Shown here: one piece after another, positions 1 to 64,000 of the stretch
How the letters are laid out: each line of letters begins with the position of its first letter
How positions within the stretch are numbered: the stretch's first letter is position 1
NCBI GenBank assembly: GCA_947644695.1
Contig: CANSAJ010000001.1
Span: 17,348-81,347 of the forward strand
Direction of reading: 5' to 3'
DNA length: 64,000 nt
From: an uncultured Bacillota bacterium
GTDB lineage: Bacteria; Bacillota_I; Bacilli_A; RF39; UBA660
Translations under genes and position numbers: made by a program
The notes under the pieces: generated by a model
Seen by the model: the letters and a program-made list of their open reading frames with translations, nothing else
What the model was told of the DNA's origin: nothing
Databases searched by the model: none

Positions 1-157
1 CGTAATCTAGGCTTACAGTAAAAAGTAATAATACTATTATGTATGCAATTAAGAATTTGTAGTTTTCTTTTATAAATTTTTTAGTTTTTTCATATATTTT
101 ATTAGTCATCCCAAAATACCTCTATATACATTATTATAGCATAGTGAGTGTGAATTT

Positions 158-1054
158 ATGATTAAAATTATATATAAATTTTTGATTTTTTTGTTTTTTT
201 CTTTGCTTTTGTATGTTTTTTTGTCTAATCCTAAGTTAATTATGTCTTCTGTTAACTATAGTATATCTGTATTTTTTTCAAATGTCTTACCTAGTTTATT
301 TCCATTTTTTATTTTAGCAGATGTTCTTATTAATTATAATTATGTTTATTTTTTGAATAAGATTTTCAAGTTTAAATATAGTTACTTAATATTTCTTTCT
401 CTTTTTTCTGGTATGCCTAGTAATAGTAAGTATATTTTAGGACTTCTTCAGAATGGTGAAATTAGTATTCATGATGCTGAGATAATGCTTAGTGTAACTT
501 TTTTTCCTAATCCTATGTTTGTAATTGGAAGTATAGGAGTTTTAATGCTTGGTGAGTTAGAGTTAGGAGTTTTTATTCTTATTAGTGTTTATATGTCTAA
601 TTTAATTGTTTATTTGTTTTATTATAGACGGCTTTTACCTGGTAAGATAAATTTTGCTAAAGATAAAAAATCTTTTCCTTCTCTTATTAAAGATTCTGTT
701 ATAGGTAACTCTAAGACTTTGCTTGTTGTTTTAGGTACGATAGTTATATTTACTACTCTTTCTAATATAGTTTTTAATTATATAAATGTACCAGAGATAG
801 TGGAAGCTATTTTTAGTGGAGTATTTGAGATGACAAGTGGCGTAAAAAAACTAAGTATTTTATTAGTTAGTACTCAGTTTAAGGTTATATTTATTTCTTT
901 AATTTTATCGTTTTCAGGCATTTCTATTTTGTGTCAGGCTGTTAGTATTTTGAGTGATTATAAGTTAGATATTAAGTTTATTTTAAAGAATAAGTTATTT
1001 ATTATGATTTTAAATTTTATTATTAACTATATCTATATTGTATTCTGGATATGA
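158..1054 (+). CDS. Polytopic integral membrane protein of unknown function; possibly a nucleoside-recognition/YlbJ-SpmA-like gate-domain protein
   Basis: 298-aa ORF with hydrophobic TM helices throughout. No recognisable catalytic motif. Assignment from hydropathy only. Confidence 0.35.
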   Translation: MIKIIYKFLIFLFFSLLLYVFLSNPKLIMSSVNYSISVFFSNVLPSLFPFFILADVLINYNYVYFLNKIFKFKYSYLIFLSLFSGMPSNSKYILGLLQNGEISIHDAEIMLSVTFFPNPMFVIGSIGVLMLGELELGVFILISVYMSNLIVYLFYYRRLLPGKINFAKDKKSFPSLIKDSVIGNSKTLLVVLGTIVIFTTLSNIVFNYINVPEIVEAIFSGVFEMTSGVKKLSILLVSTQFKVIFISLILSFSGISILCQAVSILSDYKLDIKFILKNKLFIMILNFIINYIYIVFWI

Positions 1055-1468
1055 ATCTACTTCTATAGTTATTAAATATATTGCAGTATTTTCTGTACTT
1101 TTAATATTATATACATAATTATCTGGTAGTTTTCTTGTTAGTTCTATTTTATCAGTAGTTGTATTTTTATAAGTTAAAAGGGTTCCTTCGTTAGTTATTT
1201 CTATAGTTTTGGTGATGTTATTGTTTAATGTTATAGTGCATTTAGTATTAGAACAACTTTGAGATTTAATACCGCCAGATCCCCTAATATCTTGATTTAT
1301 TGTTTTGGCAATTATGTTTTTGTTTAGTAGCATTTCTGTTCTTAAAGTGATAGAGTCTTCATCTTTTCTTACTTCAGATACAAATCCAAGTAAGAATACC
1401 ATTACAGCAGATAAAAGGGTTACACTTATAGTTATTTCTACTAAAGTAAATCCGTTTTTATTTTTCAT
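1010..1468 (-). CDS. Minor pseudopilin (ComGD/GspH-like) with prepilin-type N-terminal cleavage/methylation domain
   Basis: N-terminus MKNKNGFTLVEITISVTLL matches the class III signal G-F-T-L-x-E followed by a hydrophobic helix. It is the last gene of three tandem pilin-like genes on the minus strand. Confidence 0.6.
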   Translation of the reverse strand: MKNKNGFTLVEITISVTLLSAVMVFLLGFVSEVRKDEDSITLRTEMLLNKNIIAKTINQDIRGSGGIKSQSCSNTKCTITLNNNITKTIEITNEGTLLTYKNTTTDKIELTRKLPDNYVYNIKSTENTAIYLITIEVDSYPEYNIDIVNNKI

Positions 1469-1480
1469 TTAACTCCCCTC

Positions 1481-1936
1481 CTATATTCTTAATGATGCAT
1501 AGTAGTTTTTGTCATTATATTTATAATTAACTATTATGTATCTTTCATTTTTATTATTGTTTATTGTTCTTAAATATTCTTTTAGAGAATTTGGTAAATT
1601 GTTTTCGGAAGAAAGTAATAATGAGTTTATAGAGTCAATATTGATGTATATTTTTTGTGCGTTTAGTGAAGACATTAGTGTTTGGCATGTTGTGCTCATA
1701 TAAGAATTACAGTTAGATGGTGTAATTTCTAAGTATCCATTACTGTTAGTAAAATTATTAGTTGTGAATGTTGATCTAATGGTGTCAGTTTTATATAAAT
1801 CTCCTATGTTATCAAAGAATTTTCTACTTTCTATATCTGAACTTATTTTAATATATGTTCCATAAATACCTACAACAGTTATTAAAAGTACTATAAGTAC
1901 TATTAAGGTTTCCATAAATACAAATCCTTTTTTCAT
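1481..1936 (-). CDS. Minor pseudopilin with prepilin-type N-terminus
   Basis: N-terminus MKKGFVFMETLIVLIVLL has the G-F-x-x-x-E prepilin motif plus a TM helix. Its start overlaps the stop of the upstream small pilin-like ORF (TAATG). Confidence 0.55.
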   Translation of the reverse strand: MKKGFVFMETLIVLIVLLITVVGIYGTYIKISSDIESRKFFDNIGDLYKTDTIRSTFTTNNFTNSNGYLEITPSNCNSYMSTTCQTLMSSLNAQKIYINIDSINSLLLSSENNLPNSLKEYLRTINNNKNERYIIVNYKYNDKNYYASLRI

Positions 1937-2097
1937 TATTCATACTCCTTGTTTAGTTCTTTTTTTACTTCTTCTACTTCAGTGTTGATTAAATTATTTC
2001 TAAATGCATAAGCAGATAGAAGCGATACAATTAGAAGTACAAAGACTATTATAAAAGAGTATATTACTGCCATTGATATGAAACCATCTTTTTTCAT
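1936..2097 (-). CDS. Small (53 aa) pilin-like membrane protein (ComGG/ComGF-like N-terminus), not in the supplied ORF track
   Basis: Manual translation of the minus strand gives MKKDGFISMAVIYSFIIVFVLLIVSLLSAYAFRNNLINTEVEEVKKELNKEYE. It has a KDGF-hydrophobic start like ComGG. Its stop overlaps the ATG of the next pilin gene. Confidence 0.35.
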   Translation of the reverse strand: MKKDGFISMAVIYSFIIVFVLLIVSLLSAYAFRNNLINTEVEEVKKELNKEYE

Positions 2098-2399
2098 ATT
2101 CTCACCTACTATAGAATTATAGCATAAAAAGATTAAATAAGAAAGATTAGTGCAAAGAAAAACATATTAGGCTTGTAACCTAATATGAATACTCACATAT
2201 AATATTATGGGTGTTAATATATATGAATAAACTTAATGATATTAAAAATTTATATAAGAATAATAGAAATCTATTTAATATGATTTTACTTATTGTAAAT
2301 GTTGTTTTAATTTTCTGGCAAGCTGTTTTTGCTTTGATTTTACCAAGTCGTGCGAATGTATTTATTTTACTTGTTTTAATATCAGCATTGGTATATCAA

Positions 2400-3251
2400 T
2401 TAATTAAAAATCCCTGAAGATACAACACCGTTAGTTCTGTATGTATAATCAATTAATGTACTAGTTTCTAGTACGTTTTCATATTCATTTATTTTTGTTT
2501 CAAGTTTTTTTGGCATGCTTATCATGATCATAAATAGTTTTATTTCTTCTTTTGTTAATGGATAAATTTCATTATATGTTTTTAATAGTGAAGTAAAATC
2601 CATGTTTTTATATTCATTTTTATACAACTTATATATATCAAGTATGGGTGTATCAACCAAATAATTGTCCCAACTTATTAAGACGTTTTCTTCTCCCCTT
2701 ATGAAGTTATCTTTTTTTAGATTATTATGTACAATAGATACTCTTTCTTTAGTTTTATCTTTTACTAAATTGAACCATGCGTTTAGTTCTTTTTCTATGT
2801 AAATTAGATTGGAGTTTATAAGTGTGTAGTTTCTGGCAAGTAGATAGTGACTTGGAGACATGTATCTTTCTGTGTCTATTTTTCTTATAAGTTTATCATA
2901 ATAATCTTTTAAATAGTCAATATTATCTATTAATGTATTGTAGATTTCTTTGTATTTTTTTTTACTTACAGGTTTAAAGTAAGTTGTTTTGTAATGTAGG
3001 CTTCCTATGGTTTTTATAAGTTCTTCATCTTTTATAGATTCTTCATTCATTATTTGTCTTTCTGTATAGTAGGAATATCTGATTTCATTATTGTTTTCTT
3101 CTAATATTTTTGGATAGTTATTGAAGTCTCTTGTATTTAAATATTCAAATAAACTTGTAAGTTCTTTTTTTTTAGATTTTATGACTATTTTATTTTCGTC
3201 TGTTTCGTATATTTTTGCTTTGCCTCTTATTACTATTTTTTTAGTTTTCAT
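2400..3251 (-). CDS. ysxE: CotS/YsxE-family spore-coat-associated kinase-fold protein
   Basis: 283 aa with a degenerate aminoglycoside-phosphotransferase-like core (HNNLKKDNF..., ISWDNYLVDTPILDIY). It lies immediately downstream of, and overlaps, a SpoVID-like LysM gene, as in the Bacillus spoVID-ysxE operon. Confidence 0.45.
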   Translation of the reverse strand: MKTKKIVIRGKAKIYETDENKIVIKSKKKELTSLFEYLNTRDFNNYPKILEENNNEIRYSYYTERQIMNEESIKDEELIKTIGSLHYKTTYFKPVSKKKYKEIYNTLIDNIDYLKDYYDKLIRKIDTERYMSPSHYLLARNYTLINSNLIYIEKELNAWFNLVKDKTKERVSIVHNNLKKDNFIRGEENVLISWDNYLVDTPILDIYKLYKNEYKNMDFTSLLKTYNEIYPLTKEEIKLFMIMISMPKKLETKINEYENVLETSTLIDYTYRTNGVVSSGIFN

Positions 3252-3993
3252 CTATTACATTTATAAAAGGAATAACTATTTTGTCACCTATGTTAATGTT
3301 TTCAAGATTGTTGTATTCTCTTAAGTCATCTAGAGTTACATTATATTTTATAGCTATACTTTCTATTGTATCTTCTTCTCTCATTATGTATATTTTATAT
3401 CTATAATATGTTTCTTCGTCATTCATGTTATTTATTATGTTTTTTATGCTTTCTTCTGCTTCTTTTTTGTCTTCTATAGTATTAGTTTCTATTTGTATAT
3501 TTTTTTCAGTATATGAGCTTAATTCTTTTTCTTCTTCTATCATTAATTCATTATGGTATACAGGTTCTTCTTCTACTAAGTTAGTTATGCTGTTTAGAAC
3601 TTCATCTACTGTATCCATCTCTTCCTCCTTTGTGAATTCTGGATCTATTTCTGGTATTGGTTCTTCAGGTATTTCTATTTCTTTATAGTCCATGTTTAAT
3701 GCCATTTTTAAGTGTAGTATATCTTTGTCTACACTGTAGTTAAAATCTTTTATTGTTAGATTTATAGAAGTTTTATCTATTAGACTAGATAGCGCGATTG
3801 AAAATGGTATAGTATACATAAATTCTTCTTTTTGCATTGATGCAAGTGTTGTTTTATATTCGCCACTTATGTCGAAGTATCCATCAATGATGTCATCCAT
3901 TATTTTGTAGTCATGTGTTAATGAGATGTCTGTGATTTCTGCGACCATTGTTTTCATTATACAATCTTTTTTAAATTCTATTACGTTATTCAT
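3241..3993 (-). CDS. spoVID: SpoVID-like protein: N-terminal domain, acidic Glu/Pro-rich middle, C-terminal LysM domain
   Basis: C-terminal LysM (YRYKIYIMREEDTIESIAIKYNVTLDDLREYNNLENINIGDKIVIP). Acidic linker EIPEEPIPEIDPEFTKEEEMD... Followed by a CotS-like gene with an 11-nt overlap. Adjacent to lon as in Bacillus. Confidence 0.45.
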   Translation of the reverse strand: MNNVIEFKKDCIMKTMVAEITDISLTHDYKIMDDIIDGYFDISGEYKTTLASMQKEEFMYTIPFSIALSSLIDKTSINLTIKDFNYSVDKDILHLKMALNMDYKEIEIPEEPIPEIDPEFTKEEEMDTVDEVLNSITNLVEEEPVYHNELMIEEEKELSSYTEKNIQIETNTIEDKKEAEESIKNIINNMNDEETYYRYKIYIMREEDTIESIAIKYNVTLDDLREYNNLENINIGDKIVIPFINVIDEN

Positions 3994-4044
3994 TAAAAAA
4001 CACTCCTTTCTACTTAAATGTATGTAAGAGTGTTGTAATTATGA

Positions 4045-4290
4045 TTATTTTTTTAGGCTTAGTGTTGGACTATTATTTATATATCCATTAGCTTTTAATT
4101 CATCAATTAGTTCGCTATTTTTTCTTCCTAGTTCTTCTACTTTTATTCTTGTACCAAATCCGTCGTTTAAAACGGCAAAAGTTCTAATATGAGGCGTAGT
4201 GTCTGAACCTTGGTATATTTCATATTCCATGTGATCTATTTCATTAGAATATATTTTTTCTATTAATTTTGTTCTATTTCCTTTTATCAT
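4045..4290 (-). CDS. Hypothetical small protein (81 aa)
   Basis: ORF between lon and the spoVID-like gene. Overlaps the lon start by 17 nt. No recognisable motif. Confidence 0.3.
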   Translation of the reverse strand: MIKGNRTKLIEKIYSNEIDHMEYEIYQGSDTTPHIRTFAVLNDGFGTRIKVEELGRKNSELIDELKANGYINNSPTLSLKK

Positions 4291-6622
4291 TTTTTCCCTC
4301 CTTTAGAAATATATCATTAAATATTTCTATATAATTATTTACAAATTTAAATTTTATTTTGTTTTTTATTTCATTATCTAGTAGAGAAACTTCTCTTTGA
4401 TTTTTTCTAGATATGTATATTATTTTTATTCCTTCCTTAATAGCGGCTAGTGATTTTTCTTTTATTCCACCTACTGGAAGTATGTCTCCAAGAAGTGTTA
4501 TTTCTCCAGTCATTGATATATAATTTGGGATTTTTATGTTAAGTATGTGACTTATTATGGCAGACGTTATAACGATTCCAGCTGATGGGCCGTCTTTAGG
4601 AATGCTTCCTTCTCTAAAGTTTATGTGTATTGTCTTTTTGAATGAGTCATTATTCATTTTGAATCTTTCTTTATGAGTTTTTATATAACTTATGGCAACT
4701 TTTATACTTTCTTCTAATGTGTCGCCTAGGTAACCTGAGGTTATGAATTTTTCTTCTCCTTCATAGCTTGTTACTTCTATTTCAAGTATTTCTCCACCAT
4801 ATGGAGTGTATGCTAGGCCTAGTGCTAATCCAGATGTGTGTGTATCTTTTTTGTTTTTTAAGTATTTTTCTATTCCTAGGTATTTTTTTATATCGTATTC
4901 ATTAATAATGTTAGGTATTGGTGTTTCATTTAGTTTGTATGATACTATTATTTTTCTGAATATTTTATTTATTTGTCTTTCAAGTTCTCTTACACCACTT
5001 TCTTTAGTGTATGAAGTTATTATTTTTTCTATTGCTTCTTCTTTAAAATAGATTTCAATATTTTTGATTCCATTTTTTTCTTTTGAAAGTGGTATTAAAT
5101 AGTTGTTTGCAATTTTTGTTTTTTCATATACTGTGTATGATTCTACTTCTATTATTTCTAATCTATCAAGAAGTACATAAGGTATTTCATTTCTGTCATT
5201 TGCTGTTATTACCCAAGTTACTTCATTTAAGTTAATTCCTTCTTCTATGTATGCGTCTACGAATTCTTTATTTTGTTTTGGGTCTAATAAATCTAGTAGT
5301 GTACTGGTGGGATCTCCTTTGTAGTCTTTTGACATTTTGTCTATTTCATCTAATAGAATTACTGGATTAAAGCTTCCCGATTTTATTAATGCATTTATTA
5401 TTTTGCCAGGAGCGCTGCCGATGTATGTTTTTCTGTGTCCGATTAGTTCTGCAGGATCGTTTATTCCGCCTAAGCTTATTTTAGTAAAGTTTTTATTTAA
5501 AGAAGTAGCTATACTTTCTGCTAGAGTTGTTTTACCTACTCCAGGAGGTCCGATTAAACATATTATTGGTGAATTATTTTCGCCTTCATTGTTAACACTT
5601 ATGTATTCTAATATTCTTTCTTTTGCTTCTTTTAGACCATAATGTGAACTGTTTAGATAGTCTTCTACTTTTTTTAGATTATTCTCGTCTATAGTTTTTA
5701 TACCCCATGGAATGGAAAGTAACGTGTTTATATATGTAGTTATTACTCCGATTTCTGGGCTACTTTCTGGAGTTGTTTTATATCTTTTTAGCTCTTTTTC
5801 TATTCTTTCTTTTATATGTTTTGGAATACTTTCGTTAGAGATTCTTTCTTCTATGTCTTTTGTGTATTCATTTTTTGAATCTTCTATTCCAAGTTCATCA
5901 TTTATGGCTTTTATTTTTTCTTTTAAGAGCATTTCTTTTTGTAAATTGTCTAAGTTTCTTTTTAGATTTTGTTCAATTTTATTTTCTAATTCTAATACAG
6001 CTAATTCTATGTTTATTTCTGTTATTAGTTTTTTAGCACGTGATGTTCTTCTCATGTCTAGCATTAGTGCTAGTTTTTTATCAAAGGTAAGTGGTAGAAA
6101 GTTTGCTATGTAGTCAGTTAGTTTATCTAGGTCAGTTATACCTTTTATTTGACTTAAAATAGAATTAGAAATGTATGGGTTAATGCTAATGTATCGGTCT
6201 AATTCGCCTATTAGTTTTCTAAGTAGTGCTGTTTCTTCTATTTCGTTATATTCTTCATGTTCAGGTGGGAGATTTAAGCTTTCTAATATGTCTTTTTCAT
6301 TTGAGTAGTTAACGTAGCTTAATACTTTAGTTCTTTTTTCTCCTTTTAAAACTATTCTTGTATTTCCATTAGGAATATCTATTTTACTGGTTATTTTTGC
6401 AATTACCCCGACTTTTGGTAAGTCTCCTGTGTCTAGTTTTTCTTCTAAATCATTTATAGGTGAGACTACTAAAATTTCGTTATTGTGATAAAGTTTAGCA
6501 ATTTCGATTGCTTTTTTTGTAATGTCATTGTTTAGTTCAATTCTAGATTCACCATGAGGTAAGAGCACAAGTTTTTTTAGTAATAATACAGGTAAGTTAT
6601 TTTTAATTGTGGTCACCTCCAA
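4274..6622 (-). CDS. lon: ATP-dependent Lon protease (LonA)
   Basis: N-terminal LON domain, AAA+ Walker A GPPGVGKTT, and C-terminal protease domain with PKDGPSAG catalytic Ser motif. 782 aa. Confidence 0.95.
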   Translation of the reverse strand: MEVTTIKNNLPVLLLKKLVLLPHGESRIELNNDITKKAIEIAKLYHNNEILVVSPINDLEEKLDTGDLPKVGVIAKITSKIDIPNGNTRIVLKGEKRTKVLSYVNYSNEKDILESLNLPPEHEEYNEIEETALLRKLIGELDRYISINPYISNSILSQIKGITDLDKLTDYIANFLPLTFDKKLALMLDMRRTSRAKKLITEINIELAVLELENKIEQNLKRNLDNLQKEMLLKEKIKAINDELGIEDSKNEYTKDIEERISNESIPKHIKERIEKELKRYKTTPESSPEIGVITTYINTLLSIPWGIKTIDENNLKKVEDYLNSSHYGLKEAKERILEYISVNNEGENNSPIICLIGPPGVGKTTLAESIATSLNKNFTKISLGGINDPAELIGHRKTYIGSAPGKIINALIKSGSFNPVILLDEIDKMSKDYKGDPTSTLLDLLDPKQNKEFVDAYIEEGINLNEVTWVITANDRNEIPYVLLDRLEIIEVESYTVYEKTKIANNYLIPLSKEKNGIKNIEIYFKEEAIEKIITSYTKESGVRELERQINKIFRKIIVSYKLNETPIPNIINEYDIKKYLGIEKYLKNKKDTHTSGLALGLAYTPYGGEILEIEVTSYEGEEKFITSGYLGDTLEESIKVAISYIKTHKERFKMNNDSFKKTIHINFREGSIPKDGPSAGIVITSAIISHILNIKIPNYISMTGEITLLGDILPVGGIKEKSLAAIKEGIKIIYISRKNQREVSLLDNEIKNKIKFKFVNNYIEIFNDIFLKEGKNDKRK

Positions 6623-6739
6623 TGACTTTTTATTATAAGTATTTTGAGTGGTAATGTCTACTTATTTTTTGATTTTTTTAATGTATTTTTTGGATGTACT
6701 TTTTAATTATTCAAATAAAAGTTTGTATTATTTAATTGT

Positions 6740-7684
6740 TTATAGTTCTAGAAAGAATGATTCTAATCCTTTTATTCTGTCAATTTCTCCTGTCTTTATT
6801 TTTATATCTAATTCTGCTAATTTCTTAAGTATACTTAGTAGTTCATTCTTCTCTATGTCTTCGCTGTTGTCTATTGCAAGTCCTACTCTGTAAGGGTGTT
6901 CTTTTAGTGCATTTCCTATTTTATATTTATCTAAACCTTTATCAAGTAATACATTACAAGAATACATTAATCTAAATTGGTTAGCTAATAGTATTAATAT
7001 AACAGATGGCTCGTTTTTAGCATCTATTAGTTCTTTATATGTTTTGAATATTGTTTTTTTATCTTTTTTTATAACTGCATCTACTAATTTGAAAATGTTG
7101 TTTTCATCGTATTTAGCAGTTAGTTTTTTTACATCTTCAAGTGTTATGTTTTTGGCTTCTATTTTGTATATTTCAAGTTTTTCTAACTCTTTGTCTAAAA
7201 CTTTAGTATTAGATTTTAGTCTGTTTATTATTTCATTAAGTGCAGGTTTATCTATGGTATAGTTTCTTTCATTAAAATAAGATTGTATATATTTATCAAG
7301 TTCATTTTCTGATGGTAGTTTGAATTCTATTACTTTTGCATATTTTTTTAGAGTTTTAACTAGTTTTTTTCTTTCGTCTAGTTTTTCAGTGATAATTTTG
7401 AATATTAGAATTGTATTTTCATTAGGATTACTTATATAGTTATCTAGAGTTTTATTTTCAAGAGTACTTTTTGCAGTTAAAAATTCAGCGTCATTTAAGA
7501 TTACTATTTTTTTATTTCCAAATAGATCTAAATACCCAGCTTCTTCTATTACACTTTCTATAGTGCATTCTTTATATATATAAGTTACAGTAGTGTCTAT
7601 ATTGTTATCTATTGTTAGTTTTTTAATATATTTATTTATCGCTGATTCATTTTCGCCATATAAAACATAAATCATTATAATCAC
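6740..7684 (-). CDS. holA: DNA polymerase III delta subunit
   Basis: 314 aa. N-terminal YVLYGENE...-type start and the length and charge pattern typical of HolA. No catalytic motif is expected. Confidence 0.65.
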   Translation of the reverse strand: MIIMIYVLYGENESAINKYIKKLTIDNNIDTTVTYIYKECTIESVIEEAGYLDLFGNKKIVILNDAEFLTAKSTLENKTLDNYISNPNENTILIFKIITEKLDERKKLVKTLKKYAKVIEFKLPSENELDKYIQSYFNERNYTIDKPALNEIINRLKSNTKVLDKELEKLEIYKIEAKNITLEDVKKLTAKYDENNIFKLVDAVIKKDKKTIFKTYKELIDAKNEPSVILILLANQFRLMYSCNVLLDKGLDKYKIGNALKEHPYRVGLAIDNSEDIEKNELLSILKKLAELDIKIKTGEIDRIKGLESFFLEL

Positions 7685-7733
7685 CTATTCAATTATATCA
7701 TGAGGATTAAAAAAAGAATATGTTTACATACTC

Positions 7734-8408
7734 TTATTTTTTATTTTGGAATAATGTCGCTCCGATTAAAACTATTATGACTATTACCATTACTATTATT
7801 ATTAGATTTACATTTTTAGGGTTATTTACTGCTTCTTGAACTATAGATGCAGTAAGAAAATAGTCAGAGCAATGTGATATTTCAAATTCTATATATCCAT
7901 TTTTTACTGGTATTTGTGAATCTATGTATTCGATTTCGTTTGTATCTTCATTTAAATAATATAAGTATAATAGTTCTCCATCATTGTATTTATCTTCAAC
8001 ATTTAGTTTGATTTTTGCAGTTGTTGGTAGAGAGCCGTGATGTTCAAAAGATAATATTAATAGATCGTTATTTGAAACTGTTTCAGTTAGTTTATTATTT
8101 TCTATATTTGTTAATATGTCTAAATTTAAGCTCATGTCTATTTCCATATTGTCTTTTAAAGCTTTTTTTAGATTTTCGTCTTTTTGAAAAGTCCAACTAT
8201 ATGTAAGTTTTTTAGCATTATTTACTACTTTATAGATTATTTCGTTATCTGTTTCTGATTTAGTAACTTGCATTACTGTGTCTTTAGCAATATAATTATT
8301 TTCTTTACTTAGTTCGTGTCTTTCAGTTATTTTGCCTATATAAATGATTAGACCACTTATGATTACTATTAGTAGTGAGATTAATACTAAGCTCCAATTC
8401 TTTGTCAT
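7734..8408 (-). CDS. Bitopic membrane-anchored protein of unknown function
   Basis: Has an N-terminal TM helix (LVLISLLIVIISGLIIYI) and a C-terminal TM helix (IIIVMVIVIIVLIGATLF). The middle is soluble. Confidence 0.4.
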   Translation of the reverse strand: MTKNWSLVLISLLIVIISGLIIYIGKITERHELSKENNYIAKDTVMQVTKSETDNEIIYKVVNNAKKLTYSWTFQKDENLKKALKDNMEIDMSLNLDILTNIENNKLTETVSNNDLLILSFEHHGSLPTTAKIKLNVEDKYNDGELLYLYYLNEDTNEIEYIDSQIPVKNGYIEFEISHCSDYFLTASIVQEAVNNPKNVNLIIIVMVIVIIVLIGATLFQNKK

Positions 8409-8428
8409 TTTGTTCTCCTTTCTAGAAA

Positions 8429-9088
8429 TTACATTAAACTCCCTATAAGTAAGAATAAATCATAGAATAAGTATACAAAACACGGCGTTAATATGTTGTC
8501 TGTTTTTTCATAAGATGTACTTAATATTATACCCGCAAAAGCGAAAGGTATGATAGTGCATATATCATTTAATGAGCTTATACTATATCCTACTTGGAAA
8601 ACTCCGTATATTAATCCTGAAAATATAATAAAGAAATATTTGTTATTTAAAATGTCTTTAAAAACTTTTCTAAATACTATTTGTTCTGTAAATAGACTTA
8701 TTATAAATACATATATGATCATTATAAAAAAGTTATCTTTTAATAATGTGTCTATAATACTCGAGTTTGTATAAATAAAATCTGGGTATATTAATAATAG
8801 TAGTGCTGATATTAGGCCAAATCCTAGTATTAGTATTCCAAAGTAAATAATAGATTTGCCAATTATGCTTAGTCCAGTTTTTTTAAATGCTTTTATATCT
8901 TCTATTATGTCTTTTCGGTAAGTGAAAATGAAAAATAAAAGTAATAAAAACATGAAGAATATTCTAATTAATAATTCTTTATTGTTACTATTTGTTATAC
9001 TTGGTAAAAACATGTCTATTACATATGGTACCAAAATATATAGTAGAAAAACACTTGCTCCTTTTATGAGCTTGTTAAAGTTGTTCAT
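8429..9088 (-). CDS. CPBP-family (CAAX/Abi-like) intramembrane metalloprotease
   Basis: Polytopic membrane protein with a TEQIVFRKVF motif that resembles the EExxxR motif 1 of CPBP proteases. The other motifs are degenerate. Confidence 0.45.
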   Translation of the reverse strand: MNNFNKLIKGASVFLLYILVPYVIDMFLPSITNSNNKELLIRIFFMFLLLLFFIFTYRKDIIEDIKAFKKTGLSIIGKSIIYFGILILGFGLISALLLLIYPDFIYTNSSIIDTLLKDNFFIMIIYVFIISLFTEQIVFRKVFKDILNNKYFFIIFSGLIYGVFQVGYSISSLNDICTIIPFAFAGIILSTSYEKTDNILTPCFVYLFYDLFLLIGSLM

Positions 9089-9206
9089 TTTTTCACCTCA
9101 ATAATATTCAAAACCCCCTTGTAGGTTATCTTAAATTATAACCATGGAAATAATCTTTTGAACCAGCTCATTTATTACACCACCTTTCATATTATTGTCT
9201 GACTAT

Positions 9207-9238
9207 ATTATAGCATTTCCAATTTAATTAATATACAA
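9207..9238 (-). promoter_or_regulatory. Sigma-A-type promoter with extended -10 (TGcTATAAT) and -35-like TTGTAT, 17-nt spacer, driving the leader of the CPBP protease gene
   Basis: The minus strand reads TTGTAT-17nt-TGCTATAAT. A leader of about 110 nt follows, containing an 11-codon uORF (9136..9171) with a strong SD (AAAGGTGGTG). Confidence 0.35.
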
Positions 9239-9256
9239 TTTACTTCAAAGTTTACA

Positions 9257-10078
9257 TTAATTAATGTTAATGGTTCTTATTTTTTCATCTAGAAAGAAAT
9301 TTCCATTTTCAATTTTAAGTTTTTCATTAATTATTATATTAGTGCTCATAAGGTTTAAGTGTTCTAATAAATCTTTAAGATTAGAATTCTTTTTAGTTTT
9401 TATTACTTGTAAGTTTTGATTTGATTTTACTGTTAAATATATGTAATCTCTTGGTATTCTGTTTTTAAGTTTGTCATAAATATCAATTATATCATATAGA
9501 GAAACTACTGTTTCATTGTTATCACTTTGTGTGAATTCTATTTCTATATTTGGATAAGTTCCCAAATAGCTAAATAGTGTTTGATAGCTTATTATATCTC
9601 TTTTATCTAGTCTTATTTTTATATTTAAATTTTCATGTGTTTGGTCTATTATGTTAAGAGTTTCTAAAATATCAATTATTTTGTCTTTTAGTAAGTATTC
9701 ATCACCTATATCAAATTTATCATCATAAGATATTTTTAAAGTTAAATAATTCTTATAGCTATATTCTTTAGTTAAGTCTTTTATTATTTCTTTGTCTACT
9801 TCATATATGTCATTATTAGATATAGGTCTTTTTAGTACTTTGTCTTTGAAGTCGTTTTCTATAATTAGTACTTTTTTTGGTCCTTCTATTGAATTGATTT
9901 CGCTTAGTCCAAAGGCTTTTCCGGATACAGGGCTAAATACCCGTTTGTTTTCGTATTCAGTTAGATCGTCATTCTTATAAATCATTCCTGTTTCTCGTAA
10001 GTTTATTTTGTCTTTGTCGCTGTATGGGATATATATATAATCATTTGTTAAAAAACTGTTTAATTCTATTTCATTCAT
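9257..10078 (-). CDS. Hypothetical protein (273 aa)
   Basis: Long ORF 45 nt downstream of uvrC on the same strand. No recognisable motif. Confidence 0.4.
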   Translation of the reverse strand: MNEIELNSFLTNDYIYIPYSDKDKINLRETGMIYKNDDLTEYENKRVFSPVSGKAFGLSEINSIEGPKKVLIIENDFKDKVLKRPISNNDIYEVDKEIIKDLTKEYSYKNYLTLKISYDDKFDIGDEYLLKDKIIDILETLNIIDQTHENLNIKIRLDKRDIISYQTLFSYLGTYPNIEIEFTQSDNNETVVSLYDIIDIYDKLKNRIPRDYIYLTVKSNQNLQVIKTKKNSNLKDLLEHLNLMSTNIIINEKLKIENGNFFLDEKIRTININ

Positions 10079-10123
10079 ACTATCACTTCTTTATTATATC
10101 CTATTTTGTATCAAATTTAAATA

Positions 10124-11911
10124 CTATTCTTTGTTCTGTTTGTTATTATTCCAATTTTCTAGATATTCTTTTAGATTTATTGCTACGTTATGTGGAATTA
10201 TTTTTTCTAATTCTTCTATGTCAGCATCACTCATTTTTTTGACACTTCCATATGCTTTGATGAGTTCTTTTTTTCTTGTTTCACCTATTCCTTCTATTTC
10301 ATCTAAGATACTGGAAATGCTTCCTTTGCTTCTTATTTGTCTGTGGTAATTTATTGTAAATCTATGTACTTCATCACTAATTCTTGTAAGTAGATAGAAT
10401 ACATTGCTTTTTTTGTCTATTTTATAAGATATAAGTGTATCACCATCGATTAGTTCACTTAAGGAGTGTTTATCGTCTTTTGCAAGTCCACATACTTTAA
10501 TTTTTAAGTTTAGAGAGTCTAATACACTTTTACAGGCATTTATTTGGTTTATACCACCATCTACTAGAATTAAGTCTGGTATTCTTGTTTTGTTTAGCAA
10601 AGCTTTTTGGTATCTCCTATATATTACTTCCTTCATAGAGCCTACGTCGTCGTTTTGCTCTTTAGATATTTTAAATTTTCTGTAGTCTTTTTTTGAAGGT
10701 GATCCATCTATAAATGTTACCATTCCACTTACTGTGAAAGTGCCAAATAGATTAGAGTTATCAAATGATTCGATTACACTTAGGTTTTCTATTCCAATTA
10801 TTTTTCCTAGTTCTCTAGAGGCGTCAAAGCTTTTTTCGTTGTTTCTGTATTCCATTTCTATGTTGTTTTCTAAGTTTATTTTAGCATTAGTACCTGCTAG
10901 GTCAAATAAGTGTTTTTTCTTACCTTTGGTAGTAGTTGTAACTTTTGTGTCTATTACGCTGTTTAAAAGTTCTATGTCTAGTATGTTAGGTACTATTATT
11001 TCTTTTGGGGTGAGATTTTTTTTGCTGTAGAAGTTTACTATGTAGTATTCTAGTGTTTCTTTTATATCATCTATAAGTGGGAATATGTTTTTTTTGTTTC
11101 CTACTAATTTTCCATTTCTTAAAAAGAATGCGACTATACTTATGTATCCATTTTCATAATAATAATTAAATATATCTCTGTTGATACCATCATTTAATTC
11201 AACTTTTTGGCGTTCGAAAACTACCTTTATATAATCTAGTTCATTCTTTAGTTCTAATGCCACTTCAAAATTTAAGTTATCTGAGTTAATTTGAATCTTT
11301 TCTGTTATTTTGTTTATTAGTATTTCATCATGTCCATTTAATATAGATATTATATCATTTCTTAAATTAGTAGTATCTAAGTCTTTATGTATGCAGTATC
11401 CTAAACATTCCCCAATGTGGTAATATAAGCATTCTTTTTTTGGAGTTTTGTCACATTTTTTAAGAGGATATAGTCTGTTTATTAAGTTTACCAATCTTCT
11501 GGCAGCGTGAACATTTGGATAAGGTCCAAATAGCATTTTATTTTTTTTGTTTATGTTTATTTCTCTTTTTACTACTAAGCTTGGATATTTCTCATTTTTA
11601 AATTCTATGTATGGATAGCTTTTATCGTCTTTTAAAAGTATGTTATATTTTGGGTCATATTTCTTTATTAAGTTTATTTCTAATATAAAAGCTTCTAATT
11701 CACTTGAGGTTACTATGTATTCAAAATCAACTATTTCGCTTACTAGTTTTTTTGTTTTTCCTGTTACTCTTCCATTAAAGTAGCTTTTAAGTCTGTTTTT
11801 TAATATTTTAGCTTTTCCTACATAGATTACTATATTATCTTTATTTTTCATTAGATAACATCCTGGTAGACGTGGGACTAATGATAATTTTTCTTTAAAC
11901 ATAATTAACAC
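10124..11911 (-). CDS. uvrC: Excinuclease ABC subunit C
   Basis: N-terminal GIY-YIG (GCYLMKNKDNIVIYVGKAKILKNRLKSYF), UvrBC-interaction and RNase H-like endonuclease regions, and C-terminal HhH. 595 aa. Confidence 0.93.
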   Translation of the reverse strand: MLIMFKEKLSLVPRLPGCYLMKNKDNIVIYVGKAKILKNRLKSYFNGRVTGKTKKLVSEIVDFEYIVTSSELEAFILEINLIKKYDPKYNILLKDDKSYPYIEFKNEKYPSLVVKREININKKNKMLFGPYPNVHAARRLVNLINRLYPLKKCDKTPKKECLYYHIGECLGYCIHKDLDTTNLRNDIISILNGHDEILINKITEKIQINSDNLNFEVALELKNELDYIKVVFERQKVELNDGINRDIFNYYYENGYISIVAFFLRNGKLVGNKKNIFPLIDDIKETLEYYIVNFYSKKNLTPKEIIVPNILDIELLNSVIDTKVTTTTKGKKKHLFDLAGTNAKINLENNIEMEYRNNEKSFDASRELGKIIGIENLSVIESFDNSNLFGTFTVSGMVTFIDGSPSKKDYRKFKISKEQNDDVGSMKEVIYRRYQKALLNKTRIPDLILVDGGINQINACKSVLDSLNLKIKVCGLAKDDKHSLSELIDGDTLISYKIDKKSNVFYLLTRISDEVHRFTINYHRQIRSKGSISSILDEIEGIGETRKKELIKAYGSVKKMSDADIEELEKIIPHNVAINLKEYLENWNNNKQNKE

Positions 11912-11952
11912 CTACTTTTATTTTATCAAATTTTTAAATTTTAAAAAAGTCT

Positions 11953-12339
11953 TTAACCTTTTTTAGGTATAAGACTTCTTTTTGCTTCTTCTAAAATATT
12001 TTGTTCTAATATAATATCAATTAGACTGGAATCTAAGTTTCTTTCTATTAAAGTACTCAATTCTTGTCTATTAATGGAAGGTTTTATTTGATATTCTAAA
12101 TGAGTTTTATCCCCTTCAGTTTCTATTATATTTTTATATAGTTCTTCTAGTCTTTTTCTATCTTTTGGTCCTGCATTTATTAAAACTCTAAGATCATGAC
12201 TTTTAAATCTTCTTGCTAATAAGGCTTTATATGCTTTTAGTTCAGCTAAGGTGATTTTTTTTGTTTCATGATCTCTTAGTGAAAGATATAATGCACTTAG
12301 AACTAGGTGTTCATAATATAAAGTATATCTTTTTTTCAA
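11953..12339 (-). CDS. Hypothetical protein (128 aa) in the position normally occupied by truB downstream of rbfA
   Basis: ORF with slightly higher GC than its neighbours. No recognised motif. Confidence 0.35.
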   Translation of the reverse strand: MKKRYTLYYEHLVLSALYLSLRDHETKKITLAELKAYKALLARRFKSHDLRVLINAGPKDRKRLEELYKNIIETEGDKTHLEYQIKPSINRQELSTLIERNLDSSLIDIILEQNILEEAKRSLIPKKG

Positions 12340-12349
12340 GTTAATCTCC

Positions 12350-12691
12350 TTAATCTTCTTTGTTTATCTGCTCGATTATGTCTTCTATTTTTTTGCCATA
12401 TTCGATAGATTCATCATATACAAATTTTATTTCAGGTATATGTCTTATATCTAATCTGTTAGCAAGTTCTGTTCTAAAAAATGAGGATGCGTTGTTCATG
12501 TCTTTTATTACTTTATCTCTTTTGTTGTCGTCAAGTGTTGTGAAATAAACACGCGCGAAACTTAAGTCGTTAGTTACTGTTGCATATGTTATTGTGACGT
12601 GCTTTAAATCTTCATCTTTAACTTCAGTAAGTAATATTTTACTTATTTCTTTCATCATGTCAGATGCTACTCTTTCACCTTTTAGTTTCAT
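12350..12691 (-). CDS. rbfA: Ribosome-binding factor A
   Basis: 113 aa directly after infB with a 4-nt overlap. KH-like RbfA pattern (RVASDMMKEISKIL...). Confidence 0.8.
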   Translation of the reverse strand: MKLKGERVASDMMKEISKILLTEVKDEDLKHVTITYATVTNDLSFARVYFTTLDDNKRDKVIKDMNNASSFFRTELANRLDIRHIPEIKFVYDESIEYGKKIEDIIEQINKED

Positions 12692-14811
12692 ATGTGTTTC
12701 ACTTCTTTCATTTCATATGTTTGTATGATGTCTCCTATTTTTATGTCAATATAGTTTTCTATAGTTATTCCACAATCATACCCATGATTTACTTCTTTTA
12801 CACTGTCTTTTTCTCTTTGTAAGCTTCCAATTTTCCCTTCAAATATTACTATGCCATCTCTAACTAATCTCATGAGTGAGGCATTTTTAATCGTTCCAGT
12901 TGTTACATGACTTCCTGCGATGTTTCCAACTTTAGAAAATTTAAATATTTGTCTAACTTCAGCTTCGCCTGTTATAACTTCTTCATATTCAGGATCTAAC
13001 ATTCCTTTCATTGCGGCTTCTATTTCTTCTACAGCTTTGTAAATTATATTATATAGTCTTATATCTACATTGTAGTTTTTGGCAGTTTCTTTTGTTTTAT
13101 TATTAGGTATTACATTAAATCCTATTACAATAGCATTTGAAGCGCTGGCTAGGACGATATCACTTTCAGTTATTGCACCTACTCCACTTCTTATAACAGC
13201 TATCTTTACACCTTCTACATTTATTTTTTCTAGTGCATTTTTTACTGCTTCTTCACTACCTTTTACATCAGTTTTAAGTACTATGTTTATTTCTTTTTTA
13301 CCTTCTTTAACTCTTTCAAATAAGTCATCTAAGCTTACTGCTTTTTTGGCAAATTTCTTTTCTTTTTCATTTACAGTACGTTTTTCAGCAATAGCTCTGG
13401 CTTCTTTTTCGTTTTCGAAAGCCATGAATTTGTCTCCTGCGACTGGTACTTCATTAAGTCCTGTCACTTCTACTGGAGTACTTGGTATAGCTTCAATTAA
13501 GTCAATACTGTTAGAGTTTTTAAGTGTTCTTACTTTACCATAAGAAGTACCCACTACTATAGGATCTCCAATTCTAAGTGTACCGTTATTTATAAGTAGA
13601 GTTGCTACTGGTCCTTTTGCCTTGTCAAGTTTTGCTTCAATTACAGTACCTACTGCATATCTATTAGGGTTAGCTTTCAATTCTTGCATTTCAGCTAATG
13701 CTATGATGTTTTCAAGTAATAGTGATACATTTTCGCCAGTAAATGCGCTAAGGCGAACGTAAATTGTGTCTCCTCCCCATTCTTCTGGAGTTAAACCGTA
13801 TTCGCTCATTTCTGACATTATTTTGTCTATGTTTCCAGTTCCTTTATCAATTTTATTGATTGCAACTATGATAGGAACGTTAGCGCTTTTGGCATGATCT
13901 ATCGCTTCTTTAGTTTGAGGCATTACTCCGTCGTCGGCTGCCACGATTATAATAACTATATCAGTAACGCTTGCGCCTCTTGCTCTCATTTCAGTAAATG
14001 CAGCATGTCCTGGAGTATCAATGAATGTTATTAATGAGCCATTTATTTCTACTTGATAAGCTCCTATGTGTTGTGTTATTCCTCCAGCTTCACCACTAAC
14101 TACATGTGAATTTCTTATATAATCTAGAAGCGAAGTTTTTCCATGGTCTACGTGTCCCATTATTGTTACTATTGGTGCTCTTGGGATTAGATCTTTTTCT
14201 TCATCAATTATTTCATATTCTTCGAAATTACTTATGTCTACTTTTTCTTCATTCTTTAGTTCTTTTCCATATTCAAGAACGATTACTTCAGCGTCTTCAT
14301 ATGATATAGTTGAATTTATATTAATCATTAATCCCATCATGAATAGTTTTTTTACTAAGTCTTCATTTTTAACTTCAAGTGAAGATGCAAGATCTCTTAC
14401 TGTCATACCTTGTTTATATAATATAAAGCTTTTATCTTCTTCTTTATTGCTTTGAAGTTTTGTTTTATTTTTGTATATATTTTTCTTTTCTTTTTTGTAT
14501 TCTTCTGCTGTTTTGTTGTCTTTTTTCTTAAGTTTTACTTTTTTAGCACGTTCAATTGGGATATTGTTTCCGCCTAGTAATTCTTCAGCACGGTCTTCAA
14601 AAGAAAACTTACTTTCTAATTCTTCGCTTAATAAATTTTCGTCGTTATTTTCATCATTTTTTTCTGATTCTAAAGTATTGTCTAGAATTATGATGCTTTC
14701 ATCTTCTAAAATATCATTTTCATCTGATACTTTTATACCTAGGCTTTTACATTTTTCTATAAGAGTATTTACACTTATATTTTGTTCATCTGCATATTCT
14801 TTTATGGTCAT
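12688..14811 (-). CDS. infB: Translation initiation factor IF-2
   Basis: G domain [24 protein letters not shown] and NKIDK motifs, plus the C-terminal beta-barrel domains. 707 aa. Confidence 0.95.
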
Positions 14812-14836
14812 ATATACGCTCCCTCTTTCTTTAGTG

Positions 14837-15142
14837 TTATTTTTTTAATTTTAATCTATGTTTATTCATATTTTGTTCTTCGTATTCATTTTTTGTCATG
14901 CCACAAATTTGATTATATATTTTTTCTATATCTATTTCTCTAGAAAATAATATGGTTCCATTAAAGTTGGTAAAATAACTATTTAATCCTTTTTTATGTA
15001 ATTTTTCTAGGAATGCTATTACATAGTCTAAGCTAGTACCTTCTTTAAATTCTACTTCATGTCCAGTTAATTTTATCCATTCAAGAATTCCATATTTATT
15101 TATAAATTGTTCTTTTCTCTTTTTGTAGCTTATAGGTTTCAT
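14837..15142 (-). CDS. Hypothetical protein (101 aa) occupying the ylxQ (L7Ae) slot but lacking L7Ae motifs
   Basis: Lies between ylxR and infB. The sequence does not match the L7Ae family. Confidence 0.35.
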   Translation of the reverse strand: MKPISYKKRKEQFINKYGILEWIKLTGHEVEFKEGTSLDYVIAFLEKLHKKGLNSYFTNFNGTILFSREIDIEKIYNQICGMTKNEYEEQNMNKHRLKLKK

Positions 15143-15151
15143 ACAACTCCT

Positions 15152-15412
15152 TTAATTAATTTTAGTTAATAATTTATCATATATTTCATCTGGTATTTTT
15201 ACTTCAAGATGACGTTCTAAGGCTTTTGATTTTCTGGCTTTTTCAATTACATCTGTATCTTTTTTTAAGTATGCGCCTCGTCCATTAGATTTCATAGTAT
15301 CGTCTATTATTATTTCTCCTTCAGGAGTTCTTACTATTCTGATTAGTTCTTTTTTTTCTAATTTTTCTTTTGATATTACACATGTACGCATAGGTATTTT
15401 TTTAGTTTTCAT
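15152..15412 (-). CDS. ylxR: YlxR/RnpM-family RNA-binding protein (DUF448)
   Basis: IPMRTCVISKEK... motif. 86 aa. Position directly after nusA. Confidence 0.75.
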   Translation of the reverse strand: MKTKKIPMRTCVISKEKLEKKELIRIVRTPEGEIIIDDTMKSNGRGAYLKKDTDVIEKARKSKALERHLEVKIPDEIYDKLLTKIN

Positions 15413-15420
15413 GAGTACTC

Positions 15421-16476
15421 CTATTTATTGATTTCTTCATTTATTTCGTTTAATGTTTTTATATTAAGTTTATATCTAGTTAGTTTACTTGCAAGTTTAA
15501 TATTTATTCCTTTTTTACCTATTGCTAAGCTTAAGTTTTCTTCATCAGTTATTACTAAAGCTTCTTTTTCTTTTTCATCCATTATACTTACATTTAAATT
15601 TTTTGCTGGATTAAGAGAGTTTGCAATAAATATTTCTGGATTTTCATCGTATAAAATTAAGTCTATTTTTTCACCATTTAGTACACTTATTATGTTAGCT
15701 ATTCTTCTACCTTTTTCTCCAATACAACTTCCAATTGCATCTACATTTGGATTAGTTGATGAAATAGCAACTTTACTTCTTACACCTGCTTCTCTAGCTA
15801 CTCCATGCATAAGTAAAAGTCCATCGGCAAATTCTGGTATTTCAAGTTCAAATAATCTTTTTACGAAACCATAGTGTTTTCTACTTAGTTTAATTGAAGG
15901 TCCCTTAGGAGTTTCTTCTACTTTAACTATGTATACTTTGATGCTATCTCCCATTTTTAAAGTTTCTCCTGGAATAAGTTCGTTTTTAGGTAGTATTCCT
16001 CTTGTTTTTCCTAGGTCTACATAATAGTTTTTGTTATCTTCCATAGCTAAGAAGCCTACCATCATTTCATCTTCTTTTTCTCTAAATTCATCCATGATGT
16101 TGTTTCTTTCTGCTTCTCTAATTTTTTGAAGTACAACTTGTTTTGCTACTGATATAGCTACACGTCCAAAGTCTTCTGGTTCAACTTCTGTTTCAAGTAC
16201 ATCTCCAATTGCAGCATCTTTCTTTATTTCTTGAGCTTCTTCTAATAATAATTCTGCATCTTCGTTTTCAAGTTCTTCAACAACTGTCATTCTTTTCCAA
16301 ATTCTTATCATACCATTTTCAGGATTTATTTCTGTACGAATATCAGCATCTTCTCTTGTGTGCTTTTTGTAAGCTGCGGCAAATGCATTTCCCATTGCTT
16401 CTGTTACAACTTCAGGATCTATTCCTTTTTCATTTACTATATAATCAAATGCTGTTTTGAATTCTTTGTTATTCAT
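15421..16476 (-). CDS. nusA: Transcription termination/antitermination factor NusA
   Basis: N-terminal domain, S1, and two KH domains (GxxG motifs). 351 aa. Canonical operon context. Confidence 0.93.
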   Translation of the reverse strand: MNNKEFKTAFDYIVNEKGIDPEVVTEAMGNAFAAAYKKHTREDADIRTEINPENGMIRIWKRMTVVEELENEDAELLLEEAQEIKKDAAIGDVLETEVEPEDFGRVAISVAKQVVLQKIREAERNNIMDEFREKEDEMMVGFLAMEDNKNYYVDLGKTRGILPKNELIPGETLKMGDSIKVYIVKVEETPKGPSIKLSRKHYGFVKRLFELEIPEFADGLLLMHGVAREAGVRSKVAISSTNPNVDAIGSCIGEKGRRIANIISVLNGEKIDLILYDENPEIFIANSLNPAKNLNVSIMDEKEKEALVITDEENLSLAIGKKGINIKLASKLTRYKLNIKTLNEINEEINK

Positions 16477-16771
16477 TTTCTGTTACTCCTTTACTGCATA
16501 CATCTAATACATATTCAGTGTCTAATTCACTTAAGTTTAAATTATCTATTATTGGGTTTATTATTTCTGCACTTTTTGCGCATAAGTTAGTGTCTACTTC
16601 GCTACTACTGTCTATTTTTATAAACAATGTAGTTACTCCATCTTCTTCTCCTAAAGTAATGTCGTAGATAGATACTCCAATTTCTTCAAGTGGTTCTTTT
16701 AATGCTTCTAATATTTTCTCTTTCATATGTTCCTCCTTTTCAAAAATAAACGAGTGGGTTTTGATTCCCAC
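16469..16771 (-). CDS. rimP: Ribosome maturation factor RimP (short form, N-terminal domain only)
   Basis: The 100-aa ORF matches the RimP N-domain (...YVLDVCSKGV ~ VSSPGLERPL). It overlaps the nusA start by 8 nt. The C-terminal Sm-like domain is absent. Confidence 0.65.
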   Translation of the reverse strand: MGIKTHSFIFEKEEHMKEKILEALKEPLEEIGVSIYDITLGEEDGVTTLFIKIDSSSEVDTNLCAKSAEIINPIIDNLNLSELDTEYVLDVCSKGVTENE

Positions 16772-16827
16772 TCCTTGTTATGTTTTAATTTTAACACATA
16801 AGTTTGGTTAACTCAAGTGTTAGTTTT

Positions 16828-17805
16828 TTATTTGTAATCTTTACTGTATTTTTCGTAAGCTTTCTTTAACTCAGTATCTTTAATTTCCATTTTAGCTTCT
16901 TCTCTCATTTTTATCATAGTTTTCTCATAAATGTTGTTATCTTCTTTTTCTTTTTCTTTAATGATACTGTTTTTTATTCTTGTTTCTAATGTTTTAAGTT
17001 CAGCTTTTTCATCATTTTTAATTCTATAAACTATATGATAACCATAGGCAGTTTTTACTAGTGATGATGAGTAGCTTTCATTTTTTAAGTTTTCTGCTTC
17101 TGTTTTGTAAGCACTTTCTAAATTAGAATCAAATTCTACTGGTACTTCTTCAGCTTTGATTATGCTACTGTATTCATTTTTTAAGTCGTCCCAAGATGTT
17201 CCATTTTTTAGTTTATTTAATATTTCTTCAGCTTTAGCTTTAGCATCTTCATCTTTCATTGTATTTGTTACTTCTACAAGAATGTGTTTAGTGTATATTG
17301 TTCCATAAACTTTATCATTGTAGAATGAATTAACTTCATCATCTGTGATTTTATTTGTTTGATATTCAGTATAATATTTATTTCTTCTGTAGTCTAATTG
17401 TAAATATGTTGCAAATTCTTCAAAAGTTTCAAATCCATTTCTTTCTAAGAATTGTTCTTCAGTCATTCCATATGCACTTTCATAATAACTTATATAACTT
17501 CTAGCAGATTCTTCGATTGATTTTAGGTCTTCATCATTTAACTCATATTTAGGTTCAAGTATTGTTTTGTCTATAAGTTCTAGCATACTATTAATTGCAT
17601 ATTTTTCTTTTAAATCTGTATAGAGCTTGTCTGCTGTTAAATTAGCATCTTTAAATTTAATTGCAACTTGTTCTCCATTTTTGAGTTCAGCTATTCTGTC
17701 TGGGTAAAATATAATCATTGTTAGTAGACCTATTGCAAGCCCGACTATAAATATTATTATTTGTTCTTTCTCAATATTTTTTATCTTTTCTTTTATGTCA
17801 TTCAT
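16828..17805 (-). CDS. prsA: PrsA-like foldase / parvulin-type peptidyl-prolyl isomerase, membrane-anchored
   Basis: N-terminal TM anchor. Parvulin signature (HILV..., GYHIVYRI). The likely true start is the internal Met (MNDIKEK), which is preceded by GGAGG 8 nt upstream. The supplied ORF starts 51 nt further upstream. Confidence 0.7.
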   Translation of the reverse strand: MNDIKEKIKNIEKEQIIIFIVGLAIGLLTMIIFYPDRIAELKNGEQVAIKFKDANLTADKLYTDLKEKYAINSMLELIDKTILEPKYELNDEDLKSIEESARSYISYYESAYGMTEEQFLERNGFETFEEFATYLQLDYRRNKYYTEYQTNKITDDEVNSFYNDKVYGTIYTKHILVEVTNTMKDEDAKAKAEEILNKLKNGTSWDDLKNEYSSIIKAEEVPVEFDSNLESAYKTEAENLKNESYSSSLVKTAYGYHIVYRIKNDEKAELKTLETRIKNSIIKEKEKEDNNIYEKTMIKMREEAKMEIKDTELKKAYEKYSKDYK

Positions 17806-17885
17806 AATATATCCTCCAAAGGTAATTTTACTATTATTTTTGTTTAAATACAACAAAGTAATGATATTTCACTATTTTTTCATAT

Positions 17886-18488
17886 TTATTTTGTAGGTAA
17901 AGCTTCTTCTACTGGTTTAAATGTTTTTCTGTGATATTTGCATGGTCCATATTTTTTTAAAGCTTCTATATGTTTTCTTGTTCCATATCCTTTATTATTA
18001 ATTAAGTCATACATAGGATATTCTTTATCCATATCTTTTAATATTCTGTCTCTTGTTACTTTAGCTATTATTGAAGCTGCTGCGATGGATTCGCTTAGGG
18101 CATCTCCTTTTATTATTGAAGTAGAAGGAATTTCTAAATCTAGTTTCATAGCATCAATTAGAACGTGTTCTGGTTTTATTTTTAAATTAGAAACAGCTTC
18201 TTTCATTGCTAATTTAGTGGCTTCATAGATGTTTACTTCATCTATAGTTTTTTCATCTATTATACCTACTCCAATGCTTAGTGCATTTTCATTTATTATA
18301 TCGTAGAGCATTTCTCTTTTCTTTTCTGAAAGTTTTTTAGAGTCTTTTATGTCTTTATGAAAATAATTAATAGGTAATATAACTGCAGCTGCGACGACGG
18401 GTCCGATTAAAGGACCTCTTCCTGCTTCGTCTATTCCACATATAAGTTTTATTCCTTCATTATAAAGTGCTGTTTCATATTCTAACAT
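17886..18488 (-). CDS. rnhB: Ribonuclease HII
   Basis: N-terminal DEAGRGPL(I)GP active-site motif. 200 aa. Confidence 0.9.
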   Translation of the reverse strand: MLEYETALYNEGIKLICGIDEAGRGPLIGPVVAAAVILPINYFHKDIKDSKKLSEKKREMLYDIINENALSIGVGIIDEKTIDEVNIYEATKLAMKEAVSNLKIKPEHVLIDAMKLDLEIPSTSIIKGDALSESIAAASIIAKVTRDRILKDMDKEYPMYDLINNKGYGTRKHIEALKKYGPCKYHRKTFKPVEEALPTK

Positions 18489-20341
18489 TATTTTGCCTTC
18501 CTTATTTCATTTTTTATTTTTTTGTATATGCTATTAGTGTCTAGTTCAAGTTCTTTTAATAGTTCTTCTCTTTTTCCTTGCAATACAAATGTATCTGGTA
18601 TTCCAAATATTGTTATATTTTTGTTTGTTATAGTTTTTAAATAACTACCTAATGAGCCTACTTTCATACTTTCTTCATAGACAAATATAGGTTTATTTTT
18701 TTTGATTATTTTATTAAAGTATTCTGTATCTATTGGTTTTAAAAATCTTGCATTTACTAATTCGATATTTATTTTATCTTTTTTAAGCTTTTTAATTATT
18801 TCTTTACTTTCTTCTACAAAGTCTCCATAAGTGATTAGAGTTCCATCAGAACCTTCTGTTATTTGTTCCCAAGTGCCTATTTTTATTTCGGTTGGTTTGG
18901 TTTTTTTGTAATCTATTTTATTTTTAGAATAGCGAATACAGAATGGTGACTTTGTGTTTATAGCTGTTTTTATTAAATTTGTGCATTCAATGCTATCTTT
19001 TGGAGAAGCGATTATAATGTTTGGTATAGGTAGTAAAAATGTAAGATCAAATATTCCTTGATGTGTTTCTCCATCAGCACCTACTATTCCACATCTATCA
19101 ATTCCTATAATAACATGTGAGTTCATTCTGGCTATGTCATGTAATACTTCGTCGTAACCTCTTTGTAAAAAACTAGAATATATAGATACAAAAGGGATTT
19201 TATTTTCTAAAGATAATGCATTTGCTAAGATTAATGCGTGTTCTTCGGCGATACCAACATCTATGAAATTATTTGGAAACATTTGCTTAAATTTGGTAAG
19301 TTTGCTTCCATTTTCCATAGCTGGAGTTATAGCAACTATGTCTTTGTTCATTAATCTTATAATAGAGTCACTTACTATTTCGCTCCAGGAAGTTTTATCT
19401 GGATTGTTATTTATGATTGTTCCAGAATCTTTATCAAATGGTCCTACTCCATGCCATTTACCTTGTCTATCATTTTCTGCAAATGGATAGCCTTTTCCTT
19501 TTTCTGTGATTACATGAATTATTACTGGTGCATTAGATTTTTTTGCAGCATTAAGATAAAGTTCTAGTTCATCAAAATCATGTCCGTTTATTGGGCCATA
19601 ATAATTGAGTCCTAGTTCTTCAAATATTAATCCTTCTTTTAAGTAGATTTTTTTGAAGTTATTTTTTAGATTTTTTATACCTTTATATAATGGCTTACCT
19701 AAAATTGGTATGTGAGACATTAATTCTTTTGTTTTGGTTTTTACGTTTCTGTAGTCTTTAGCACTTCTTATTTTATCTAAGTGGTTGTGTAGTGCACCTA
19801 CATTTTTAGATATACTCATGTTGTTATCATTTAATATAATTATTAATTTTGTTTTTGTTTCACCTATATGATTTAGTGCTTCATAACAAATGCCATTACT
19901 TATGGAACCATCTCCAATTATTGCGATTACATGATTTTTTTCTTTATTCATGTCTCTTCCTATAGCAAGTCCTAAAGCTGCGCTTAAGCTAGTTGAAGAA
20001 TGTCCAGCTTCATAAGGGTCGTGTTTACTTTCGCTTATTTTTTGAAAACCAGATAGGCCTTTGTATTGTCTTAATGTGTCAAACATTGGTGCTCGTCCAG
20101 TCAATATTTTGTGAACATAACTTTGATGTGAAACGTCAAAAATGATTTTGTCTTTAGGTGAATTAAATACTTTATGTATGGCTATTGTTAATTCAACTAT
20201 TCCTAAGTTGCTGGATAGATGGCCTCCTGTTTTAGATATGCTTGTTATTAAAAATTTTCTTATATCTGTACTTAAGTCTTGTAATTCTTTTTTTGATAAT
20301 TTTTTTAAAAATTTAGGATCTTTTATTTCATTAATATTCAT
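18488..20341 (-). CDS. dxs: 1-deoxy-D-xylulose-5-phosphate synthase
   Basis: 617 aa. TPP-binding GDG(S/A)...N motif (IIGDGSISNG), transketolase-like pyrimidine-binding and C-terminal domains. Confidence 0.93.
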   Translation of the reverse strand: MNINEIKDPKFLKKLSKKELQDLSTDIRKFLITSISKTGGHLSSNLGIVELTIAIHKVFNSPKDKIIFDVSHQSYVHKILTGRAPMFDTLRQYKGLSGFQKISESKHDPYEAGHSSTSLSAALGLAIGRDMNKEKNHVIAIIGDGSISNGICYEALNHIGETKTKLIIILNDNNMSISKNVGALHNHLDKIRSAKDYRNVKTKTKELMSHIPILGKPLYKGIKNLKNNFKKIYLKEGLIFEELGLNYYGPINGHDFDELELYLNAAKKSNAPVIIHVITEKGKGYPFAENDRQGKWHGVGPFDKDSGTIINNNPDKTSWSEIVSDSIIRLMNKDIVAITPAMENGSKLTKFKQMFPNNFIDVGIAEEHALILANALSLENKIPFVSIYSSFLQRGYDEVLHDIARMNSHVIIGIDRCGIVGADGETHQGIFDLTFLLPIPNIIIASPKDSIECTNLIKTAINTKSPFCIRYSKNKIDYKKTKPTEIKIGTWEQITEGSDGTLITYGDFVEESKEIIKKLKKDKINIELVNARFLKPIDTEYFNKIIKKNKPIFVYEESMKVGSLGSYLKTITNKNITIFGIPDTFVLQGKREELLKELELDTNSIYKKIKNEIRKAK

Positions 20342-20469
20342 ATTTTCACCTGTCAGTAAAGATTATAGTTTATTTTTTTTGTGTAGTCAAACTTTATTGT
20401 AGTGGTGATTTACGAATTTCTTTATTTTTTTTAATCATTGTGTTATTATTATATGGTAGGAGGATAAGG

Positions 20470-20952
20470 ATGAATAATGATATGAAAACTCGTGCTTATA
20501 TAAGCTATGGGAAAAGTATTGATGATTTAAAAGTAGGTAGTTTTACAGATGTACCAAAAGATGCGTTTGTTGCAGTTATTACTTTAGAAACACCAGTTAG
20601 AAAAGAAGATGGAACTGTTGAAATGCAAAGAGTGTATCATAGAAAGTTCTGTGGTAATAGAGTTCCTGCAAGTGTATTTTTGGATACATATTCTAGTAAA
20701 ATTTCATATATGGAACTTCTCGATATTAAAAAACAGGTAGAAGAAGGTAATCATAATGATTTAGTTGTTAGTTCTGATATTGGATATTTATCAGCACATT
20801 TGAGTTTTGCATTTGTTGATGATAGAGATTCTGTTGTTTCGAACTACGATGAATTCGTGGGTTCTATAATAGATTTTAGTAATAGATTTTGCAAGACTAT
20901 TGATATGCAAGAACCAGACTTAGGTGATGAAGTATCTAGAAAAGTTGGCTAA
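20470..20952 (+). CDS. Hypothetical cytoplasmic protein (160 aa); lone plus-strand gene with strong SD
   Basis: AGGAGG lies 7 nt upstream of ATG at 20470. The supplied ORF begins 30 nt earlier. GC is slightly higher than in neighbours. No recognisable domain. Confidence 0.5.
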   Translation: MNNDMKTRAYISYGKSIDDLKVGSFTDVPKDAFVAVITLETPVRKEDGTVEMQRVYHRKFCGNRVPASVFLDTYSSKISYMELLDIKKQVEEGNHNDLVVSSDIGYLSAHLSFAFVDDRDSVVSNYDEFVGSIIDFSNRFCKTIDMQEPDLGDEVSRKVG

Positions 20953-20984
20953 TATTAAGTCGGCTTTTTTTGTGTACTAAAAAA

Positions 20985-21032
20985 TACTATGAATGAACTG
21001 AACTCCAAAAGTTGGACAGTTTATTCATAGTA
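20985..21032. terminator. Compound palindrome acting as a bidirectional terminator between convergent genes
   Basis: Outer 16-bp arms (TACTATGAATGAACTG / CAGTTTATTCATAGTA, 1 mismatch) enclose an inner 5-bp stem (TCCAA-AAG-TTGGA). Confidence 0.45.
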
Positions 21033-21060
21033 TCTAAATATTAGTTATGTTAACTGGTTA

Positions 21061-21636
21061 TTATTCTTTGGTCTTTGATATTAATTCTTTAAATGAATTA
21101 TAATAAGGGACTAATTCATTCTTTACTATTACTAGTGATATAGCATTATATTTTTCATCCATTTTATATTCTAATTGTTCTAATTCTTTGCTTAGATTAT
21201 TAAATCTACGACCTAGTATAGAACAATAGTCAAAAACGCCTTTGGGATGAAGAAATTTATAGCAATCAGCATTGTATACAATTTCTGATTCTATGCTATA
21301 AAATTTATCTATTCCATGATGTTCTTCAACACATTTTATTAGATTTAGTTTTTGTTCGTCGCTTAAAATGTTAGTGTCCTTTAAAAGATTCTTTGTTGCT
21401 TCAACAGCCATTAACTTATGCTGTTTGGGATTTCCATTATATGAAGCTTCAGGTAATTTTGAATCCATCATAGATATAGCGATTTTTACAATGTTTTCAT
21501 CAGCATTAAACTGTTTGGCTAATTTTATTCCTGCTTCTAATGATAAATCATAAAGAGATTCTATTTCACTATTATACTTTTTTATTTCTTCTCTATTAAA
21601 TTCATCAGCTTTTAAAACTATTTCTTGAATATCCAT
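21061..21636 (-). CDS. Hypothetical protein (191 aa), possibly a degenerate HD-like phosphohydrolase
   Basis: His-rich segments (KQHKLMAV, EEHHGIDKF, KFLHPKG). No firm motif. Lies in the ftsY position after smc. Confidence 0.35.
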   Translation of the reverse strand: MDIQEIVLKADEFNREEIKKYNSEIESLYDLSLEAGIKLAKQFNADENIVKIAISMMDSKLPEASYNGNPKQHKLMAVEATKNLLKDTNILSDEQKLNLIKCVEEHHGIDKFYSIESEIVYNADCYKFLHPKGVFDYCSILGRRFNNLSKELEQLEYKMDEKYNAISLVIVKNELVPYYNSFKELISKTKE

Positions 21637-21660
21637 TATTTTCTCCTTAAAAATCTTAAT

Positions 21661-24603
21661 TTATGCCTTTATGTCTTCTAATTTAACGCTTACTAGTTTA
21701 CTTACTCCGCTTTCTTGCATTGTGATTCCATATAATAAGTCTACATATTCCATAGTTTTCTTTTTGTGTGTAATCACTAATAATTGAGTTTTGCCTTTGT
21801 ATGAATTTATGTATTTACCAAATTTTTCTACATTTACTTCATCTAATGCACTTTCTACTTCATCTAGTATTACAAATGGAACATTTTTTAAATTCATGAT
21901 TGCAAATAATAAACTTATGGCAGTTAATGTTTTTTCTCCTCCGCTTAGTAAACTTAGTGAACCAGGTTTTTTACCTGCTGGATTTGCTATTATTTCGATT
22001 CCTGTCTCTAATATATTTGTTGGATCTGTTAATTCTAGATGAGCTTCTCCTCCTCCAAATAAATCTTTGAATACTTTGCCAAATTCTGTATTTACTTTTT
22101 TAAATGTTGTGGCAAATTTTTCGATCATTACATCATCCATATTTCTGATAATTTCTAATAAGTTTTCTTCGCTATTTTTTAAATCTTCTTTTTGATTAGT
22201 TAAGAATGTATAACGTTTGTTGATTCTTTCATATTCTTCAATGCTTGCAAGATTTACTTCTCCAAGATTCTTTATTTCTCTTTTTAAATTATTTATTATA
22301 CCTCTTGCCTCGTCTATTTCTATATTAAGCTCATATTCATTTCTAGCGCGTTCGAATGTCATGTTATATTCTTCATTTAGTCTGTTTAGAAGATTATCAA
22401 GAGTTATGTTTAATTTAGCTTCTTTTAATTCAAGGTTGTTTATTTTTTCCTTGTTTTCTCTAATTATTGAGTCATACTTTCTCTCAACGTTTTCTTTTTC
22501 TTCAATTAGTTCGATTAAATCTTTTCTTCTTTTTTCTAAAGATGTTATTTTTGTTTCTAGTTCTGTTTTTTCTTTTTCTTTTTCATAGTAGTCTTTTAAT
22601 AGATTATCTAGCTCACTTGTTTTTGAAGTGTTATCTGATGTAAGATCTTTTATTTCAGTTGTTATATTTTCTAAATTATTTTTAAGTTCTGTTATATTTT
22701 TTTGTGTGCTTTCTATTTCTTCTTTTATCTTTATTAAATCTAGATTTGTTTTGTATATGTTTTCTTTTAAAGTTTCGAAAGTTTCGGTGTTGGTTTTTAT
22801 CTCGTGTTCTTTAAGTTCTATTTCTTTTTCAAATGCTTTAATATTGTTTGTTAAATTATCTAGTTCTGTTTTTTCGTTTAGATTATTGTTTTTTATAAGA
22901 CTTCCACCTGTTAATGATCCTCCAACATGGATGATTTCTCCATCTAAAGTCACTATTCTGTATCTGGCACTTATTTTTTTACTTATTATTAATGCATTGT
23001 CTATGTTGTCTGTTACTATAATATTTCCTAATTGATTAGATATTATATTTTCATAGGTTTTATCATATTCTACTAAAGATGAAGCAATGTTTATGAATCC
23101 ATTCATTTTATTTATTGTGTTATAAGTTTCATTATCTATGTTTTTTCCTTTTATTTGATTTAATGGGAAGAATGTTACGCGTCCTTTTTTGTTTAATTTC
23201 AAATAATTTATAGCTTCTTTAGCATCATTATCAGTTTTAGTAACTATATAATTTACTGCTCCACCTAAAGCTGTGTCAATTGCTAGACTATATTCATCTT
23301 TACAGTTTATTAAAGCTTCTATTCTATTTATTATTCCTTTTAATGACGGATTATTTAGAATACTTTTAACTGCAAAAGGAACTTTTGTCATATTTTCTAT
23401 GTTGTACTCTAGTATCTCTTTTTTACTTGTTGTCTCGTATTTTTTTCTTGTAGTAATATTTATTTCATTAGTTAATGTATTTATTTTGTTACTTATAGTT
23501 TTGTATTCATTATTTAATGATGATAACTTACTGTTTGTTGATGATTCATCTTCGTTTAAAGCGTTTAATTTATTTTCTAAATTTATGATTTCGTTTTTAG
23601 CTTTTAATTCTTGTTCTTTTAAATTATTTATATTAGTTTGAATTGTATCATTTGTGTTATCATATTTACTTCTTTCTTTTAGTAGTTCTTTTTTTGAATT
23701 TAAGTTATTTAGTTCTTCTGTTTTATTTAGAATGTTTTTTTGAGTAGTAGATATTTCTATATCTAAATTTGTTCTTTCTACTTTTAATGATTCTATGTTA
23801 GCTTTTTCTTTAGAATTGTTTGTACTTTCTTCAATTAAGCGGTTATTTAATTCTTCTTTTTCTTTTTTTGTTAAATTGTATTCTTCATTTAATGAGGCGA
23901 TGTCTGTTGCTATTAAGCTTACTTCTATCTTTTCTAGTTTTTCTTTATGTGTTTTGTATATTTTGGCTTTTTCAGCTTGTTCTTTTAATGGAGAAACTTG
24001 TGTTTCAAGTTCATTTATTATCATGTTTACTCGTTCTACATTATCGTTTGTTTTGGCAAGACGTCTTAATGATTCTTCTTTTCTTCTTTTGTATTTTAAA
24101 ACTTCTGCTGCTTCTTCAAGAATTACTCTTCTGTCTTCTGGTCTTCCTCCTAAAATTTCACTAATTTTTCCTTGTGGGATAATACTTAATGATTCTTTTG
24201 AACTAAATGAGTCTATAAATAAGTCTGTTATATCTTTAAGTCTTACTTTTTCTTTATTAATGTAGTATTCATTTTCTCCAGTTTTATATACAACTCTTCT
24301 AATTTCTATTTCAGTGTAATCTAGTGGTAGGCTTTTATCAGTGTTATCTAAAACTAAGGCTACAGATGCACTTCTAGCTTTGTCTCTAGTTGCAGAACCA
24401 TTAAATATTACGTCTGCCATTCCAGCACTTCCACGTAGTGTTTTTACAGATTGTTCGCCCATTACCCATTTTAAAGCGTCTACAATATTACTTTTTCCAC
24501 TTCCGTTAGGACCGACTATTCCTGTGAAGTTTCTATTTAATTCTAGATTAACTTTGTCTGCAAAACTTTTAAATCCATTTATTTTTATTTCTTTTATGTA
24601 CAT
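21661..24603 (-). CDS. smc: Chromosome partition protein SMC
   Basis: N-terminal Walker A GPNGSGKSN. Long coiled coils with a hinge (region around GKNID...). C-terminal signature LSGGEKTLTAISLLFA and Walker B ILDEVESALD. 980 aa. Confidence 0.93.
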   Translation of the reverse strand: MYIKEIKINGFKSFADKVNLELNRNFTGIVGPNGSGKSNIVDALKWVMGEQSVKTLRGSAGMADVIFNGSATRDKARSASVALVLDNTDKSLPLDYTEIEIRRVVYKTGENEYYINKEKVRLKDITDLFIDSFSSKESLSIIPQGKISEILGGRPEDRRVILEEAAEVLKYKRRKEESLRRLAKTNDNVERVNMIINELETQVSPLKEQAEKAKIYKTHKEKLEKIEVSLIATDIASLNEEYNLTKKEKEELNNRLIEESTNNSKEKANIESLKVERTNLDIEISTTQKNILNKTEELNNLNSKKELLKERSKYDNTNDTIQTNINNLKEQELKAKNEIINLENKLNALNEDESSTNSKLSSLNNEYKTISNKINTLTNEINITTRKKYETTSKKEILEYNIENMTKVPFAVKSILNNPSLKGIINRIEALINCKDEYSLAIDTALGGAVNYIVTKTDNDAKEAINYLKLNKKGRVTFFPLNQIKGKNIDNETYNTINKMNGFINIASSLVEYDKTYENIISNQLGNIIVTDNIDNALIISKKISARYRIVTLDGEIIHVGGSLTGGSLIKNNNLNEKTELDNLTNNIKAFEKEIELKEHEIKTNTETFETLKENIYKTNLDLIKIKEEIESTQKNITELKNNLENITTEIKDLTSDNTSKTSELDNLLKDYYEKEKEKTELETKITSLEKRRKDLIELIEEKENVERKYDSIIRENKEKINNLELKEAKLNITLDNLLNRLNEEYNMTFERARNEYELNIEIDEARGIINNLKREIKNLGEVNLASIEEYERINKRYTFLTNQKEDLKNSEENLLEIIRNMDDVMIEKFATTFKKVNTEFGKVFKDLFGGGEAHLELTDPTNILETGIEIIANPAGKKPGSLSLLSGGEKTLTAISLLFAIMNLKNVPFVILDEVESALDEVNVEKFGKYINSYKGKTQLLVITHKKKTMEYVDLLYGITMQESGVSKLVSVKLEDIKA

Positions 24604-24612
24604 AATTTACTC

Positions 24613-25263
24613 CTATGCGTGTTTTTGTATAGCTTCTTTAGCAGCATGTTGTTCTGCTTCTTTTTTACTTTGTCCTCGCCCTTTTCCAAAAATCATTCCA
24701 TCTATTCTAACTTCGACTTCGAAGAACTTTTTGTGTGCAGGGCCTCCTTCTTTTACAACTTTATATTCGACACTTTTCTTTTCAGTTTGAACAAGCTCTT
24801 GTAAAGTACTTTTATAATCCATCAAAAAGTCTACATTACTTTCTATATAAGGGACTATTAAAGTGTTAAAGAAATCTCTTACAGAGTCTAAACCTTTTTC
24901 TAAATATATGGCACCTATAACTGCTTCAAATACATCTGCGATGACTGTTTTGTTTGCTTCCTTTATACCGTTACCTACTTTAATGTAATTTTTTAAATTT
25001 AATTCTTTAGAATATTCATAAAGTGCATTTTCACATACATATAGGCTTCTTTTTCTGCTCATTTCTCCTTCGTTGTACTTATTTGTCTTATAAATGTAAT
25101 CACTTGATATTAATTCTAATACAGCATCACCTAAGAATTCTAATCTTTCATATGATGGCATATTATGTTCATTTGCATATGAAGTATGTGTGAGTGCTAC
25201 TTCTAAAAGTGAACTGTTTGTCATGTCAATTCCAAATTTTTTTAATGTTTCCATACTTTTCAC
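24613..25263 (-). CDS. rnc: Ribonuclease III
   Basis: RNase III signature ERLEFLGDAVL and a C-terminal dsRBD. 216 aa. Sits upstream of smc as in Firmicutes. Confidence 0.93.
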   Translation of the reverse strand: MKSMETLKKFGIDMTNSSLLEVALTHTSYANEHNMPSYERLEFLGDAVLELISSDYIYKTNKYNEGEMSRKRSLYVCENALYEYSKELNLKNYIKVGNGIKEANKTVIADVFEAVIGAIYLEKGLDSVRDFFNTLIVPYIESNVDFLMDYKSTLQELVQTEKKSVEYKVVKEGGPAHKKFFEVEVRIDGMIFGKGRGQSKKEAEQHAAKEAIQKHA

Positions 25264-25351
25264 CTTATATAATTATAACAAAACTATTTAAAAATTGGTA
25301 TACTTATTTATTTTTGATTTTTTTTTTAGTATAATTAGTTATAGGTGAGAT

Positions 25352-25570
25352 ATGAAAAGACTATTTATAAGTTTTATAAGTATGTATCAAAGGATGCCAC
25401 TTCATTCACATTATAAGTGTAGATTTATTCCTACATGTAGTGAATATATGAAATTAAGTATTGATAGATTTGGTGTTTTTAAGGGTATATATCTCGGAAT
25501 AAAAAGAATAATAAGGTGTCATCCTGGAGGAAAATCTGGAATAGATATGGTGCCTATGAAGGAGAAATAA
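25352..25570 (+). CDS. yidD: Membrane protein insertion efficiency factor YidD
   Basis: YQRMPLHSHYKCRFIPTCSEY...RCHPGGKSGIDMVP matches the YidD family (CRFxPTCS...KCHP..GG.DPVP). Confidence 0.85.
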   Translation: MKRLFISFISMYQRMPLHSHYKCRFIPTCSEYMKLSIDRFGVFKGIYLGIKRIIRCHPGGKSGIDMVPMKEK

Positions 25571-26427
25571 TGAAAAAATTATTTATTTTATTTTTAAGTT
25601 TATTTTTGTTAACTGGTTGTATGGGAAGTAACGACGTTGCTGATGTTAAAACATATGCTACACTTTATCCAATTGAGTTTGCAGCTAAGTATATGTATTC
25701 AGAATTTAGTGATATATCAAATATATATCCAAGTGGTGCTGATATAAATACTTATGAGTTAACTGATAAACAAAAGGATTTATATGCTAATGGAGACGTA
25801 TTTATTTATGCAGGTGTTACAAATGAAGTTAATCTAGCGGTTAGATTTTTAAATACTAATTCTAATTTAAAAATTATAGATGCGACTAAAGGAGTTAATT
25901 ATAGTGTTGGCGTTGAAGAATTGTGGTTAGATCCATCTAATTATTTGATGATAGCTAGAAATATTAAAACTACTTTAAAGGATTATGAAACAAATATTTA
26001 TAATCAAGAGAAGATTGAAAAATTATATAATGAGCTTAAAATTAAGATAAGTGAATTAGATGTAGAGCTTACTATGATGGGTAAAAATGCTTCAAGACAT
26101 TCGATTTTAGTTACAGATGATGCTTTTAGTTATTTGACAAAATATAATATTAATGTTATTTCTTTAGATCCTGATAATTCTAATGTTACTAAGTCTTATA
26201 GTGATGCAAAAAAATTAATCCAATCTGAGGACATAAAATATGTTTATGTGATGAAAGGTCGTCAGATCTCTGAAGATTTAGAAGCCTTTATTGCTAATAA
26301 TAGTTTAGAAAAGTTAGAAATTGATACAATGTATACTTTAAGTGATGAACAAAGAAAAAATAATGTTGATTATTTACAAATCATGAATGATAATATAACA
26401 AAATTAAAAACAGAACTTTTTAGATAG
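25570..26427 (+). CDS. Metal (Zn/Mn)-binding lipoprotein of the ZnuA/TroA substrate-binding family; no cognate ABC permease or ATPase nearby
   Basis: Lipobox LLTGC after MKKLFILFLSLF. ZnuA-like pattern (PSGADINTYELTDKQKDLYANGDVFIYAGV). The likely start is Met at 25570 (RBS GGAG), overlapping the yidD stop. Confidence 0.6.
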   Translation: MKKLFILFLSLFLLTGCMGSNDVADVKTYATLYPIEFAAKYMYSEFSDISNIYPSGADINTYELTDKQKDLYANGDVFIYAGVTNEVNLAVRFLNTNSNLKIIDATKGVNYSVGVEELWLDPSNYLMIARNIKTTLKDYETNIYNQEKIEKLYNELKIKISELDVELTMMGKNASRHSILVTDDAFSYLTKYNINVISLDPDNSNVTKSYSDAKKLIQSEDIKYVYVMKGRQISEDLEAFIANNSLEKLEIDTMYTLSDEQRKNNVDYLQIMNDNITKLKTELFR

Positions 26428-26438
26428 GTTCTGTTTTT
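26406..26438. terminator. Bidirectional hairpin terminator spanning the 3' ends of two convergent genes
   Basis: Perfect 11-bp inverted repeat AAAAACAGAAC-11nt-GTTCTGTTTTT overlapping both stop codons. Confidence 0.45.
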
Positions 26439-27334
26439 TTACTTTGTATTTTATAGTAATAAGTAATTCCTGCTAATATTATTAAAATTGTTAAACCAGA
26501 TATGAATATTATAAATGAAGTATATTTAATTTTATTCACTATTTGTGTAATATAGTTATTTAAATTTATTTTATCATCAATACTATTTATTTCGATGAAA
26601 AGTTCATTGTTTGAAGATACTAAATTAAATAGTTCTTCTAAATTTTTATAATTATTTATTTCCACATTTAAACTTACTACTTCTAAATTATTTCTTTTAT
26701 ATTTATTTATTATATTTTCTGAAAAGTAAAATTCGTAATTTCTATTATTTCCACCTATAATAATTGATTTAACATTCGAGAAATCTTTATCATTTTCTGT
26801 TCCACCGTGTAATACATTCAAATTATCTATTCTTATACCTTTAATTGTCATGCTATATTTAGATTTGTTTTTTTCATTATTAATTCCAATTTCTAAATTA
26901 TTATTAATAATATTTTCATTTTCCAAAAACTTTTTAATAAATACTTTTAATTCATCTTTGTAATTATCAAAATTTGTATTCCCATTTTTTAACCACCTAA
27001 AATATTCGTTACCAAATTTTCCGTTAGTTATAATATTTACAAAATTTATATCTATTATTACTTCATTATTTTGTAATTCTGTTATGCTTTCGTTATTTTC
27101 TGTAAATATTTCATTTCCATTATTAAGAAATGTATTTAAATTTAAAAAATTATCATATACTTGATTGTTGTATATTATTTGACTTTTATAAATATTATTA
27201 TTAATAGAATTATTATCTTCTATTTCTAAAGACGAGAAAAAATCGTTTGTTACTAGCATTGTATATATTTCATTTAAATATTTCATTTTAAACTCTTTAT
27301 ATAAATCATTATAGTCTTTCTTGGCTTTTTTCAT
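26420..27334 (-). CDS. Asn/Ile/Lys-rich protein with C-terminal TM anchor; probable 3' part of a gene split by frameshift
   Basis: 304 aa of low-complexity N-rich sequence with a C-terminal TM (FIIFISGLTILIILAGITYYY). Its 5' end overlaps the upstream ORF by 26 nt in the +1 frame. Confidence 0.4.
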   Translation of the reverse strand: MKKAKKDYNDLYKEFKMKYLNEIYTMLVTNDFFSSLEIEDNNSINNNIYKSQIIYNNQVYDNFLNLNTFLNNGNEIFTENNESITELQNNEVIIDINFVNIITNGKFGNEYFRWLKNGNTNFDNYKDELKVFIKKFLENENIINNNLEIGINNEKNKSKYSMTIKGIRIDNLNVLHGGTENDKDFSNVKSIIIGGNNRNYEFYFSENIINKYKRNNLEVVSLNVEINNYKNLEELFNLVSSNNELFIEINSIDDKINLNNYITQIVNKIKYTSFIIFISGLTILIILAGITYYYKIQSKKTEPI

Positions 27335-27977
27335 GTGGAATTGATTTTAATATATCATATTTTTCTAAATTTTCATCAATTATTCCAGAAATTACTAAAT
27401 ATGTTTTGCCAATTTTAATTTTTTTGTTTGAGTTTACGATTTCTTCATAATTATTAGGTTTATAAAATTTTATATTTCCTATATCTTCTGTATATTCTTC
27501 TATTCCCTTTTCGATAATAGTATCTGCCAAGATTTTATGTATAATAACTTCATTTTTATTTTGTGGTATTTTCCCAATTATGTTTATTTTTTCAAATTCA
27601 CTTTCACTTAAAACTTGGAATTGAATTTCTGAATTAGATATTCCATCAAAAAATGCATTACCTAAGTTTTCACTTGCATATCCACTCATATTCAATCTAT
27701 AATAGAAATTATTTTCAAGAATTTTGATATTTTCTTTATAATTTAAAGAAGTATTTTCGAAGATTCTTTGTAAATCATTATTTAAAGATATAGAATCTTC
27801 ATCAGAGGCATTTCTAATTGTTATACTTTTATTTGTATTTCTAATATTAATATAGTTTTCATATAATAAAATCTTTTTCGCCAAGAATGAAAGAAAAAAA
27901 GTTAATATTGAAATTATAATTAACAAAATTGAAATGCTTATAATTATCTTTTTAATTTTATTTTTTGATTTAATCAT
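27309..27977 (-). CDS. Asn-rich protein with N-terminal signal-anchor; probable 5' part of the same frameshifted gene
   Basis: N-terminal TM (IIISISILLIIISILTFFL). It ends inside a T6/A6 tract (27326..27331). Removing one base there fuses it in frame with the downstream ORF. Confidence 0.4.
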   Translation of the reverse strand: MIKSKNKIKKIIISISILLIIISILTFFLSFLAKKILLYENYINIRNTNKSITIRNASDEDSISLNNDLQRIFENTSLNYKENIKILENNFYYRLNMSGYASENLGNAFFDGISNSEIQFQVLSESEFEKINIIGKIPQNKNEVIIHKILADTIIEKGIEEYTEDIGNIKFYKPNNYEEIVNSNKKIKIGKTYLVISGIIDENLEKYDILKSIPHEKSQERL

Positions 27978-28115
27978 TTTCCCTCACTATATGAATTAAC
28001 GAAATTTATTATAAATGAGGACTAAATATTTTAGAAATTTTAAAGATTGACTTTCCTTACATTTATTGATTTTATTATAATTAAATTAATACTTTTTTTC
28101 AATAGTTTTTTATTT

Positions 28116-30155
28116 TTAATTTTCAGCATTACTACAAGCTGTACTCAATGTATCTACTGTGTATGGATTATCGCTAGTTCCATCTCCACTTTTCCACATT
28201 ACGCATGATTTTAGGGATAAGACTGGGCGAACTGCAAAAGATTCATATCTACGATTCCAACCTAAATTACCAAACTTATAGGAATTTGTTACACAAAAGA
28301 CCATTGAATAATAAGCATCAATAACATCTCTCCAGAAAAAATCATATGGAGTCATTGTCCACCAATTGCTAGAACCAGTTACAGACGTTCCTTTTGCATT
28401 TAAATAGAAATAGGATTTTGAATTTTCATTAAGCTTACCCCCAGCAAAAGCTACTTCATCTGCTGTCATCAAAGCTACTGGCATATCCTTTAATGCTCCA
28501 TTTCCTGTGCTTGTACTTCCAGTAAACTTATCTGCTATATCTGCTCCATTTGTTCCTGTATACAAACTTCCACTTGCATTATTTCCACATTTATATGATG
28601 GAGAATTAGACTCTAATCTATATCTTGCTACAAAATCGAATGTTGCTGAGGTACTATATCCTGAATTTGCTCGATCATTACAATAGATTGCTGTTCTACT
28701 CACATATTCATTATAACTTTTTTTTATTGTTTTATTATACCATATGTCTATTACTTCCTTAATTGTAGATTTTGTGGTGTTATTTCTATTATTTGCTAAA
28801 TTTCCTGCAGTTCCATACATGTATCCTACATATATAGGATTAGGACCATCATAAACAGATGATATTTTATTATATACACTATATTCTATATATCCGACTT
28901 CTGTATTCACATCTGAACCTACATATAATAAACGTACACTTCCATCTTCATTTATACGAATTATTCTCCAATATAGTCCTGCAAAATATACCCAGTTATC
29001 TAATGCATTACCTGAAAAGTAGTATACTGTTTTTCCGCCTTCAGTCCATTTTCCACTTACTGTATATAATGTCTTTGTATTATTATCTTGAAATACTCCA
29101 CTATTTAAATTTGGTCTTGCTCCTGGTCTTGTTGTGTGATCTGCTAGGATTTGATCCTTTAATAAAGGTATCTTTTTCAATATTACTGTACAAATTTGAG
29201 ATGTTCTAATATTCCCAATTGATAGCGTTCCGCCATTTAGACTATGACTAGCTCCTCCTGTACATGTAACAGTTGGATTATTTAAGGTATAACCTGTACT
29301 AGCTGTTATTGTGAATTCTCCTGATTCACCATGGGCTACCATTACATTACTTGGCTTGATTGTTCCTCCTGTTATATTCATAGTTAAGTTATAATTTAGC
29401 TTCTCTGTAGTTATTCTACATGTCTGTGATGACGTTATCTTACTTATTGTTACTTTCTCTCCCTCTATACTTCCTACTGCTCCTTCATCACATACTATTT
29501 CATTATCTTTTAATCTATATCCTTTATCGAGCTTATATGTATATGTTAATGTTCCATTCTTTATCGTTTCCTGGGGATTTAGACTTGTTATAGTACCATT
29601 CTCCATCTCTAGTGTTACTTTATACTTTATATTAGGATTTATTGTACCTTCTGTAATATATAGTGTTCCATTAAACTCTTTTCCCATATCTATACTTTGA
29701 TCTTCTGGTGAATCTTTATATATAAATTCTATTGTATACTCATGAATATCTTTTGGATTTATATCTATATCATATGCTAGTATTATATCTTCTGGTGTAC
29801 TACTCTTTGGTATATCTGAGTATTCTGTCATATTATATCCATTACTTGAGGTTATCTTATATTGCAAATACCCTTCTGTTACAAATGTATTAATTAAATC
29901 TTTAAATATTATATTATAATTAAATACTTCATCACTTTCATTTTTTACACTAAATGTTTTTGTCTCTTTCCATCCTGGTATTATCTCACTACTTGATAGT
30001 TCATTATTATCTGTAAAGAGTATCCTTATATCTCTTGATGATATAGTTATATCTTTTTTATTTCCTCCTACTGTTCCACTAAAGTATGCATAGCTCATTC
30101 CTACACATAATAATAATGTCATTACTATTCCATATACTACAAACTTCTTATTCAT
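28116..30155 (-). CDS. Large secreted protein with SipW-cognate-type signal peptide, TasA/camelysin-like N-terminal domain, Cys-containing Ig-like repeats and an uncharacterised Trp/Cys-rich C-terminal domain
   Basis: The N-terminus ...LLCVGMSYAYFSG resembles the TasA/CalY signal class (..GTxAxFSD). IIPGWKETKTFSVKNESDEVF parallels TasA LKPGDKLTKDFQFENNGSL. There are two ~50-aa repeats with conserved Cys pairs (...SSQTCRIT.. / ..TSQICTV..). SD AGGAGAG precedes the ATG. Confidence 0.5.
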   Translation of the reverse strand: MNKKFVVYGIVMTLLLCVGMSYAYFSGTVGGNKKDITISSRDIRILFTDNNELSSSEIIPGWKETKTFSVKNESDEVFNYNIIFKDLINTFVTEGYLQYKITSSNGYNMTEYSDIPKSSTPEDIILAYDIDINPKDIHEYTIEFIYKDSPEDQSIDMGKEFNGTLYITEGTINPNIKYKVTLEMENGTITSLNPQETIKNGTLTYTYKLDKGYRLKDNEIVCDEGAVGSIEGEKVTISKITSSQTCRITTEKLNYNLTMNITGGTIKPSNVMVAHGESGEFTITASTGYTLNNPTVTCTGGASHSLNGGTLSIGNIRTSQICTVILKKIPLLKDQILADHTTRPGARPNLNSGVFQDNNTKTLYTVSGKWTEGGKTVYYFSGNALDNWVYFAGLYWRIIRINEDGSVRLLYVGSDVNTEVGYIEYSVYNKISSVYDGPNPIYVGYMYGTAGNLANNRNNTTKSTIKEVIDIWYNKTIKKSYNEYVSRTAIYCNDRANSGYSTSATFDFVARYRLESNSPSYKCGNNASGSLYTGTNGADIADKFTGSTSTGNGALKDMPVALMTADEVAFAGGKLNENSKSYFYLNAKGTSVTGSSNWWTMTPYDFFWRDVIDAYYSMVFCVTNSYKFGNLGWNRRYESFAVRPVLSLKSCVMWKSGDGTSDNPYTVDTLSTACSNAEN

Positions 30156-30172
30156 TACTACTCTCCTACTTC

Positions 30173-30239
30173 ATACGTATCTACAATACATATATACGTA
30201 TTTATAATACAATAATATATACGTAGCGTCAATACGTAT
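30173..30239. promoter_or_regulatory. Cluster of four ATACGTA(T) palindromic motifs (putative operator sites) in the divergent intergenic region
   Basis: ATACGTAT at 30173, 30194 and 30232, and ATACGTAG at 30219. The ACGT core is otherwise rare in this AT-rich DNA. The region separates the XRE regulator gene from the TasA-like gene. Confidence 0.35.
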
Positions 30240-30288
30240 TTTGAAAATTATAATAGTAATTTTGTTAATGTATATTTAGGTGATTTAA

Positions 30289-30501
30289 ATGGAAATAAAG
30301 GTTAAAGAATATAAAGCTAATGAGATTTTAAAATTTATTAGACAGAGTACAGGGCTTACTCAAAAAGAGTTTGCTAAAAGAATTAATAAATCAGAAGCTT
30401 GGCAACAATCTAATGAGCTTGGTAGAACAAATTATTATTTTAAAGATTTAATTGAAATAGCGAAGTTATTTGATATTGAGATTATAATTAAGGGAAAATA
30501 A
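30289..30501 (+). CDS. XRE-family (Cro/CI-type) helix-turn-helix transcriptional regulator, 70 aa
   Basis: LKFIRQSTGLTQKEFAKRINKS is a classic HTH_3. It is divergent from the TasA-like gene, a SinR-tapA-like arrangement. SD TAGGTGA. Confidence 0.8.
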   Translation: MEIKVKEYKANEILKFIRQSTGLTQKEFAKRINKSEAWQQSNELGRTNYYFKDLIEIAKLFDIEIIIKGK

Positions 30502-30520
30502 AAACACTTTAAAGTGTTTT
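30501..30520. terminator. Perfect 20-nt palindrome (AAAACACTTTAAAGTGTTTT) between convergent XRE gene and ruvB; bidirectional terminator
   Basis: It overlaps both stop codons and is followed by a T-run. Confidence 0.45.
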
Positions 30521-31509
30521 TATTTTTCAATTCCTAAGTATTCATAAGTTTTATCTGTTACTTGTCTTCCTCTTATTGTTCTTTTTATAAATCCCTCTTG
30601 TAGTAAGAAAGGTTCTATAACATCTTCTATAGTTGTTTGTTCTTCTCCGATTGATGCTGCGATACTTTCTATTCCTACAGGTCCTCCATTGAATTTATTT
30701 ATTAAACTGTTTAAATATTCTATATCGGTATTGTCTAAACCATATTCATCAACATGTAATCTTTTTAAACTGTTATTAGTTATTTCTTTATCAATTATTC
30801 CATTACCATTAACTAGTGCGAAGTCGCTTACTCGTTTAAGAAGTCTATTGGCTATTCTTGGTGTTTTTCTACTTCTTCTTGCAATTATTTGTGCTGCATC
30901 GTGTTCAATAGTTAATTCTAATACTCTGGCACTTCTTTCTACAATTTGTGTTAATTCTTCATTTGTATAATAGTTTAATTTGCAAGTAATACCAAATCTA
31001 TCTCTTAAAGGACTAGATAAGTCTCCAGCTCGTGTAGTAGCCCCGACTAATGTAAATGGTGGTAAATCTATTTTTATGCTTCTGCTTTGTCCATCAGACC
31101 CTATAATTATATCTAATTTAAAATCTTCCATTGCACTGTAGAGAATTTCTTCTATGTATTTTGGTATTCTGTGTATTTCATCTATAAATAGAACATCATA
31201 AGGTTCTAATGTACTTAATATTGCAGCTAAGTCTCCACTTTTTTCAATTGTTGGTCCACTTGCTGTTTTTATATTTACTTCAAGTTCGTTTGCAATTATA
31301 TGAGATAATGTTGTTTTTCCTAATCCTGGGGGACCATATAGTAATACGTGGTCTAATGATTTACTTCTCATCTTTGCTGCGCTGACAAATACTTTAATGT
31401 TTTCTTTTACATCTGTTTGACCAATGTATTCATCAAATGATAATGGTCTTATTGTTTTTTCAAATGAATCCGATTCTTGGTATTCTCCTCTTATTATTTT
31501 TTCGTCCAT
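30520..31509 (-). CDS. ruvB: Holliday junction branch-migration ATPase RuvB
   Basis: Walker [10 protein letters not shown], Walker B LFIDEIHR, sensor motifs. 329 aa. Confidence 0.95.
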
Positions 31510-31518
31510 TTATGTCTC

Positions 31519-32067
31519 CTATCTTATTAGTAATTTTAATGCTTCTTTTATTTGATCTTCTATAGGAAGTGAATTATTTACTTCTGGTAATATTTTCTTT
31601 ATGTCTGGTTTTTTATATCCTAAGCTTTCTAATACTTGAACAAGTTCTTCATTTATTATAGGTCCACTTTGTTTAGCAACTAATTTTCCTTTTAAGTCTA
31701 GTATGATTTGTCTTGCTAGTTTTTCTCCAACTTTTGGGAATTTTTGTAGATATAAAATATTTTCTCTATCTATAGCATCTGCAATTCCTTCAACACTTCC
31801 AGTAGCTAAAATCGGAAGTGCAACTTTAGGTCCTAGTCCTTTAACATTTAATAATTTTAAGAATAATTCTCTTTCTTCATTTGTTTTAAAACCATATAAA
31901 GAATATTCATCTTCTCTTATGTGATTATATAAGTATACTTTTTCTATTTCTGACTTTTTAAATACATATGGATTTGGTGTAAATACTTTAAATCCAATTC
32001 CATTAGTACTTATTATTATATGATCACTAACAATGCTTTCTATTTTTCCTTCTATAAAATCTATCAT
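31519..32067 (-). CDS. ruvA: Holliday junction DNA helicase RuvA
   Basis: N-terminal OB fold, central HhH pair (GLGPKVALPIL; KFPKVGEKLARQI), C-terminal domain III. 182 aa. Confidence 0.9.
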   Translation of the reverse strand: MIDFIEGKIESIVSDHIIISTNGIGFKVFTPNPYVFKKSEIEKVYLYNHIREDEYSLYGFKTNEERELFLKLLNVKGLGPKVALPILATGSVEGIADAIDRENILYLQKFPKVGEKLARQIILDLKGKLVAKQSGPIINEELVQVLESLGYKKPDIKKILPEVNNSLPIEDQIKEALKLLIR

Positions 32068-32166
32068 CTACTTCACCTATTTTTATTTTATAATATAAAT
32101 TAATACAAAACAAGTGTTTTGTTGAAAAGTTGTTACTAAAATAGTATAATTACTTGTAGGTGAATT

Positions 32167-32370
32167 ATGAAGAAAAATTTAAAAAGAACATTAAGTATTA
32201 TTTTGTCATTATGTTTAGTATTATCTTTTTACCAAAGTGAAATCCTTGCTAAAGAACCAGAGACATTAGAAGATTATAAATTAGAGTATTGTGGTAAAGA
32301 ATATCCAGAAGATGACAAATTACAAAAAAATAAGAATAGAATTTATTCTAGAAGAAAAAGATTGTGTTAG
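32167..32370 (+). CDS. Small secreted peptide (67 aa precursor; signal peptide plus ~40-aa charged mature part with two Cys)
   Basis: MKKNLKRTLSIILSLCLVLSFYQSEILA signal. The mature part is EPETLEDYKLEYCGKEYPEDDKLQKNKNRIYSRRKRLC. A short hairpin AGATTG-7nt-CAATCT plus T-run lies at the 3' end. Confidence 0.4.
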   Translation: MKKNLKRTLSIILSLCLVLSFYQSEILAKEPETLEDYKLEYCGKEYPEDDKLQKNKNRIYSRRKRLC

Positions 32371-32380
32371 GCAATCTTTT

Positions 32381-32827
32381 TTATATTTCTTTACTATCTA
32401 AAATTATTGTTACTGGACCATCATTATATATTTCAAGTTTCATATCACTTCCAAAAATACCAGTTTCAGTTTTGATGTTTAATTCTTTTAATCTTTTATT
32501 CATGTAATCATAAAGATTTGATGCATCTCTTGGATTTAAAGCATCTTTAAAACTTGGTCGTCTTCCATTTTGACAATTTGCATATAAAGTGAATTGACTT
32601 ATATTTAGTATACTTCCATTAATATCTATAAGACTTAAGTTCATTTTTTCATTTTCATCTTCAAATATTCTTAGGTTTATAATTTTATCTATCATTTTAT
32701 TTACAGTATTCTCTGTATCTCCATCAGTAAAACTTGATAAAAGTACTAATCCACTATCTATACTACCATGGATAGTTCCATTTATTGTAACTTTACTTTT
32801 TTTGCTTCTTTGTAATACTACTTTCAT
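32381..32827 (-). CDS. dtd: D-aminoacyl-tRNA deacylase
   Basis: MKVVLQRS..., SQFTLYA and NDGPVT motifs. 148 aa. Immediately downstream of rel as in Bacillus. Confidence 0.9.
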   Translation of the reverse strand: MKVVLQRSKKSKVTINGTIHGSIDSGLVLLSSFTDGDTENTVNKMIDKIINLRIFEDENEKMNLSLIDINGSILNISQFTLYANCQNGRRPSFKDALNPRDASNLYDYMNKRLKELNIKTETGIFGSDMKLEIYNDGPVTIILDSKEI

Positions 32828-32831
32828 TTAT

Positions 32832-34961
32832 TTACCTTTCTACTTTATTTATAAAGTTTAGTGTTTCTAATTCATTTATAAATTGATTAAGATTTTCTAT
32901 ATTTTTAACTTTACAAATTAAATTATATACTTCTTCATTTTTTATTATTCCTTTATTTTCTATTGATGTAACTGTAATATTTAATTTTGTTGCTAGAGTT
33001 ATTATATTTATCAAATTGTCGTTTGAAGAGTCTATGTATATCATAATAGAAGTTGTATATTTGTCCATTATTTTATCATTCCATTCAGCTTCTATTATTC
33101 TTTCATTTGATAGATCAACATTTTTACAAGTTTTTCTATGAATTTTTACTCCATTGCCTTTTGAAATAAATCCTACTATGTCATCACCTAAGACTGGATT
33201 ACAACAAGTTGCTAGAGATGTCAATATATCTCCAAAACCTGCGATTAGAACTTTCCCTTTTTCTGTTTGTTTTATTATGTTCGAGTTTGCTAATAATTTA
33301 TCAATAGTATCATCTTTTTTAGGCATGATTATTTCTAGAATTTTATTAATTATTGTATGAGGTGTATATTTAAGTGTTGCGATTCCAATATGTACATCGT
33401 CTAAATTTTCAGTTTTTGTATATTCTAGAATGCATGATATGGTATCATTAGTGAAAATTTCTTTTTCATTTAATTTTCTCTTCTTTAATTCTTCATTAAG
33501 CAGTTCTTTTCCAGTTTCTATTAATTTACTTTTTTCTTTTTTATGAAAATAAGATTTTATTCTACTTTTTGCTCCATCTGTCTTTACAAATTTTAGCCAA
33601 GATTTATTTGGACTTTTTCCTTTTTGAGTTTTTAAATCAACTATATCTCCATCTTGAAGTTTGTAGTTTAAACTCACTGATTTTCCATTTACTAAAGCAC
33701 AGTCACAAGTGTTTCCTACTTCTGAATGAATTTTATAAGCAAAGTCTACAGGTGTGCTATCTATTGGAAGTTCTAATATATCTCCTTTAGGTGTAAAAAC
33801 ATAAATTTGTTCTTTATTTAAATGAGAGTTTAAATCTTTAAAGAAATCTATATTTCCTTCCATATCATTAACTTCAATAAGTGTTCTAAAAGCAGCGAGT
33901 TTATTCTCTAATTCGTTTGTTTTAGAACCATCTATTTTTTCTTTATAGCTCCAGTGGGATGCTACTCCATGTTCTGCAATTTCATTCATTTCATGAGTTC
34001 TTATTTGTACTTCATATATACGTTCATCTACTCCAAATACGGAAGTATGTAGACTTTGATACATATTATTTTTTGGGTTTGCTATGTAATCTTTAAATCT
34101 TTTAGGTATAGGTCTATATTTTGAATGTATTAATCCAACTGCTAAGTAACATTCTTCAACTGTATTAACTAAAAGTCTTAATCCTAGTAAGTCATAAATT
34201 TCTTCCCATTTTTTACCTTTTTTAAGTTTATTATAAATTCCACGTACACTTTTGACTCTATATAAGATTTCAAATTCAATGTTGTGTTCATTTAATATCT
34301 TTATTATTTCGTCTCTCATCTTATGAAGAGAAGAAGTTAATTCTTCTTCGTTTGCACTTATTTTATCCAGTACTTCTTGATAAAGATCTGGGTTTGCTTG
34401 TTTCAAACATAAGTCTTCAAGTTCACTTTTCATCGTCTTAATTCCTAATCTATGAGCGATTGGAATATATACTTTTTCTGTTTCTGATATGATTTCCATC
34501 ACGTGTTTTTTATCATGCTTGTTTACTGTTTTTAAATTATCTAATCTATCAGCAAGTTTGATGAATAAGCTTATTGGATTCTCTGCTAGACCAACTACTA
34601 TTCTTCTGTGTTTTTCTGTATCATTTTCTTTTATTATTTCATTTTTTAAATGGCTTAATCTGCTTATAGAATTAAGGATAATAGCAGTCTCTTCACCAAA
34701 TTCTTGCTCTAATTCTTCATAAGAAATTTTATCCAAAGTTATAGCTTCATGTATTAGAGCACAACCTATTGTTGTGGAGTTCATTTGTAAATCAGCGAGT
34801 ATTTTTGCTACTCTTAAGCTGTGTATTATGTAGTCTTCGCCAGTATCTCTTTTCATACCTTCATAAATTAATTCTGCTTTTTTATAATATTTATTTATAA
34901 GCTTTAATTTATCTTCTGGAAGATATGTTTTTAGTGTGTTTTTTAACTCGCTATATGTCAT
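32832..34961 (-). CDS. relA: RelA/SpoT-homolog (p)ppGpp synthetase with intact synthetase motifs and degenerate HD-hydrolase motifs
   Basis: The synthetase core is intact (DLLGLRLLV, MYQSLHT, EVQIRTHEMNEIAEHGVASHWSYKE). It has TGS and ACT regions. In the hydrolase, the HDxxED motif reads HEAITL, and ADRLHNMRT reads ADRLDNLKT. Confidence 0.9.
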   Translation of the reverse strand: MTYSELKNTLKTYLPEDKLKLINKYYKKAELIYEGMKRDTGEDYIIHSLRVAKILADLQMNSTTIGCALIHEAITLDKISYEELEQEFGEETAIILNSISRLSHLKNEIIKENDTEKHRRIVVGLAENPISLFIKLADRLDNLKTVNKHDKKHVMEIISETEKVYIPIAHRLGIKTMKSELEDLCLKQANPDLYQEVLDKISANEEELTSSLHKMRDEIIKILNEHNIEFEILYRVKSVRGIYNKLKKGKKWEEIYDLLGLRLLVNTVEECYLAVGLIHSKYRPIPKRFKDYIANPKNNMYQSLHTSVFGVDERIYEVQIRTHEMNEIAEHGVASHWSYKEKIDGSKTNELENKLAAFRTLIEVNDMEGNIDFFKDLNSHLNKEQIYVFTPKGDILELPIDSTPVDFAYKIHSEVGNTCDCALVNGKSVSLNYKLQDGDIVDLKTQKGKSPNKSWLKFVKTDGAKSRIKSYFHKKEKSKLIETGKELLNEELKKRKLNEKEIFTNDTISCILEYTKTENLDDVHIGIATLKYTPHTIINKILEIIMPKKDDTIDKLLANSNIIKQTEKGKVLIAGFGDILTSLATCCNPVLGDDIVGFISKGNGVKIHRKTCKNVDLSNERIIEAEWNDKIMDKYTTSIMIYIDSSNDNLINIITLATKLNITVTSIENKGIIKNEEVYNLICKVKNIENLNQFINELETLNFINKVER

Positions 34962-34972
34962 TGTTTCTCCTT

Positions 34973-37165
34973 TTATGAATTTATTCCTTTTATTAATCTT
35001 TCTTTTATTTCCTTTTCTTCATTGTCTTCTTTTTTAGTTTTTTTTAAATTCTTTATTTCTAGTTTTAGCCATATGTAAGGGGCTATAAGTAATGAACTAA
35101 ATGTTCCTGCTGTTAGTCCAATTAAGACAGTGATATTAAATTCTTTTACTCCGCTTGTATTCATTAGTAATAAGACTATTACTGCTGTTAATGTTGTTAT
35201 AGAAGTTACCATATTTCTTCTAAGGGATAAACTAATGCTTTCGTTTACTAACTTAGTTAATGATTCAGGAGTTTTGTTTTTTTCTAAGTTATATTTATCT
35301 CTTATCATATCGAATACTACAATTGTATCATTTATTGAATAACCTATAATGGTTAGAATACCTGCTATGAATATGAAGTTTATTTCAAATCTAAGTGTTG
35401 CAAATATTGCAATAGTTACTAAAACGTCTGTTAATATAGCTATTATACTTGATATAGCAAATCTGCTTGTAAATCTAATAGCAATATAAATTAGTATAGC
35501 TATGCTAGCAATTATTAGAGATTTTATAGCATTTTTAGTTAAATCTTTTTTTACGATATTACTTATTACTGAAATATCTGACTTATAATTTATTTCATCA
35601 AATTCTTTTTTTAGAGATTTTATTTCTGTTTCTGTTAAAGTATCTTTAATTCTAATATTATATTCATGATCATCTATTTTGTTTATTTCTTCTACTTTAT
35701 AATCGTTAAGTTTTTCTTTTATTAGTTTTTCTTCTATTGCTTTTTCGTTTTTTAGCGAAATTGAACTTCCTCCTTTAAAGTCAATTCCTAGGTTTAATCC
35801 TTTTATAAAAATAAATATAGTTCCAACAATAATAATTAAGCTTACAGTTGTTATGTTAATTAAAGAAGCCTTTTTATAAGATCTTTCTTTTGATTTTTTG
35901 TAGTTTCCTATAAATAGTTTTTCTTTACCATTAAATATTTTACTTTTTATTAAATTATTCATTATAATTCTGTTAAGTAAAATCATAGAAAATGCTGTTA
36001 CAAGTATAGTAAGCATTAGCATAGTTGCAAATCCTTTTACACTACTTTCTCCAAATATAAATAGTATTAATGCTGCGATGAATGTTGTTATATTGGCATC
36101 TATTAAAGACACTAAACTTCTTTTGTTTCCATCAGTATAAGCTTTTTCTAAAGTTTTTCCATTAGATAATTCTTCTTTTATTTTTTCGAGTGTAATGACA
36201 CTAGAGTCTACAGCCATTCCAATACCTAATATTAAAGCTGCAATTCCAGTTAATGTTAGAACTCCATCTATAGCATTAAATAATATAAATACTAAAAGTG
36301 TATAGAATATTAAGCATACTCCACTTATAACTCCACTTAATCTATAGCAAATTATTATTATTAATATAATTATTATAAATGTTATTATACCTGCAATTCC
36401 GATATTTTTAAGTGTATCGTTTCCAAATGAAGAATCTACAGTTTTAGTGCTAATTTCAGTTAACTTTGTTGGCAGGCTGCCAGAATTTATTAAGTCTACA
36501 AGTTCTTGTGCTTCTTCTTCTGTAAAATTTCCTTCTATAATAACATTATCCATAAATCCTTCTGTTACTGCTGCTGCGCTTATGCATTTTTTAGATCCTT
36601 CACATTCGCCTTCTTTGTAAGTGTCGCCTTCTTGGAAATCTAACCATATAGTTATAATTTTATCTGAGCTTTCGCTTATTTTTTTTGTTACTCTATAAAA
36701 TGTATCATTATCTTTAATACTTAGTGCTACAACTGGTTTGTTAGTAGTTCTATTATAATCTAGTTTAGCTCCTGGAGAGTCTAATACATTTGATGTCATT
36801 AGTTCTTCATTAGATGTATTTCTAAATGTTAGTACAGCTGGAGTACTAAGTCTTTTTCTAGCTTCGCTTTCATTAGTAACTCCTGGTAATTTTACTCTTA
36901 TTTTATCTCCTTCAATTGATATTTCTGGTTCACTTACTCCTAAAGTATCAATTCTATTTCTTATAGCTTTGTAAGTATCTTCGGTATCTTTTGTAGTTAC
37001 TTTTTCTTTTTCATTTAAGTTTTCTACTAAATATAAAACTTCAAATCCACCTTTTAAGTCTAATCCAAAATTAATATTATTTATTATAGGTTTTATTAAT
37101 ATTAAACTTCCTAATATTATTGACACTGTAAGTAGTACACTTGTTAAAATTTTTTTGTTTTTCAT
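34973..37165 (-). CDS. secDF: Protein translocase subunit SecDF (fused)
   Basis: 730 aa, two 6-TM bundles with periplasmic-type domains. Firmicute-type fusion. Confidence 0.93.
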   Translation of the reverse strand: MKNKKILTSVLLTVSIILGSLILIKPIINNINFGLDLKGGFEVLYLVENLNEKEKVTTKDTEDTYKAIRNRIDTLGVSEPEISIEGDKIRVKLPGVTNESEARKRLSTPAVLTFRNTSNEELMTSNVLDSPGAKLDYNRTTNKPVVALSIKDNDTFYRVTKKISESSDKIITIWLDFQEGDTYKEGECEGSKKCISAAAVTEGFMDNVIIEGNFTEEEAQELVDLINSGSLPTKLTEISTKTVDSSFGNDTLKNIGIAGIITFIIIILIIIICYRLSGVISGVCLIFYTLLVFILFNAIDGVLTLTGIAALILGIGMAVDSSVITLEKIKEELSNGKTLEKAYTDGNKRSLVSLIDANITTFIAALILFIFGESSVKGFATMLMLTILVTAFSMILLNRIIMNNLIKSKIFNGKEKLFIGNYKKSKERSYKKASLINITTVSLIIIVGTIFIFIKGLNLGIDFKGGSSISLKNEKAIEEKLIKEKLNDYKVEEINKIDDHEYNIRIKDTLTETEIKSLKKEFDEINYKSDISVISNIVKKDLTKNAIKSLIIASIAILIYIAIRFTSRFAISSIIAILTDVLVTIAIFATLRFEINFIFIAGILTIIGYSINDTIVVFDMIRDKYNLEKNKTPESLTKLVNESISLSLRRNMVTSITTLTAVIVLLLMNTSGVKEFNITVLIGLTAGTFSSLLIAPYIWLKLEIKNLKKTKKEDNEEKEIKERLIKGINS

Positions 37166-37461
37166 AATAATGATCCTTCTTCTTTTAATATTTCTCTGTC
37201 TTGTTTTTCTACTATGTCAAGTACATAGTTTTTAATGGTACTTTTATCTAAATTAAATATGTCGCTTACCATACTTGATATAGATAGACAATTGCTTTTT
37301 TGCCAAACTTGATGGCTTAGGTAATTCCAAATATCAACTTCTTTTACATAGTTAATTGAATTTCTTTTTAATTCTTGAACTTTTGAATATAAAGCTGGTT
37401 CAATTCTATTATATAATTCATCAAGACTACTAAACTCTAAATTTGACACATTAATCACCAA
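37162..37461 (-). CDS. Small cytoplasmic protein, possibly ComN/YrzD-like post-transcriptional regulator
   Basis: 99 aa directly upstream of secDF with a 4-nt overlap. In Bacillus, comN (yrzD) occupies this position. No strong motif. Confidence 0.35.
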   Translation of the reverse strand: MVINVSNLEFSSLDELYNRIEPALYSKVQELKRNSINYVKEVDIWNYLSHQVWQKSNCLSISSMVSDIFNLDKSTIKNYVLDIVEKQDREILKEEGSLL

Positions 37462-37492
37462 GTATAAGTATACTACATTTTAGGCAATTTGA

Positions 37493-37514
37493 AAAGGAGA
37501 AACAAGTCTCCTTT
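37493..37514 (-). terminator. Hairpin (AAAGGAGA-6nt-TCTCCTTT) downstream of comEC
   Basis: 8-bp stem with a T/A-rich flank, 64 nt after the comEC stop. Confidence 0.35.
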
Positions 37515-37577
37515 AATCTATGTAAACGCAGAAATAGCGTATGGTCTATTTTATGCTAACTTCTTTAGTTTTATGTA

Positions 37578-39656
37578 TTATGGAGAATAAGTTTTTATGT
37601 TTAATTTTTTATTTATTTCTATATAAATAGTTCCATCATATGCAGTGTTATAAACTGTTCCATATTTATTTAGTTTATCTACTACTTCTTTATGAGGATG
37701 AGAATATCTATTATTTAGACCAGAACTTATTATGCTTATTTTGGGTTTAATGTATTTTAATAATGAATCACTTGTACTAGTTTTACTTCCATGATGTCCT
37801 ACTTTTAGAATATCTATTTGATTAAATTTATATGTTTTTAAAATACTTTCTTCAGTTTTAATACTAGCGTCTCCAGTTAATAGTAAGCTTATGTTATTTA
37901 TTTTCGCTATTAGGACTATTGAGTCATCATTTTCGTTATTGAATACTTTATTGTTAAGATATTCTAAATAAATATTATCTATTTTTAGAGTTTTAAAATC
38001 TATTATTATTTTATTATTTATTGTTGATTCTATTTTGTTTATATTGCCTTCATTTATGTATATGTTTTCTACTTTGAAATTGTTTATTAAGTTACTTGCT
38101 TCGCCTGCATGATCTGCGTCTCCATGTGTAAGTATTAAGTAATCAATTTTTTTGATACCAAGTTTTCTTAGTAATGGTATAGTTGTATTTTCTATTATGC
38201 TGGATTCTTTTTTTCTTTTCTTCCAACTTTCTTCTTTATATTTTATTTTTCCACCTGTATCAATTAAAACTGTGCTTTTTAAATGAGGGGTTATTATTAG
38301 TATACTGTCACCTTGATTTACGTCTAGAAAATATATTCTAGTATTAGCGTTAAAGTAAGGATTTATTTTCCAATAAAGAATAAGAAATATTATTAATAAA
38401 TAAGTTATTTTATTTTGTTTTTTTATTAGTAGTAAAAGCAATGTGTAGTATATAATACAAGTAACTAAAGATATCTCACTAAAATATATTTTAGTTGGTA
38501 TTTTAGATAAGAATAATGACATATTTTCTAAAATTGATGTTAATGAAGATAAAATTACTTGAAATATAGGAAATATGTACACTATTATAGATAAAGGAAA
38601 TATTATAAAACTAATAAAAGGAACAAATATTAGATTCAGAATTATTCCTAAAGGATTTATATAATTAAAATAATATATAGATAAACCTATGTTACTTATG
38701 AATGATATCATGCTAACTTTTAATAAACCTTTTATGTAGTTTTTGTCATTTATTAATTTTGAAGAAATTATAATAAAATATGTAGTTGTAAATGAAAGTA
38801 TAAAACTCATATTATATATTATAAATGGATTAGTTATAACTAATAGACTAAAGACTAAATAAAGAAGAGATTCAGTTTTAATGTTTAGTTTAAAATATTT
38901 ATTCAATCCTATTAGGAACGATAAGAGACTTGCTCTTAAAATTGATGGACTAAAACCTGTAATAAATGCAAAGAAAATTAGAAATATAAATATTATTATA
39001 TAGGTTTTTAATTCTTTTATTTTAAGCTTTTTAAGAATATTTTTCAGTATAAGGCTAAATATTGTTACATGTAATCCTGATAAAGCAAATAAATGACTAA
39101 TTCCATTTTCTCTGTATGAATTAATTATTTCAGAATTTAAGTATTTAGTTTTTCCTAATATATATGCATATAAGTATTCATTATGTTTTATATTTTCTGT
39201 TCTTTTATAAGCATAGTTTTTTATTTTGTTTAGTGGTGATATTTTTTTATTAGTAAGTTTTATTTCATTTATATTAAGTAAATAATAGATTCGTTCTTTG
39301 TAGAGATATTTTTTATAATTAAATAAGTGAGGTACTGTATTATTTTTGGGAATGCTTAAATCTCCATTTAGTTTTATAGTAATTCCGATTTTTAATTTGT
39401 TTTTATAATATTCTTTTTCTTCTTTTGTTTTTATATAATATGTTCCAAGAATTTTTTCTTTACATTTTAAATCTAATTCCAGCTTATTTCCATCAATATA
39501 GTATTCGTTTAGTGTACAAGTAAAGTCTTTATCGTTTATGTTGTATTTACTTTTATAAATAGGCAGTGATGTTATAATTAAACTAAATATAAGTGTTAAT
39601 ATAGCTAATATAAGAAATGTATATTTATACTGTAATATGGTCTTTAATTTTTTCAT
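37578..39656 (-). CDS. comEC: DNA internalisation competence channel ComEC
   Basis: Polytopic competence domain plus a C-terminal metallo-beta-lactamase domain (LILTHGDADHAG). 692 aa. Overlaps the comEA stop. Confidence 0.9.
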   Translation of the reverse strand: MKKLKTILQYKYTFLILAILTLIFSLIITSLPIYKSKYNINDKDFTCTLNEYYIDGNKLELDLKCKEKILGTYYIKTKEEKEYYKNKLKIGITIKLNGDLSIPKNNTVPHLFNYKKYLYKERIYYLLNINEIKLTNKKISPLNKIKNYAYKRTENIKHNEYLYAYILGKTKYLNSEIINSYRENGISHLFALSGLHVTIFSLILKNILKKLKIKELKTYIIIFIFLIFFAFITGFSPSILRASLLSFLIGLNKYFKLNIKTESLLYLVFSLLVITNPFIIYNMSFILSFTTTYFIIISSKLINDKNYIKGLLKVSMISFISNIGLSIYYFNYINPLGIILNLIFVPFISFIIFPLSIIVYIFPIFQVILSSLTSILENMSLFLSKIPTKIYFSEISLVTCIIYYTLLLLLIKKQNKITYLLIIFLILYWKINPYFNANTRIYFLDVNQGDSILIITPHLKSTVLIDTGGKIKYKEESWKKRKKESSIIENTTIPLLRKLGIKKIDYLILTHGDADHAGEASNLINNFKVENIYINEGNINKIESTINNKIIIDFKTLKIDNIYLEYLNNKVFNNENDDSIVLIAKINNISLLLTGDASIKTEESILKTYKFNQIDILKVGHHGSKTSTSDSLLKYIKPKISIISSGLNNRYSHPHKEVVDKLNKYGTVYNTAYDGTIYIEINKKLNIKTYSP

Positions 39657-40326
39657 AGATGCTTTCTCCGATGCCAGTTACATTTTTAATATCTTCTATA
39701 TTTTTAAATGAGCCAGATTTATTTCTATAATCAATTATGCTTTTTGCTTTACTTTCACCTACTCCATTTAGTGTCATAAGTGTTTCAAGTGAAGCTGTAT
39801 TAATATTCACAAGTGTATTCAACTCAGTATTTTGTTTAGTATCTTCTGTATTCGTTGGCTTTTCTATATTTACAGCATTAGAGATTTCTTCATCTTTATC
39901 TAGACAAGCATCATTTAATGTTTCACAGATAGTATCTTTCTTTTTTATAATTGATTCTATCTCTTCTTTGGAATTTATTATAATTACATTTTCGTCTTTT
40001 AATATTTTGCTTAAATTTATGTATCTAGTTGATGCGTTTTCTAAAAGTCCTCCCGAAGCTTCTATTGCATCAATTACTCTGGAGTTTTCTTTTAATTCAT
40101 ATACTCCTGGATTTTTTATTAATCCTTTAATATCTACTTTTATTGTAAATGAATCTTCTTCTATGTTTGATCTTTTTTCTTGTACTTCAGCAACTATTTC
40201 ATTTTTCTTATATTTATTTTCAATTAGATAAAAAGATGTAAACGCGATTAGAATTGTTATTATAATTATTCCAGTAAATATAATTTGTTTTTTATATTCT
40301 TCTATGTAAACTTGAATTTTTTCCAT
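39625..40326 (-). CDS. comEA: DNA-binding competence protein ComEA
   Basis: N-terminal TM, SLBB-like domain (IKVDIKGLIKNPGVYEL), and C-terminal HhH (INTASLETLMTLNGVGESKAKSIIDYR). Confidence 0.85.
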   Translation of the reverse strand: MEKIQVYIEEYKKQIIFTGIIIITILIAFTSFYLIENKYKKNEIVAEVQEKRSNIEEDSFTIKVDIKGLIKNPGVYELKENSRVIDAIEASGGLLENASTRYINLSKILKDENVIIINSKEEIESIIKKKDTICETLNDACLDKDEEISNAVNIEKPTNTEDTKQNTELNTLVNINTASLETLMTLNGVGESKAKSIIDYRNKSGSFKNIEDIKNVTGIGESIYEKIKDHITV

Positions 40327-40517
40327 TCTTTCACCTCCCTTCTATTAAAGGGTATCATATATGTTTACAGGAGTCAAAGAGGTGGAATTTTCAAATTTTT
40401 TAATATATATTTTCAATTTTTTATATTAATATATGATTTATGTGATTATTTTGGTTGTAAATTTTAAAATTAACTTTTAAATATTTAGATTTTTAGAAAG
40501 AAAAAAATGTAATTTTT

Positions 40518-43412
40518 TTACATTTTTTCTATTTTATTAGCTACTAGTTGGAATGAGCTCATTCTTTTTTCTACTCTTCCTGTTACTTTAATGATGTCTC
40601 CTTTTTTTATTCCAAAACAATTATTATAAATCATTGGGAATATCACTACTGTAATTTTGTCGTATTCATCACTTACAGTTAAGAATGCCATTTTTTCTTT
40701 ATTTTTAGTCTGTATATCTTTTAATGAATCTATCATAACTACAGTATTTATTATTTTGTCAAAGTATTTTGATATTTCTTTAAGTGAACACATATTATCT
40801 CTTTTATATTTAGTTACTGGATGATTCTGTATGTAAAAACCAAATAGCTCATATTCTTTTTTTAATAATTCTCTTTCAGAATATTCTTCATGTGGAATAA
40901 GTTCTGGTTTTTCTACTAAAGATATGTCTATCTGACTACATAGTTCTGCATAGTCTAATGCTAATTTTATATTTTCATACATAGTTTTCCTATTTATTTT
41001 AAATATATCTAAAGCTCCTGAAAAAATAAGATTTTCTATTACTTTAATATTTACTTTAGCATTATAGGTTCTTCTTATAAAATCAAGATAATCAGTATAT
41101 ATACCTTTTTTTCTTTCTTCTAAAATATGAGAAACTGCTTCTTTTCCTATTCCTTTTATTAATGTAAGTGGAGGGACTATTTCTTCATTTAGCGATTTAT
41201 ATATCGCTTCACTTTTATTAATATCAACTACCGAAAATGTTAAATTAAATCTCCTACATTCGTCAATGTATTCTTTTGTTTTTACTTCATTACCAATAAC
41301 ATTATCTAGCTCGGCTGTCATATAATATTCAGTAAAATGTGCTTTTAAGAAAGCCATTTGATATGCGATTAAGGAGTAAGCAACTGAGTGTGATTTATTA
41401 AAACCATAATTGGCAAATTTTAAAACTAAATCATAGATTTGTATAGCACTTTCTTTAGTATGACCTTTATTTATGGCACCTGATATAAATTCTTCTTTGT
41501 ATTTAATAATTATTTCTTCTTTTTTCTTGCTCATGGCACGTCTTATGTTATCTGCCTTGCTATAGCTAAATCCTCCAATTTTTTTTAATATTTCTAATAT
41601 TTGTTCTTGATATACAATTATTCCATTAGTGTCTTTTATTATCTCTTCTAATTCTGGTATTATATAATATACTTTTGATTTACCTTCTCTTACTTTTATG
41701 AATTCTGGAATATTTTCTCTTGGACCCGGTCTATATAATGCTATTGCACTTACTAAATCATCGAATGTTTTAACTTTTAGACTTTTTAAGAATGACATCA
41801 TTCCTTCACTTTCAAATTGGAAAATTCCAATTGTATCTACATTATAAAATATATTAAGTGTTTTAGTATCATTTAGTGGTACTTTATTAATATCTATATG
41901 TATATTTTTTTCATCCTTTATTTTTTTTAGTATAGTGTCAATCGTAGTAAGCGCTTTTAAGGCTAGAAAGTCAATTTTTAGAAGGCCTATTTGTTCTAAG
42001 TATTCCATAGAGTATCCTGTTAGTAGTATATTTGCACTTTTATATAGTGGTACTTTATTCATTAAAGGTTCATCGCTTATTATTACTCCAGATGCGTGTA
42101 TTGTGGTATGTCTTTTTAAACCTTCTAGTTTTTTTGAAATTCTTAGAAGTTTTTGATATTCAATATTTTGATTTAGAACTTTTAAAAATATTTCACTTTT
42201 TTCTAGTTCTTCAAAGGTTTCTTTATCTTTAATTGTTTTTGATAGTTTATCTACCATATCATTAGGCATTTTAAGTACTCTTCCTACATCTCTTATTACT
42301 TGTTTAGATAAAAGTGTACCAAATGCTATTATGTTTGCTACTCTATCTTGCCCATATTTATCTTTACAATAATCTATTAATTCATCTCTTCTTAAATATT
42401 CAATATCTATATCTATATCTGGAAGGGTTATTCGTTCTGGATTTAAAAATCTTTCGAATATCAAATTATATTTTATAGGATCTATTTCTATTATTCCAAG
42501 AGTGTAGCTAACTAGACTTCCTGCTGCACTTCCTCTTCCAGGTCCTACGACTATTTTATTTTTTTTGGCATATAGTATGAAATCGTAAACTATTAGAAAA
42601 TAATCTACAAAGTCCATACTAATTATTATGTCTAATTCCATTTTTAATCTTTCAATATATATATTTGGAATGTTACCATTTAATCTTTTGTTTAATCCTT
42701 TATTGCATAGATATTTTAAGTGTTCTATTTTGTCTTCACAATATTCTGGAAGTTTAAAATGAAATTCTGGAAGCTCCAGGTTTATTAACTCGGTGAAATC
42801 TATTGTTGTCTTTGCATCATATTCATCAATATCTTCGTTTATGTGATTATCAAAATTATACTCGTCAAAGGAGTCTATAGTTTGTCCTTCTTTTATCATT
42901 CTTAAATAAATTAAGTATTCTTTGTCTTCTATATTAATGTAAAAATTTTCTTTTATATATACTATTTTTTCGGTTACAACTAAGCAGTTAGTTTTTTCTT
43001 CTTTTGTTTTGTAACTTAGGTAAACTATTTCATAAATTTCCTTATATTCTAAATAGTTTTCAAAATCTTTTGTAACACAGATTATATCATTAGACTTTTC
43101 TTTTAAATCTTTTTTTGTTAATGTGTCAGTATTTTTTTTGCTTACTATATTAAGTAAGTTTATGTAACCATTATAGTTTTTAGCATATAGTATCATTTCA
43201 AGATTTTCTATTTCTAAGGATATTCCTATTATTGGTTTTATTTTGTTTTTTGTACATGCATTTATGAATTCTATACTTCCAAACATATTTCTATCTGTTA
43301 TTCCTAAAGCAGTTATTTTATTTTTATTTGTGAAGTCTATTAAGTCTTCTATTTTTATGAGACTACTTAATAATTCGTAGTGTGTTTTTATATTTAGTGG
43401 TATATAGTTCAT
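40518..43412 (-). CDS. dnaE: DNA polymerase III alpha subunit, DnaE-type
   Basis: N-terminal PHP domain, polymerase core (palm/fingers with GIIEIDPIKY..., FQFESEGM), C-terminal OB. 964 aa. Confidence 0.9.
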   Translation of the reverse strand: MNYIPLNIKTHYELLSSLIKIEDLIDFTNKNKITALGITDRNMFGSIEFINACTKNKIKPIIGISLEIENLEMILYAKNYNGYINLLNIVSKKNTDTLTKKDLKEKSNDIICVTKDFENYLEYKEIYEIVYLSYKTKEEKTNCLVVTEKIVYIKENFYINIEDKEYLIYLRMIKEGQTIDSFDEYNFDNHINEDIDEYDAKTTIDFTELINLELPEFHFKLPEYCEDKIEHLKYLCNKGLNKRLNGNIPNIYIERLKMELDIIISMDFVDYFLIVYDFILYAKKNKIVVGPGRGSAAGSLVSYTLGIIEIDPIKYNLIFERFLNPERITLPDIDIDIEYLRRDELIDYCKDKYGQDRVANIIAFGTLLSKQVIRDVGRVLKMPNDMVDKLSKTIKDKETFEELEKSEIFLKVLNQNIEYQKLLRISKKLEGLKRHTTIHASGVIISDEPLMNKVPLYKSANILLTGYSMEYLEQIGLLKIDFLALKALTTIDTILKKIKDEKNIHIDINKVPLNDTKTLNIFYNVDTIGIFQFESEGMMSFLKSLKVKTFDDLVSAIALYRPGPRENIPEFIKVREGKSKVYYIIPELEEIIKDTNGIIVYQEQILEILKKIGGFSYSKADNIRRAMSKKKEEIIIKYKEEFISGAINKGHTKESAIQIYDLVLKFANYGFNKSHSVAYSLIAYQMAFLKAHFTEYYMTAELDNVIGNEVKTKEYIDECRRFNLTFSVVDINKSEAIYKSLNEEIVPPLTLIKGIGKEAVSHILEERKKGIYTDYLDFIRRTYNAKVNIKVIENLIFSGALDIFKINRKTMYENIKLALDYAELCSQIDISLVEKPELIPHEEYSERELLKKEYELFGFYIQNHPVTKYKRDNMCSLKEISKYFDKIINTVVMIDSLKDIQTKNKEKMAFLTVSDEYDKITVVIFPMIYNNCFGIKKGDIIKVTGRVEKRMSSFQLVANKIEKM

Positions 43413-43506
43413 AACGTACTCCTTATAATTTTTATTATATACTATATATTAGAGTTTTACCAGATTATTATTAAAGAAAAAAAGAAGAACTATCTTCTTT
43501 AAATGA

Positions 43507-43968
43507 CTATTTTACAGTTAATGTTCCGCTGCTGCAATCTAATGTAGCTGAACCACTTTTTCCTTCAATTGAATCAAGTCCTAATGTAAATCCTGCATCT
43601 GAACTATCATAGTAATATGTTCCATCAGTTACTTTTAATGTGCTAACATTTCCTGCATCATCAAATGACACATAATATAATAGCTTTTTGTTCTCACTTA
43701 TACTTAATTCGTTATTTCCAGCACCAGATTCTCCAGAATAGCAGTATGGTCCAGGAGTTTCACCTTTCATCATATCAGTTATGTATTCTTGGTCTGCAGC
43801 TTTCCAAATTCTTTGTACTTGTGTTTTGAAAACGTCTTTCTTACCTTGTGTAAATAAATTTAAAATATTTGGTGTGATTAGTAACATTAATATTGCTAAG
43901 ATTGCTATTACGGCTAGTAATTCAACTAAAGTAAAACCTTTTTTATTTAGTCTAGTCATTTTTATCAT
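43507..43968 (-). CDS. Type IV (major) pilin / competence pseudopilin ComGC-like
   Basis: Canonical prepilin N-terminus MIKMTRLNKKG|FTLVELLAVIAILAILMLL. The mature part is Gly/Ser-rich with two Cys. The locally higher GC comes from Gly/Ala codons. Confidence 0.8.
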   Translation of the reverse strand: MIKMTRLNKKGFTLVELLAVIAILAILMLLITPNILNLFTQGKKDVFKTQVQRIWKAADQEYITDMMKGETPGPYCYSGESGAGNNELSISENKKLLYYVSFDDAGNVSTLKVTDGTYYYDSSDAGFTLGLDSIEGKSGSATLDCSSGTLTVK

Positions 43969-44093
43969 CCTCTCCTTTTGATAAAGATATTCTTCTATAT
44001 CTTTCTTTACCTTAATACGATTATATCAAATATGAGTCTAAATAGTCAATTATTATAGATGACAATTTTTAAAAAATGTAAATATAGAAAATA

Positions 44094-44124
44094 AAAGTAA
44101 GGCTTTTATTGTAAGTCTTACTTT
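44094..44124 (-). terminator. Hairpin terminator (AAAGTAAG-15nt-CTTACTTT) after the ylbE-like gene
   Basis: 8-bp stem immediately after the stop, followed on the minus strand by TATTTTCTAT. Confidence 0.4.
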
Positions 44125-44126
44125 CT

Positions 44127-44348
44127 CTATTCTTTTGTTACATTCATAAATGCGTTTATTAAATCCATTCCAGTTCCTATTTTCTCCACTTTATCTTTAA
44201 ATCTTAAACCGTATCTTTCTTTCATTTCTTCTATCATTTGTTCAATTGGAATGCCTCGGTTTAGTTTTTTATACCATGTAGAATTTTCTCTTAAGTATTT
44301 TATGTTATTTGGATTACTATATAGTTTTTCTCTTGTTATATAATTCAT
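44127..44348 (-). CDS. YlbE-like small protein (DUF1447/UPF0298-like)
   Basis: LRENSTWYKKLNR resembles the LRENPxWYRxLxR core of Bacillus YlbE. 73 aa. Confidence 0.4.
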   Translation of the reverse strand: MNYITREKLYSNPNNIKYLRENSTWYKKLNRGIPIEQMIEEMKERYGLRFKDKVEKIGTGMDLINAFMNVTKE

Positions 44349-44713
44349 TAATCATCAAAGAACCTTTCTATTTCTGTGTTTTTTTTCTTTTTGTTAGTTT
44401 TCTCTTCTTTTTTTTCTGATCTAGTTAATGCTATTTCTTCTAAAAATCCTAATGCTTTTTGAAGGGAACCTATATTTTCTTCTAATTTATCCATGTCAAT
44501 ATTCTTTAGATTATTTAATATACTTTTTACTCCATCACTAGTTTTATGTTCTTCTTTTTTTGGTGTTTCATATGTTTTCCAAATTTCGTTATCACTACCA
44601 TATATGTCATATGTTTCGTATAATTGTTGCCAGGTTGTTTTTCCTTCTTGTACAAGTTTTGATAGGTGTTTATTTTTATAAGCAAATTCTTTAAATTCGT
44701 CTTTTTTACTCAT
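44348..44713 (-). CDS. YlbD-like small protein
   Basis: KTTWQQLYETYDIYGSDNEIWKTY resembles the YlbD conserved core. 121 aa. Overlaps the downstream gene start. Confidence 0.35.
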   Translation of the reverse strand: MSKKDEFKEFAYKNKHLSKLVQEGKTTWQQLYETYDIYGSDNEIWKTYETPKKEEHKTSDGVKSILNNLKNIDMDKLEENIGSLQKALGFLEEIALTRSEKKEEKTNKKKKNTEIERFFDD

Positions 44714-44731
44714 GTAATCACCTATAAAATA

Positions 44732-45418
44732 TTATGAAAGTGTTTCTTCTTTTATTCTATTTTCGTAGAAACTATAATATTCTTTGTGACTTATTATTAT
44801 ATGATCTAGTAATTTAATGCCTACTATTTTTCCTGTTTCTTCTATTTTTCTTGTTATCTCTATATCTTCTTTACTGGGCGTTGTGTCTCCGCTTGGATGA
44901 TTATGCATTACTATTATGGATGATGCACTTTCTAATATGGCTTCTTTAAATATTTCTCTAGGGTGTACGTTTACACTGTCTAAAGTTCCTTTGTATAGTT
45001 CTTTTCTTTCTATTAGATTTAATTTTGCATCATATAATAATACATAAAACTTTTCTTGCTTCATGTTTTTAAATTCATTTTTATAATAGTTAAATATTTT
45101 AGTGGTACTGTTTAGTTTTATGTTTTTATTTTCTTTGTCATGTATTCTTTTACTCAGTTCAAGTGCTGTTAATATAGTTGATGCTTTAGATAATTTTATG
45201 CCTTTTATTTTAATTAGCATGTTAAGGCTCATGTTTGATAGTTTATTTAATCCGCCTATTTCTTTTAAGATTCTTGTTGATAATTCGTCTACTGATTCAT
45301 TTTTGCTTCCAGTTCTTAGAAGAATAGATAAAAGTTCACTGTCTGATAAAGATTCTACTCCTTGTCTTTTTAATTTTTCTCTTGGTTTTTCTTCTTGTAT
45401 TATTTCTTTAAATTTCAT
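44732..45418 (-). CDS. radC: RadC-family JAB/MPN domain protein
   Basis: N-terminal HhH region and a C-terminal JAMM motif (VMHNHPSGDTTPSKEDIEITRKI). 228 aa. Confidence 0.9.
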   Translation of the reverse strand: MKFKEIIQEEKPREKLKRQGVESLSDSELLSILLRTGSKNESVDELSTRILKEIGGLNKLSNMSLNMLIKIKGIKLSKASTILTALELSKRIHDKENKNIKLNSTTKIFNYYKNEFKNMKQEKFYVLLYDAKLNLIERKELYKGTLDSVNVHPREIFKEAILESASSIIVMHNHPSGDTTPSKEDIEITRKIEETGKIVGIKLLDHIIISHKEYYSFYENRIKEETLS

Positions 45419-45467
45419 GTTTCCTTTCCTGTTAGAAAATGTTATTAACCTACTTAGTATATTAACA

Positions 45468-45917
45468 CTAGTTTGCTATTTTGTGAAGAAAGTTTTCTAA
45501 AAGTTTTAATTCTTCTTTTATAACCATATTCATATTATTTTTGTTGTCTGTATTTTTTAATATTTCGTCATAGTTTTCAATGGATTTTATCAGTTTTGAA
45601 TCAGTAATTTTTAATGTTTTTTTAAAAGGTGTCCCAGTAATATTGTATTTCTTTAAAATTTTATTATAAATATCGTCATTAAGTGTTAAACCAACATATA
45701 TTTTGTAGAGATTATCTTCATTCCAAATTAAATAATTTTCTAAATTTCTTGTGTTTTTTATAACATTATCATAACTTTCGTAAGCGCCTATTTGTATTAT
45801 ATAAATTTCAGTATAGTCATTTGATTTAGCACTGTAGGATTTATAAATAATAATTGATGCAAATGTAGATACTAATAGTACTAGTATTATTCTTTTAATA
45901 TTTTCTTTTATTTTCAT
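45468..45917 (-). CDS. Membrane-anchored SPOR-domain protein
   Basis: N-terminal TM, then YIIQIGAYESYDNVIKNTRNLENY...LYKIYVG, which resembles the peptidoglycan-binding SPOR repeat. Confidence 0.5.
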   Translation of the reverse strand: MKIKENIKRIILVLLVSTFASIIIYKSYSAKSNDYTEIYIIQIGAYESYDNVIKNTRNLENYLIWNEDNLYKIYVGLTLNDDIYNKILKKYNITGTPFKKTLKITDSKLIKSIENYDEILKNTDNKNNMNMVIKEELKLLENFLHKIAN

Positions 45918-45987
45918 TTTATCACCAATTTTATTTTAGCTTATCAAGTAAAATTATTATGTCATATTTTGTTTTGGAAAGAAAAAA

Positions 45988-46008
45988 ATGATACTTTGTT
46001 AGTACCAT
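45988..46008 (-). terminator. Imperfect hairpin plus T-run after rpmF
   Basis: ATGGTACT-AACAA-AGTATCAT followed by TTTTTTTCTTTCC (minus-strand reading). Confidence 0.35.
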
Positions 46009-46220
46009 TATTTATTTTCAGTTTCTTCAGTTTTAACAACTTGTTTTCCTTTATAGTAACCGCATTTTGTACAAGCTCGATGAGGAGCAATTGGATTACC
46101 ACATTGTTTGCAAGTTACTACTGTAGGAGCATCCTTCTTTAAATGTGTTCTACGCGCTCTTTTTGCAGTTTTACTTACTCTTCTTGCTGGAACTGCAAAT
46201 AATTGTAAATCTAGTTTCAT
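46008..46220 (-). CDS. rpmF: 50S ribosomal protein L32 (zinc-ribbon type) with short N-terminal extension
   Basis: AVPARRVSKTAKRARRTHLK and a CxxC...CxxC zinc ribbon (CKQCGNPIAPHRACTKCGYYKGK). An 8-aa N-terminal extension (MKLDLQLF) precedes it. The start overlaps yceD. Confidence 0.85.
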   Translation of the reverse strand: MKLDLQLFAVPARRVSKTAKRARRTHLKKDAPTVVTCKQCGNPIAPHRACTKCGYYKGKQVVKTEETENK

Positions 46221-46705
46221 TCACTAACCTCCTTATCCAACATTTCTTTTAACTCGCTGAATGGCGAATCATTTTTTATTTTGTTATCCATTACTAAGCT
46301 CCATCCATCGCCTTCTTGAAGATAAGTTGCATCTTCTTTAATTACTCTAAGGGGAACTTCCAGTACAATATTTTCCCATATTATTGAAAAAATATCAAGT
46401 CCATTTTGATAAATTACTTGTTTTTCTTCAGTATTTATGCCTTCTTCTATGTTTTTATCTATTGAAATATTTATGGGATATTCTACTTCTTCTAAACTTC
46501 TTGCGCATAAAAGTATCATTTTTCCTGTAATGTTTAGGGTTAAATGGTAAACTTCATTTTCTAGTCTTGAAACTTTTCCTTTTGCTTTTACATCTTCTAA
46601 TCTTTTTATTTCTGTGGTTTTAAGTATTTCTTCGTCAAAAACGATTAACTCATCTATATCTAGAGATGATTCTGTATTGTTTTTTAGTTTACTTATATCA
46701 AACAT
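46217..46705 (-). CDS. yceD: YceD/DUF177-family protein (large-subunit rRNA accumulation protein)
   Basis: 162 aa, acidic. Immediately upstream of rpmF, which is a conserved gene pair. Confidence 0.75.
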   Translation of the reverse strand: MFDISKLKNNTESSLDIDELIVFDEEILKTTEIKRLEDVKAKGKVSRLENEVYHLTLNITGKMILLCARSLEEVEYPINISIDKNIEEGINTEEKQVIYQNGLDIFSIIWENIVLEVPLRVIKEDATYLQEGDGWSLVMDNKIKNDSPFSELKEMLDKEVSE

Positions 46706-46838
46706 TTTTACCTCCTTTTGGTTGTTTTATCTTCAAGTTTAACATCCAGCTTAATTATATTATATTTTTCTTTAAATTAATAGTATGTAGAGTAATTATT
46801 TAGAAAAAGTGTGTTAAAATATGTGTGTAGGTGAAAAT

Positions 46839-47975
46839 ATGAATGTTATAGGTATTGTAGCAGAATATAATCCATTTCATAATGGGCATTTATATCAAAT
46901 TAAAAAAGTTAGAGAAATTTATAAAGATGCAATTATAATTGTTGCGCTTAGTGGTAATTTTACAGAGAGAGGTACTTTTAGTATTTTAGATAAGTGGGAT
47001 AAGACTAGATTAGCTCTTCAGTATGGTGTTGATGTAGTTTTGGAAATCCCTTTTGTGTTTTGTAATCAATCTGCTGATAGTTTTAGTTATGCGGCTATAA
47101 AGATGCTTAGTGAGTTTGGAATAGATACTCTTGTGTTTGGTAGTGAAAGCAATAACTTGGAATTACTTACTAATACAGCTCGAGTTCAAATTAATAATCC
47201 TAGTTTTGATAATCTTTTAAAAAAATTTATAAAAGAAGGCTATAACTACCCTACTAGTTTGTCTAAAGCTATTTATGAACTTACTAATGAAAGAGTTAGT
47301 GAAAGTAATGATCTTTTAGCTGTTTCTTATATAAAAGAGATTTTGAAAAATAATTTAAATATTACTATTCTTCCAATTAAAAGAACAAATACTTATTTAG
47401 ATACAGAAAGTGATGAGGATATAGTAAGTGCTGATAATATTAGAAAGAAGTTATTATTAGGTAAAGATATTTCTAGACATGTACCTAGTAAAACTATAGA
47501 ATTTGTAAGATTTTTGGATTATGATAAATTTTTTATGTTACTTAAGTATAAGATTATATCTGATAAGGATGAGATAAGGAGATATCATTTAGTTGATGAA
47601 GGTATACATAATAGAATATATGAAGCAGCACTTATATCAAATAATATTCATGAACTTATTTCTAATGTTAAAACTAAGAGATATACTTTTAATAAGATTA
47701 ATAGAATTCTTATAAATATTTTTACTGGTTTTACTAAAGAGATGGCAAATAAATTCAAGATGTTAGAGTATATTCGAATTCTTGGTTTTTCTGTTAATGG
47801 GCAAAAATATTATAAGAATATTAAGAAGAAAGTTAGTATACCAGTTATTAATAAATTTCAGAAGTATGATATGTTGCAGCTTGAGTTAAAAGTTACTATA
47901 CTTTATTCATTTATTGTAAATGATTTTTCATTAAGAGATAAAGAAGTAAGGAATTTTGCAATTAAAGAAACTTAG
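46839..47975 (+). CDS. tmcAL: tRNA(Met) cytidine acetate ligase TmcAL (YlbM/UPF0348 nucleotidyltransferase)
   Basis: N-terminal HxGH-type nucleotidyltransferase motif (AEYNPFHNGHLYQI). Divergent from yceD-rpmF as in Bacillus ylbM. The likely start is MNVIGI (SD AGGTGA). Confidence 0.8.
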   Translation: MNVIGIVAEYNPFHNGHLYQIKKVREIYKDAIIIVALSGNFTERGTFSILDKWDKTRLALQYGVDVVLEIPFVFCNQSADSFSYAAIKMLSEFGIDTLVFGSESNNLELLTNTARVQINNPSFDNLLKKFIKEGYNYPTSLSKAIYELTNERVSESNDLLAVSYIKEILKNNLNITILPIKRTNTYLDTESDEDIVSADNIRKKLLLGKDISRHVPSKTIEFVRFLDYDKFFMLLKYKIISDKDEIRRYHLVDEGIHNRIYEAALISNNIHELISNVKTKRYTFNKINRILINIFTGFTKEMANKFKMLEYIRILGFSVNGQKYYKNIKKKVSIPVINKFQKYDMLQLELKVTILYSFIVNDFSLRDKEVRNFAIKET

Positions 47976-47993
47976 AAATTGATCTAAGTTCTT

Positions 47994-48854
47994 TTAATTT
48001 ATATTAGAAGGCTTTATATTGACTGTTACATATCTTATATTCATGTCGATTGTTTTTAAATCTTTTTTTATTTTCTTTTCAATTTCATACACTTCTTGTA
48101 GGCTAAGAGAACCATTAAGTATAATATCTATAGTAGCACTATAGTATGGTCCATATTTAAGTAGAGTTACTCTTCTTATTTTTTCTATTATTTTATTTTC
48201 TTTTATTATTTCTTTTAGTTTGTTTAATTTAAGTTCATCTGTTTCTATCTCTCCTAGAATACTGCATATGTTATTTTTTAAAAGTTCAATACCTATTTTT
48301 AATGTAAATATACTCATAATTATACTACCTATTATGTCTGCATATAAGAATAATTTATTTGTGCTTCCAAAGAGAGATATTATAATAAATATTAAAGCTA
48401 AAAGTGAACTATATGTATCATAGCGACTTTCTGTTCCATTTGTTAATAGTATGTTACTATTTAAAGATTTACCTTTTTTTATTAAATATGAACTTAAAAT
48501 ATATTTTGCAATTATACTTATAATTATAATTGCAGCGCTATAGATGTTAGTTGGTTTTACTCTTCCGTTTAATGAGTTTATTAATATTCCTATTCCTAGA
48601 GATATTATTAGTAAGCTTATAATTATACTAGTTAAATATTCTATTTTACCATGTCCGTATGGATGTTTTTTGTCTGGCTTTTTACCAGCTAATTTGGAAC
48701 CAATTAACCCGATGATATCTGTAAGCATATCACTTAGGCAGTGTACTGCATCAGCTAAAAGGGTTTTTGAGTGACTAAAAAGAGAACCTAGTAATTTAAG
48801 AATAGTTAGACTTAAATTTACTAGGAAACTTTTTAGCATTATTTTTGTTATCAT
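47994..48854 (-). CDS. Cation diffusion facilitator family metal efflux transporter
   Basis: Six TM helices with HCLSDMLTD and HPYGHGKIEY signatures, plus a C-terminal cytoplasmic domain. Confidence 0.85.
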   Translation of the reverse strand: MITKIMLKSFLVNLSLTILKLLGSLFSHSKTLLADAVHCLSDMLTDIIGLIGSKLAGKKPDKKHPYGHGKIEYLTSIIISLLIISLGIGILINSLNGRVKPTNIYSAAIIIISIIAKYILSSYLIKKGKSLNSNILLTNGTESRYDTYSSLLALIFIIISLFGSTNKLFLYADIIGSIIMSIFTLKIGIELLKNNICSILGEIETDELKLNKLKEIIKENKIIEKIRRVTLLKYGPYYSATIDIILNGSLSLQEVYEIEKKIKKDLKTIDMNIRYVTVNIKPSNIN

Positions 48855-48866
48855 ATTAAATTACAC

Positions 48867-51449
48867 CTACTTTACGTTATACCAGTCTGTGCCTGAATCT
48901 ATTTCTACTTTTACTGGTACTAATAATTTATATGTGTTTTCCATAATATTGACAACTATTTTTTCCATAATTTCTTTTTCGTTTTCTGGTACAGTGAATA
49001 CTAATTCATCATGTACTTGTATTATTAGTTGACTTTTTAATCCGCGACTAGTTAGTTCTTTATCTACTTCTATCATAGCCTTTTTTATTATATCAGCACT
49101 GCTTCCTTGTATTGGTGTATTTAAGGCCATTCTTTCTCCAGATTTTTGGATTATGTAATTTGGATTTTTTAGTTCATCAATTTCTCTTTTCCTGTTCATT
49201 ATTGTTCTTACATAACCTTTTTCTTTAGCATATGTTACTATGTCTTCCATGTATTTTTTTACTCCAGGATACATTGTTAGGTATTTGTTTATAAACTTAT
49301 TTGCTTCTTTTGCATTTAAGCTTAAGTTTTCTCCTAGTCCAAAACCACTTATTCCATACACTATTCCGAATATTACTGCTTTAGCAGTTCTTCTCATGTC
49401 TTTTGTTACTGAAGAAGTTTCTACTCCATAAATATCACTGGCTACTTTAGTATGTATGTCTTCATGATTATTAAAAGCACTTATTAATGATTCACATTTA
49501 GAAATGTGTGCTAGTAGTCTTAGTTCTATTTGACTATAGTCAGATGTCATAATTATACTGTTCTCTTCTGGCAAAAATGCTTTTCTTATTTTTTTACCTT
49601 CTTCATTTCTTATTGGAATATTTTGTAAATTTGGTTCAGCTGAAGAAAGTCTTCCTGTTCTAGTTATGGCTTGTTTAAAGATTGTATGAATTTTACCATC
49701 TTCCATTATATATTTATTTAAACTATCCATGTAAGTATTCATTAGTTTGTTTAAGTTCCTATGTTCTAGTATTAATGGAATTATAGGATGTAAGTCATAA
49801 TATTTCATTAATGTATCGTGGTTAGTAGGATATCCATTTCTGCCTTTTTTCTTTCCATGTGGAAGATCTAATTTTTCAAATAGTATTTCACCTAGTTGTT
49901 TAGGACTAGATATATTAAATGTTTCTCCTGCATAGCTATATATTTCTTTACTTAAGATTTCAAGTTTAACTTCTATTTCATGTTTCATTTCATCAATTGT
50001 ACTGCTACTTACTTTTATACCTGTCATTTCCATTTTTGCTAATACATTTATTAATGGCATTTCTATATTATTAAATAAATCTAACATTTCTTCTTTTTCT
50101 AGTTCACTTATATAATCATCTTTAGTCATATAGACAAATTCGCTTTTTAAACATAAATTTCTTACGAATATATTTTCATCTAAAACTTTTCCTTTTTTTA
50201 TCATATTGTCTAGAAATTCAATATTGTAGCCTTTTGTATTAGATAAATAGCTAATGTCTTCTTTTACATTATAATTTAGTAAATATGCAGCTATCATAGT
50301 ATCAAATTTACAGTTTGGAAGTTCTATACCTAAACGCTTTAGAACAACTATGCTTTTTTTTAAATCATACGTACTAATAGCATGAGTGAATATATTTTTA
50401 TTTTTAATTATAGCGTCTTCATTTAAATAATAGCATGTATTTCCTTCAAATATAGTTAAACCTAATATATTAGCGCGGTGATAGTTTTCTTCATTTACTT
50501 CTAGATAAAATGCAAAGTCTGTTTGTATATCAATTGTGTCTTCTACTATTACCATGTTAATTTCTTTTTTGCTTGTTTGTTTAGTTTCTTTTTTTATAAG
50601 TGAAAAGAATTCAAGATCTTCATATATACTCATTAACTCCTTATTATTTTTTTCTTTTATTTTTAAATCTTCGAATGTCATTTCTAATGGTACTTCTCTA
50701 TATATAGTTGCTAGTTCTTTAGAGAAGAATGCATTTTCTTTGTCACTTATTAGTTTTTCTTTAGTTTTTCCTTTTATTCTATCAATATTATCATATATTT
50801 CTTCAAGTGTTTCATATTCTTTTAGAAGAGTTAATGCAGTTTTTTCACCTATTCCTTTTACTCCAGGAATATTATCGCTAGCATCGCCTTGCAGTGCTTT
50901 TAAATCTATTATTCTTATTGGCTCGATTCCATATGTTTCTTTAAATGTTATTTCATTCATCAATATGTAGTCTTTTTGTTTTAAAAGTTTAACGTCTACA
51001 TCTTTACTTATTAGTTGTAATAAGTCTTTGTCGCTACTTACTATTGTGGCATCATAGCAATCATCTTCATCTGCCATTCTCGCAAATGTACCGATTATAT
51101 CATCTGCTTCATAATTGTCTATACTAATAGCTACAATACCTAAGGCATCTAATATTTTATATGCTAAAGGGAATTGTTTTAATAAATCGTTTGGAGTTTC
51201 TATTCTACCCGCTTTATAATTTTCATATTTTTCATGTCTAAAGTTTTTTCCTTTATCAAATGCTACCATTATGTATTCTGGATTTTCTTCAGTTAATATT
51301 TTATTTATCATGTTAATAAAACCATAAAGTGCATTTGTAGGAAAGCCTTTTGAGTTTTTCATTAAATTGCCATTATATGCTGTTGCATAATAGCTTCTAA
51401 ATAGTAAGTTATTTCCATCTATTAGTATAGCTCTTTTCATCATTATCAC
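48867..51449 (-). CDS. polA: DNA polymerase I
   Basis: N-terminal 5'-3' exonuclease domain. C-terminal family A polymerase motifs (RRTAKAVIFGIVYGISGFGL; QVHDELVF). 860 aa. Confidence 0.93.
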   Translation of the reverse strand: MIMMKRAILIDGNNLLFRSYYATAYNGNLMKNSKGFPTNALYGFINMINKILTEENPEYIMVAFDKGKNFRHEKYENYKAGRIETPNDLLKQFPLAYKILDALGIVAISIDNYEADDIIGTFARMADEDDCYDATIVSSDKDLLQLISKDVDVKLLKQKDYILMNEITFKETYGIEPIRIIDLKALQGDASDNIPGVKGIGEKTALTLLKEYETLEEIYDNIDRIKGKTKEKLISDKENAFFSKELATIYREVPLEMTFEDLKIKEKNNKELMSIYEDLEFFSLIKKETKQTSKKEINMVIVEDTIDIQTDFAFYLEVNEENYHRANILGLTIFEGNTCYYLNEDAIIKNKNIFTHAISTYDLKKSIVVLKRLGIELPNCKFDTMIAAYLLNYNVKEDISYLSNTKGYNIEFLDNMIKKGKVLDENIFVRNLCLKSEFVYMTKDDYISELEKEEMLDLFNNIEMPLINVLAKMEMTGIKVSSSTIDEMKHEIEVKLEILSKEIYSYAGETFNISSPKQLGEILFEKLDLPHGKKKGRNGYPTNHDTLMKYYDLHPIIPLILEHRNLNKLMNTYMDSLNKYIMEDGKIHTIFKQAITRTGRLSSAEPNLQNIPIRNEEGKKIRKAFLPEENSIIMTSDYSQIELRLLAHISKCESLISAFNNHEDIHTKVASDIYGVETSSVTKDMRRTAKAVIFGIVYGISGFGLGENLSLNAKEANKFINKYLTMYPGVKKYMEDIVTYAKEKGYVRTIMNRKREIDELKNPNYIIQKSGERMALNTPIQGSSADIIKKAMIEVDKELTSRGLKSQLIIQVHDELVFTVPENEKEIMEKIVVNIMENTYKLLVPVKVEIDSGTDWYNVK

Positions 51450-51556
51450 CTATTTAAAGTATAACATAGATGACTTTTTTTAGAAAGGTCATTTATTAGT
51501 GTGAGTGAGAAAATTGGCATTTTTTGCCATATTTTAGGGAAATTTTTTATAGAAAA

Positions 51557-51577
51557 AAGAACTCAAAAAAGTTCTTT
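51557..51577 (-). terminator. Rho-independent terminator of polC
   Basis: AAGAACT-7nt-AGTTCTT stem overlapping the polC stop, followed on the minus strand by TTTTTCTAT. Confidence 0.5.
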
Positions 51578-54500
51578 ATACAAATAAATCTAAGCTAAGT
51601 TGACTACTTTCTGGTAATTCGTCTAATACACCAAGGCCTCTCATTACATCTATTAATGTTTGAGATACTTTTCCTCTTATTTGTAAATCTTCTATACTTA
51701 CAAATGGTCTATCGTTTCTTTCTTCGACTATTTTCTTTGCGGCTACATCTCCCATTCCTTCAAGTGCTGTAAATGGTGGTATTAATCCTGTTCCGTCTTT
51801 ATTTATTTTAAACATTGTTGCTTCGCTTTCTGTTAAGCTAATGTTGTCAAAGTGAAATCCTCGATGCATCATTTCATTACATATAGAGAGAGAAGATAAT
51901 ATTGATTCTTCTTTGTTAGTTCTTTCATATCCTTTTGCTTCTAGATTCTCTATAGCTTGTTTTACTATGCTATGTCCTTTTATCATTGACTCAATATCAA
52001 AATCAGATTGTCTTATGCTTAAATAGACTCTGTAATAATTAAGTGGATGATATAATTTAAACCATGCTACTCTGAATCCATTTATTACATATGCAGCTGC
52101 GTGGGCTTTTGGAAACATGTATTTTATTTTTTCACAAGATTTGATATACCAATCTGGTACTGTATGCGCAGCCATTATTTCTTTAAATTCTATCCATTTA
52201 TCTGGTTCTTTAGCTGTTTTACCTTTACGAATAAATTCACTCATTTTGAATGCTGTTCCATTATCTATTCCACATTTTATTAAGTATATCATTATATCAT
52301 CACGACATCCAATTACTTTATCAAATTCACATATTCCATCTACAATTAAGTCTCTTGCATTTCCATTCCAAACATCAGTACCATGTGATAATCCTGATAT
52401 TTTTATTAAGTCAGCAAATTTTGTTGGTCTTATTTCTTCTAACATTTTTATTACAAAGTTTGTACCAAATTCAGGTACTCCGAATGTTCCTGTGGCGCAT
52501 TTTATTTCTTCTGAAGTTACTCCTAAAGCTTCTGGACTATTAAATAAACTTAGTACTCCTCGATCATCTAATGGTATGTCATTTATATCAATTTGTACAT
52601 CATCACTTAAATATTTTAAAACTGTTGGATCATCGTGTCCAAGTATATCAAGTTTTAAAACATTTTCTTCTATATCATGGAATTCAAAGTGTGTTGTATA
52701 CCAAGCTGCTTCTGTATTTTCTGCTGGATATTGATATGGAGTGAAGTCAAATACGTCTTTATAATCTGGAATAACTATTATTCCACCTGGGTGTTGTCCA
52801 CTGGTTCTTTTTATTCCTGTTATTCCTTTTGCAAGTCTTTCCATTTCTGGTCTTCTCATTGTTATGCCTTTGTCTTCAGCATATATTTTTACAAATCCAA
52901 ATGCTGTTTTTTCGGCTATGGTTGATACTGTTCCTGCACGATATACATTATGTTCACCAAATAAAACTTTAGTGTAATCGTGAGAGAATGCTTGATATTC
53001 GCTTGCTAAGTTTAAGTCTATATCTGGAGTTTTATCTGCATTAAATCCTAGGAATGTTTCAAATGGTATATCTTGTCCTTGTCTTTTCATAAGTGCACCA
53101 CATTCACAAGTTCTTTCTGGCATATCAAATCCACTTCCATAGCTTAAGTTAAGAGGGTTTCCTTCGTCGTCAGTAAATATACTTTTTTTACAATTTGGGC
53201 ATACATAGTGTGGTGGTAATGGATTAACTTCAGTTATACCGCAGAAAGTTGCAACTAGACTTGAGCCTACGCTACCACGAGAACCCACAATGTATCCGTG
53301 TGCATTTGAGTCTTCAACTAGACGTTGTGCGATTAAGTAAATAACATCGTATCCACCATTAATTATTCCTGATAGTTCTTTATCTAAACGAGTTGCGATT
53401 AATTCAGGTAATTCTTCTCCATATATTTTTGTGGCATTTCCATAAACTGTATCTTTTATTATTTGTACTGAGTTTTCCATTCTTGGTGGGTTTAATCCAG
53501 GTTTTACAATTTCTACATCTTCAAACATATCTGCTATTAGATTAGAGTTAGTTACTACAATTTCGTATGCTTTTTCAGTTCCTAAGAATTCAAATTCATT
53601 TAGCATTTCGTTAGTTGTCATAAAGTAGGCATTAGGTATAGTTTTTATACTTGGTTTATATAAAGGATGGAATCCACCACCTGGTTGTTTTTGAGTTATT
53701 AAAATTTCTCTATATATATTGTCTTCTGGGTCTAATGTATGAACATCACCTGTTGCGACTACCATTTTACCTATTTTTTCAGCACATTTAACAATTTTTG
53801 TAATTATATTGTATATATCAGATTTACTAGATACATCACCACTTTCTATTAAATAATCAGTTATAGATGGTGGGTTTACTTCTATAAAATCATAATATTT
53901 CATTAAACTCATAAGTTCATCTTCGCCACTTCTTTTTGCAGCTTCAAATATTTCTCCATTGACACATCCAGAGCCTATTAATAAACCTTCTCTTAAACTA
54001 GATAATACACTTTTTGGAGTTCGTGGAGTTCTATAAAAGTATTTTGTTGTAGCATAACTTATTATTTTAAACATGTTTTTTAGTCCAGTGTTGTTTTTTG
54101 CAAATGCAGTTATGTGATAAGGCCTATTTGTTTTATAAGCAAGTGATGGATCTACCATGTTTTTAAGATCACTTATAGTTTCGTAACTAGTTCCTAAATC
54201 TTTTATCATTTTGTCAAAAACATATGCAGTTCCCTCTGCGTCGTAATCTGCACGGTGGTGAGCATTTTCATCCCATGGTACATTGTATCTCTTTACCAAA
54301 GCGGTTAAATTGTGTCTTCCAGAATCAGGGTTTTGTGCTTTACTTATTTCCATTGTATCTATTACTACATTGTCAAATGTTCCAAGGTTGTATTTTTTAT
54401 AAGCGCTTTCCATAAATGAAATATCAAAACGGGCGTTTTGTGCGACCATTGGTGCGCTACCTATCCATTCTTTGAATTTTCTAGTTACAGTTTCTTCATT

Positions 54501-55877
54501 ATCTTTATCTTTTAGCATTTCATCAGTTATGTTAGTAATGGATGTTATTTCTTCTCTTAGAGGACGACCTGGGTTTATTAATTCGTCAAATCTATCAGTG
54601 ATAGTTCCGTTTTTAATTTTTACAGCACCTATTTCTATCATTTGATCACCAGCAGAGGCGTTGAATCCTGTTGTTTCTGTATCAAATACAACATATTCTG
54701 TATCTTTTATAGGTATATCACTATCTTTATTTATGATTAAAATTTCATCATTTACTGCGAATAATTCTACTCCAAAGAGTACTTTTATGTCACCTTTCTT
54801 TTTATAAACTTTTGGGAAGCATTGAATTCCATTTTTGTCTGTTATTCCAACAGCTTTATGTCCAAAGTGAGCTACTTTTTTTAGAAGTTTGTCTGGAGCA
54901 ATTAATCCATCCATTTGGCTCATTGTAGTGTGACAATGAAGTTCTACTCTTTTTACTTCTGCATCATCAGTTCTTTTTACTGTTTCTCTATTAAATGTTT
55001 CTACATCTCTTATATTTAATACTAAGTCGCCTACATATGTATCATGTTTTACATAGCCTTTTATTTTATACCAAGAACCTTCTTGTATTCTTTTTGATAG
55101 TGTTTTTGCAACTTCTTTATCTTTTGTAAATATTTTGGCTATTAGTGAATCTGTGTAATCACTTATTTTGTATGTAAATATGGTAAAGCCTTTTGCTGTT
55201 TCTACTACATCTATTCCAAATACAAATACTTCTACGCAGACATCAGACATTTCAGCGATTATGTGTTTTAAGTCTATTTTTTTAGAACGAATTTCATTTC
55301 CAAAAATAACACTTGTTTCTTTTATAACTGGTTTTATATCTAGTTCAGTTATTTTTTTTTGTTTTATTAACTCTTGTGATTCATTCATTTTTTCATCATT
55401 GATTTCTGGTATTATTTCTATAAATTTATATCCCATGTTTTCTAGGAATTCTTTCATATCATTTTGTATGCTTTTTATTTTTTCTATTTCTGCTGTGTTA
55501 GCAACTTCTATTTTTATAGTTGAATCTTCTACAATAAAGTCACTTTCTTTAATGCTATTTAACATCGGACATTTATCTTGGTATTTTTTGAATATATAAA
55601 TAGCATAGTCTTTTAATAAGTCATTAGTACCATGATTGAATACAAAATATACTTTTTCTACTTCTTTTAAGTTATTTGATTTTTCACATAGTATATTAAA
55701 CGTATCAGTATCTATCATTTTATTTAATGTAATGTATAATGTCCAACTCTTTTCTTGGGTGTCCACTACTACTTTTTCTACTTTCGAATCTAAAAATTTT
55801 TCTTCTAAATCTTTATCAAAATTTATTTTATTAAAAAATCTTAATAGTTTGTCATCCATTATTACACCTTCTAACAT
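51576..55877 (-). CDS. polC: DNA polymerase III PolC-type (Gram-positive replicative polymerase)
   Basis: 1433 aa. OB domain, split PHP, inserted DEDDh 3'-5' exonuclease (VVFDTETTG), polymerase core and C-terminal tandem HhH. Confidence 0.97.
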   Translation of the reverse strand: MLEGVIMDDKLLRFFNKINFDKDLEEKFLDSKVEKVVVDTQEKSWTLYITLNKMIDTDTFNILCEKSNNLKEVEKVYFVFNHGTNDLLKDYAIYIFKKYQDKCPMLNSIKESDFIVEDSTIKIEVANTAEIEKIKSIQNDMKEFLENMGYKFIEIIPEINDEKMNESQELIKQKKITELDIKPVIKETSVIFGNEIRSKKIDLKHIIAEMSDVCVEVFVFGIDVVETAKGFTIFTYKISDYTDSLIAKIFTKDKEVAKTLSKRIQEGSWYKIKGYVKHDTYVGDLVLNIRDVETFNRETVKRTDDAEVKRVELHCHTTMSQMDGLIAPDKLLKKVAHFGHKAVGITDKNGIQCFPKVYKKKGDIKVLFGVELFAVNDEILIINKDSDIPIKDTEYVVFDTETTGFNASAGDQMIEIGAVKIKNGTITDRFDELINPGRPLREEITSITNITDEMLKDKDNEETVTRKFKEWIGSAPMVAQNARFDISFMESAYKKYNLGTFDNVVIDTMEISKAQNPDSGRHNLTALVKRYNVPWDENAHHRADYDAEGTAYVFDKMIKDLGTSYETISDLKNMVDPSLAYKTNRPYHITAFAKNNTGLKNMFKIISYATTKYFYRTPRTPKSVLSSLREGLLIGSGCVNGEIFEAAKRSGEDELMSLMKYYDFIEVNPPSITDYLIESGDVSSKSDIYNIITKIVKCAEKIGKMVVATGDVHTLDPEDNIYREILITQKQPGGGFHPLYKPSIKTIPNAYFMTTNEMLNEFEFLGTEKAYEIVVTNSNLIADMFEDVEIVKPGLNPPRMENSVQIIKDTVYGNATKIYGEELPELIATRLDKELSGIINGGYDVIYLIAQRLVEDSNAHGYIVGSRGSVGSSLVATFCGITEVNPLPPHYVCPNCKKSIFTDDEGNPLNLSYGSGFDMPERTCECGALMKRQGQDIPFETFLGFNADKTPDIDLNLASEYQAFSHDYTKVLFGEHNVYRAGTVSTIAEKTAFGFVKIYAEDKGITMRRPEMERLAKGITGIKRTSGQHPGGIIVIPDYKDVFDFTPYQYPAENTEAAWYTTHFEFHDIEENVLKLDILGHDDPTVLKYLSDDVQIDINDIPLDDRGVLSLFNSPEALGVTSEEIKCATGTFGVPEFGTNFVIKMLEEIRPTKFADLIKISGLSHGTDVWNGNARDLIVDGICEFDKVIGCRDDIMIYLIKCGIDNGTAFKMSEFIRKGKTAKEPDKWIEFKEIMAAHTVPDWYIKSCEKIKYMFPKAHAAAYVINGFRVAWFKLYHPLNYYRVYLSIRQSDFDIESMIKGHSIVKQAIENLEAKGYERTNKEESILSSLSICNEMMHRGFHFDNISLTESEATMFKINKDGTGLIPPFTALEGMGDVAAKKIVEERNDRPFVSIEDLQIRGKVSQTLIDVMRGLGVLDELPESSQLSLDLFV

Positions 55878-55946
55878 CTACATTTTATTATAACAGTATA
55901 GATATAGAAGTATCAAGAGCATTATTTCTATTTTAGATGGAAATAT

Positions 55947-56456
55947 TTATAATTTAATTTTTACTTTTACTCTATTATATTCATTGCATTTTTCTTCTAA
56001 TAATTTAAAGTTGCAGCATCTTTTCATTATGTTTTCAGGAAGATTATTATTTGTGTAATCAAAATATAGTGCTTTGGCTCTGGTTATTACTAAATTATAG
56101 TTTCTATTTAACCAATAGACTTGAGACTTTAATAAATTACTATAATTTATATCATTTTTATCATTAGTGTTAATTATAGTTATGTTTGAAGATTTTACTG
56201 GCAGCATATTATTATAATTAATCGCTCCTAAGTCACCATTATTTAATCTTAAGAAGTCAATTGTATCATACATTTTTGAATGTTTAGGTTTTGGACTAGA
56301 TAATGGTGCAAAATATAATAATTCATTTACACTAAATAAAATACCCACAAATGGTCTCAACTTTTTATTGTTATGATTATATGGTACACGATTGTCAAAT
56401 TTTCTTAAATAATCACAATAATCTTTATTTATTAATGCTAGTTTTATTTTTTGCAT
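55947..56456 (-). CDS. toxN: Type III toxin ToxN/AbiQ-family endoribonuclease
   Basis: The 169-aa product from the internal Met (MQKIKLALINKDYCDYLRKFDNRVPY...) aligns closely with lactococcal AbiQ (YLKEFDDKVPN; FIGIV...YLAPLTSPKKWH; CNFSLLEEKY). The supplied ORF (to 56525) is extended upstream to an earlier ATG. Confidence 0.85.
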   Translation of the reverse strand: MQKIKLALINKDYCDYLRKFDNRVPYNHNNKKLRPFVGILFSVNELLYFAPLSSPKPKHSKMYDTIDFLRLNNGDLGAINYNNMLPVKSSNITIINTNDKNDINYSNLLKSQVYWLNRNYNLVITRAKALYFDYTNNNLPENIMKRCCNFKLLEEKCNEYNRVKVKIKL

Positions 56457-56512
56457 GTGTTCTCCTTTCTTTGGTTTTTTATAATGTATTTTTTTGATTT
56501 CTGTCAAATAAA

Positions 56513-56540
56513 ACACTAAAGACAAATGTCCTTAGTGTTA
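56513..56540 (-). terminator. Hairpin between antitoxin repeats and toxin gene (intra-operon terminator/attenuator, as in ToxIN loci)
   Basis: AACACTAAGGACA-tt-TGTCTTTAGTGTT, a 13-bp stem with 1 mismatch, followed on the minus strand by TTATTTGA. Confidence 0.4.
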
Positions 56541-56550
56541 CTTTTTTGAT

Positions 56551-56694
56551 TTCCTGTCTCAGCCGGAATCGCTCAACTTTTTTAACTTCCTGTCTCAGCC
56601 GGAATCGCTCAACTTTTTTAATTTCCTGTCTCAGCCGGAATCGCTCAACTTTTTTTATTTCCTGTCTCAGCCGGAATCGCTCAACTTTTTTAAT
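56551..56694 (-). ncRNA. toxI: ToxI/antiQ-like antitoxin RNA: four tandem 36-nt direct repeats
   Basis: Plus-strand unit TTCCTGTCTCAGCCGGAATCGCTCAACTTTTTTAA(C/T) repeated 4 times (one unit is 37 nt). It is GC-richer than the surrounding DNA. It is on the same strand as, and immediately upstream of, the ToxN/AbiQ-like gene. Confidence 0.75.
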
Positions 56695-56730
56695 TTTTAT
56701 TAAATATTACATAATTTCTTATGTAGTCTA

Positions 56731-56759
56731 ATATTACCACTTATTCTCTTGCATGTCAA
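56731..56759 (-). promoter_or_regulatory. Sigma-A promoter for the toxI-toxN operon
   Basis: The minus strand reads TTGACA-17nt-TAATAT about 35 nt upstream of the first repeat. Confidence 0.5.
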
Positions 56760-56792
56760 TAGATTATAATTTGGGTTTTAAATCTTATTATT

Positions 56793-59700
56793 TTATTCAT
56801 CATTATCCATAGATAATAAATTTTTGATGTCTTTTTCGGTTAGTTTAGAAATTATATTTTGATCTCTATCTTTGCCTTCAATTAGTTTATCACTTAGTAT
56901 TTTTTTCTTTTCTTGTAGTTCAAGTATTCTTTCTTCAATAGTGCCTTTACAAATTAGCTTAATTACTTCTACAGTGTTTTTTTGTCCTATTCTGTGTGCT
57001 CGGTCTGTCGCTTGATTTTCAACTTGAGGATTCCACCATAAGTCTAAATGTATTACTACATCTGCGCTGGTTAAATTTAGGCCAGTTCCTCCAGATTTAA
57101 GAGTTATTAGAAATACATTTGTGTCATCTATATTAAATTTGTCTACAAGTTCCATTCTTTTTTTAGAGGATACACTTCCATCAATTACGAATGTTGAGAT
57201 GCCATTGTTGGTAAATTCTCTATTAACTATATCTAAGGCTGTTTTATAGCTTGTAAATAAAAGTATTTTATGGCCATTTTTTATTATGTCTTTTGTTAAT
57301 TCAATTAAGTGCTCTATTTTTGAGCTTTCACCTTCATATTCGTCATAAATTATTTTTGGATCTATGCATAGTTGTCTAAGTCTAGTTAGTAATTGGAGAA
57401 TTTTAAAGTTTCCTTTTTTAAATCCTTCTCTAGCTATTATTTCATCCATTTCTTTTTTTGTCTTTTCAAGTTCTACTAAATATAGTTTTTTTTGTTCTTT
57501 AGTTAGTTCAATATATATGTTATTTTCTATTTTATCTGGTAGTTCTTTTACTACATCTTTTTTCTTTCTTCTCAATATAAATGGTGATATTTGTTTGTTT
57601 AAACTACTAAGTGATTTTAAATCTTCTTCATTTATGTCTTTTATACTATATTTCTTATTAAATGAGACTAGATTAGCTAGATATCCTGGCATAATAAAAT
57701 CAAATATGCTCCATAGTTCTAGTACTGAGTTTTCTAGTGGCGTTCCTGTTAAAGCGATTTTTGTATTAGCTTTCAGACTTTTTATTACTTTTGTCATACC
57801 TGCGGTAGGATTTTTAATATTTTGTGCTTCATCAATTGCTATTAGTTCGAAGTTTATATTCATATATTCTTCTTTATCTTGTCTTACTAAACCATAAGTT
57901 GTTATAAGCACATTAATATTATTTAAATTTTCTAAGTCTTCTTTTCTTTTAGTTCTATTTTCTGCTAATACTTTATATTTTATTTCACTTCCAAATTTAT
58001 CAAATTCATTTTTCCAGTTATATACTAAAGAAGTGGGTGCGACTATTAAAATTAAGGCATCTTTTTTTTCTTTTAGTATTTGTTTTATGAAATTAATCAA
58101 TTGTATAGATTTTCCTAATCCCATTTCATCTGCTAAGATTCCGCCAAAACCACATTTATAAATATTATATAACCATTTTACGCCTATTTGTTGATAGTCT
58201 CTTAGTGTTTCTTTTTCTTTTTTAGTGAATTGTATTTTTGTTTCTTTATATGAATTAAATTTATTAATTAAGTCATCAAAAAGATTATTAGTTTTGATTA
58301 TATGGTATTTATCGTTCTTGACACTGTCTAAATATATTGCACGGTATTTAGGTATAATTCCTTGACCATTTTTAATATCTTTATTTGATAATTCCATATC
58401 TTCAACTAGAGCATCTAATTCTTTTAAATCTTCTCTTTCGCTTAGATTAATTATGTCTCCATTTTTTAAACGATAATATTTTTTGTTGGTTTTTAAATTT
58501 TCTAATATATTTACTATTTCACTTGGTTTTATTTCACCTAGATCAAATTCATATTTTAATATATTATCTTCGCCTATTGAAAAACTTGAACGAATGTTAT
58601 TTTCTTTTAGTATATTAGTTTTCTTTATTTTATCTGATGTAAATACTTCATATTTTTTTGCTAGTTCAGTTAGATTTAATTCTATAAAATCACCTATTAA
58701 ATCTATATCACTTATATAAATTTTTTGATTTTCTACTTCGAATCCATAGCTTAATAGATCATTAATTAGTTCATCTTCTGTTTCTTTATCTCTAATTATT
58801 TTTGTGTTTTTTTCAAAGTAATTTATAGTTTCGCTATTATATATTAGTTTTATTTCACAAGTTATTAAATCTTCTAAAAAATCTAAATATATTTCTATTT
58901 CTGGTTTTACTCCTAACATTATTTTATCTTCTAAAGAGGAGTCTATTTTTACATTATTTTTTACTAAAGGTAATATTCCTTCACTGAATAATTCTAAATC
59001 TTCTTCTTTGAAAGTAATTTCATTTAACCTACTATTATGCATTAATTCAATTATTCTAGAAATCTTTTGGGGTAATATGTATAAAGTATCATCTTTAATT
59101 ACATAGGTAAAAGATCTTTCTAAGAAAATTACATCTTTTGTTTTTATCTCCAATTTATAAATATCATTGTCTTTGGTTAAATTAATATTAAATGGGTTTT
59201 CTGTTGATATATTGTTTATTTTAATGTTGTTATTTATCATAAACTTTTTATTTTTTAATTTAGATATTAGTATTGATATTTTTTCTATTGGAATTAACAT
59301 ATTATTACCATTACTATAGTAGAAATTATTGTTTTTTATTTCTAAAAGACTGTCTAATATTTCTTCATCTGTTTTTGAAAAATAGTGTTTACTTGGATCA
59401 TAGGTAAAGTCTTTTCCAAAGTAAATTTCTTCATTTTTATTTTCATAAGCTTTTAGAAAAGCACTTAGTTTATTTGTCATGCTATATAGTTTAGTTTCGC
59501 CTATTTTAAATCTTAATCCAACAGTTTGGTGGTAACCTCCATAAAATTCTAAGCAAGCTTCTAAAGTTAATTGTTTTTTTAGTTTTATTTCATTTGATTT
59601 TGGTTTCGTATAGAATTCTTTTAGTATTTCTTTTGATATTCTAAGGCTTTTTTCTTCAGGAGTAGTATCACTAGTTAATTCATTAAAATTTAGAAGAACT

Positions 59701-59960
59701 GCGGCTATATGTTTACATGTCCCTGTAGACTCATATGCTCGGCATGAACAAGCTCCATAAGTGTATTTTTTATCTCTTTCTGAAATTGTTACATCATAAT
59801 AATCATAACTAGATTCTGATTCTACTTCAAACTCATGATAAGTTATGCTTCCTATTTCAGTTGATTCGATATATCTTATATAATCTAGTAAATAATTTTT
59901 TCCTCTTATAAATGCATTACCACCTACAAGATTTCTTATTTCAATTTCATTTAAATTCAT
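56793..59960 (-). CDS. SNF2-family helicase/ATPase with N-terminal SWIM zinc finger
   Basis: SWIM CxC..CxH (GACSCRAYESTGTCKHIAAV). SNF2_N motifs I (ADEMGLGKS) and II (DEAQNIKN). Helicase-C motif VI (QATDRAHRIGQ). 1055 aa. Confidence 0.85.
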   Translation of the reverse strand: MNLNEIEIRNLVGGNAFIRGKNYLLDYIRYIESTEIGSITYHEFEVESESSYDYYDVTISERDKKYTYGACSCRAYESTGTCKHIAAVLLNFNELTSDTTPEEKSLRISKEILKEFYTKPKSNEIKLKKQLTLEACLEFYGGYHQTVGLRFKIGETKLYSMTNKLSAFLKAYENKNEEIYFGKDFTYDPSKHYFSKTDEEILDSLLEIKNNNFYYSNGNNMLIPIEKISILISKLKNKKFMINNNIKINNISTENPFNINLTKDNDIYKLEIKTKDVIFLERSFTYVIKDDTLYILPQKISRIIELMHNSRLNEITFKEEDLELFSEGILPLVKNNVKIDSSLEDKIMLGVKPEIEIYLDFLEDLITCEIKLIYNSETINYFEKNTKIIRDKETEDELINDLLSYGFEVENQKIYISDIDLIGDFIELNLTELAKKYEVFTSDKIKKTNILKENNIRSSFSIGEDNILKYEFDLGEIKPSEIVNILENLKTNKKYYRLKNGDIINLSEREDLKELDALVEDMELSNKDIKNGQGIIPKYRAIYLDSVKNDKYHIIKTNNLFDDLINKFNSYKETKIQFTKKEKETLRDYQQIGVKWLYNIYKCGFGGILADEMGLGKSIQLINFIKQILKEKKDALILIVAPTSLVYNWKNEFDKFGSEIKYKVLAENRTKRKEDLENLNNINVLITTYGLVRQDKEEYMNINFELIAIDEAQNIKNPTAGMTKVIKSLKANTKIALTGTPLENSVLELWSIFDFIMPGYLANLVSFNKKYSIKDINEEDLKSLSSLNKQISPFILRRKKKDVVKELPDKIENNIYIELTKEQKKLYLVELEKTKKEMDEIIAREGFKKGNFKILQLLTRLRQLCIDPKIIYDEYEGESSKIEHLIELTKDIIKNGHKILLFTSYKTALDIVNREFTNNGISTFVIDGSVSSKKRMELVDKFNIDDTNVFLITLKSGGTGLNLTSADVVIHLDLWWNPQVENQATDRAHRIGQKNTVEVIKLICKGTIEERILELQEKKKILSDKLIEGKDRDQNIISKLTEKDIKNLLSMDNDE

Positions 59961-60036
59961 TTATAATACTTCCTTTTTTCATTTCAATTGTATCATATGT
60001 CATAATCTTTTAAAAGAAAAATGGGAATTTATCCCA

Positions 60037-62601
60037 TTATATTTTGAATTCATCAAAGAAATCACTCATTGTCATTGTTTCATATATTTCTTCTTTTTCT
60101 TTTTGTATTTCTTTCTTAGATTCTTCACTTGTTTCTGCCGGTTTAATAATTTCTTCGCCAGGCGCTTTTGTTGTTTTGTCATTAATTACTTTTAATCTAG
60201 CTTCTTTATATATATTTTCTATATTTTCTTTATCTATTAAACTACCTGTAGAAGATTTTTCCATTATGTTTATATCACTAGATTTTAGTATTTTTATTTC
60301 ATCTTGAATTATTCCATAATTAGTTTCTCTACTACCAGGATATGTTTTAATTATAGAGTAAGTTTTTGATTTTGGACTTTTTAGAATATTTTCTCCTTTT
60401 AAACTACGTTTGCTATATTCAATATCTTTTAAATGAATTCTTTTGGCTGTGTTTTGATCAGTAAATATTGATATATATTCATGGGCTTCGTTTGTTATGA
60501 ATCCATTAGTTACTTCGTCGTTTACTAGTTTTATTCCTTTTACACCGCTTGTTTTAAGTCCTACTATTGGTATTTCTTCTTTATCGAATTTTAGCGCAAA
60601 ACCATTTTTAGTAATTATGTATACGTCACCATCATTGATACTAGATGATACTAATTCATCTTCATCTTTAAGTTTAAATATTACCATTGGTTTACTATAT
60701 CTAGTTACTGGAAGGTTATTTAGTTTTGTTCTTTTTACATTACCATTTTTACTAAATAATGTAAGTGTTCTTTCGTCAAATGATTTGATTCCAAATGAAC
60801 TTATTATCTGTTCTCCTTCAGTTAAAGTAATATAAGTGCTTACATGTTTTCCAATTTCTTTATATTTTACTTCAGATAAATCTCTTACTGGTAAATAGCA
60901 ATAATTTCCTTTATTTGTTATGAGTATTATAGTATCTATGTTGTTTATTTTGTACAATCCGATTAAGTAATCGCCTTCTTTTAAGCCAAATTCGCCTTCT
61001 TTACTTTGATTGTAGCTTTTTATGCTCATTTTTTTAATGTATCCGCTTCTAGATATGCTTATAATAAAGTCTTCTTTAGGTATCATGCTTAGCTCGTCTA
61101 TTTTTATTTCTGTAATTTCATCTTTGATTATTGTTCTTCTTGGTGTTGCATATTCTTTTTTAATGTTTCTTAGTTCATCTTTCATGACACCTTTTAGTAT
61201 TTCTTCGTCACCAATTACACTTCTTAAATATTCTATTTGTTTAATAAGACTGTTATATTCATTTTGTAAGTCAGTAACATCCGTATTAGTTAACTTATAT
61301 AATTGCATCATTACTATAGCTGTCGCTTGGTCTTCAGTAAATGTATATTCTTTAACTAAATTATTAATAGCATCTTGTTTATTTTTACTAGCACGTATAG
61401 TTTTTATTACTTCATCTAATATATCTAATGCTTTTATAAATCCTTCAACTATATGCATACGTTTTAATGCATGATTTAAATCAAAGTTACATCTATTTAA
61501 TACAACTTCTTTTTTGTGAGAAATAAAGGCATCTAAAATTTCTAATATTCCTAAGGTTTTAGGGCGTCTATTAACTATAGCAACTACATTAAAATTATAA
61601 TTTATTTGTAATTCTGTATTTTTAAGTAAGTAATTTATTATTAATTCTGTGTCTGCATCTTTTTTTAATTCTATAACAAGTCTTGCCATGTTGTTTTTAT
61701 CAGATTCATCTATTACGTCTACTATTCCATCTATTTTTTTATCTGATTTTATATCTTCTATTTTTTTCTTAAGACTTTCTTTTAAAACTTCGTAAGGTAT
61801 TTCTTTTATTAATATTTGATTTTTACCTTTTTCTTTAATTATTTCAAAGTTAGCTTTTAGTACAACTTTTCCTTTACCTGTTGTATAAGCATTTATTAAG
61901 CCTGCTTTTCCTTCTACTACTCCGCCAGTTGGAAAGTCTGGACCTTTTATTATTTCTAAAATTGTGTCTAATCTGCAATTTGGTGAATCTATTCGTTTTA
62001 TTGTAGCATCTATAACTTCTCCTAAGTTATGTGGTGGAATATTTGTAGCATATCCGGCCGATATACCTGTTGAACCATTAACTAGTAGATTTGGAAAATG
62101 TGCAGGTAGGACTGTAGGTTCTAGTAGTTCATCACTGTAGTTAAGTGCCATTAGAACAGTATTTTTATTTATGTCTTCTAGCATTATATTAGAAATCTTT
62201 GACAATCTAGCTTCTGTATAACGGCTAGCAGCTGGACCATCTCCATCTATTGAACCGTTGTTTCCATGAATTTCTACTAGAGGATCTCTCATTTTCCATA
62301 CTTGAGATAGTCTTACCAAGGCATCATAAATCGCAGAGTCTCCATGTGGATGGTAATTACCCATTATGTCGCCTACTGCTTTAGCACTTTTTCTAAAAGG
62401 CTTGTCATAAGTATTATGAGATTCATGCATTGAATAAAGTATTCTTCTTTGAACTGGTTTTAATCCATCTCTTACGTCAGGAAGTGCACGGTCTTGAATT
62501 ATGCTTTTTGAATATCTTGCAAATCTATCTCCCATAATTTCTTCTAGAGTATAGTCATAAATTTTTTCTACTATATTTTCTTTTGTTTCTTTTTTCATCA
62601 C
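60037..62601 (-). CDS. parC: DNA topoisomerase IV subunit A
   Basis: Type IIA topoisomerase A subunit with the active-site Tyr region and a C-terminal beta-pinwheel. The GyrA box is absent (QSKEGEFG where QRRGGKG would be). Sits downstream of a GyrB/ParE-type gene, away from any dnaA/dnaN context. Confidence 0.8.
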   Translation of the reverse strand: MMKKETKENIVEKIYDYTLEEIMGDRFARYSKSIIQDRALPDVRDGLKPVQRRILYSMHESHNTYDKPFRKSAKAVGDIMGNYHPHGDSAIYDALVRLSQVWKMRDPLVEIHGNNGSIDGDGPAASRYTEARLSKISNIMLEDINKNTVLMALNYSDELLEPTVLPAHFPNLLVNGSTGISAGYATNIPPHNLGEVIDATIKRIDSPNCRLDTILEIIKGPDFPTGGVVEGKAGLINAYTTGKGKVVLKANFEIIKEKGKNQILIKEIPYEVLKESLKKKIEDIKSDKKIDGIVDVIDESDKNNMARLVIELKKDADTELIINYLLKNTELQINYNFNVVAIVNRRPKTLGILEILDAFISHKKEVVLNRCNFDLNHALKRMHIVEGFIKALDILDEVIKTIRASKNKQDAINNLVKEYTFTEDQATAIVMMQLYKLTNTDVTDLQNEYNSLIKQIEYLRSVIGDEEILKGVMKDELRNIKKEYATPRRTIIKDEITEIKIDELSMIPKEDFIISISRSGYIKKMSIKSYNQSKEGEFGLKEGDYLIGLYKINNIDTIILITNKGNYCYLPVRDLSEVKYKEIGKHVSTYITLTEGEQIISSFGIKSFDERTLTLFSKNGNVKRTKLNNLPVTRYSKPMVIFKLKDEDELVSSSINDGDVYIITKNGFALKFDKEEIPIVGLKTSGVKGIKLVNDEVTNGFITNEAHEYISIFTDQNTAKRIHLKDIEYSKRSLKGENILKSPKSKTYSIIKTYPGSRETNYGIIQDEIKILKSSDINIMEKSSTGSLIDKENIENIYKEARLKVINDKTTKAPGEEIIKPAETSEESKKEIQKEKEEIYETMTMSDFFDEFKI

Positions 62602-64000
62602 TACCTCCTAAAGTCGTCTTCTAAAGTAAAGTCTACATTTTCTTCAATCCATTCTTTTCTTGGATCAACTTTATCTCCCATTAAAACACTTACTCTTTTT
62701 TCTGCAAGCATTGCATCTTCTATGTTAACTTTAATTAAACTTCTTTTAGATGGATCCATTGTAGTTTCAAATAATTCTTCTGCATCCATCTCACCTAGTC
62801 CTTTAAAGCGATTTACTTTATAGTTTCCTTTTATTGTTTTCTTTTTTTCTGCAAGTTCTTCATCTGTTCCTATGTATTCTTTTGTTTTGGCATATTCGAT
62901 TGAATATAATGGTGGGTTTGCAACAAATATCATTCCTGCTTCTATAAGAGGACGCATGAAACGATAGAAAAATGTAAGTAAAAGTATTTGTATATGTGCT
63001 CCGTCATCGTCGGCATCGGTCATAATAATTATTTTTCCATAATTTGATTCACTTGGATTACATGAAGAACCTATTCCAGCACCTATAGTTTGAATTATTA
63101 AGTTTAACTCTTCGTTTCCGTTTATATCATTACTACTTGCTTTTTCACAATTTAATACTTTACCACGAAGTGGCAATATTGCTTGTATTTCTCTATTTCT
63201 GCCAGTTTTAGCTGAGCCTCCTGCTGAGTCTCCTTCGACTAAGAAAAGTTCATTTTTTTCTTTTATTTTTCCAGCAGCTTTTGTTAGTTTTCCATTTAAT
63301 ATTTTATCTTTTCCTGTTTTAGATTTTCCATTTCTTGCTTCTTCACGAGCTTTTCTTGCTGCTTCTCTTGCTGTTTTGCTTTTTAATGCTTTATCTAATA
63401 TTAAGCTTGCTACTGTTTTATTTTCTTCAAGAAAGTAAGTTAATTTTTCATATACTATACTTTCAACAACACTTCTTGCTTGAGGAGTTCCTAATTTTCC
63501 TTTAGTTTGTCCTTCAAATTGTAAAAGTTCTTCTGGTACATTTACACTTATTACAGCAGTAAGTCCTTCTCTTGTGTCACTTCCTTCAAGTTGAGTATTT
63601 TTTCCTTTTAATAGATTATTATTTTTTATATACTCATTGAAAACTTTAGTTATAGCTGACTTATATCCTGCTTCATGAGTTCCTCCATCTATAGTTTTTA
63701 CATTATTTACAAATGAGATTATTGATTCATTGTATGAGTCTGTATAACACATTGCGATTGCAACTTCTATTCCGTTTTTTTCTCCTCTAATGTCTATTGT
63801 TTTATGTAAAGCTGTTTTATTGTTACACATATATTCTACAAATGATACTAATCCATTTTCATAATGAAAAGTGTTACTTCTTTCTCCTATTTCATCAACT
63901 ATTTCAATAGTTAAATCATTTATTAAGAAAGCTGATTCCTGCATTCTTTCTTGAATTGTACTATAAGAGAATTTTGTTGTTTCAAATATTGTTTCATCTG
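62601..64000 (-). CDS. parE: DNA topoisomerase IV subunit B, partial (5' end beyond window)
   Basis: C-terminal two-thirds of a GyrB/ParE-family protein: transducer, TOPRIM (EGDSAGGSAKTGRNREIQAILPLRGKVLN), C-terminal tail. The reading frame is open to the window edge. Confidence 0.8.
   Translation of the reverse strand, partial: DETIFETTKFSYSTIQERMQESAFLINDLTIEIVDEIGERSNTFHYENGLVSFVEYMCNNKTALHKTIDIRGEKNGIEVAIAMCYTDSYNESIISFVNNVKTIDGGTHEAGYKSAITKVFNEYIKNNNLLKGKNTQLEGSDTREGLTAVISVNVPEELLQFEGQTKGKLGTPQARSVVESIVYEKLTYFLEENKTVASLILDKALKSKTAREAARKAREEARNGKSKTGKDKILNGKLTKAAGKIKEKNELFLVEGDSAGGSAKTGRNREIQAILPLRGKVLNCEKASSNDINGNEELNLIIQTIGAGIGSSCNPSESNYGKIIIMTDADDDGAHIQILLLTFFYRFMRPLIEAGMIFVANPPLYSIEYAKTKEYIGTDEELAEKKKTIKGNYKVNRFKGLGEMDAEELFETTMDPSKRSLIKVNIEDAMLAEKRVSVLMGDKVDPRKEWIEENVDFTLEDDFRR

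Follow-up and report, generated by a model that had tools for sequence, protein, structure and literature searches.

The locus lies in a 64-kb window, which is the whole stretch of 64,000 nucleotides that was analysed, and features a 679-aa ORF on the minus strand with an ATG start (window positions 28116-30155). The ORF is real and consists of four parts, a signal, an N-domain, two repeats, and a C-terminal head (Table 1), and this domain anatomy rests on two confident AF2 models. The strings quoted in the preliminary description are all found in the ORF, namely LLCVGMSYAYFSG, IPGWKETKTFSVKNESDE, SSQTCRIT, TSQICTV, and SSNWWTMTPYDFFW...FAVRPVLSLKSC. Direct HMM assignment of the protein gave nothing significant in Pfam, NCBIfam, or PHROGs. 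The gene is flanked by housekeeping genes (ruvAB, relA, smc, rnc). It had been described as using atypical codons, and its codon usage is indeed atypical, with a scaled chi-square of 0.348 compared to 0.04-0.09 for the minus-strand genes of at least 600 codons. Two of the codons that had been named, TAT and GGA, are enriched, as is ACA, however, the third, ACT, is depleted (0.15 vs 0.40). The GC3 of the gene is 0.16, which is also the GC3 of the genome. A weak tblastn match of residues 34-115 to a 1055-aa ORF was considered as a paralog within the window; the match is due to chance and the ORF encodes a SNF2 helicase. A 36-nt tandem repeat at 56540-56719 has no Rfam match and no folding signal.

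Table 1. Features of the locus, in window coordinates.
Feature	Residues	Position	Strand	Remarks
Signal peptide	1-23	30087..30155	-	read from sequence; predicted cleavage
TasA/camelysin-superfamily N-domain	24-175	29631..30086	-	predicted beta-sandwich
Ig-like B-repeat 1	176-253	29397..29630	-	Cys pair C222/C246
Ig-like B-repeat 2	254-330	29166..29396	-	Cys pair C298/C322
C-terminal head, extended DUF6273 / C-type-lectin-like domain	331-679	28119..29165	-	
Hypervariable beta-hairpin of the head	602-637	28245..28352	-	putative ligand-contact site
Divergent XRE-family HTH regulator gene	70 aa	30289..30501	+	HTH_3 E 4e-4, phrog_8 3.7e-7
Four TACGTAT sites, three full ATACGTAT palindromes		30173..30239	n/a	candidate XRE operators
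Two downstream orphan ORFs	222 aa, 304 aa	26420..27977	-	N-terminal TM helix (222 aa); C-terminal TM helix (304 aa)

The signal peptide features an n-region of MNKK, a 16-residue h-region (FVVYGIVMTLLLCVGM), and an S-Y-A c-region, and this sequence predicts that a Sec-type signal is cleaved between A23 and Y24, leaving SYA on one side and YF on the other. A23, Y24, and F25 are each conserved in at least 90% of the family, and hhalign places A23/Y24-F25 of the family on A27/A28-F29 of TasA, where the slash marks the cleavage position. In the AF2 model residues 3-30 form a single helix that passes through the proposed site. The signal had been described as SipW-type, which the searches did not bear out. 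The model of the SipW-cognate signal class, TIGR04088, has no match at E <= 10 in either the full-length target or its first 84 residues, and the relatives P0032 and P0186 score 12.5 and 17.1 bits, both under the cut-off of 19. A motif scan and phmmer searches with SipW and SipS queries, which were validated on PDB signal peptidases, found no signal-peptidase-like ORF in the 64-kb window, as had been noted for sipW. Additionally, no SipW-type (S26B) peptidase was found within 10 kb of 78 related loci, a total of 1.15 Mb, and the same holds for two more annotated sites, L079/L080 and L081/L082. "SipW-type" is thus a resemblance, since the searches of the window and the related loci, which cover a fraction of each genome, gave no SipW gene. 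The protein sequence contains no LPXTG motif and no TM helix at the C-terminus.

TasA-type proteins are small, stand-alone subunits of biofilm fibres. The N-domain of the target is modelled by AF2 as a beta-sandwich with no helices after the signal, and the TasA fibre (8aur) and 7ueg are among its top fold matches. The pLDDT of the monomer model is low at residues 21-40. At the sequence level the target has no match to PF12389 (Peptidase_M73) at E <= 1 (gathering score 22.5 bits) and none to the TasA, BsaA, or TIGR04088 models. PF12389 is matched by 8 of 43 close relatives (E <= 0.01) and by 48 of the 67 distant relatives that were scanned from 135 representatives (E <= 0.001), and the match of P0032 reaches 29.4 bits over residues 2-75. 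An hhalign comparison of the family profile with TasA gave a probability of 66% and an E of 5.7e-5 over 71 columns, which cover the signal and the first strands only; SYAYFSG falls on TWAAFND of TasA and PGWKETKTF on PGDKLTKDF. The TasA sequence used for this comparison was checked over residues ~33-78 against the 5of1 match. A search of the PDB with the N-domain profile found TasA at an E of 0.55 only; the weak 5of1 match is in the same register as hhalign. These sequence comparisons support placing the N-terminal ~175 residues in the TasA/camelysin superfamily at the level of remote homology, where membership is transitive via the relatives. The TasA/camelysin-like N-domain of the preliminary description therefore stands on the PF12389 matches of relatives and the hhalign alignment, however, the target itself matches none of the TasA models.

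The target shares with TasA, CalY, and camelysin (PF12389) a Sec signal that ends in small-x-Ala followed by an aromatic residue and Phe, in-register first strands with a PG(W/D)-x-x-TK-x-F-x-x-x-N motif, and a predicted beta-sandwich; relatives pass the Pfam threshold whereas the target is under the HMM threshold. Among the closest known systems are the donor-strand filaments of the TasA superfamily (TasA, 8AUR; archaeal AbpA, 7UEG; AbpX and CanX). CanX resembles the target gene in having no dedicated peptidase gene adjoining it. The N-domain of the target differs from TasA in that it is shorter (~150 aa), lacks helices after the signal in the AF2 model, and forms the N-terminal part of a 679-aa fusion, whereas TasA is a stand-alone subunit of 200-260 aa. 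The target locus also has no tapA-sipW-tasA-type operon.

The two repeats are modelled as all-beta and Ig-like. Their local alignment scores 91 compared to a shuffle mean of 27 (z = 12), and 0 of 1000 shuffles were as good. The repeats and Cys pairs described earlier are real, although the repeat length is ~77 aa and not ~50 aa. Flg_new_2 scores 15.0 bits at residues 255-301 of the target, which is under the cut-off of 23.6, and the relative P0029 passes this model at 2.6e-9. The Flg_new_2/InlB B-repeat (PF18998) and the Listeria-Bacteroides repeat (PF09479) are likewise ~75-aa all-beta repeats that stand between functional domains of Firmicute surface proteins. The match of the target to PF18998 is weak and below threshold while that of relatives is significant, and each target repeat differs from both families by a Cys pair at a 24-residue spacing.

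The C-terminal head had been left unassigned, and it is a DUF6273 / C-type-lectin-like domain, assignable through the PF19789 matches of relatives and the fold. The target itself has no match to DUF6273 (PF19789, cut-off 23.5 bits). Relatives at 38-41% identity pass it (P0032 with 33.3 bits, P0011 with 27.7 bits, and P0014 with 35.0 bits), and their matches cover approximately the 3' half of the profile, with the best stretches within positions 87-172. The predicted structure of the head has a fold common to the solved DUF6273 domain and C-type lectin domains, and its closest solved structure is the IgA protease domain. A PDB search with the profile of alignment A3 (repeats and C-domain, with full-length relatives) found no match. 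C492 and C523 are invariant, and the conserved motifs include YWRIIR, AIYCNDR, ALMTADE, WW.M.P, and VRPV.SLK. The description of the domain as Trp/Cys-rich applies modestly, with 9 Trp and 5 Cys in 349 residues.

The hairpin of the head has the highest column entropy of the domain (1.65-2.27 bits) and 23 inserted columns, and it lies where the matches of relatives cover the 3' half of PF19789. The strands of this region in the model are residues 598-609 and 614-622. The target and P0002 are 16% identical in residues 601-625 and 100% identical in residues 26-250. VR hairpins have been described for phage DUF6273 domains (PMC10743442), and the DGR variable proteins, phage tentaclins and Mtd-like receptor-binding proteins, likewise feature a C-lectin-like head with variability on a surface beta-hairpin (PMC10743442). 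In contrast, the searches found no DGR, phage context, or viral relatives for the target family, whose diversity is attributed to numerous paralogs and to mosaic recombination. ThomasA, the IgA peptidase of the Bacillota species Thomasclavelia ramosa, features an N-terminal DUF6273 domain at residues 31-322 (PDB 9QA6; PMC12402451), which is similar in size to the target head, and both occur in secreted surface proteins of gut bacteria. However, the two are only 16% identical, the family profile has no sequence-level match, and the ThomasA domain is N-terminal to the M64 protease in a SPXTG-anchored protein whereas that of the target is C-terminal.

The surface-protein family of uncultured gut Bacilli to which the target belongs is very large and uncharacterised. 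The N-domain family comprises ~4130 clusters, and the N-domain is located at residue ~1-25 in all of them. About half of the family carries the C-domain of the target, and among its thousands of members no architecture is more common than N-domain plus C-domain, so the arrangement is not rare, and in this sense the suggested novelty does not hold. Other passengers in relatives are Flg_new, ALK_LTK_GRD, Gp10_C, Big_3, Laminin_G_3, FGE-sulfatase, and LRR_5. The N-terminal position and varied passengers fit a generic module for export and retention. Stand-alone N-domain genes also occur, for example at 11519-12052 of locus L013, directly after an N+C gene. At least 19 paralog loci are found in one gut MAG. 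Median identities between paralogs of the same genome are 64-85% for the N-domain and 44-69% for the C-domain, and the N-domain identity exceeds that of the C-domain in 217 of 252 within-genome pairs.

The reading that we favour, at a probability of roughly 60%, is that the target is a Sec-exported modular surface binding protein with a TasA-like base, Ig-like spacers, and a lectin-like head. The "fibre or adhesin" of the preliminary description stays the best functional guess. The signal peptide would be removed after Ala23, as suggested by the alignment of S-Y-A/Y-F to the TasA cleavage site. Since the mature protein lacks an anchor at its C-terminus, the N-domain would have to hold it at the surface. 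The most likely route is TasA-type donor-strand-linked assembly with other N-domain proteins, although the odds are still against it; the alternative is association of the N-domain with the membrane or wall. The two disulfide-capable repeats would act as a spacer, and the head may bind a glycan or protein ligand through the hypervariable hairpin. The multigene repertoire of the uncultured gut Bacilli would keep the N-module constant and diversify the head by paralogy and recombination rather than by DGR.

An uncleaved N-terminal hydrophobic segment would give a different protein, a monomeric membrane-tethered adhesin with the TasA-like domain as a membrane-proximal stalk. We consider this rather unlikely. 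The continuous AF2 helix of residues 3-30 and the lack of another anchor agree with it, as does the absence of SipW- or LepB-type peptidase ORFs from the window and the 1.15 Mb of related-MAG loci, however, that search covered only a fraction of each genome. Against it, the h-region is short, at just 16 residues, and a canonical small-x-small site (S21-Y22-A23) comes after it, and the conserved A23, Y24, and F25 align to the known cleavage site of TasA. The origin of the relatives from small-genome gut Bacilli, some of which are labelled "Tenericutes", also agrees with this reading, yet one relative's genome encodes PBP and MraZ, and that organism is accordingly walled.

Two further readings were considered. 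Relatives match a Pfam family called Peptidase_M73 and the closest solved structure to the head is an IgA protease, which could point to a secreted metalloprotease of the camelysin type (M73) that carries substrate-targeting domains. This reading was rejected because the protein has no HExxH motif, and only 4 His; it is the least probable of all. PF12389 has as its founding structure TasA (8aur), which is a fibre subunit, and the catalytic part of the IgA protease is its M64 domain while the N-terminal DUF6273 domain has no effect on catalytic efficiency (PMC12402451). A phage-derived receptor-binding protein, or a DGR target on a prophage remnant, is nearly as improbable. In its favour, phage tentaclins carry DUF6273 heads that are targeted by DGRs, the hypervariable hairpin is similarly placed, the codon usage is atypical, and a XRE gene adjoins. 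However, the window holds no template repeat of the 3' region of the gene, neither the window nor the 78 loci contain a DGR-type reverse transcriptase, no relative was found among 2.9 million viral contigs, and the target has no PHROG match and housekeeping flanks. DGR and phage origin were rejected on these grounds.

An extension of the favoured reading, which we regard as unlikely but worth stating, is that the family forms heteropolymeric donor-strand fibres from two kinds of subunit, stand-alone N-domains and fusions with interchangeable heads (DUF6273, Flg_new, LRR, and others), the latter either alternating with the former or capping them. A small genome would then obtain ligand and antigenic variation, without a DGR, from a set of at least 20 such genes, part of them controlled by local XRE switches. 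In uncultured gut Bacilli with small genomes, thousands of large fusions share the TasA module as their constant N-terminal base, and the most frequent partner of this module is a lectin-like head with a hypervariable putative binding loop. Should the base polymerise, Gram-positive gut bacteria would have a new means of displaying variable adhesins, and the TasA scaffold would be put to a new use, as a "display fibre". DUF6273 would also gain a function if the proposal is true, and this would extend to the domain at the N-terminus of the T. ramosa IgA protease. If there are no fibres, the repertoire of at least 19 copies is still a strong lead on host or dietary glycan attachment and a source of strain-level variation.

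The two downstream orphan ORFs overlap by 26 nt, have a GC content of 0.18-0.20, and have no Pfam, NCBIfam, or PHROG match. They are probably co-transcribed. They were rejected as conserved partners of the family since no homologue is found in the 78 related loci. On the other side of the target gene, the XRE regulator reported earlier was confirmed as an adjoining, divergent HTH gene; its HTH_3 match is slightly under the gathering cut-off, and phrog_8 is a transcriptional regulator. The divergent promoter region spans 133 bp and contains a promoter-like TTGACG-17-TATTAT at 30232-30204 on the minus strand. TACGTAT has 8 matches in the window, of which 7 are clustered at the candidate operators. 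In the favoured reading, the XRE protein is a repressor that probably controls expression of the target gene through the ATACGTAT palindromes. In L003, L042, and L063, family members likewise have a XRE homologue located upstream in divergent orientation, and every XRE-paired locus features operator-like inverted repeats of its own.

The target belongs to a large, unstudied family of proteins assembled from known domain kinds. Its gene is real and well defined, and the strings quoted from it in the preliminary description were all found in its sequence. The target gave nothing significant against Pfam and NCBIfam, where its only matches were sub-threshold hits to Flg_new_2 and Phage_spike in the repeat region, and no match against PHROGs. 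A full-protein search retrieved more than 5365 relatives from a 90%-clustered database, mostly via the C-terminal half. Relatives at 38–41% identity match Pfam DUF6273 (PF19789) above threshold across the final ~85 positions of the profile, and one of these, P0032, also exceeds the Peptidase_M73 threshold at residues 2–75. P0002, the closest relative, has 77% overall identity to the target, with a figure that varies along the protein: 100% at residues 26–250, 50–76% across most of the C-domain and just 16% at residues 601–625, a mosaic that points to recombination. No paper was found on this family or on TasA-like modules fused to passenger domains.

Profile evidence places the N-domain in the TasA superfamily as a divergent member. 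A search with residues 1–174 returned 67 proteins. Peptidase_M73 is matched by 8/43 aligned close relatives (best E 2.3e-11) and by 48/67 more distant representatives (best E 5e-13), whose C-terminal passengers include Flg_new, ALK_LTK_GRD, Gp10_C, Flg_new_2, Big_3, Laminin_G_3, FGE-sulfatase, LRR_5 and Amidase_2. Comparison of the family profile with B. subtilis TasA by hhalign, using a TasA sequence of which part was verified against the 5of1 match, gave a probability of 66% and an E-value of 5.7e-5 over 71 columns. The register sets SYA|YFSG opposite TWA|AFND and IPGWKETKTF opposite KPGDKLTKDF, so the cleavage-site region and PG(D)..TK.F stretch of TasA are alignable with the SYA|YFSG and PGW..TK.F of the target family. 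The AF2 model of the N-domain (pLDDT 84.8) features a helix at residues 3–30, a low-confidence stretch at 30–33 and then nine strands, a predicted fold that is compatible with the TasA superfamily and not diagnostic of it. The proposed TasA relationship thus stands at the superfamily level, through the Peptidase_M73 matches of relatives and the alignment to TasA, but the target itself matches no TasA model. To size the N-domain family, 1.84 billion representatives were searched exhaustively with a profile: 4130 clusters match at E ≤ 1e-3, and 2420 of them reach E ≤ 1e-10; across the 4130 clusters the domain starts at residue ~1–25 of the protein without exception. Among 134 N-domain representatives (median length 512 aa), 64 share the C-domain of the target, and the architecture once proposed as novel is a common combination rather than a unique one.

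The C-domain, which had been left unassigned, can be assigned through the relatives that exceed the DUF6273 threshold; it has no sequence-level PDB match. The AF2 model of residues 176–679 has a pLDDT of 89.6 and a pTM of 0.81. Invariant residues of the C-domain include C492, C523, D494 and R495 (the CNDR motif), T564, D566, W598, R643 and P644. C-domain variability in the family alignment peaks at residues 602–637, between WWTMTP and VRPVLSLK; this segment has an entropy of 1.65–2.27 bits and 23 inserted columns, and it forms a beta-hairpin in the AF2 model. In phage tentaclins, DUF6273 domains adopt a C-lectin fold and serve as DGR targets, and their variable region likewise lies on a surface beta-hairpin (PMC10743442). 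A phage or DGR reading was rejected: no template repeat was found in the window, no DGR-type reverse transcriptase in the window or the 78 related loci, no relative among 2.9 million viral contigs, and no match in PHROGs. In the IgA peptidase ThomasA, residues 31–322 are annotated as DUF6273 and have no significant effect on catalytic efficiency (PMC12402451); a protease reading of the target was also rejected.

A genome scan found 78 loci, all in metagenome-assembled genomes (MAGs) of uncultured gut Bacilli or Bacillota sampled from humans (Hadza and Nepali among them), mice and rabbits, with labels that include 'Clostridium sp. CAG:628', UBA11492 and 'Tenericutes UMGS1658'. The dominant architecture is an N-domain followed by a C-domain, about 500–610 aa in length. 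The CAKOLN MAG has 19 scan loci and 19 distinct N+C paralogs (median identity 64% in the N-domain and 50% in the C-domain), the CAKOIS MAG has 13 and 12 (78% and 44%), and the UBA11492 MAG has 8 and 6 (85% and 69%); the N-domain is the more similar part in 217 of 252 paralog pairs. Stand-alone N-domain genes also occur, such as a 177-aa gene that immediately follows an N+C gene and precedes rpsB (locus L013, 11519-12052). Family genes lie singly among housekeeping genes, at sites that differ between related genomes. At locus L081, from a metagenomic relative, the block polC - polA - cation-efflux - HIGH_NTase1 (12970-22631) is syntenic with a block of the window at 48–67% protein identity (polC 65%, polA 67%). 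Two genes of L081 are absent from the window block: the family gene for P0032, a protein of 971 aa with two C-domains, which lies immediately upstream of polC, and an additional NTP_transferase gene between polC and polA. At six loci (L018, L019, L032, L048, L061 and L063) the N-domain and C-domain of several family genes are in adjacent or overlapping ORFs, as a result either of frameshifts in pseudogenes or of faulty assembly; frameshifts that prove real could indicate that paralogs are switched on and off.

The pairing of a constant N-module with variable heads, the occurrence of N-domain genes that stand alone and the homology to TasA jointly favor a reading in which the N-domain would serve as an export and retention module, possibly with polymerisation, and the lectin-like head would bind a ligand. 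The target has no C-terminal anchor, and surface retention must therefore rest on the N-terminus. The main rival is that the signal is an uncleaved signal-anchor. With its 16-residue h-region and the S-Y-A that comes after it, the signal would be an acceptable substrate for any type I signal peptidase. It had been described as SipW-type; with the E-value limit relaxed to 10, the first 84 residues alone still match neither TIGR04088 nor TIGR04090 nor the TasA model. The reported lack of a sipW gene was upheld by a motif scan, which found no S26-type peptidase ORF in the 64-kb window. None was found either in 1.15 Mb flanking the 78 loci by phmmer with SipW and SipS queries, which were validated by retrieving SEC11A and SpsB/LepB from the PDB, or in two further annotated neighbourhoods. 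CanX and other TasA-superfamily members similarly have no dedicated peptidase, and SipW dependence of the target is thus unproven. A 67-aa ORF between ruvA and dtd has a classical signal-peptide-like N-terminus (MKKNLKRTLSIILSLCLVLSFYQSEILA|KE) and, if real, suggests that a type I signal peptidase is present in the organism.

Positions of the target gene and other features in the window
Feature	Position	Strand	Description
Plus-strand gene	158-1054	plus	deviating codon usage
znuA-like gene	25516-26427	plus	flanks target region; deviating codon usage
Orphan ORF pair	26420-27977	minus	222 aa, N-terminal TM helix; 304 aa, C-terminal TM helix; 26-nt overlap; GC 0.18-0.20
Target gene	28116-30155	minus	679 aa, ATG start
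TACGTAT cluster	30173-30239		target/XRE promoter region
ruvB	30520-31509		flanks target region on the other side
67-aa ORF	32167-32370	plus	between ruvA and dtd
Block syntenic with L081	46821-55877		polC to HIGH_NTase1
Plus-strand gene	46821-47975	plus	deviating codon usage
36-nt repeats	56540-56719		four head-to-tail copies

The window has a GC content of ~26% and its genes outside the target region are housekeeping (smc, rnc, ruvA/B, relA, secDF, comEC/EA, dnaE, and polC and polA homologues recognised by similarity to L081); it also encodes a SNF2 helicase and a ZnuA-like lipoprotein. A 36-nt unit, ACTTTTTTGATTTCCTGTCTCAGCCGGAATCGCTCA, which is G+C-rich relative to the rest of the genome, is repeated in the intergenic region that separates the SNF2 helicase gene from a 192-aa ORF located upstream of polC. 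Copies 1–3 are 96–100% alike and copy 4 is degenerate; the repeats have no Rfam match and fold no better than shuffles (z = -0.03). Besides the target, the gap between ruvB and the znuA-like gene contains two orphan ORFs and a 70-aa XRE gene. The orphan ORFs have no Pfam, NCBIfam or PHROG match and no homologue in the 78 loci; they may represent a membrane protein gene that is split or evolving fast.

The XRE regulator noted earlier is confirmed and is divergent from the target, and in L003, L042 and L063 homologues of it occupy the corresponding position, upstream of and divergent from family members. Seven of the eight TACGTAT matches in the window cluster inside the 133-bp divergent promoter region; the cluster includes four TACGTAT sites, three of which are full ATACGTAT palindromes. 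Operator-like inverted repeats that differ from these are found in the same place in L003 (GTGTA-N7-TACAC, twice) and L063 (GTTAC-N5-GTAAC, twice). The claim of unusual codon usage holds in that the deviation of the target is ~five-fold above that of size-matched same-strand genes, but the claimed excess of ACT is reversed; GC3 is typical. Accessory-island status of the region is plausible. The few plus-strand genes deviate from the minus-strand majority by 0.47–1.6 scaled chi-square, far more than every minus-strand housekeeping gene, which is probably a strand compositional asymmetry that has to be allowed for when codon usage serves as island evidence.

Follow-up and report, generated by a model that had tools for sequence, protein, structure and literature searches.

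Long RelA/SpoT homologues (RSHs) carrying a dead hydrolase domain are already known, and are mainly represented by RelA. RelA arose after the gene duplication from which relA and spoT originated, and is paired with SpoT. The pseudo-hydrolase domain of RelA has been retained, presumably for regulation (PMC8012599). Bifunctional enzymes and RelA are distinguishable also by a synthetase motif, RXKD being typical of the former and EXDD of the latter (rule from PMC8801413). In long RSHs, Mn2+ organises the site of the hydrolase (HD) domain, and stabilises a compact state in which the synthetase is off (PMC9974481). The Glu-Asp pair (ED) of the HD4 motif has been proposed for the nucleophilic attack (PMC9293644), and A. 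baumannii SpoT becomes hydrolase-inactive when alanine is introduced at E82, D83, Y51 or N147 (PMC9974481).

The rel gene described here was found in a 64-kb window, that is, the whole stretch of DNA that was analysed, and encodes a Rel protein in which the HD4 pair is missing. Comparison to the systems above leads us to regard this protein, with moderate confidence, as an independently evolved, RelA-like, synthetase-only Rel, in which the HD domain would persist as a ligand-binding pseudo-hydrolase.

The rel locus and the encoded protein

All the features described below are located on the minus strand of the window. The rel gene (32832..34961, stop codon counted) was identified in the list of open reading frames, and encodes a long RelA/SpoT homologue of 709 aa. 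Its ATG start codon is found 5 nt past an AAAGGAG ribosome-binding site. A fused secDF gene (34973..37165), recognized from the ORF and its sequence, is located directly upstream, at 11 nt from the rel start codon. The dtd gene (32381..32827), an ORF encoding a D-aminoacyl-tRNA deacylase, starts 4 nt beyond the rel stop codon; the Pfam Tyr_Deacylase domain was detected on an identical contig. The rel and dtd genes are probably co-transcribed. No minus-strand terminator-like sites were found in the secDF/rel/dtd intervals, and a scan of the operon for promoters and terminators returned a number of sites no higher than expected by chance in such AT-rich DNA. The secDF...rel-dtd neighbourhood is typical of Bacilli. 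Because located in this ancestral position, rel appears to be the original copy of the gene, and not a duplicate.

Pfam HD_4 (residues 29-174, 34440..34877, E = 6.9e-27), RelA_SpoT (residues 235-342, 33936..34259, E = 3.4e-38) and TGS (residues 386-445, 33627..33806, E = 1.8e-20) domains are found in one polypeptide, the first corresponding to the predicted pseudo-hydrolase, the second, read in the translation, to the (p)ppGpp synthetase. C-terminal regulatory domains complete the organization of a long RSH. The NCBIfam model of the RelA/SpoT family, TIGR00691, is matched with 561.7 bits, above the cutoff of 499.2. In the AF2 model, residues 1-100 have a pLDDT of about 90, and the catalytic half was matched by Foldseek to Rel N-terminal-domain structures with TM scores of 0.82-0.85 (target-normalised).

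The C-terminal half was analysed region by region. His412 of the TGS domain, located in a region which aligns with the B. subtilis Rel tract 'dfsyrihseign', is the equivalent of the tRNA-CCA-sensing histidine of Rel and RelA, and is invariant among homologues. The conserved-cysteine, or zinc-finger (RIS), region (residues 586-612, 33126..33206) has the form CCNP...H...C. In it no variation is seen at C587, H608 and C612, and hardly any at C586; a precomputed Pfam match to PF28438 (RelA_RIS) is available for exactly this protein. A C-terminal ACT/RRM-like domain (residues about 633-709, 32835..33065) was delimited by alignment and AF2. The protein is alignable with the C-terminus of E. coli RelA as far as residue 699, the modelled fold is beta-alpha-beta-beta-alpha-beta (pLDDT 77-91), and ACT_4 is annotated on some close homologues. 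Judging from these features, the ribosome- and tRNA-sensing C-terminal half of the protein is intact.

The synthetase domain features the full set of catalytic and substrate residues, including the RXKD motif in the form RFKD. Each of the 17 synthetase positions checked is conserved in 80-81 of the 81 sequences of the clade defined below, and the synthetase motifs quoted in the first-pass annotation are all present in the translation. Since both synthetase and sensing C-terminal half are intact, the protein would be expected to synthesise (p)ppGpp, like Rel and RelA, on starved ribosomes.

The hydrolase site and its conservation in the clade

Residue correspondences were derived from a phmmer alignment, in which the offset to B. 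subtilis Rel (6yxa) is +6. The alignment is gap-free throughout the N-terminal hydrolase region. Residues H71-E72-A-I-T75-L76 are found opposite H77-D78-V-V-E81-D82 of Rel, and HEAITL (34734..34751), directly read in the translation, stands for the HDVVED of the HDxxED type, just as the first reading of the sequence had proposed. His71 of HD3 is kept, the adjoining Asp is changed to Glu72, and the Glu-Asp of HD4 is replaced by Thr75-Leu76. HD4 is the only one of the six hydrolase motifs to be lost, HD3 being conservatively altered (Asp to Glu). The HD1 Arg, HD2 His, HD5 Asp-Arg and HD6 Asn of bifunctional Rel are all present. Arg38 (34848..34850) of HD1 corresponds to Rel R44, which stacks on guanine (PMC9293644), and His47 (34821..34823) of HD2 to the Mn ligand H53. 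HD5 and HD6 are included in the DRLDN tract (34536..34550), also read in the translation, in which D138-R-L-D141-N142 face D144-R-L-H147-N148 of Rel, Asp138-Arg139 and Asn142 being retained. The change of ADRLHN to ADRLDN, initially counted as degeneration of a catalytic motif, is a real sequence difference but strikes no catalytic residue, as only the non-catalytic His147 is replaced, by Asp141. The same H147 to D change was found in 23/23 sequences at least 60% identical to the window protein, and is confined to that subclade.

The ED pair is absent in all the 120 closest database proteins (60-100% identity) and in all the 80 loci of the closest species-representative genomes (45-73% identity). 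These 120 best database homologues and 80 genome loci make up a set of 200 clade sequences; residue counts refer to a set of 81, made of the 80 sequences from related genomes and the window protein. The genomes are those of uncultured gut Bacilli, and members with names belong to the order RF39. The variant is no oddity of one organism, and is fixed throughout the sampled clade. HDxxED is present in 135/150 more distant Rel cluster representatives, a library used as outgroup sample only, and in which no sequence is closer than 40% identity to the window Rel. When the catalytic halves were compared in a neighbour-joining tree, a single clade was formed by the 81 sequences together with 2 other representatives devoid of ED, and it included no canonical sequence. 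Degenerate HD3/HD4 motifs are found also in 11 of the 146 representatives outside the clade. Fixation of the ED loss across the sampled clade argues for long-term selection, and not for recent decay.

The probability that the ED loss is an artefact, resulting from misalignment, sequencing or assembly errors or the decay of a pseudogene, is negligible. The ORF of 709 aa is intact and preceded by a good ribosome-binding site, the rest of the protein is strongly conserved, and the same pattern recurs in 200 independent sequences obtained in many studies and from many hosts. Sequencing error and pseudogene were rejected because of these concordant homologues and of an independent contig encoding an identical protein. 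A re-alignment restoring the pair, which the first-pass annotation had contemplated, was also looked at and rejected, as the alignment is gap-free, conserved residues are found on either side, and no indel can bring ED back.

Other residues of the pocket are strikingly stable. HD1, HD2, HD3, HD5 and HD6 are 94-100% conserved in the clade, as are the metal ligands and the residues binding guanine and pyrophosphate. The HD1 Arg is found in 94% of the sequences, the rest being mostly alignment gaps, and the HD2 His in 81/81; D144 and R145 are conserved in 100% and N148 in 96% of the set, and the guanine-specific contacts R44, N148 and T151 are unaltered. Position 78 is Glu, giving His-Glu for His-Asp, in 79/81 sequences (98%). 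Six of the 7 residues of HD1, HD2, HD3, HD5 and HD6 are among the 38 most conserved of the 166 HD columns (hypergeometric p = 6e-4). In HD4, T, S or N are found at position 81 and L, N, E, D or H at position 82, and the pair ED in none of the 81 sequences. The initial claim that metal-binding and catalytic residues are replaced is correct for the Glu-Asp pair; H53, H77 and D144 are invariant, D78 is replaced by the conserved Glu, and to regard the metal-binding site as destroyed is an overstatement, since the ligands H53, H77 and D144 are kept.

Such conservation could be explained by assuming that the HD domain has kept its (p)ppGpp hydrolase activity, maybe at a slower rate, exploiting a Mn-bound water and Glu72 or some other base, and that the enzyme is bifunctional. 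Five of the six HD motifs, intact or conservatively changed, have been preserved over deep divergence, the nearly fixed Glu78 looks selected rather than drifting, the RXKD motif and the Rel-like loop lengths are those of bifunctional enzymes, and the rel locus is normal, with no second RSH seen nearby. We consider this unlikely, because one Ala at either ED residue is sufficient to kill hydrolysis by SpoT (PMC9974481), and here both residues are non-acidic. The HD4 positions vary freely in the clade, and therefore no replacement catalytic residue has been fixed there; no new clade-specific conserved acidic or His residue was found in the HD domain apart from E78. Relative conservation is, moreover, lower in the HD than in the synthetase domain, and canonical Rel shows the opposite: the HD-to-synthetase ratio of pairwise identities is 0.85 in the clade versus 1.11 in canonical Rel. 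The HD domain is plausibly under relaxed constraint in the clade, where canonical invariants have been lost stepwise, H39Y, D134N and R136 to A, K or I among sequences at least 50% identical, and then H147D among those at least 60% identical. The residue pattern, its fixation in the clade and the asymmetry in conservation are all directly observed.

Relationship to Rel and RelA

The closest relatives of the window protein are Rel proteins of the Firmicutes type, and the best matches, both in sequence and structure, are bifunctional Firmicutes enzymes (B. subtilis 6yxa; S. equisimilis RelSeq, 1vj7; S. aureus 7oiw). Among solved structures, the closest is that of B. subtilis Rel (6yxa, E = 1.5e-121). 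Six-domain layout, RXKD motif, loop lengths and rel-dtd neighbourhood are all shared with Firmicutes Rel. By descent, as read from sequence, the protein is a Rel orthologue, and corresponds to the stringent factor of a gut bacterium of the RF39 type. It differs from Firmicutes Rel in the replacement of HD4 Glu-Asp by Thr-Leu and of the HD3 Asp by Glu, and in the loss of otherwise invariant residues (H39Y, D134N, R136I, H147D).

RelA of Beta- and Gammaproteobacteria (E. coli RelA, 5iqr) is similarly a long RSH with intact synthetase and ribosome-sensing domains, and no HDxxED. The window protein does not belong to the RelA clade, as it scores 378.8 bits with the NCBIfam RelA equivalog NF008124, below the cutoff of 728. 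E. coli RelA has F-P at H77-D78, E at D144 and H at N148, and both metal site and guanine contacts are lost; the window protein retains the corresponding residues, with Glu for D78, and only the ED half of the site is gone. The EXDD motif and the longer alpha6-alpha7 loop of RelA are replaced by RFKD and by a loop of Rel length, without insertion. Loss of the ED pair appears to have occurred in the original Rel gene, inside the Bacilli, and to be independent of RelA.

Hydrolase domains that diverged as in RelA are found also in Bacteroidetes RshB and in scattered long RSHs, which similarly derive from Rel (Atkinson 2011). RshB is, however, a second copy beside a canonical Rel, whereas the window rel is found at the ancestral locus, and is apparently the original copy of the lineage. 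Searches of the literature on the RF39 stringent response, RSHs in Tenericutes/Mollicutes and Mycoplasma RelA returned no description of the variant. Distinctive features compared to RelA are the apparent independent loss in the original Rel of a Firmicutes-derived lineage, common in human and animal guts, and the removal of the catalytic pair alone, the metal and nucleotide pocket being preserved.

The HD domain and the removal of alarmones

Hydrolysis of (p)ppGpp is most likely no longer catalysed by the HD domain, and the synthetase-only, RelA-like role anticipated in the first-pass annotation remains the most likely one, given the missing ED pair, the intact synthetase and regulatory parts, and the results of SpoT mutagenesis (PMC9974481). 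In functional enzymes the HD4 Glu-Asp, with Mn2+, would activate the water molecule which cuts the 3'-pyrophosphate, and this step would be lost here. The pocket keeps His, His, Glu (for Asp) and Asp as predicted metal ligands, as well as the putative guanine-binding Arg/Asn and pyrophosphate-holding Lys/Arg. We infer that activity has been lost and ligand binding retained, and that the domain plays a regulatory role. It may still bind Mn2+, and probably the alarmone, and serve as a structural or allosteric module holding the synthetase off away from the ribosome; product feedback via the HD domain is possible. Stabilization of the synthetase-off state by Mn2+ would be a reason for keeping the ligands without catalysis.

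It should be noted that a full set of metal and substrate residues is expected also of an enzyme still turning over substrate, perhaps slowly or with another general base, and that the strictly conserved Glu78 could be a compensating change. RXKD motif and loops are of the Rel rather than the RelA type. A synthetase with no hydrolase would be physiologically awkward, if this is the sole RSH in the genome; E. coli relA+ does not tolerate SpoT loss (PMC8012599).

Hydrolysis may have been taken over by a separate enzyme encoded elsewhere in RF39 genomes, be it a small alarmone hydrolase, a second long RSH of the SpoT type or a hydrolase of the Nudix type, which would explain its loss from this Rel. 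This hypothesis is about how alarmones are removed, and does not conflict with the HD domain being dead. Every well-studied hydrolase-dead long RSH coexists with a hydrolase, as RelA with SpoT (PMC9974481), small alarmone hydrolases are known in some Firmicutes (Atkinson 2011), and Nudix enzymes are able to degrade alarmones (PMC9293644). RelA has its SpoT partner; HMM searches for HD and synthetase domains in six-frame ORFs of the 64-kb window and of the 81 loci (within 10 kb on either side of rel, 80 genomes included) detected the rel genes only. Mollicutes had 0-1 RSH per genome in a 2011 survey (Atkinson 2011), and the secDF-rel-dtd position of rel is that of an original copy, not of a duplicate. 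On balance, a transfer of hydrolysis to another enzyme is possible, if less likely than not.

A bolder hypothesis, which we deem unlikely as well, would apply to the whole RF39 order of reduced-genome gut bacteria. These would have a single long RSH, engaged in synthesis without hydrolysis, and no RSH-type hydrolase in the genome; (p)ppGpp would disappear through dilution or the action of a non-RSH enzyme, and the disabled Mn/guanine pocket would act as a product sensor shutting the synthetase off. If true, RF39 would provide the first case in nature of Rel hydrolysis being lost with no duplication of the gene.

Use of the HD pocket for another ligand or reaction, for example another nucleotide, as MESH1 with NADPH, is very improbable. 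Metal- and base-binding residues are conserved next to an altered catalytic half, and MESH1-NADPH, MESH1-PAPS and a (p)ppApp hydrolase are among the structural matches. Yet the guanine-specific contacts are those of Rel, known enzymes acting on alternative substrates retain the ED pair, and the sequence gives no sign of a new specificity.

If confirmed, a Rel of this kind, confined to synthesis and with a pseudo-hydrolase domain still binding ligands, would be a natural split of ligand binding from catalysis, useful for testing the current models which assign control of the compact synthetase-off state to Mn2+ and the HD site. One would then also have to ask by what route (p)ppGpp is cleared in these uncultured bacteria, and caution would be advisable in the automatic annotation of similar proteins as bifunctional. 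The positions changed are the same as in A. baumannii SpoT E82A/D83A and human MESH1 D66K (the D82 equivalent). These are laboratory point mutants, whereas the window Rel is a natural variant, fixed in the sampled RF39-type clade. Going by the title of PDB 9chy, MESH1 D66K was crystallised with substrate bound.

The rel gene and its hydrolase motifs

The long RelA/SpoT homologue (RSH) of the window is a 709-aa protein encoded on the minus strand (ORF 32832..34961), and its ATG at 34961 is preceded, at a distance of 5 nt, by a good ribosome-binding site, AAAGGAG. The gene lies within a run of core genes, all on the minus strand, formed by a post-transcriptional regulator homologue, a fused secDF, rel, dtd, and then ruvA and ruvB. 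The rel start is located 11 nt past the secDF end, and the dtd start 4 nt past the rel end. The pairing of rel and dtd is the usual Firmicutes arrangement (apt-relA-dtd in B. subtilis), which argues that this is the original rel of the lineage, not an extra copy. Outside this run, the window is unremarkable core genome of Bacilli, with about 26% G+C.

HD_4, RelA_SpoT and TGS Pfam domains span residues 29-174, 235-342 and 386-445, respectively. With 561.7 bits it exceeds the cutoff (499.2) of the NCBIfam RelA/SpoT family model, and is far under the equivalog cutoffs of E. coli SpoT and RelA. The closest solved structure is that of B. subtilis Rel (6yxa, E = 1.5e-121). The alignment to E. coli RelA extends through residue 699, which shows a complete C-terminal regulatory half. 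The AlphaFold2 model has a pLDDT of about 90 over the first 100 residues, and over its catalytic half it matches N-terminal structures of Rel with TM scores of 0.82-0.85.

Six hydrolase motifs have been defined by Bisiak et al. (PMC9293644). HD1 (Arg) and HD6 (Asn) have a guanine role, HD2 (His), HD3 (His-Asp) and HD5 (Asp-Arg/Lys) a Mn role, and HD4 (Glu-Asp, hereafter ED) serves nucleophilic attack. The N-terminal hydrolase region aligns to B. subtilis Rel without gaps at an offset of +6, so that H47, H71-E72, T75-L76, D138-R139, D141 and N142 correspond to Rel H53, H77-D78, E81-D82, D144-R145, H147 and N148 (B. subtilis numbering is used below). The changes HDxxED to HEAITL and ADRLHN to ADRLDN, reported in the first-pass annotation, are both correct as sequence differences: translation gives HEAITL at 34734..34751 and DRLDN at 34536..34550, both on the minus strand, and the ungapped alignment leaves no indel by which ED could be restored. 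The accompanying picture of degenerate metal-binding motifs was overstated, because HD1, HD2, HD5 and HD6 are unbroken, HD3 carries a conservative Asp to Glu change, and the His to Asp change in ADRLDN falls between the functional Asp/Arg and Asn, outside any defined catalytic position. HD4 is the sole motif lost, and the specific loss is that of the acidic catalytic pair.

Distribution and decay within the RF39-type clade

The best 120 matches in a database of 5.8 billion proteins (60-100% identity) all feature HE..(T/S/K)L-type motifs. Scanning one genome per GTDB species recovered 80 rel loci of 45-73% identity; ED was found in none, and His-Glu in 78. The loci come from uncultured gut Bacilli, 'Tenericutes' or 'Mycoplasmatota' MAGs, or CAG genomes (Clostridium sp. 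CAG:628, CAG:524 and CAG:1000, Coprobacillus sp. CAG:605, Mycoplasma sp. CAG:776). Genus CAG-628 is assigned to order RF39, family UBA660, and CAG-1000 is a family of RF39. Canonical HDxxED is present in 135 of 150 more distant cluster representatives (identity up to 45%). A neighbour-joining tree built on the catalytic half, a simple distance tree and not a tested phylogeny, groups the 81 clade sequences (window protein included) and two other ED-less representatives together with no canonical member inside, consistent with one ancestral ED loss. Judged from these sequences, the loss is a clade character and not an accident, fixed across the sampled RF39-type members.

Surprise is tempered, because long RSHs with degenerate HD motifs are not exceptionally rare: HD3/HD4 are altered in 11 of 146 representatives placed outside the clade in the same tree (P0133, P0172, P0175, P0201, P0209, P0214, P0222, P0228, P0237, P0243 and P0248; motifs include HERN, HEKF and HGKN). 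Some of these may be further independent hydrolase losses. The library of 50%-identity representatives has no match to the window protein above 40% identity, and hundreds of homologues (60-100% identity) are found in the other protein database; the clade seems either absent from the representative library or unusually represented there.

Among the 81 sequences, H53, H77, K141, D144 and R145 are conserved in 100%, E78 in 98%, N148 in 96%, R44 in 94% (the remainder mostly alignment gaps) and T151 in 86%. The HD4 positions drift, 81 being T (40), S (17), N (15) or others (9), and 82 L (57), N (12), E (4), D (3), H (3) or others (2). Six of seven retained active-site residues rank among the 38 best-conserved columns of the 166 in the HD domain (hypergeometric p = 6e-4), and E78 is the only acidic or His residue newly conserved in the clade HD domain. 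Decay proceeds stepwise with identity group. The deepest group (45-48% identity) has only the ED loss and D78 to E; at 50% identity or more, three further positions invariant in canonical Rel have changed, H39 to Y, D134 to N, and R136 to A, K or I; at 60% or more, window protein included, H147D is also fixed. In the clade the HD domain trails the synthetase domain in relative conservation (identity ratio 0.85), whereas the opposite holds for canonical Rel (1.11). The synthetase had been annotated as intact. Of the 81 sequences, 80-81 conserve each of the 17 residues checked, a set that includes the Mg ligands D264 and E323, Tyr308 of the G-loop and the RXKD motif. The TGS His is invariant as well, and so are the zinc-finger Cys/His (C586 nearly so).

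Two loci, L075 (rel 10001..12055) and L081 (rel 2029..4014), keep His-Asp at HD3 and still lack ED (HDAIMNG and HDAVMDG). Two clade sequences fail the ADRLxN pattern at HD5/HD6, having Glu in place of N148 and Asn in place of T151. They appear to be the same pair; if so, decay in L075 and L081 would have reached a more RelA-like degree.

Comparison with RelA and predicted activity

Opposite H77-D78 E. coli RelA carries F-P, opposite E81-D82 D-A, opposite D144 E and opposite N148 H; it also has an EXDD motif and a longer alpha6-alpha7 loop. In contrast, the RF39 protein keeps metal and guanine residues, RFKD and loops of Rel length, and is RelA-like only in being a predicted synthetase-only enzyme. 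Its descent and all RelA-specific features tested classify it as Rel, not RelA, and it is best described as an independently evolved variant of a known theme, the long RSH with a pseudo-hydrolase domain. Its distinctive signature is the loss of HD4 only, with metal and nucleotide pocket preserved. A literature search of incomplete coverage found no description of this variant; an earlier one is possible.

Replacement by Ala of E82, D83, Y51 or N147 each inactivates the A. baumannii SpoT hydrolase (PMC9974481). In the same work, Mn2+ organises the active site and stabilises a compact state opposing synthesis, and the lost Mn binding of RelA is tied by the authors to loss of that state. What the RF39 protein lacks is exactly the acidic catalytic half; its metal ligands and binding half are still in place. 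The most parsimonious interpretation, drawn from homologues throughout, is that (p)ppGpp hydrolysis would be abolished or very strongly reduced, that the HD pocket would still bind Mn2+ and probably the alarmone too, and that it would be retained because it controls the conformation of the enzyme, and hence the synthetase. Such sites can bind without turnover, since MESH1 D66K (the D82 equivalent) was crystallised with substrate bound. The hydrolase-dead Rel proposed at first finds partial support and is refined: the ED pair is gone, and the metal and nucleotide pocket is preserved.

No second RSH was detected by HD and synthetase domain HMMs in the window, or within 10 kb on either side of rel in the 80 related genomes. 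Mollicutes had 0-1 RSH per genome in a 2011 survey that predates RF39 genomes (PMC3153485). Absence of any other hydrolase from RF39 genomes, if true, would raise the interest of the finding.

Other features of the window

A ToxIN-type (type III) toxin-antitoxin module (55947..56696, minus strand) is located between polC and a Snf2-family helicase gene. The 192-aa ToxN ORF (Pfam ToxN_toxin, E = 1.9e-46) is directly preceded, on the same strand, by a tandem repeat (56540..56696; 36 nt, 4.4 copies, 95% matches) resembling a ToxI RNA antitoxin array. The adjoining helicase (1055 aa, 56793..59960, minus strand) is most similar to the NCBIfam 'pilus expression-regulating Snf2 family helicase', at 507 bits far under the cutoff of 1100, and more weakly to the defence-system helicases ZorD and DrmD. 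Helicase and ToxIN may form a small defence islet.

Three consecutive minus-strand ORFs, 28116..30155 (679 aa), 27309..27977 (222 aa) and 26420..27334 (304 aa), have no Pfam or NCBIfam matches. A hydrophobic segment is found at the N-terminus of the 679-aa product, which appears to be secreted or exposed at the surface. Two small minus-strand ORFs (1010..1468 and 43507..43968) carry the prokaryotic N-terminal methylation motif, and are pilin- or competence-pseudopilin-like. Taken with comEC (37578..39656) and comEA (39625..40326), these ORFs suggest that DNA-uptake machinery has been retained in this reduced genome.

Follow-up and report, generated by a model that had tools for sequence, protein, structure and literature searches.

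The occurrence of a tandem repeat array just upstream of a short ORF, both on the minus strand of a chromosomal contig, raises the question of whether the pair constitutes a toxin-antitoxin (TA) system of type III, how close it is to the characterized ones, and what it may be for. The stretch of DNA analyzed (64,000 nt, hereafter the window) comes from an uncultured low-GC (26.7%) gut Bacillota bacterium sampled in metagenomes. On sequence evidence, the minus-strand region 56760..55947 is very probably a complete and apparently functional chromosomal TA cassette of the ToxIN family. It consists of a promoter, a 36-nt repeat in 4.4 copies, a hairpin terminator and, last, an ORF of 169 aa. The original prediction had proposed a ToxIN/AbiQ-like type III TA module here, and all of its elements were found where it had placed them. 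The type III reading is upheld by the sequence and fold of ToxN, the array on the same strand, the hairpin, the upstream promoter and covariation in the repeat RNA, and the cassette also qualifies under the locus criteria of Blower 2012 (PMC3401426). These include an array of short tandem repeats ahead of the toxin gene on its strand and a palindromic terminator separating the two; for the family a promoter ahead of the array is a preference and no strict demand. The neighbors are likewise as described, with an SNF2 helicase gene upstream and polC downstream, both on the strand of the cassette. The features, in the order of transcription, are the following.

56731..56759, minus strand: P1, toxI promoter; TTGACA (56759..56754), 17-nt spacer, TG (56739..56738), TAATAT (56736..56731)
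56709..56724, minus strand: 5' leader stem-loop ACAUAA-GAAA-UUAUGU, where the toxI transcript is predicted to begin; present in the MFE and centroid folds
56540..56696, minus strand: toxI antitoxin array; TRF period 36 nt, 4.4 copies, 95% matches
56691..56656, 56655..56620, 56619..56584 and 56583..56548, minus strand: the four complete 36-nt toxI units
56547..56540, minus strand: partial toxI unit AAAAAAGU, 8 nt, supplying the last A-rich junction
56506..56539, minus strand: intrinsic terminator between toxI and toxN; stem 56539..56512 (AACACUAAGGACA / UGUCUUUAGUGUU), U-rich tail 56511..56506
56478..56507, minus strand: P2, candidate toxN-proximal promoter; TTGACA (56507..56502), 18-nt spacer, TATAAA (56483..56478)
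56461..56468, minus strand: toxN RBS AAAGGAGA, read from the sequence, 5 nt upstream of the ATG and conserved in the sister species L005
55947..56456, minus strand: toxN, ToxN/AbiQ-family endoribonuclease toxin; 169 aa, ATG start, stop TAA at 55949..55947

The ORF had been taken for a ToxN/AbiQ-family RNase, with a database search named as the check, and this search was decisive: the product matched Pfam PF13958 over its full length (profile positions 2–159 of 159, 159 bits against a cut-off of 25, E = 1.2e-46) and the PADLOC AbiQ model at 1.5e-36. Besides this ToxN_toxin family, Pfam at E ≤ 1 gave only a sub-threshold chance match to Tet_res_leader (E = 0.019, 15 bits against a cut-off of 27), and a search of NCBIfam with the protein found no family match. 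An alternative 192-aa version starting at a TTG would enter the terminator and was discarded, being supported neither by homologues nor by the JGI gene call. The sole sequence relatives in the PDB were 4ATO (ToxN_Bt, 4e-23), 2XD0 (ToxN_Pa, 1e-15), 7D8O (ToxN_Ec, 2e-14) and 4GLK (AbiQ, 2e-9). The same four headed the Foldseek results for the AF2 model (pLDDT 90.1, pTM 0.85), with TM 0.76–0.80 and probability 1.00, the next match being MazF at TM 0.32; as modeled, the product has the ToxN fold. The other type III families, CptIN and TenpIN, share with this locus a tandem-repeat RNA antitoxin, a terminator and an endoribonuclease toxin, but their toxins belong to different families. When homology to CptN or TenpN was looked for, the sequence and fold matches in the PDB were to ToxN/AbiQ only, and no CptN structure was present among either the sequence matches or the significant fold matches.

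The active site can also be followed by computation. The residues K33/T52/S53/K55 of ToxN_Pa and ToxN_Ec (PMC8860590) align to R34/S53/S54/K56, so that two of the four positions are substituted (K33 by R34 and T52 by S53), and the active-site strand APL(T/S)SPK is common to all three proteins. R34, S54 and K56 do not vary among 36 homologues, and at S53 the conservation is at least 90%. The K-to-R change at position 33 is also found in E. coli ToxN clusters 4 and 5 (PMC8860590).

On the antitoxin side of the cassette, four near-identical 36-nt repeats had been reported and are indeed there, although the consensus given for them was that of the plus strand, i.e., the reverse complement of the RNA; in the RNA sense the unit is AAAAAAGUUGAGCGAUUCCGGCUGAGACAGGAAAUU. 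Its 22-nt core GCGATTCCGGCTGAGACAGGAA occurs exactly four times, at this locus only, against none in 100 shuffles, and the only differences among the four units, at positions 34 and 36, fall outside the stems that are predicted. The remark that the repeat DNA is richer in GC than the genome also holds (40% G+C in the array, 26.7% in the window and 22.5% in toxN). Such an array is the rule among relatives: 80 of 84 loci encoding one have a tandem array of 34–41 nt and 2.2–4.7 copies upstream on the same strand. We propose for the unit an H-type pseudoknot with the stems S1 (AGC/GCU, just 3 bp at this locus) and S2 (UUCCG/C-A-GGAA) and single-stranded A-rich tails. It has computational support from the compensatory changes that both stems show when 51 distinct units, the TRF consensus units of homologous loci, are aligned; 93.9% of the cells in this alignment are paired, compared to 12–54% in slid controls. 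Double-sided changes numbered 54, versus 12.4 ± 5.6 in shuffles (0/500), and the pairs 11-23, 13-21, 17-38 and 20-34 all covary; the shuffle control overstates the significance because the units are phylogenetically related, which the slid controls and the presence of several pair types mitigate. The MFE fold of the whole toxI transcript pairs adjacent repeats with each other, and since the method cannot model pseudoknots we have used it for the leader and terminator hairpins only.

Tandem repeats can also serve as protein-binding sites in DNA (iterons or operator sites), and a mechanically called 61-aa repetitive ORF on the plus strand (56546..56731) covers the array, so that the repeats might act as DNA or be translated instead of yielding an antitoxin RNA. 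We give this almost no credence, since the compensatory changes maintain two interleaved helices whose G-U pairs are valid only in RNA of the toxN sense. Moreover, the length of the unit ranges from 34 to 41 nt among relatives, and the frame shifts that follow from this would be incompatible with translation of the repeat, while promoter and terminator bracket the array on the toxN strand.

Read as an antitoxin RNA, then, the array appears to work like ToxI and yet falls outside the corresponding Rfam family. The model RF02519 gave no match on 55500..57200 even at E ≤ 10, and nothing reached the gathering score (50 bits) in the whole window; the weaker Rfam matches in the region (E ≤ 10) were chance miRNA and snoRNA matches on the terminator. 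With this model the B. thuringiensis repeats, read from the plasmid record pKBT142 (whose ToxN is 92% identical to 4ATO), reach 59, 47 and 39 bits, indicating that the repeats described here have diverged. As to the suggestion of a distinct family member, the protein is one of more than 1600 homologues (1602 were found) of an automatically annotated family, and those homologues already carry the names ToxN or AbiQ at NCBI. A set of 185,579 species-representative genomes gave 558 confirmed matches, most of them in MAGs from the gut. The toxins of the clade are 55–86% identical and, to our knowledge, none of them has been characterized. The 51-unit alignment could seed a new RNA family, given that RF02519 does not capture the repeats of this clade, and such a family would help to annotate antitoxin RNAs that genome pipelines currently miss.

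Regarding the signals that flank the array, the near-consensus sigma-A promoter that had been described (TTGACA-17-TAATAT) is present at 56759..56731 and scores 10/12 with an upstream TG, a consensus match only. By itself such a match is weak evidence, as 8% of shuffles contain one (p about 0.08), and what lends P1 credibility is that 66 of 71 scored loci have a promoter of 9/12 or better ahead of the array. The sequence of the leader stem-loop is retained in the sister locus L005 and might have a function such as 5'-end stabilization. The hairpin separating repeats and toxin gene was confirmed as a 12–13-bp stem followed by TTATTT, folding alike in the MFE and centroid structures, and a scan of 1.1 kb, with 0.2 terminator-like sites expected, gave no other. 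Relatives retain the hairpin with other stem sequences (AACTAGAGAT/ATCTCTAGTT in L005, ACTAGAG/CTCTAGT in most others), i.e., the stem covaries. We argue this conservation from the sequences themselves and not from an automatic count, because a strict rule for the tail lost many terminators.

Could the cassette nevertheless be a relic, with toxN or the array no longer working? Other assemblies with an identical ToxN protein appear to carry fewer repeats (2.2 copies in L001 and L003, 1.2 in L004), which speaks for this reading. However, assembly collapse of a 36-nt tandem repeat is the simplest explanation; the Logan contigs L089–L092 stop 116 nt upstream of toxN, within the array or at its edge. 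Real strain variation in copy number (4.2, 2.2, 1.2) was considered and set aside in favor of probable collapse. Against decay, the ORF is intact, its catalytic residues are conserved, and promoter, terminator and RBS are all maintained. In the comparison with the sister species L005 (PolC 81%, GyrA 84% identical) toxN has a dN/dS of 0.10 at a dS of 0.84, yet the toxI units of the two are identical at all but 2 of 36 positions, indicating strong purifying selection on both genes. We therefore attach very little probability to an inactive locus.

The picture of ToxI, terminator and ToxN is correct as far as these elements go, but it is incomplete, since there is between the terminator and toxN a conserved promoter-like sequence, P2. 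The arrangement described for the ToxIN family is a single-promoter operon (PMC5086642), with both genes in one transcript and toxN expressed by read-through of the terminator; a working P2 would depart from it. The −35 box of P2 overlaps the tail of the terminator and its −10 box ends 21 nt before the ATG of toxN; the match is 11/12, with p about 0.002 when the 64-nt spacer is shuffled. The consensus scan passed it over because it demands T at position 6 of the −10 box. Other assemblies of this species, and L005, read TTGACA-18-TATAAT in a spacer that has otherwise diverged, while L091, L093 and L089 read TTGACT/TTGCAA-17-TATAAT. Of 70 relatives, about 46 have an exact TATAAT that ends 16–27 nt ahead of the ATG, and 49 have one somewhere in the 10–50-nt interval before it, for which composition predicts 8%. 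P2 is absent from the B. thuringiensis, C. botulinum and Fusobacterium loci. We conclude that toxN probably has in P2 a promoter of its own, added in this clade. A broader proposal, which we put forward with slightly more doubt than conviction, is that a sigma-A promoter placed right after the toxI terminator makes of toxI and toxN two separately controllable units instead of one attenuated operon. Some relatives (not the window) have at this place a LexA/Cheo-box-like palindrome, resembling CGAAC-N4-GTTCG in L036, L037, L063, L075 and L020, through which, if it is real, DNA damage would induce a type III toxin; a LexA box was sought in the P2 of the window and none was found, and a literature search for internal promoters or SOS control in type III TA systems returned nothing relevant. 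If functional, P2 would change how this clade sets its antitoxin:toxin ratio and would offer a simple test of whether attenuation at the terminator is essential to type III TA control.

Among characterized systems, the best relative of solved structure is ToxIN_Bt from the B. thuringiensis plasmid pAW63 (PDB 4ATO; E = 4e-23, 31% identity, TM 0.78), which shares the order promoter, array, terminator and toxN. The order within the repeat, as read from pKBT142, is also common to both: a run of six A, the 5' arm of S1 (GGU in B. thuringiensis), the 5' arm of S2, the 3' arm of S1 (ACC), a 5-nt loop, the 3' arm of S2 and a short tail. The differences are that its repeats are of 34 nt in about three copies (here 36 nt and 4.4 copies) and score 39–59 bits with RF02519, that its RBS directly follows the terminator while here a 55-nt spacer with P2 intervenes, and that it is plasmid-borne and not chromosomal beside polC. 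In the plasmid collection, the annotated toxIN loci nearest to this one are those on Clostridium botulinum p1BKT015925 and on Fusobacterium polymorphum pKKCOM1330A (41–42% identity), the former an entry in the Blower 2012 catalogue (PMC3401426). Their 37–38-nt repeats start with an A-run, have the same S1/S2 order and are followed by a terminator, but their sequences are unrelated to ours except for the A-run and a GGUG/ACC-type S1, and the terminator, on these plasmids, abuts the RBS without P2.

ToxIN_Pa, the founding example of a system combining abortive infection and TA functions, comes from plasmid pECA1039 of Pectobacterium atrosepticum (PDB 2XD0/2XDB/2XDD). Together with ToxIN_Ec (7D8O) it has a similar ToxN fold (TM 0.76–0.80) at 24% identity and a pseudoknotted antitoxin with A-rich cleavage sites at its flanks. 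The repeats had been said to differ from those of ToxIN_Pa in length and number, of which only the number differs (4.4 versus 5.5 copies), the length being 36 nt in both. Both systems are proteobacterial and plasmid-borne, and they are described as operons with one promoter and a termination of about 90% (PMC4147584). The lactococcal AbiQ/antiQ (Lactococcus lactis pSRQ900, PDB 4GLK) also has a ToxN-family toxin (TM 0.80) and a Bacillota host, but its repeats are of 35 nt in 2.8 copies, on a plasmid. The comparison with AbiQ that had been drawn is valid, although among the four relatives with solved structures none is farther away than AbiQ (23% identity, E = 1.7e-9 by sequence).

How the cassette would operate, as regards the cleavage site, complex formation, toxicity and its neutralization, and any anti-phage role, we take from these homologues. 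P1 would drive a precursor RNA containing the four repeats, most transcripts ending at the intrinsic terminator. ToxN, acting as a sequence-specific endoribonuclease, would cleave this RNA where A-rich junctions separate the repeats. By analogy with the AAA|AA reported for ToxN_Bt (PMC8860590), with which the junction is compatible, the cut is predicted at AAA|AAAG; the sites of ToxIN_Pa and ToxIN_Ec are AA|AU and GAA|AU (PMC8860590), and the AAAU junction is missing here from three of the four units. Each unit would then fold into a pseudoknot whose single-stranded tails fill the active sites of ToxN, locking the toxin closed and inactive in an RNA-protein ring. Once this unstable RNA is no longer made, classically by phage shut-off of host transcription, free ToxN would build up and degrade cellular and phage RNA, so that infection is aborted or growth arrested (PMC10853763). 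With P2 just past the terminator, two promoters, and not terminator read-through alone, would govern how much toxin and antitoxin are made.

Abortion of phage infection has been shown for the characterized ToxIN, AbiQ and ToxIN_Ec systems (PMC3401426, PMC10853763), but a working pair might instead be a selfish addiction or genome-stabilizing module, or a stress-responsive growth brake, at a fixed site by polC. The cassette lies immediately upstream of polC in at least four related species-level lineages (PolC 74–100% identical) and again in L028, pointing to a long vertical residence unlike the turnover of defense islands. A different context in L005, which would have implied a mobile cassette, was rejected, the downstream gene there being polC and the upstream one gyrA. 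Phage collections contain hardly any homologues (3 records out of 50,697, and one IMG/VR contig), and the clade is nearly missing from plasmid collections as well, for which reason a mobile-element context cannot be used to argue for defense. ToxIN_Bt is reported to stabilize a plasmid during sporulation (PMC4615649). The strong purifying selection on toxN and toxI fits an adaptive function without singling one out, and the two roles are compatible with each other; a role other than phage defense seems unlikely to us, though far from negligible. Whichever applies, the locus is a clean type III TA/abortive-infection example in an uncultured, very AT-rich gut bacterium and an ordinary representative of a well-known and very widespread family, its one unusual feature being the probable promoter dedicated to the toxin; beyond this and the RNA family it adds no new principle. 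The SNF2 helicase next to it was considered as a possible part of a defense system and, on its own matches, set aside, those to DpdE, ZorD and DrmD reflecting the common helicase core.

The product of toxN is a member of the ToxN/AbiQ family, as the original prediction had proposed. It covered the whole Pfam ToxN_toxin profile (E=1.2e-46; 159 bits, cut-off 25 bits) and matched the PADLOC AbiQ model (1.5e-36), and its only relatives of solved structure were ToxN_Bt (4ATO, 4e-23), ToxN_Pa (2XD0, 1e-15), ToxN_Ec (7D8O, 2e-14) and AbiQ (4GLK, 2e-9). With the AlphaFold model (pLDDT 90.1, pTM 0.85; 36 homologues as input) Foldseek retrieved exactly these four structures (TM 0.76–0.80), the next being MazF (TM 0.32). 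The active-site residues K33, T52, S53 and K55 of ToxN_Ec/Pa (PMC8860590) align with R34, S53, S54 and K56, of which R34, S54 and K56 are invariant in the 36 homologues. The family is large: a set of 5.8 billion proteins held 1602 homologues, some of which NCBI already lists as “type III toxin-antitoxin system ToxN/AbiQ family toxin”, and a search of 185,579 species-representative genomes gave 558 confirmed matches. The best 80 of the 558 came mostly from MAGs of gut origin with the labels Bacilli, Tenericutes or Clostridia. Plasmid-borne relatives reached at most 42% identity, and phage collections gave three distant matches plus one IMG/VR contig. The annotated toxin of the Fusobacterium polymorphum plasmid pKKCOM1330A (695..1567) has 290 aa, ~120 aa above the usual size, pointing to an extended or fused C terminus.

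The promoter, 36-nt repeats, hairpin and 169-aa ORF that had been predicted were all found on one strand, arranged as follows:

56759..56731, minus strand: P1, promoter of toxI, sigma-70-type, TTGACA-17-TAATAT plus upstream TG (consensus scan)
56724..56709, minus strand: leader hairpin, 16 nt with a 6-bp stem, ACAUAA-GAAA-UUAUGU, where the toxI transcript is predicted to begin (MFE/centroid fold)
56696..56540, minus strand: toxI array, 36-nt tandem repeat (TRF, 4.4 copies, 95% matches)
56539..56512, minus strand: terminator-like hairpin, 12–13-bp stem, then UUAUUU (scan; in both MFE and centroid folds)
Between terminator and toxN RBS, minus strand: spacer, 55 nt
56507..56502 and 56483..56478, minus strand: P2, candidate toxN-proximal promoter, TTGACA (overlapping the terminator tail), 18-nt spacer, TATAAA, 11/12 match
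Upstream of toxN, minus strand: toxN RBS, AAAGGAGA
56456..55947, minus strand: toxN ORF, 169 aa

A scan of 1.1 kb turned up the hairpin as its sole terminator-like site (0.2 expected), and a 22-nt core of the repeat occurred four times, at this locus only (0 in 100 shuffles). The four units vary at positions 34 and 36 only. The array was richer in G+C than the window (40% vs. 26.7%), as had been described, but the consensus originally given was the reverse complement of the RNA, the module being on the minus strand, and the unit length, said to differ from ToxIN-Pa, equals the 36 nt of ToxI_Pa. The leader stem-loop is kept in the sister species (locus L005, about 1620..1640) although the leader around it differs, and may be a 5'-end stabiliser. 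A 61-aa ORF (MISCLSRNRSTFLTSCLSRNRSTF..., 56546..56731, plus strand) is an opposite-strand reading of the array, a mechanical by-product and not a gene. Copy number in this comparison was 4.2 in the window and in locus L002, 2.2 in L001 and L003 and 1.2 in L004, all encoding identical ToxN. These differences are likely to reflect short-read assembly collapse of the repeat and not real variation, since Logan contigs of relatives stop 116 nt upstream of toxN, within the array or at its edge.

We compared 84 loci, i.e., 80 genomic loci with ToxN relatives (52–86% identity) and four metagenome contigs with an identical protein; 80 of them had a same-strand tandem array upstream of toxN (period 34–41 nt, 2.2–4.7 copies). 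The 51 distinct repeat units aligned share one layout: an A6-G leader, the 5' arm of stem S1 (3–4 nt), G-A, UUCC(N) as the 5' arm of stem S2, the S1 3' arm, a loop of at least 5 nt, (N')A-GGAA as the S2 3' arm and a 3-nt tail. Folded in this way as an H-type pseudoknot, 93.9% of cells were paired (84.2 ± 0.9% in shuffles, 12–54% in slid controls), with 54 double-sided changes against 12.4 ± 5.6 in shuffles (0/500 as high). Covariation was found in both stems, at pairs 11-23 (GC 36, AU 11), 13-21 (UA 18, CG 15, UG 13), 17-38 (UA 47, CG 4) and 20-34 (GC 23, AU 12, CG 12), which supports a ToxI-like pseudoknot, the fold that was to be looked for; the window units form S1 as AGC/GCU and S2 as UUCCG/C(A)GGAA. 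The repeats function on the same strand as toxN: read from the other strand, the U-G pairs would turn into A-C mismatches. This strand specificity of the covariation, like the variation in unit length, contradicts a role of the repeats at the DNA level or as coding sequence. The Rfam ToxI model RF02519 gave no match at the locus (E≤10) or across the whole window (gathering score), whereas it scored the repeats of Bacillus thuringiensis pKBT142 at 39–59 bits, falling from 59 to 39 along the array; therefore, the toxI array would be ToxI-like in its working yet lies outside this Rfam family. The element order of the window units recurs in the plasmid loci of C. botulinum and F. polymorphum and in the repeats of pKBT142, a plasmid encoding a ToxN with 92% identity to the crystallised ToxN_Bt. 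Neighbouring pKBT142 repeats (514..615) differ by compensatory S2 changes (ACUC/GAGU vs. GCCU/AGGC), covariation inside a single array of a system closely related to the crystallised ToxIN_Bt.

Both components are under purifying selection, as seen in the comparison with the sister species (PolC 81% and GyrA 84% identical): toxN had a dN/dS of 0.10 (dS 0.84), the toxI unit differed at 2 of 36 positions, and the terminator stem had a different sequence that is again a complementary pair. The intact catalytic residues and the dN/dS value contradict a decayed relic. In the window toxIN directly precedes polC (both within 51576..56760), as it does in at least four species-level relatives with PolC 46–81% identical (L005, 81%; L091 and L093, 74–75%; L028, 46%); most other relatives have unrelated surroundings. 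The shared position may stem from vertical descent, a hot spot of insertion or a functional link. A role outside defence, in addiction, stabilisation or stress control, is a less likely reading that would be compatible with long vertical residence next to polC. Transcripts of toxN may run on into polC, as the interval between the two genes yielded no terminator. polC has its own near-consensus promoter (TTGATA-18-TATAAT plus TG, 11/12; 55859..55916, minus strand) and probably starts at ATG 55859 (MDDKLL, 1427 aa, RBS GAAGGTG), in agreement with the JGI gene call; the ORF list has 55877. In L091 a 104-aa ORF separates toxIN from polC. A 1055-aa SWIM/SNF2_assoc/SNF2 helicase (56793..59960, minus strand) lies between gyrA and toxIN and has no counterpart in the syntenic stretch of the sister species, where the order is gyrA-toxIN-polC; it matches the PADLOC DpdE, ZorD and DrmD models via the common helicase core, and any role in defence is putative.

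The locus is probably functional, a well-formed and ordinary ToxIN family member; the original observation is confirmed and its interpretation supported. The canonical ToxIN mechanism is the best-supported reading of a locus at which anatomy, family membership, constraint on RNA structure and selection are shown by computation. By analogy with homologues, which suggest cleavage, complex formation, toxicity and anti-phage activity, P1 would yield a repeat precursor RNA and the terminator would stop most transcripts; in type III loci ~90% of transcripts are described as terminating ahead of toxN (PMC4147584). The A-rich junctions would be the ToxN cut sites, ToxN_Bt cleaving at AAA|AA (PMC8860590), a cut with which the Rfam unit register on the Bt repeats is consistent. 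Each pseudoknot unit would then sequester ToxN in a closed complex, and loss of the unstable RNA, e.g., upon phage shut-off of host transcription (PMC10853763), would free the RNase.

Only two leads go beyond what is known, a probable second promoter shared across the clade and, in some relatives, LexA-like boxes. Reviews present type III loci as bicistronic operons driven from one promoter (PMC5086642). The Bt, C. botulinum and Fusobacterium loci fit that picture, their terminator running straight into the RBS, whereas the window has its 55-nt spacer. The P2 match was reached in 0.2% of shuffles. In L005 and in further assemblies of this species the element reads TTGACA-18-TATAAT, the hexamers kept and the spacer diverged, and L091, L093 and L089 have TTGACT/TTGCAA-17-TATAAT. 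An exact TATAAT lies 10–50 nt before the toxN ATG in 49 of 70 relatives (8% expected by base composition, 26% of other ORFs), nearly all ending 16–27 nt before it. Judged from sequence, P2 is a probable toxN-proximal promoter, and would uncouple toxin from antitoxin transcription. Near this promoter some relatives have a palindrome like the Firmicute LexA (Cheo) box CGAAC-N4-GTTCG (e.g., CGAACATTTATTCG, CAAACATACGTTTG), absent from the window's own locus. It was found in L036, L037, L063, L075, L020 and L034 (110 nt upstream of toxN in the last) and in weaker form in L039, L046, L055 and L057, in most cases between the -35 and -10. Boxes matching at least 8/10 positions occurred in 6 of 70 loci against 0.22 expected from flanking sequence, and toxin transcription could be under SOS control in part of the clade.
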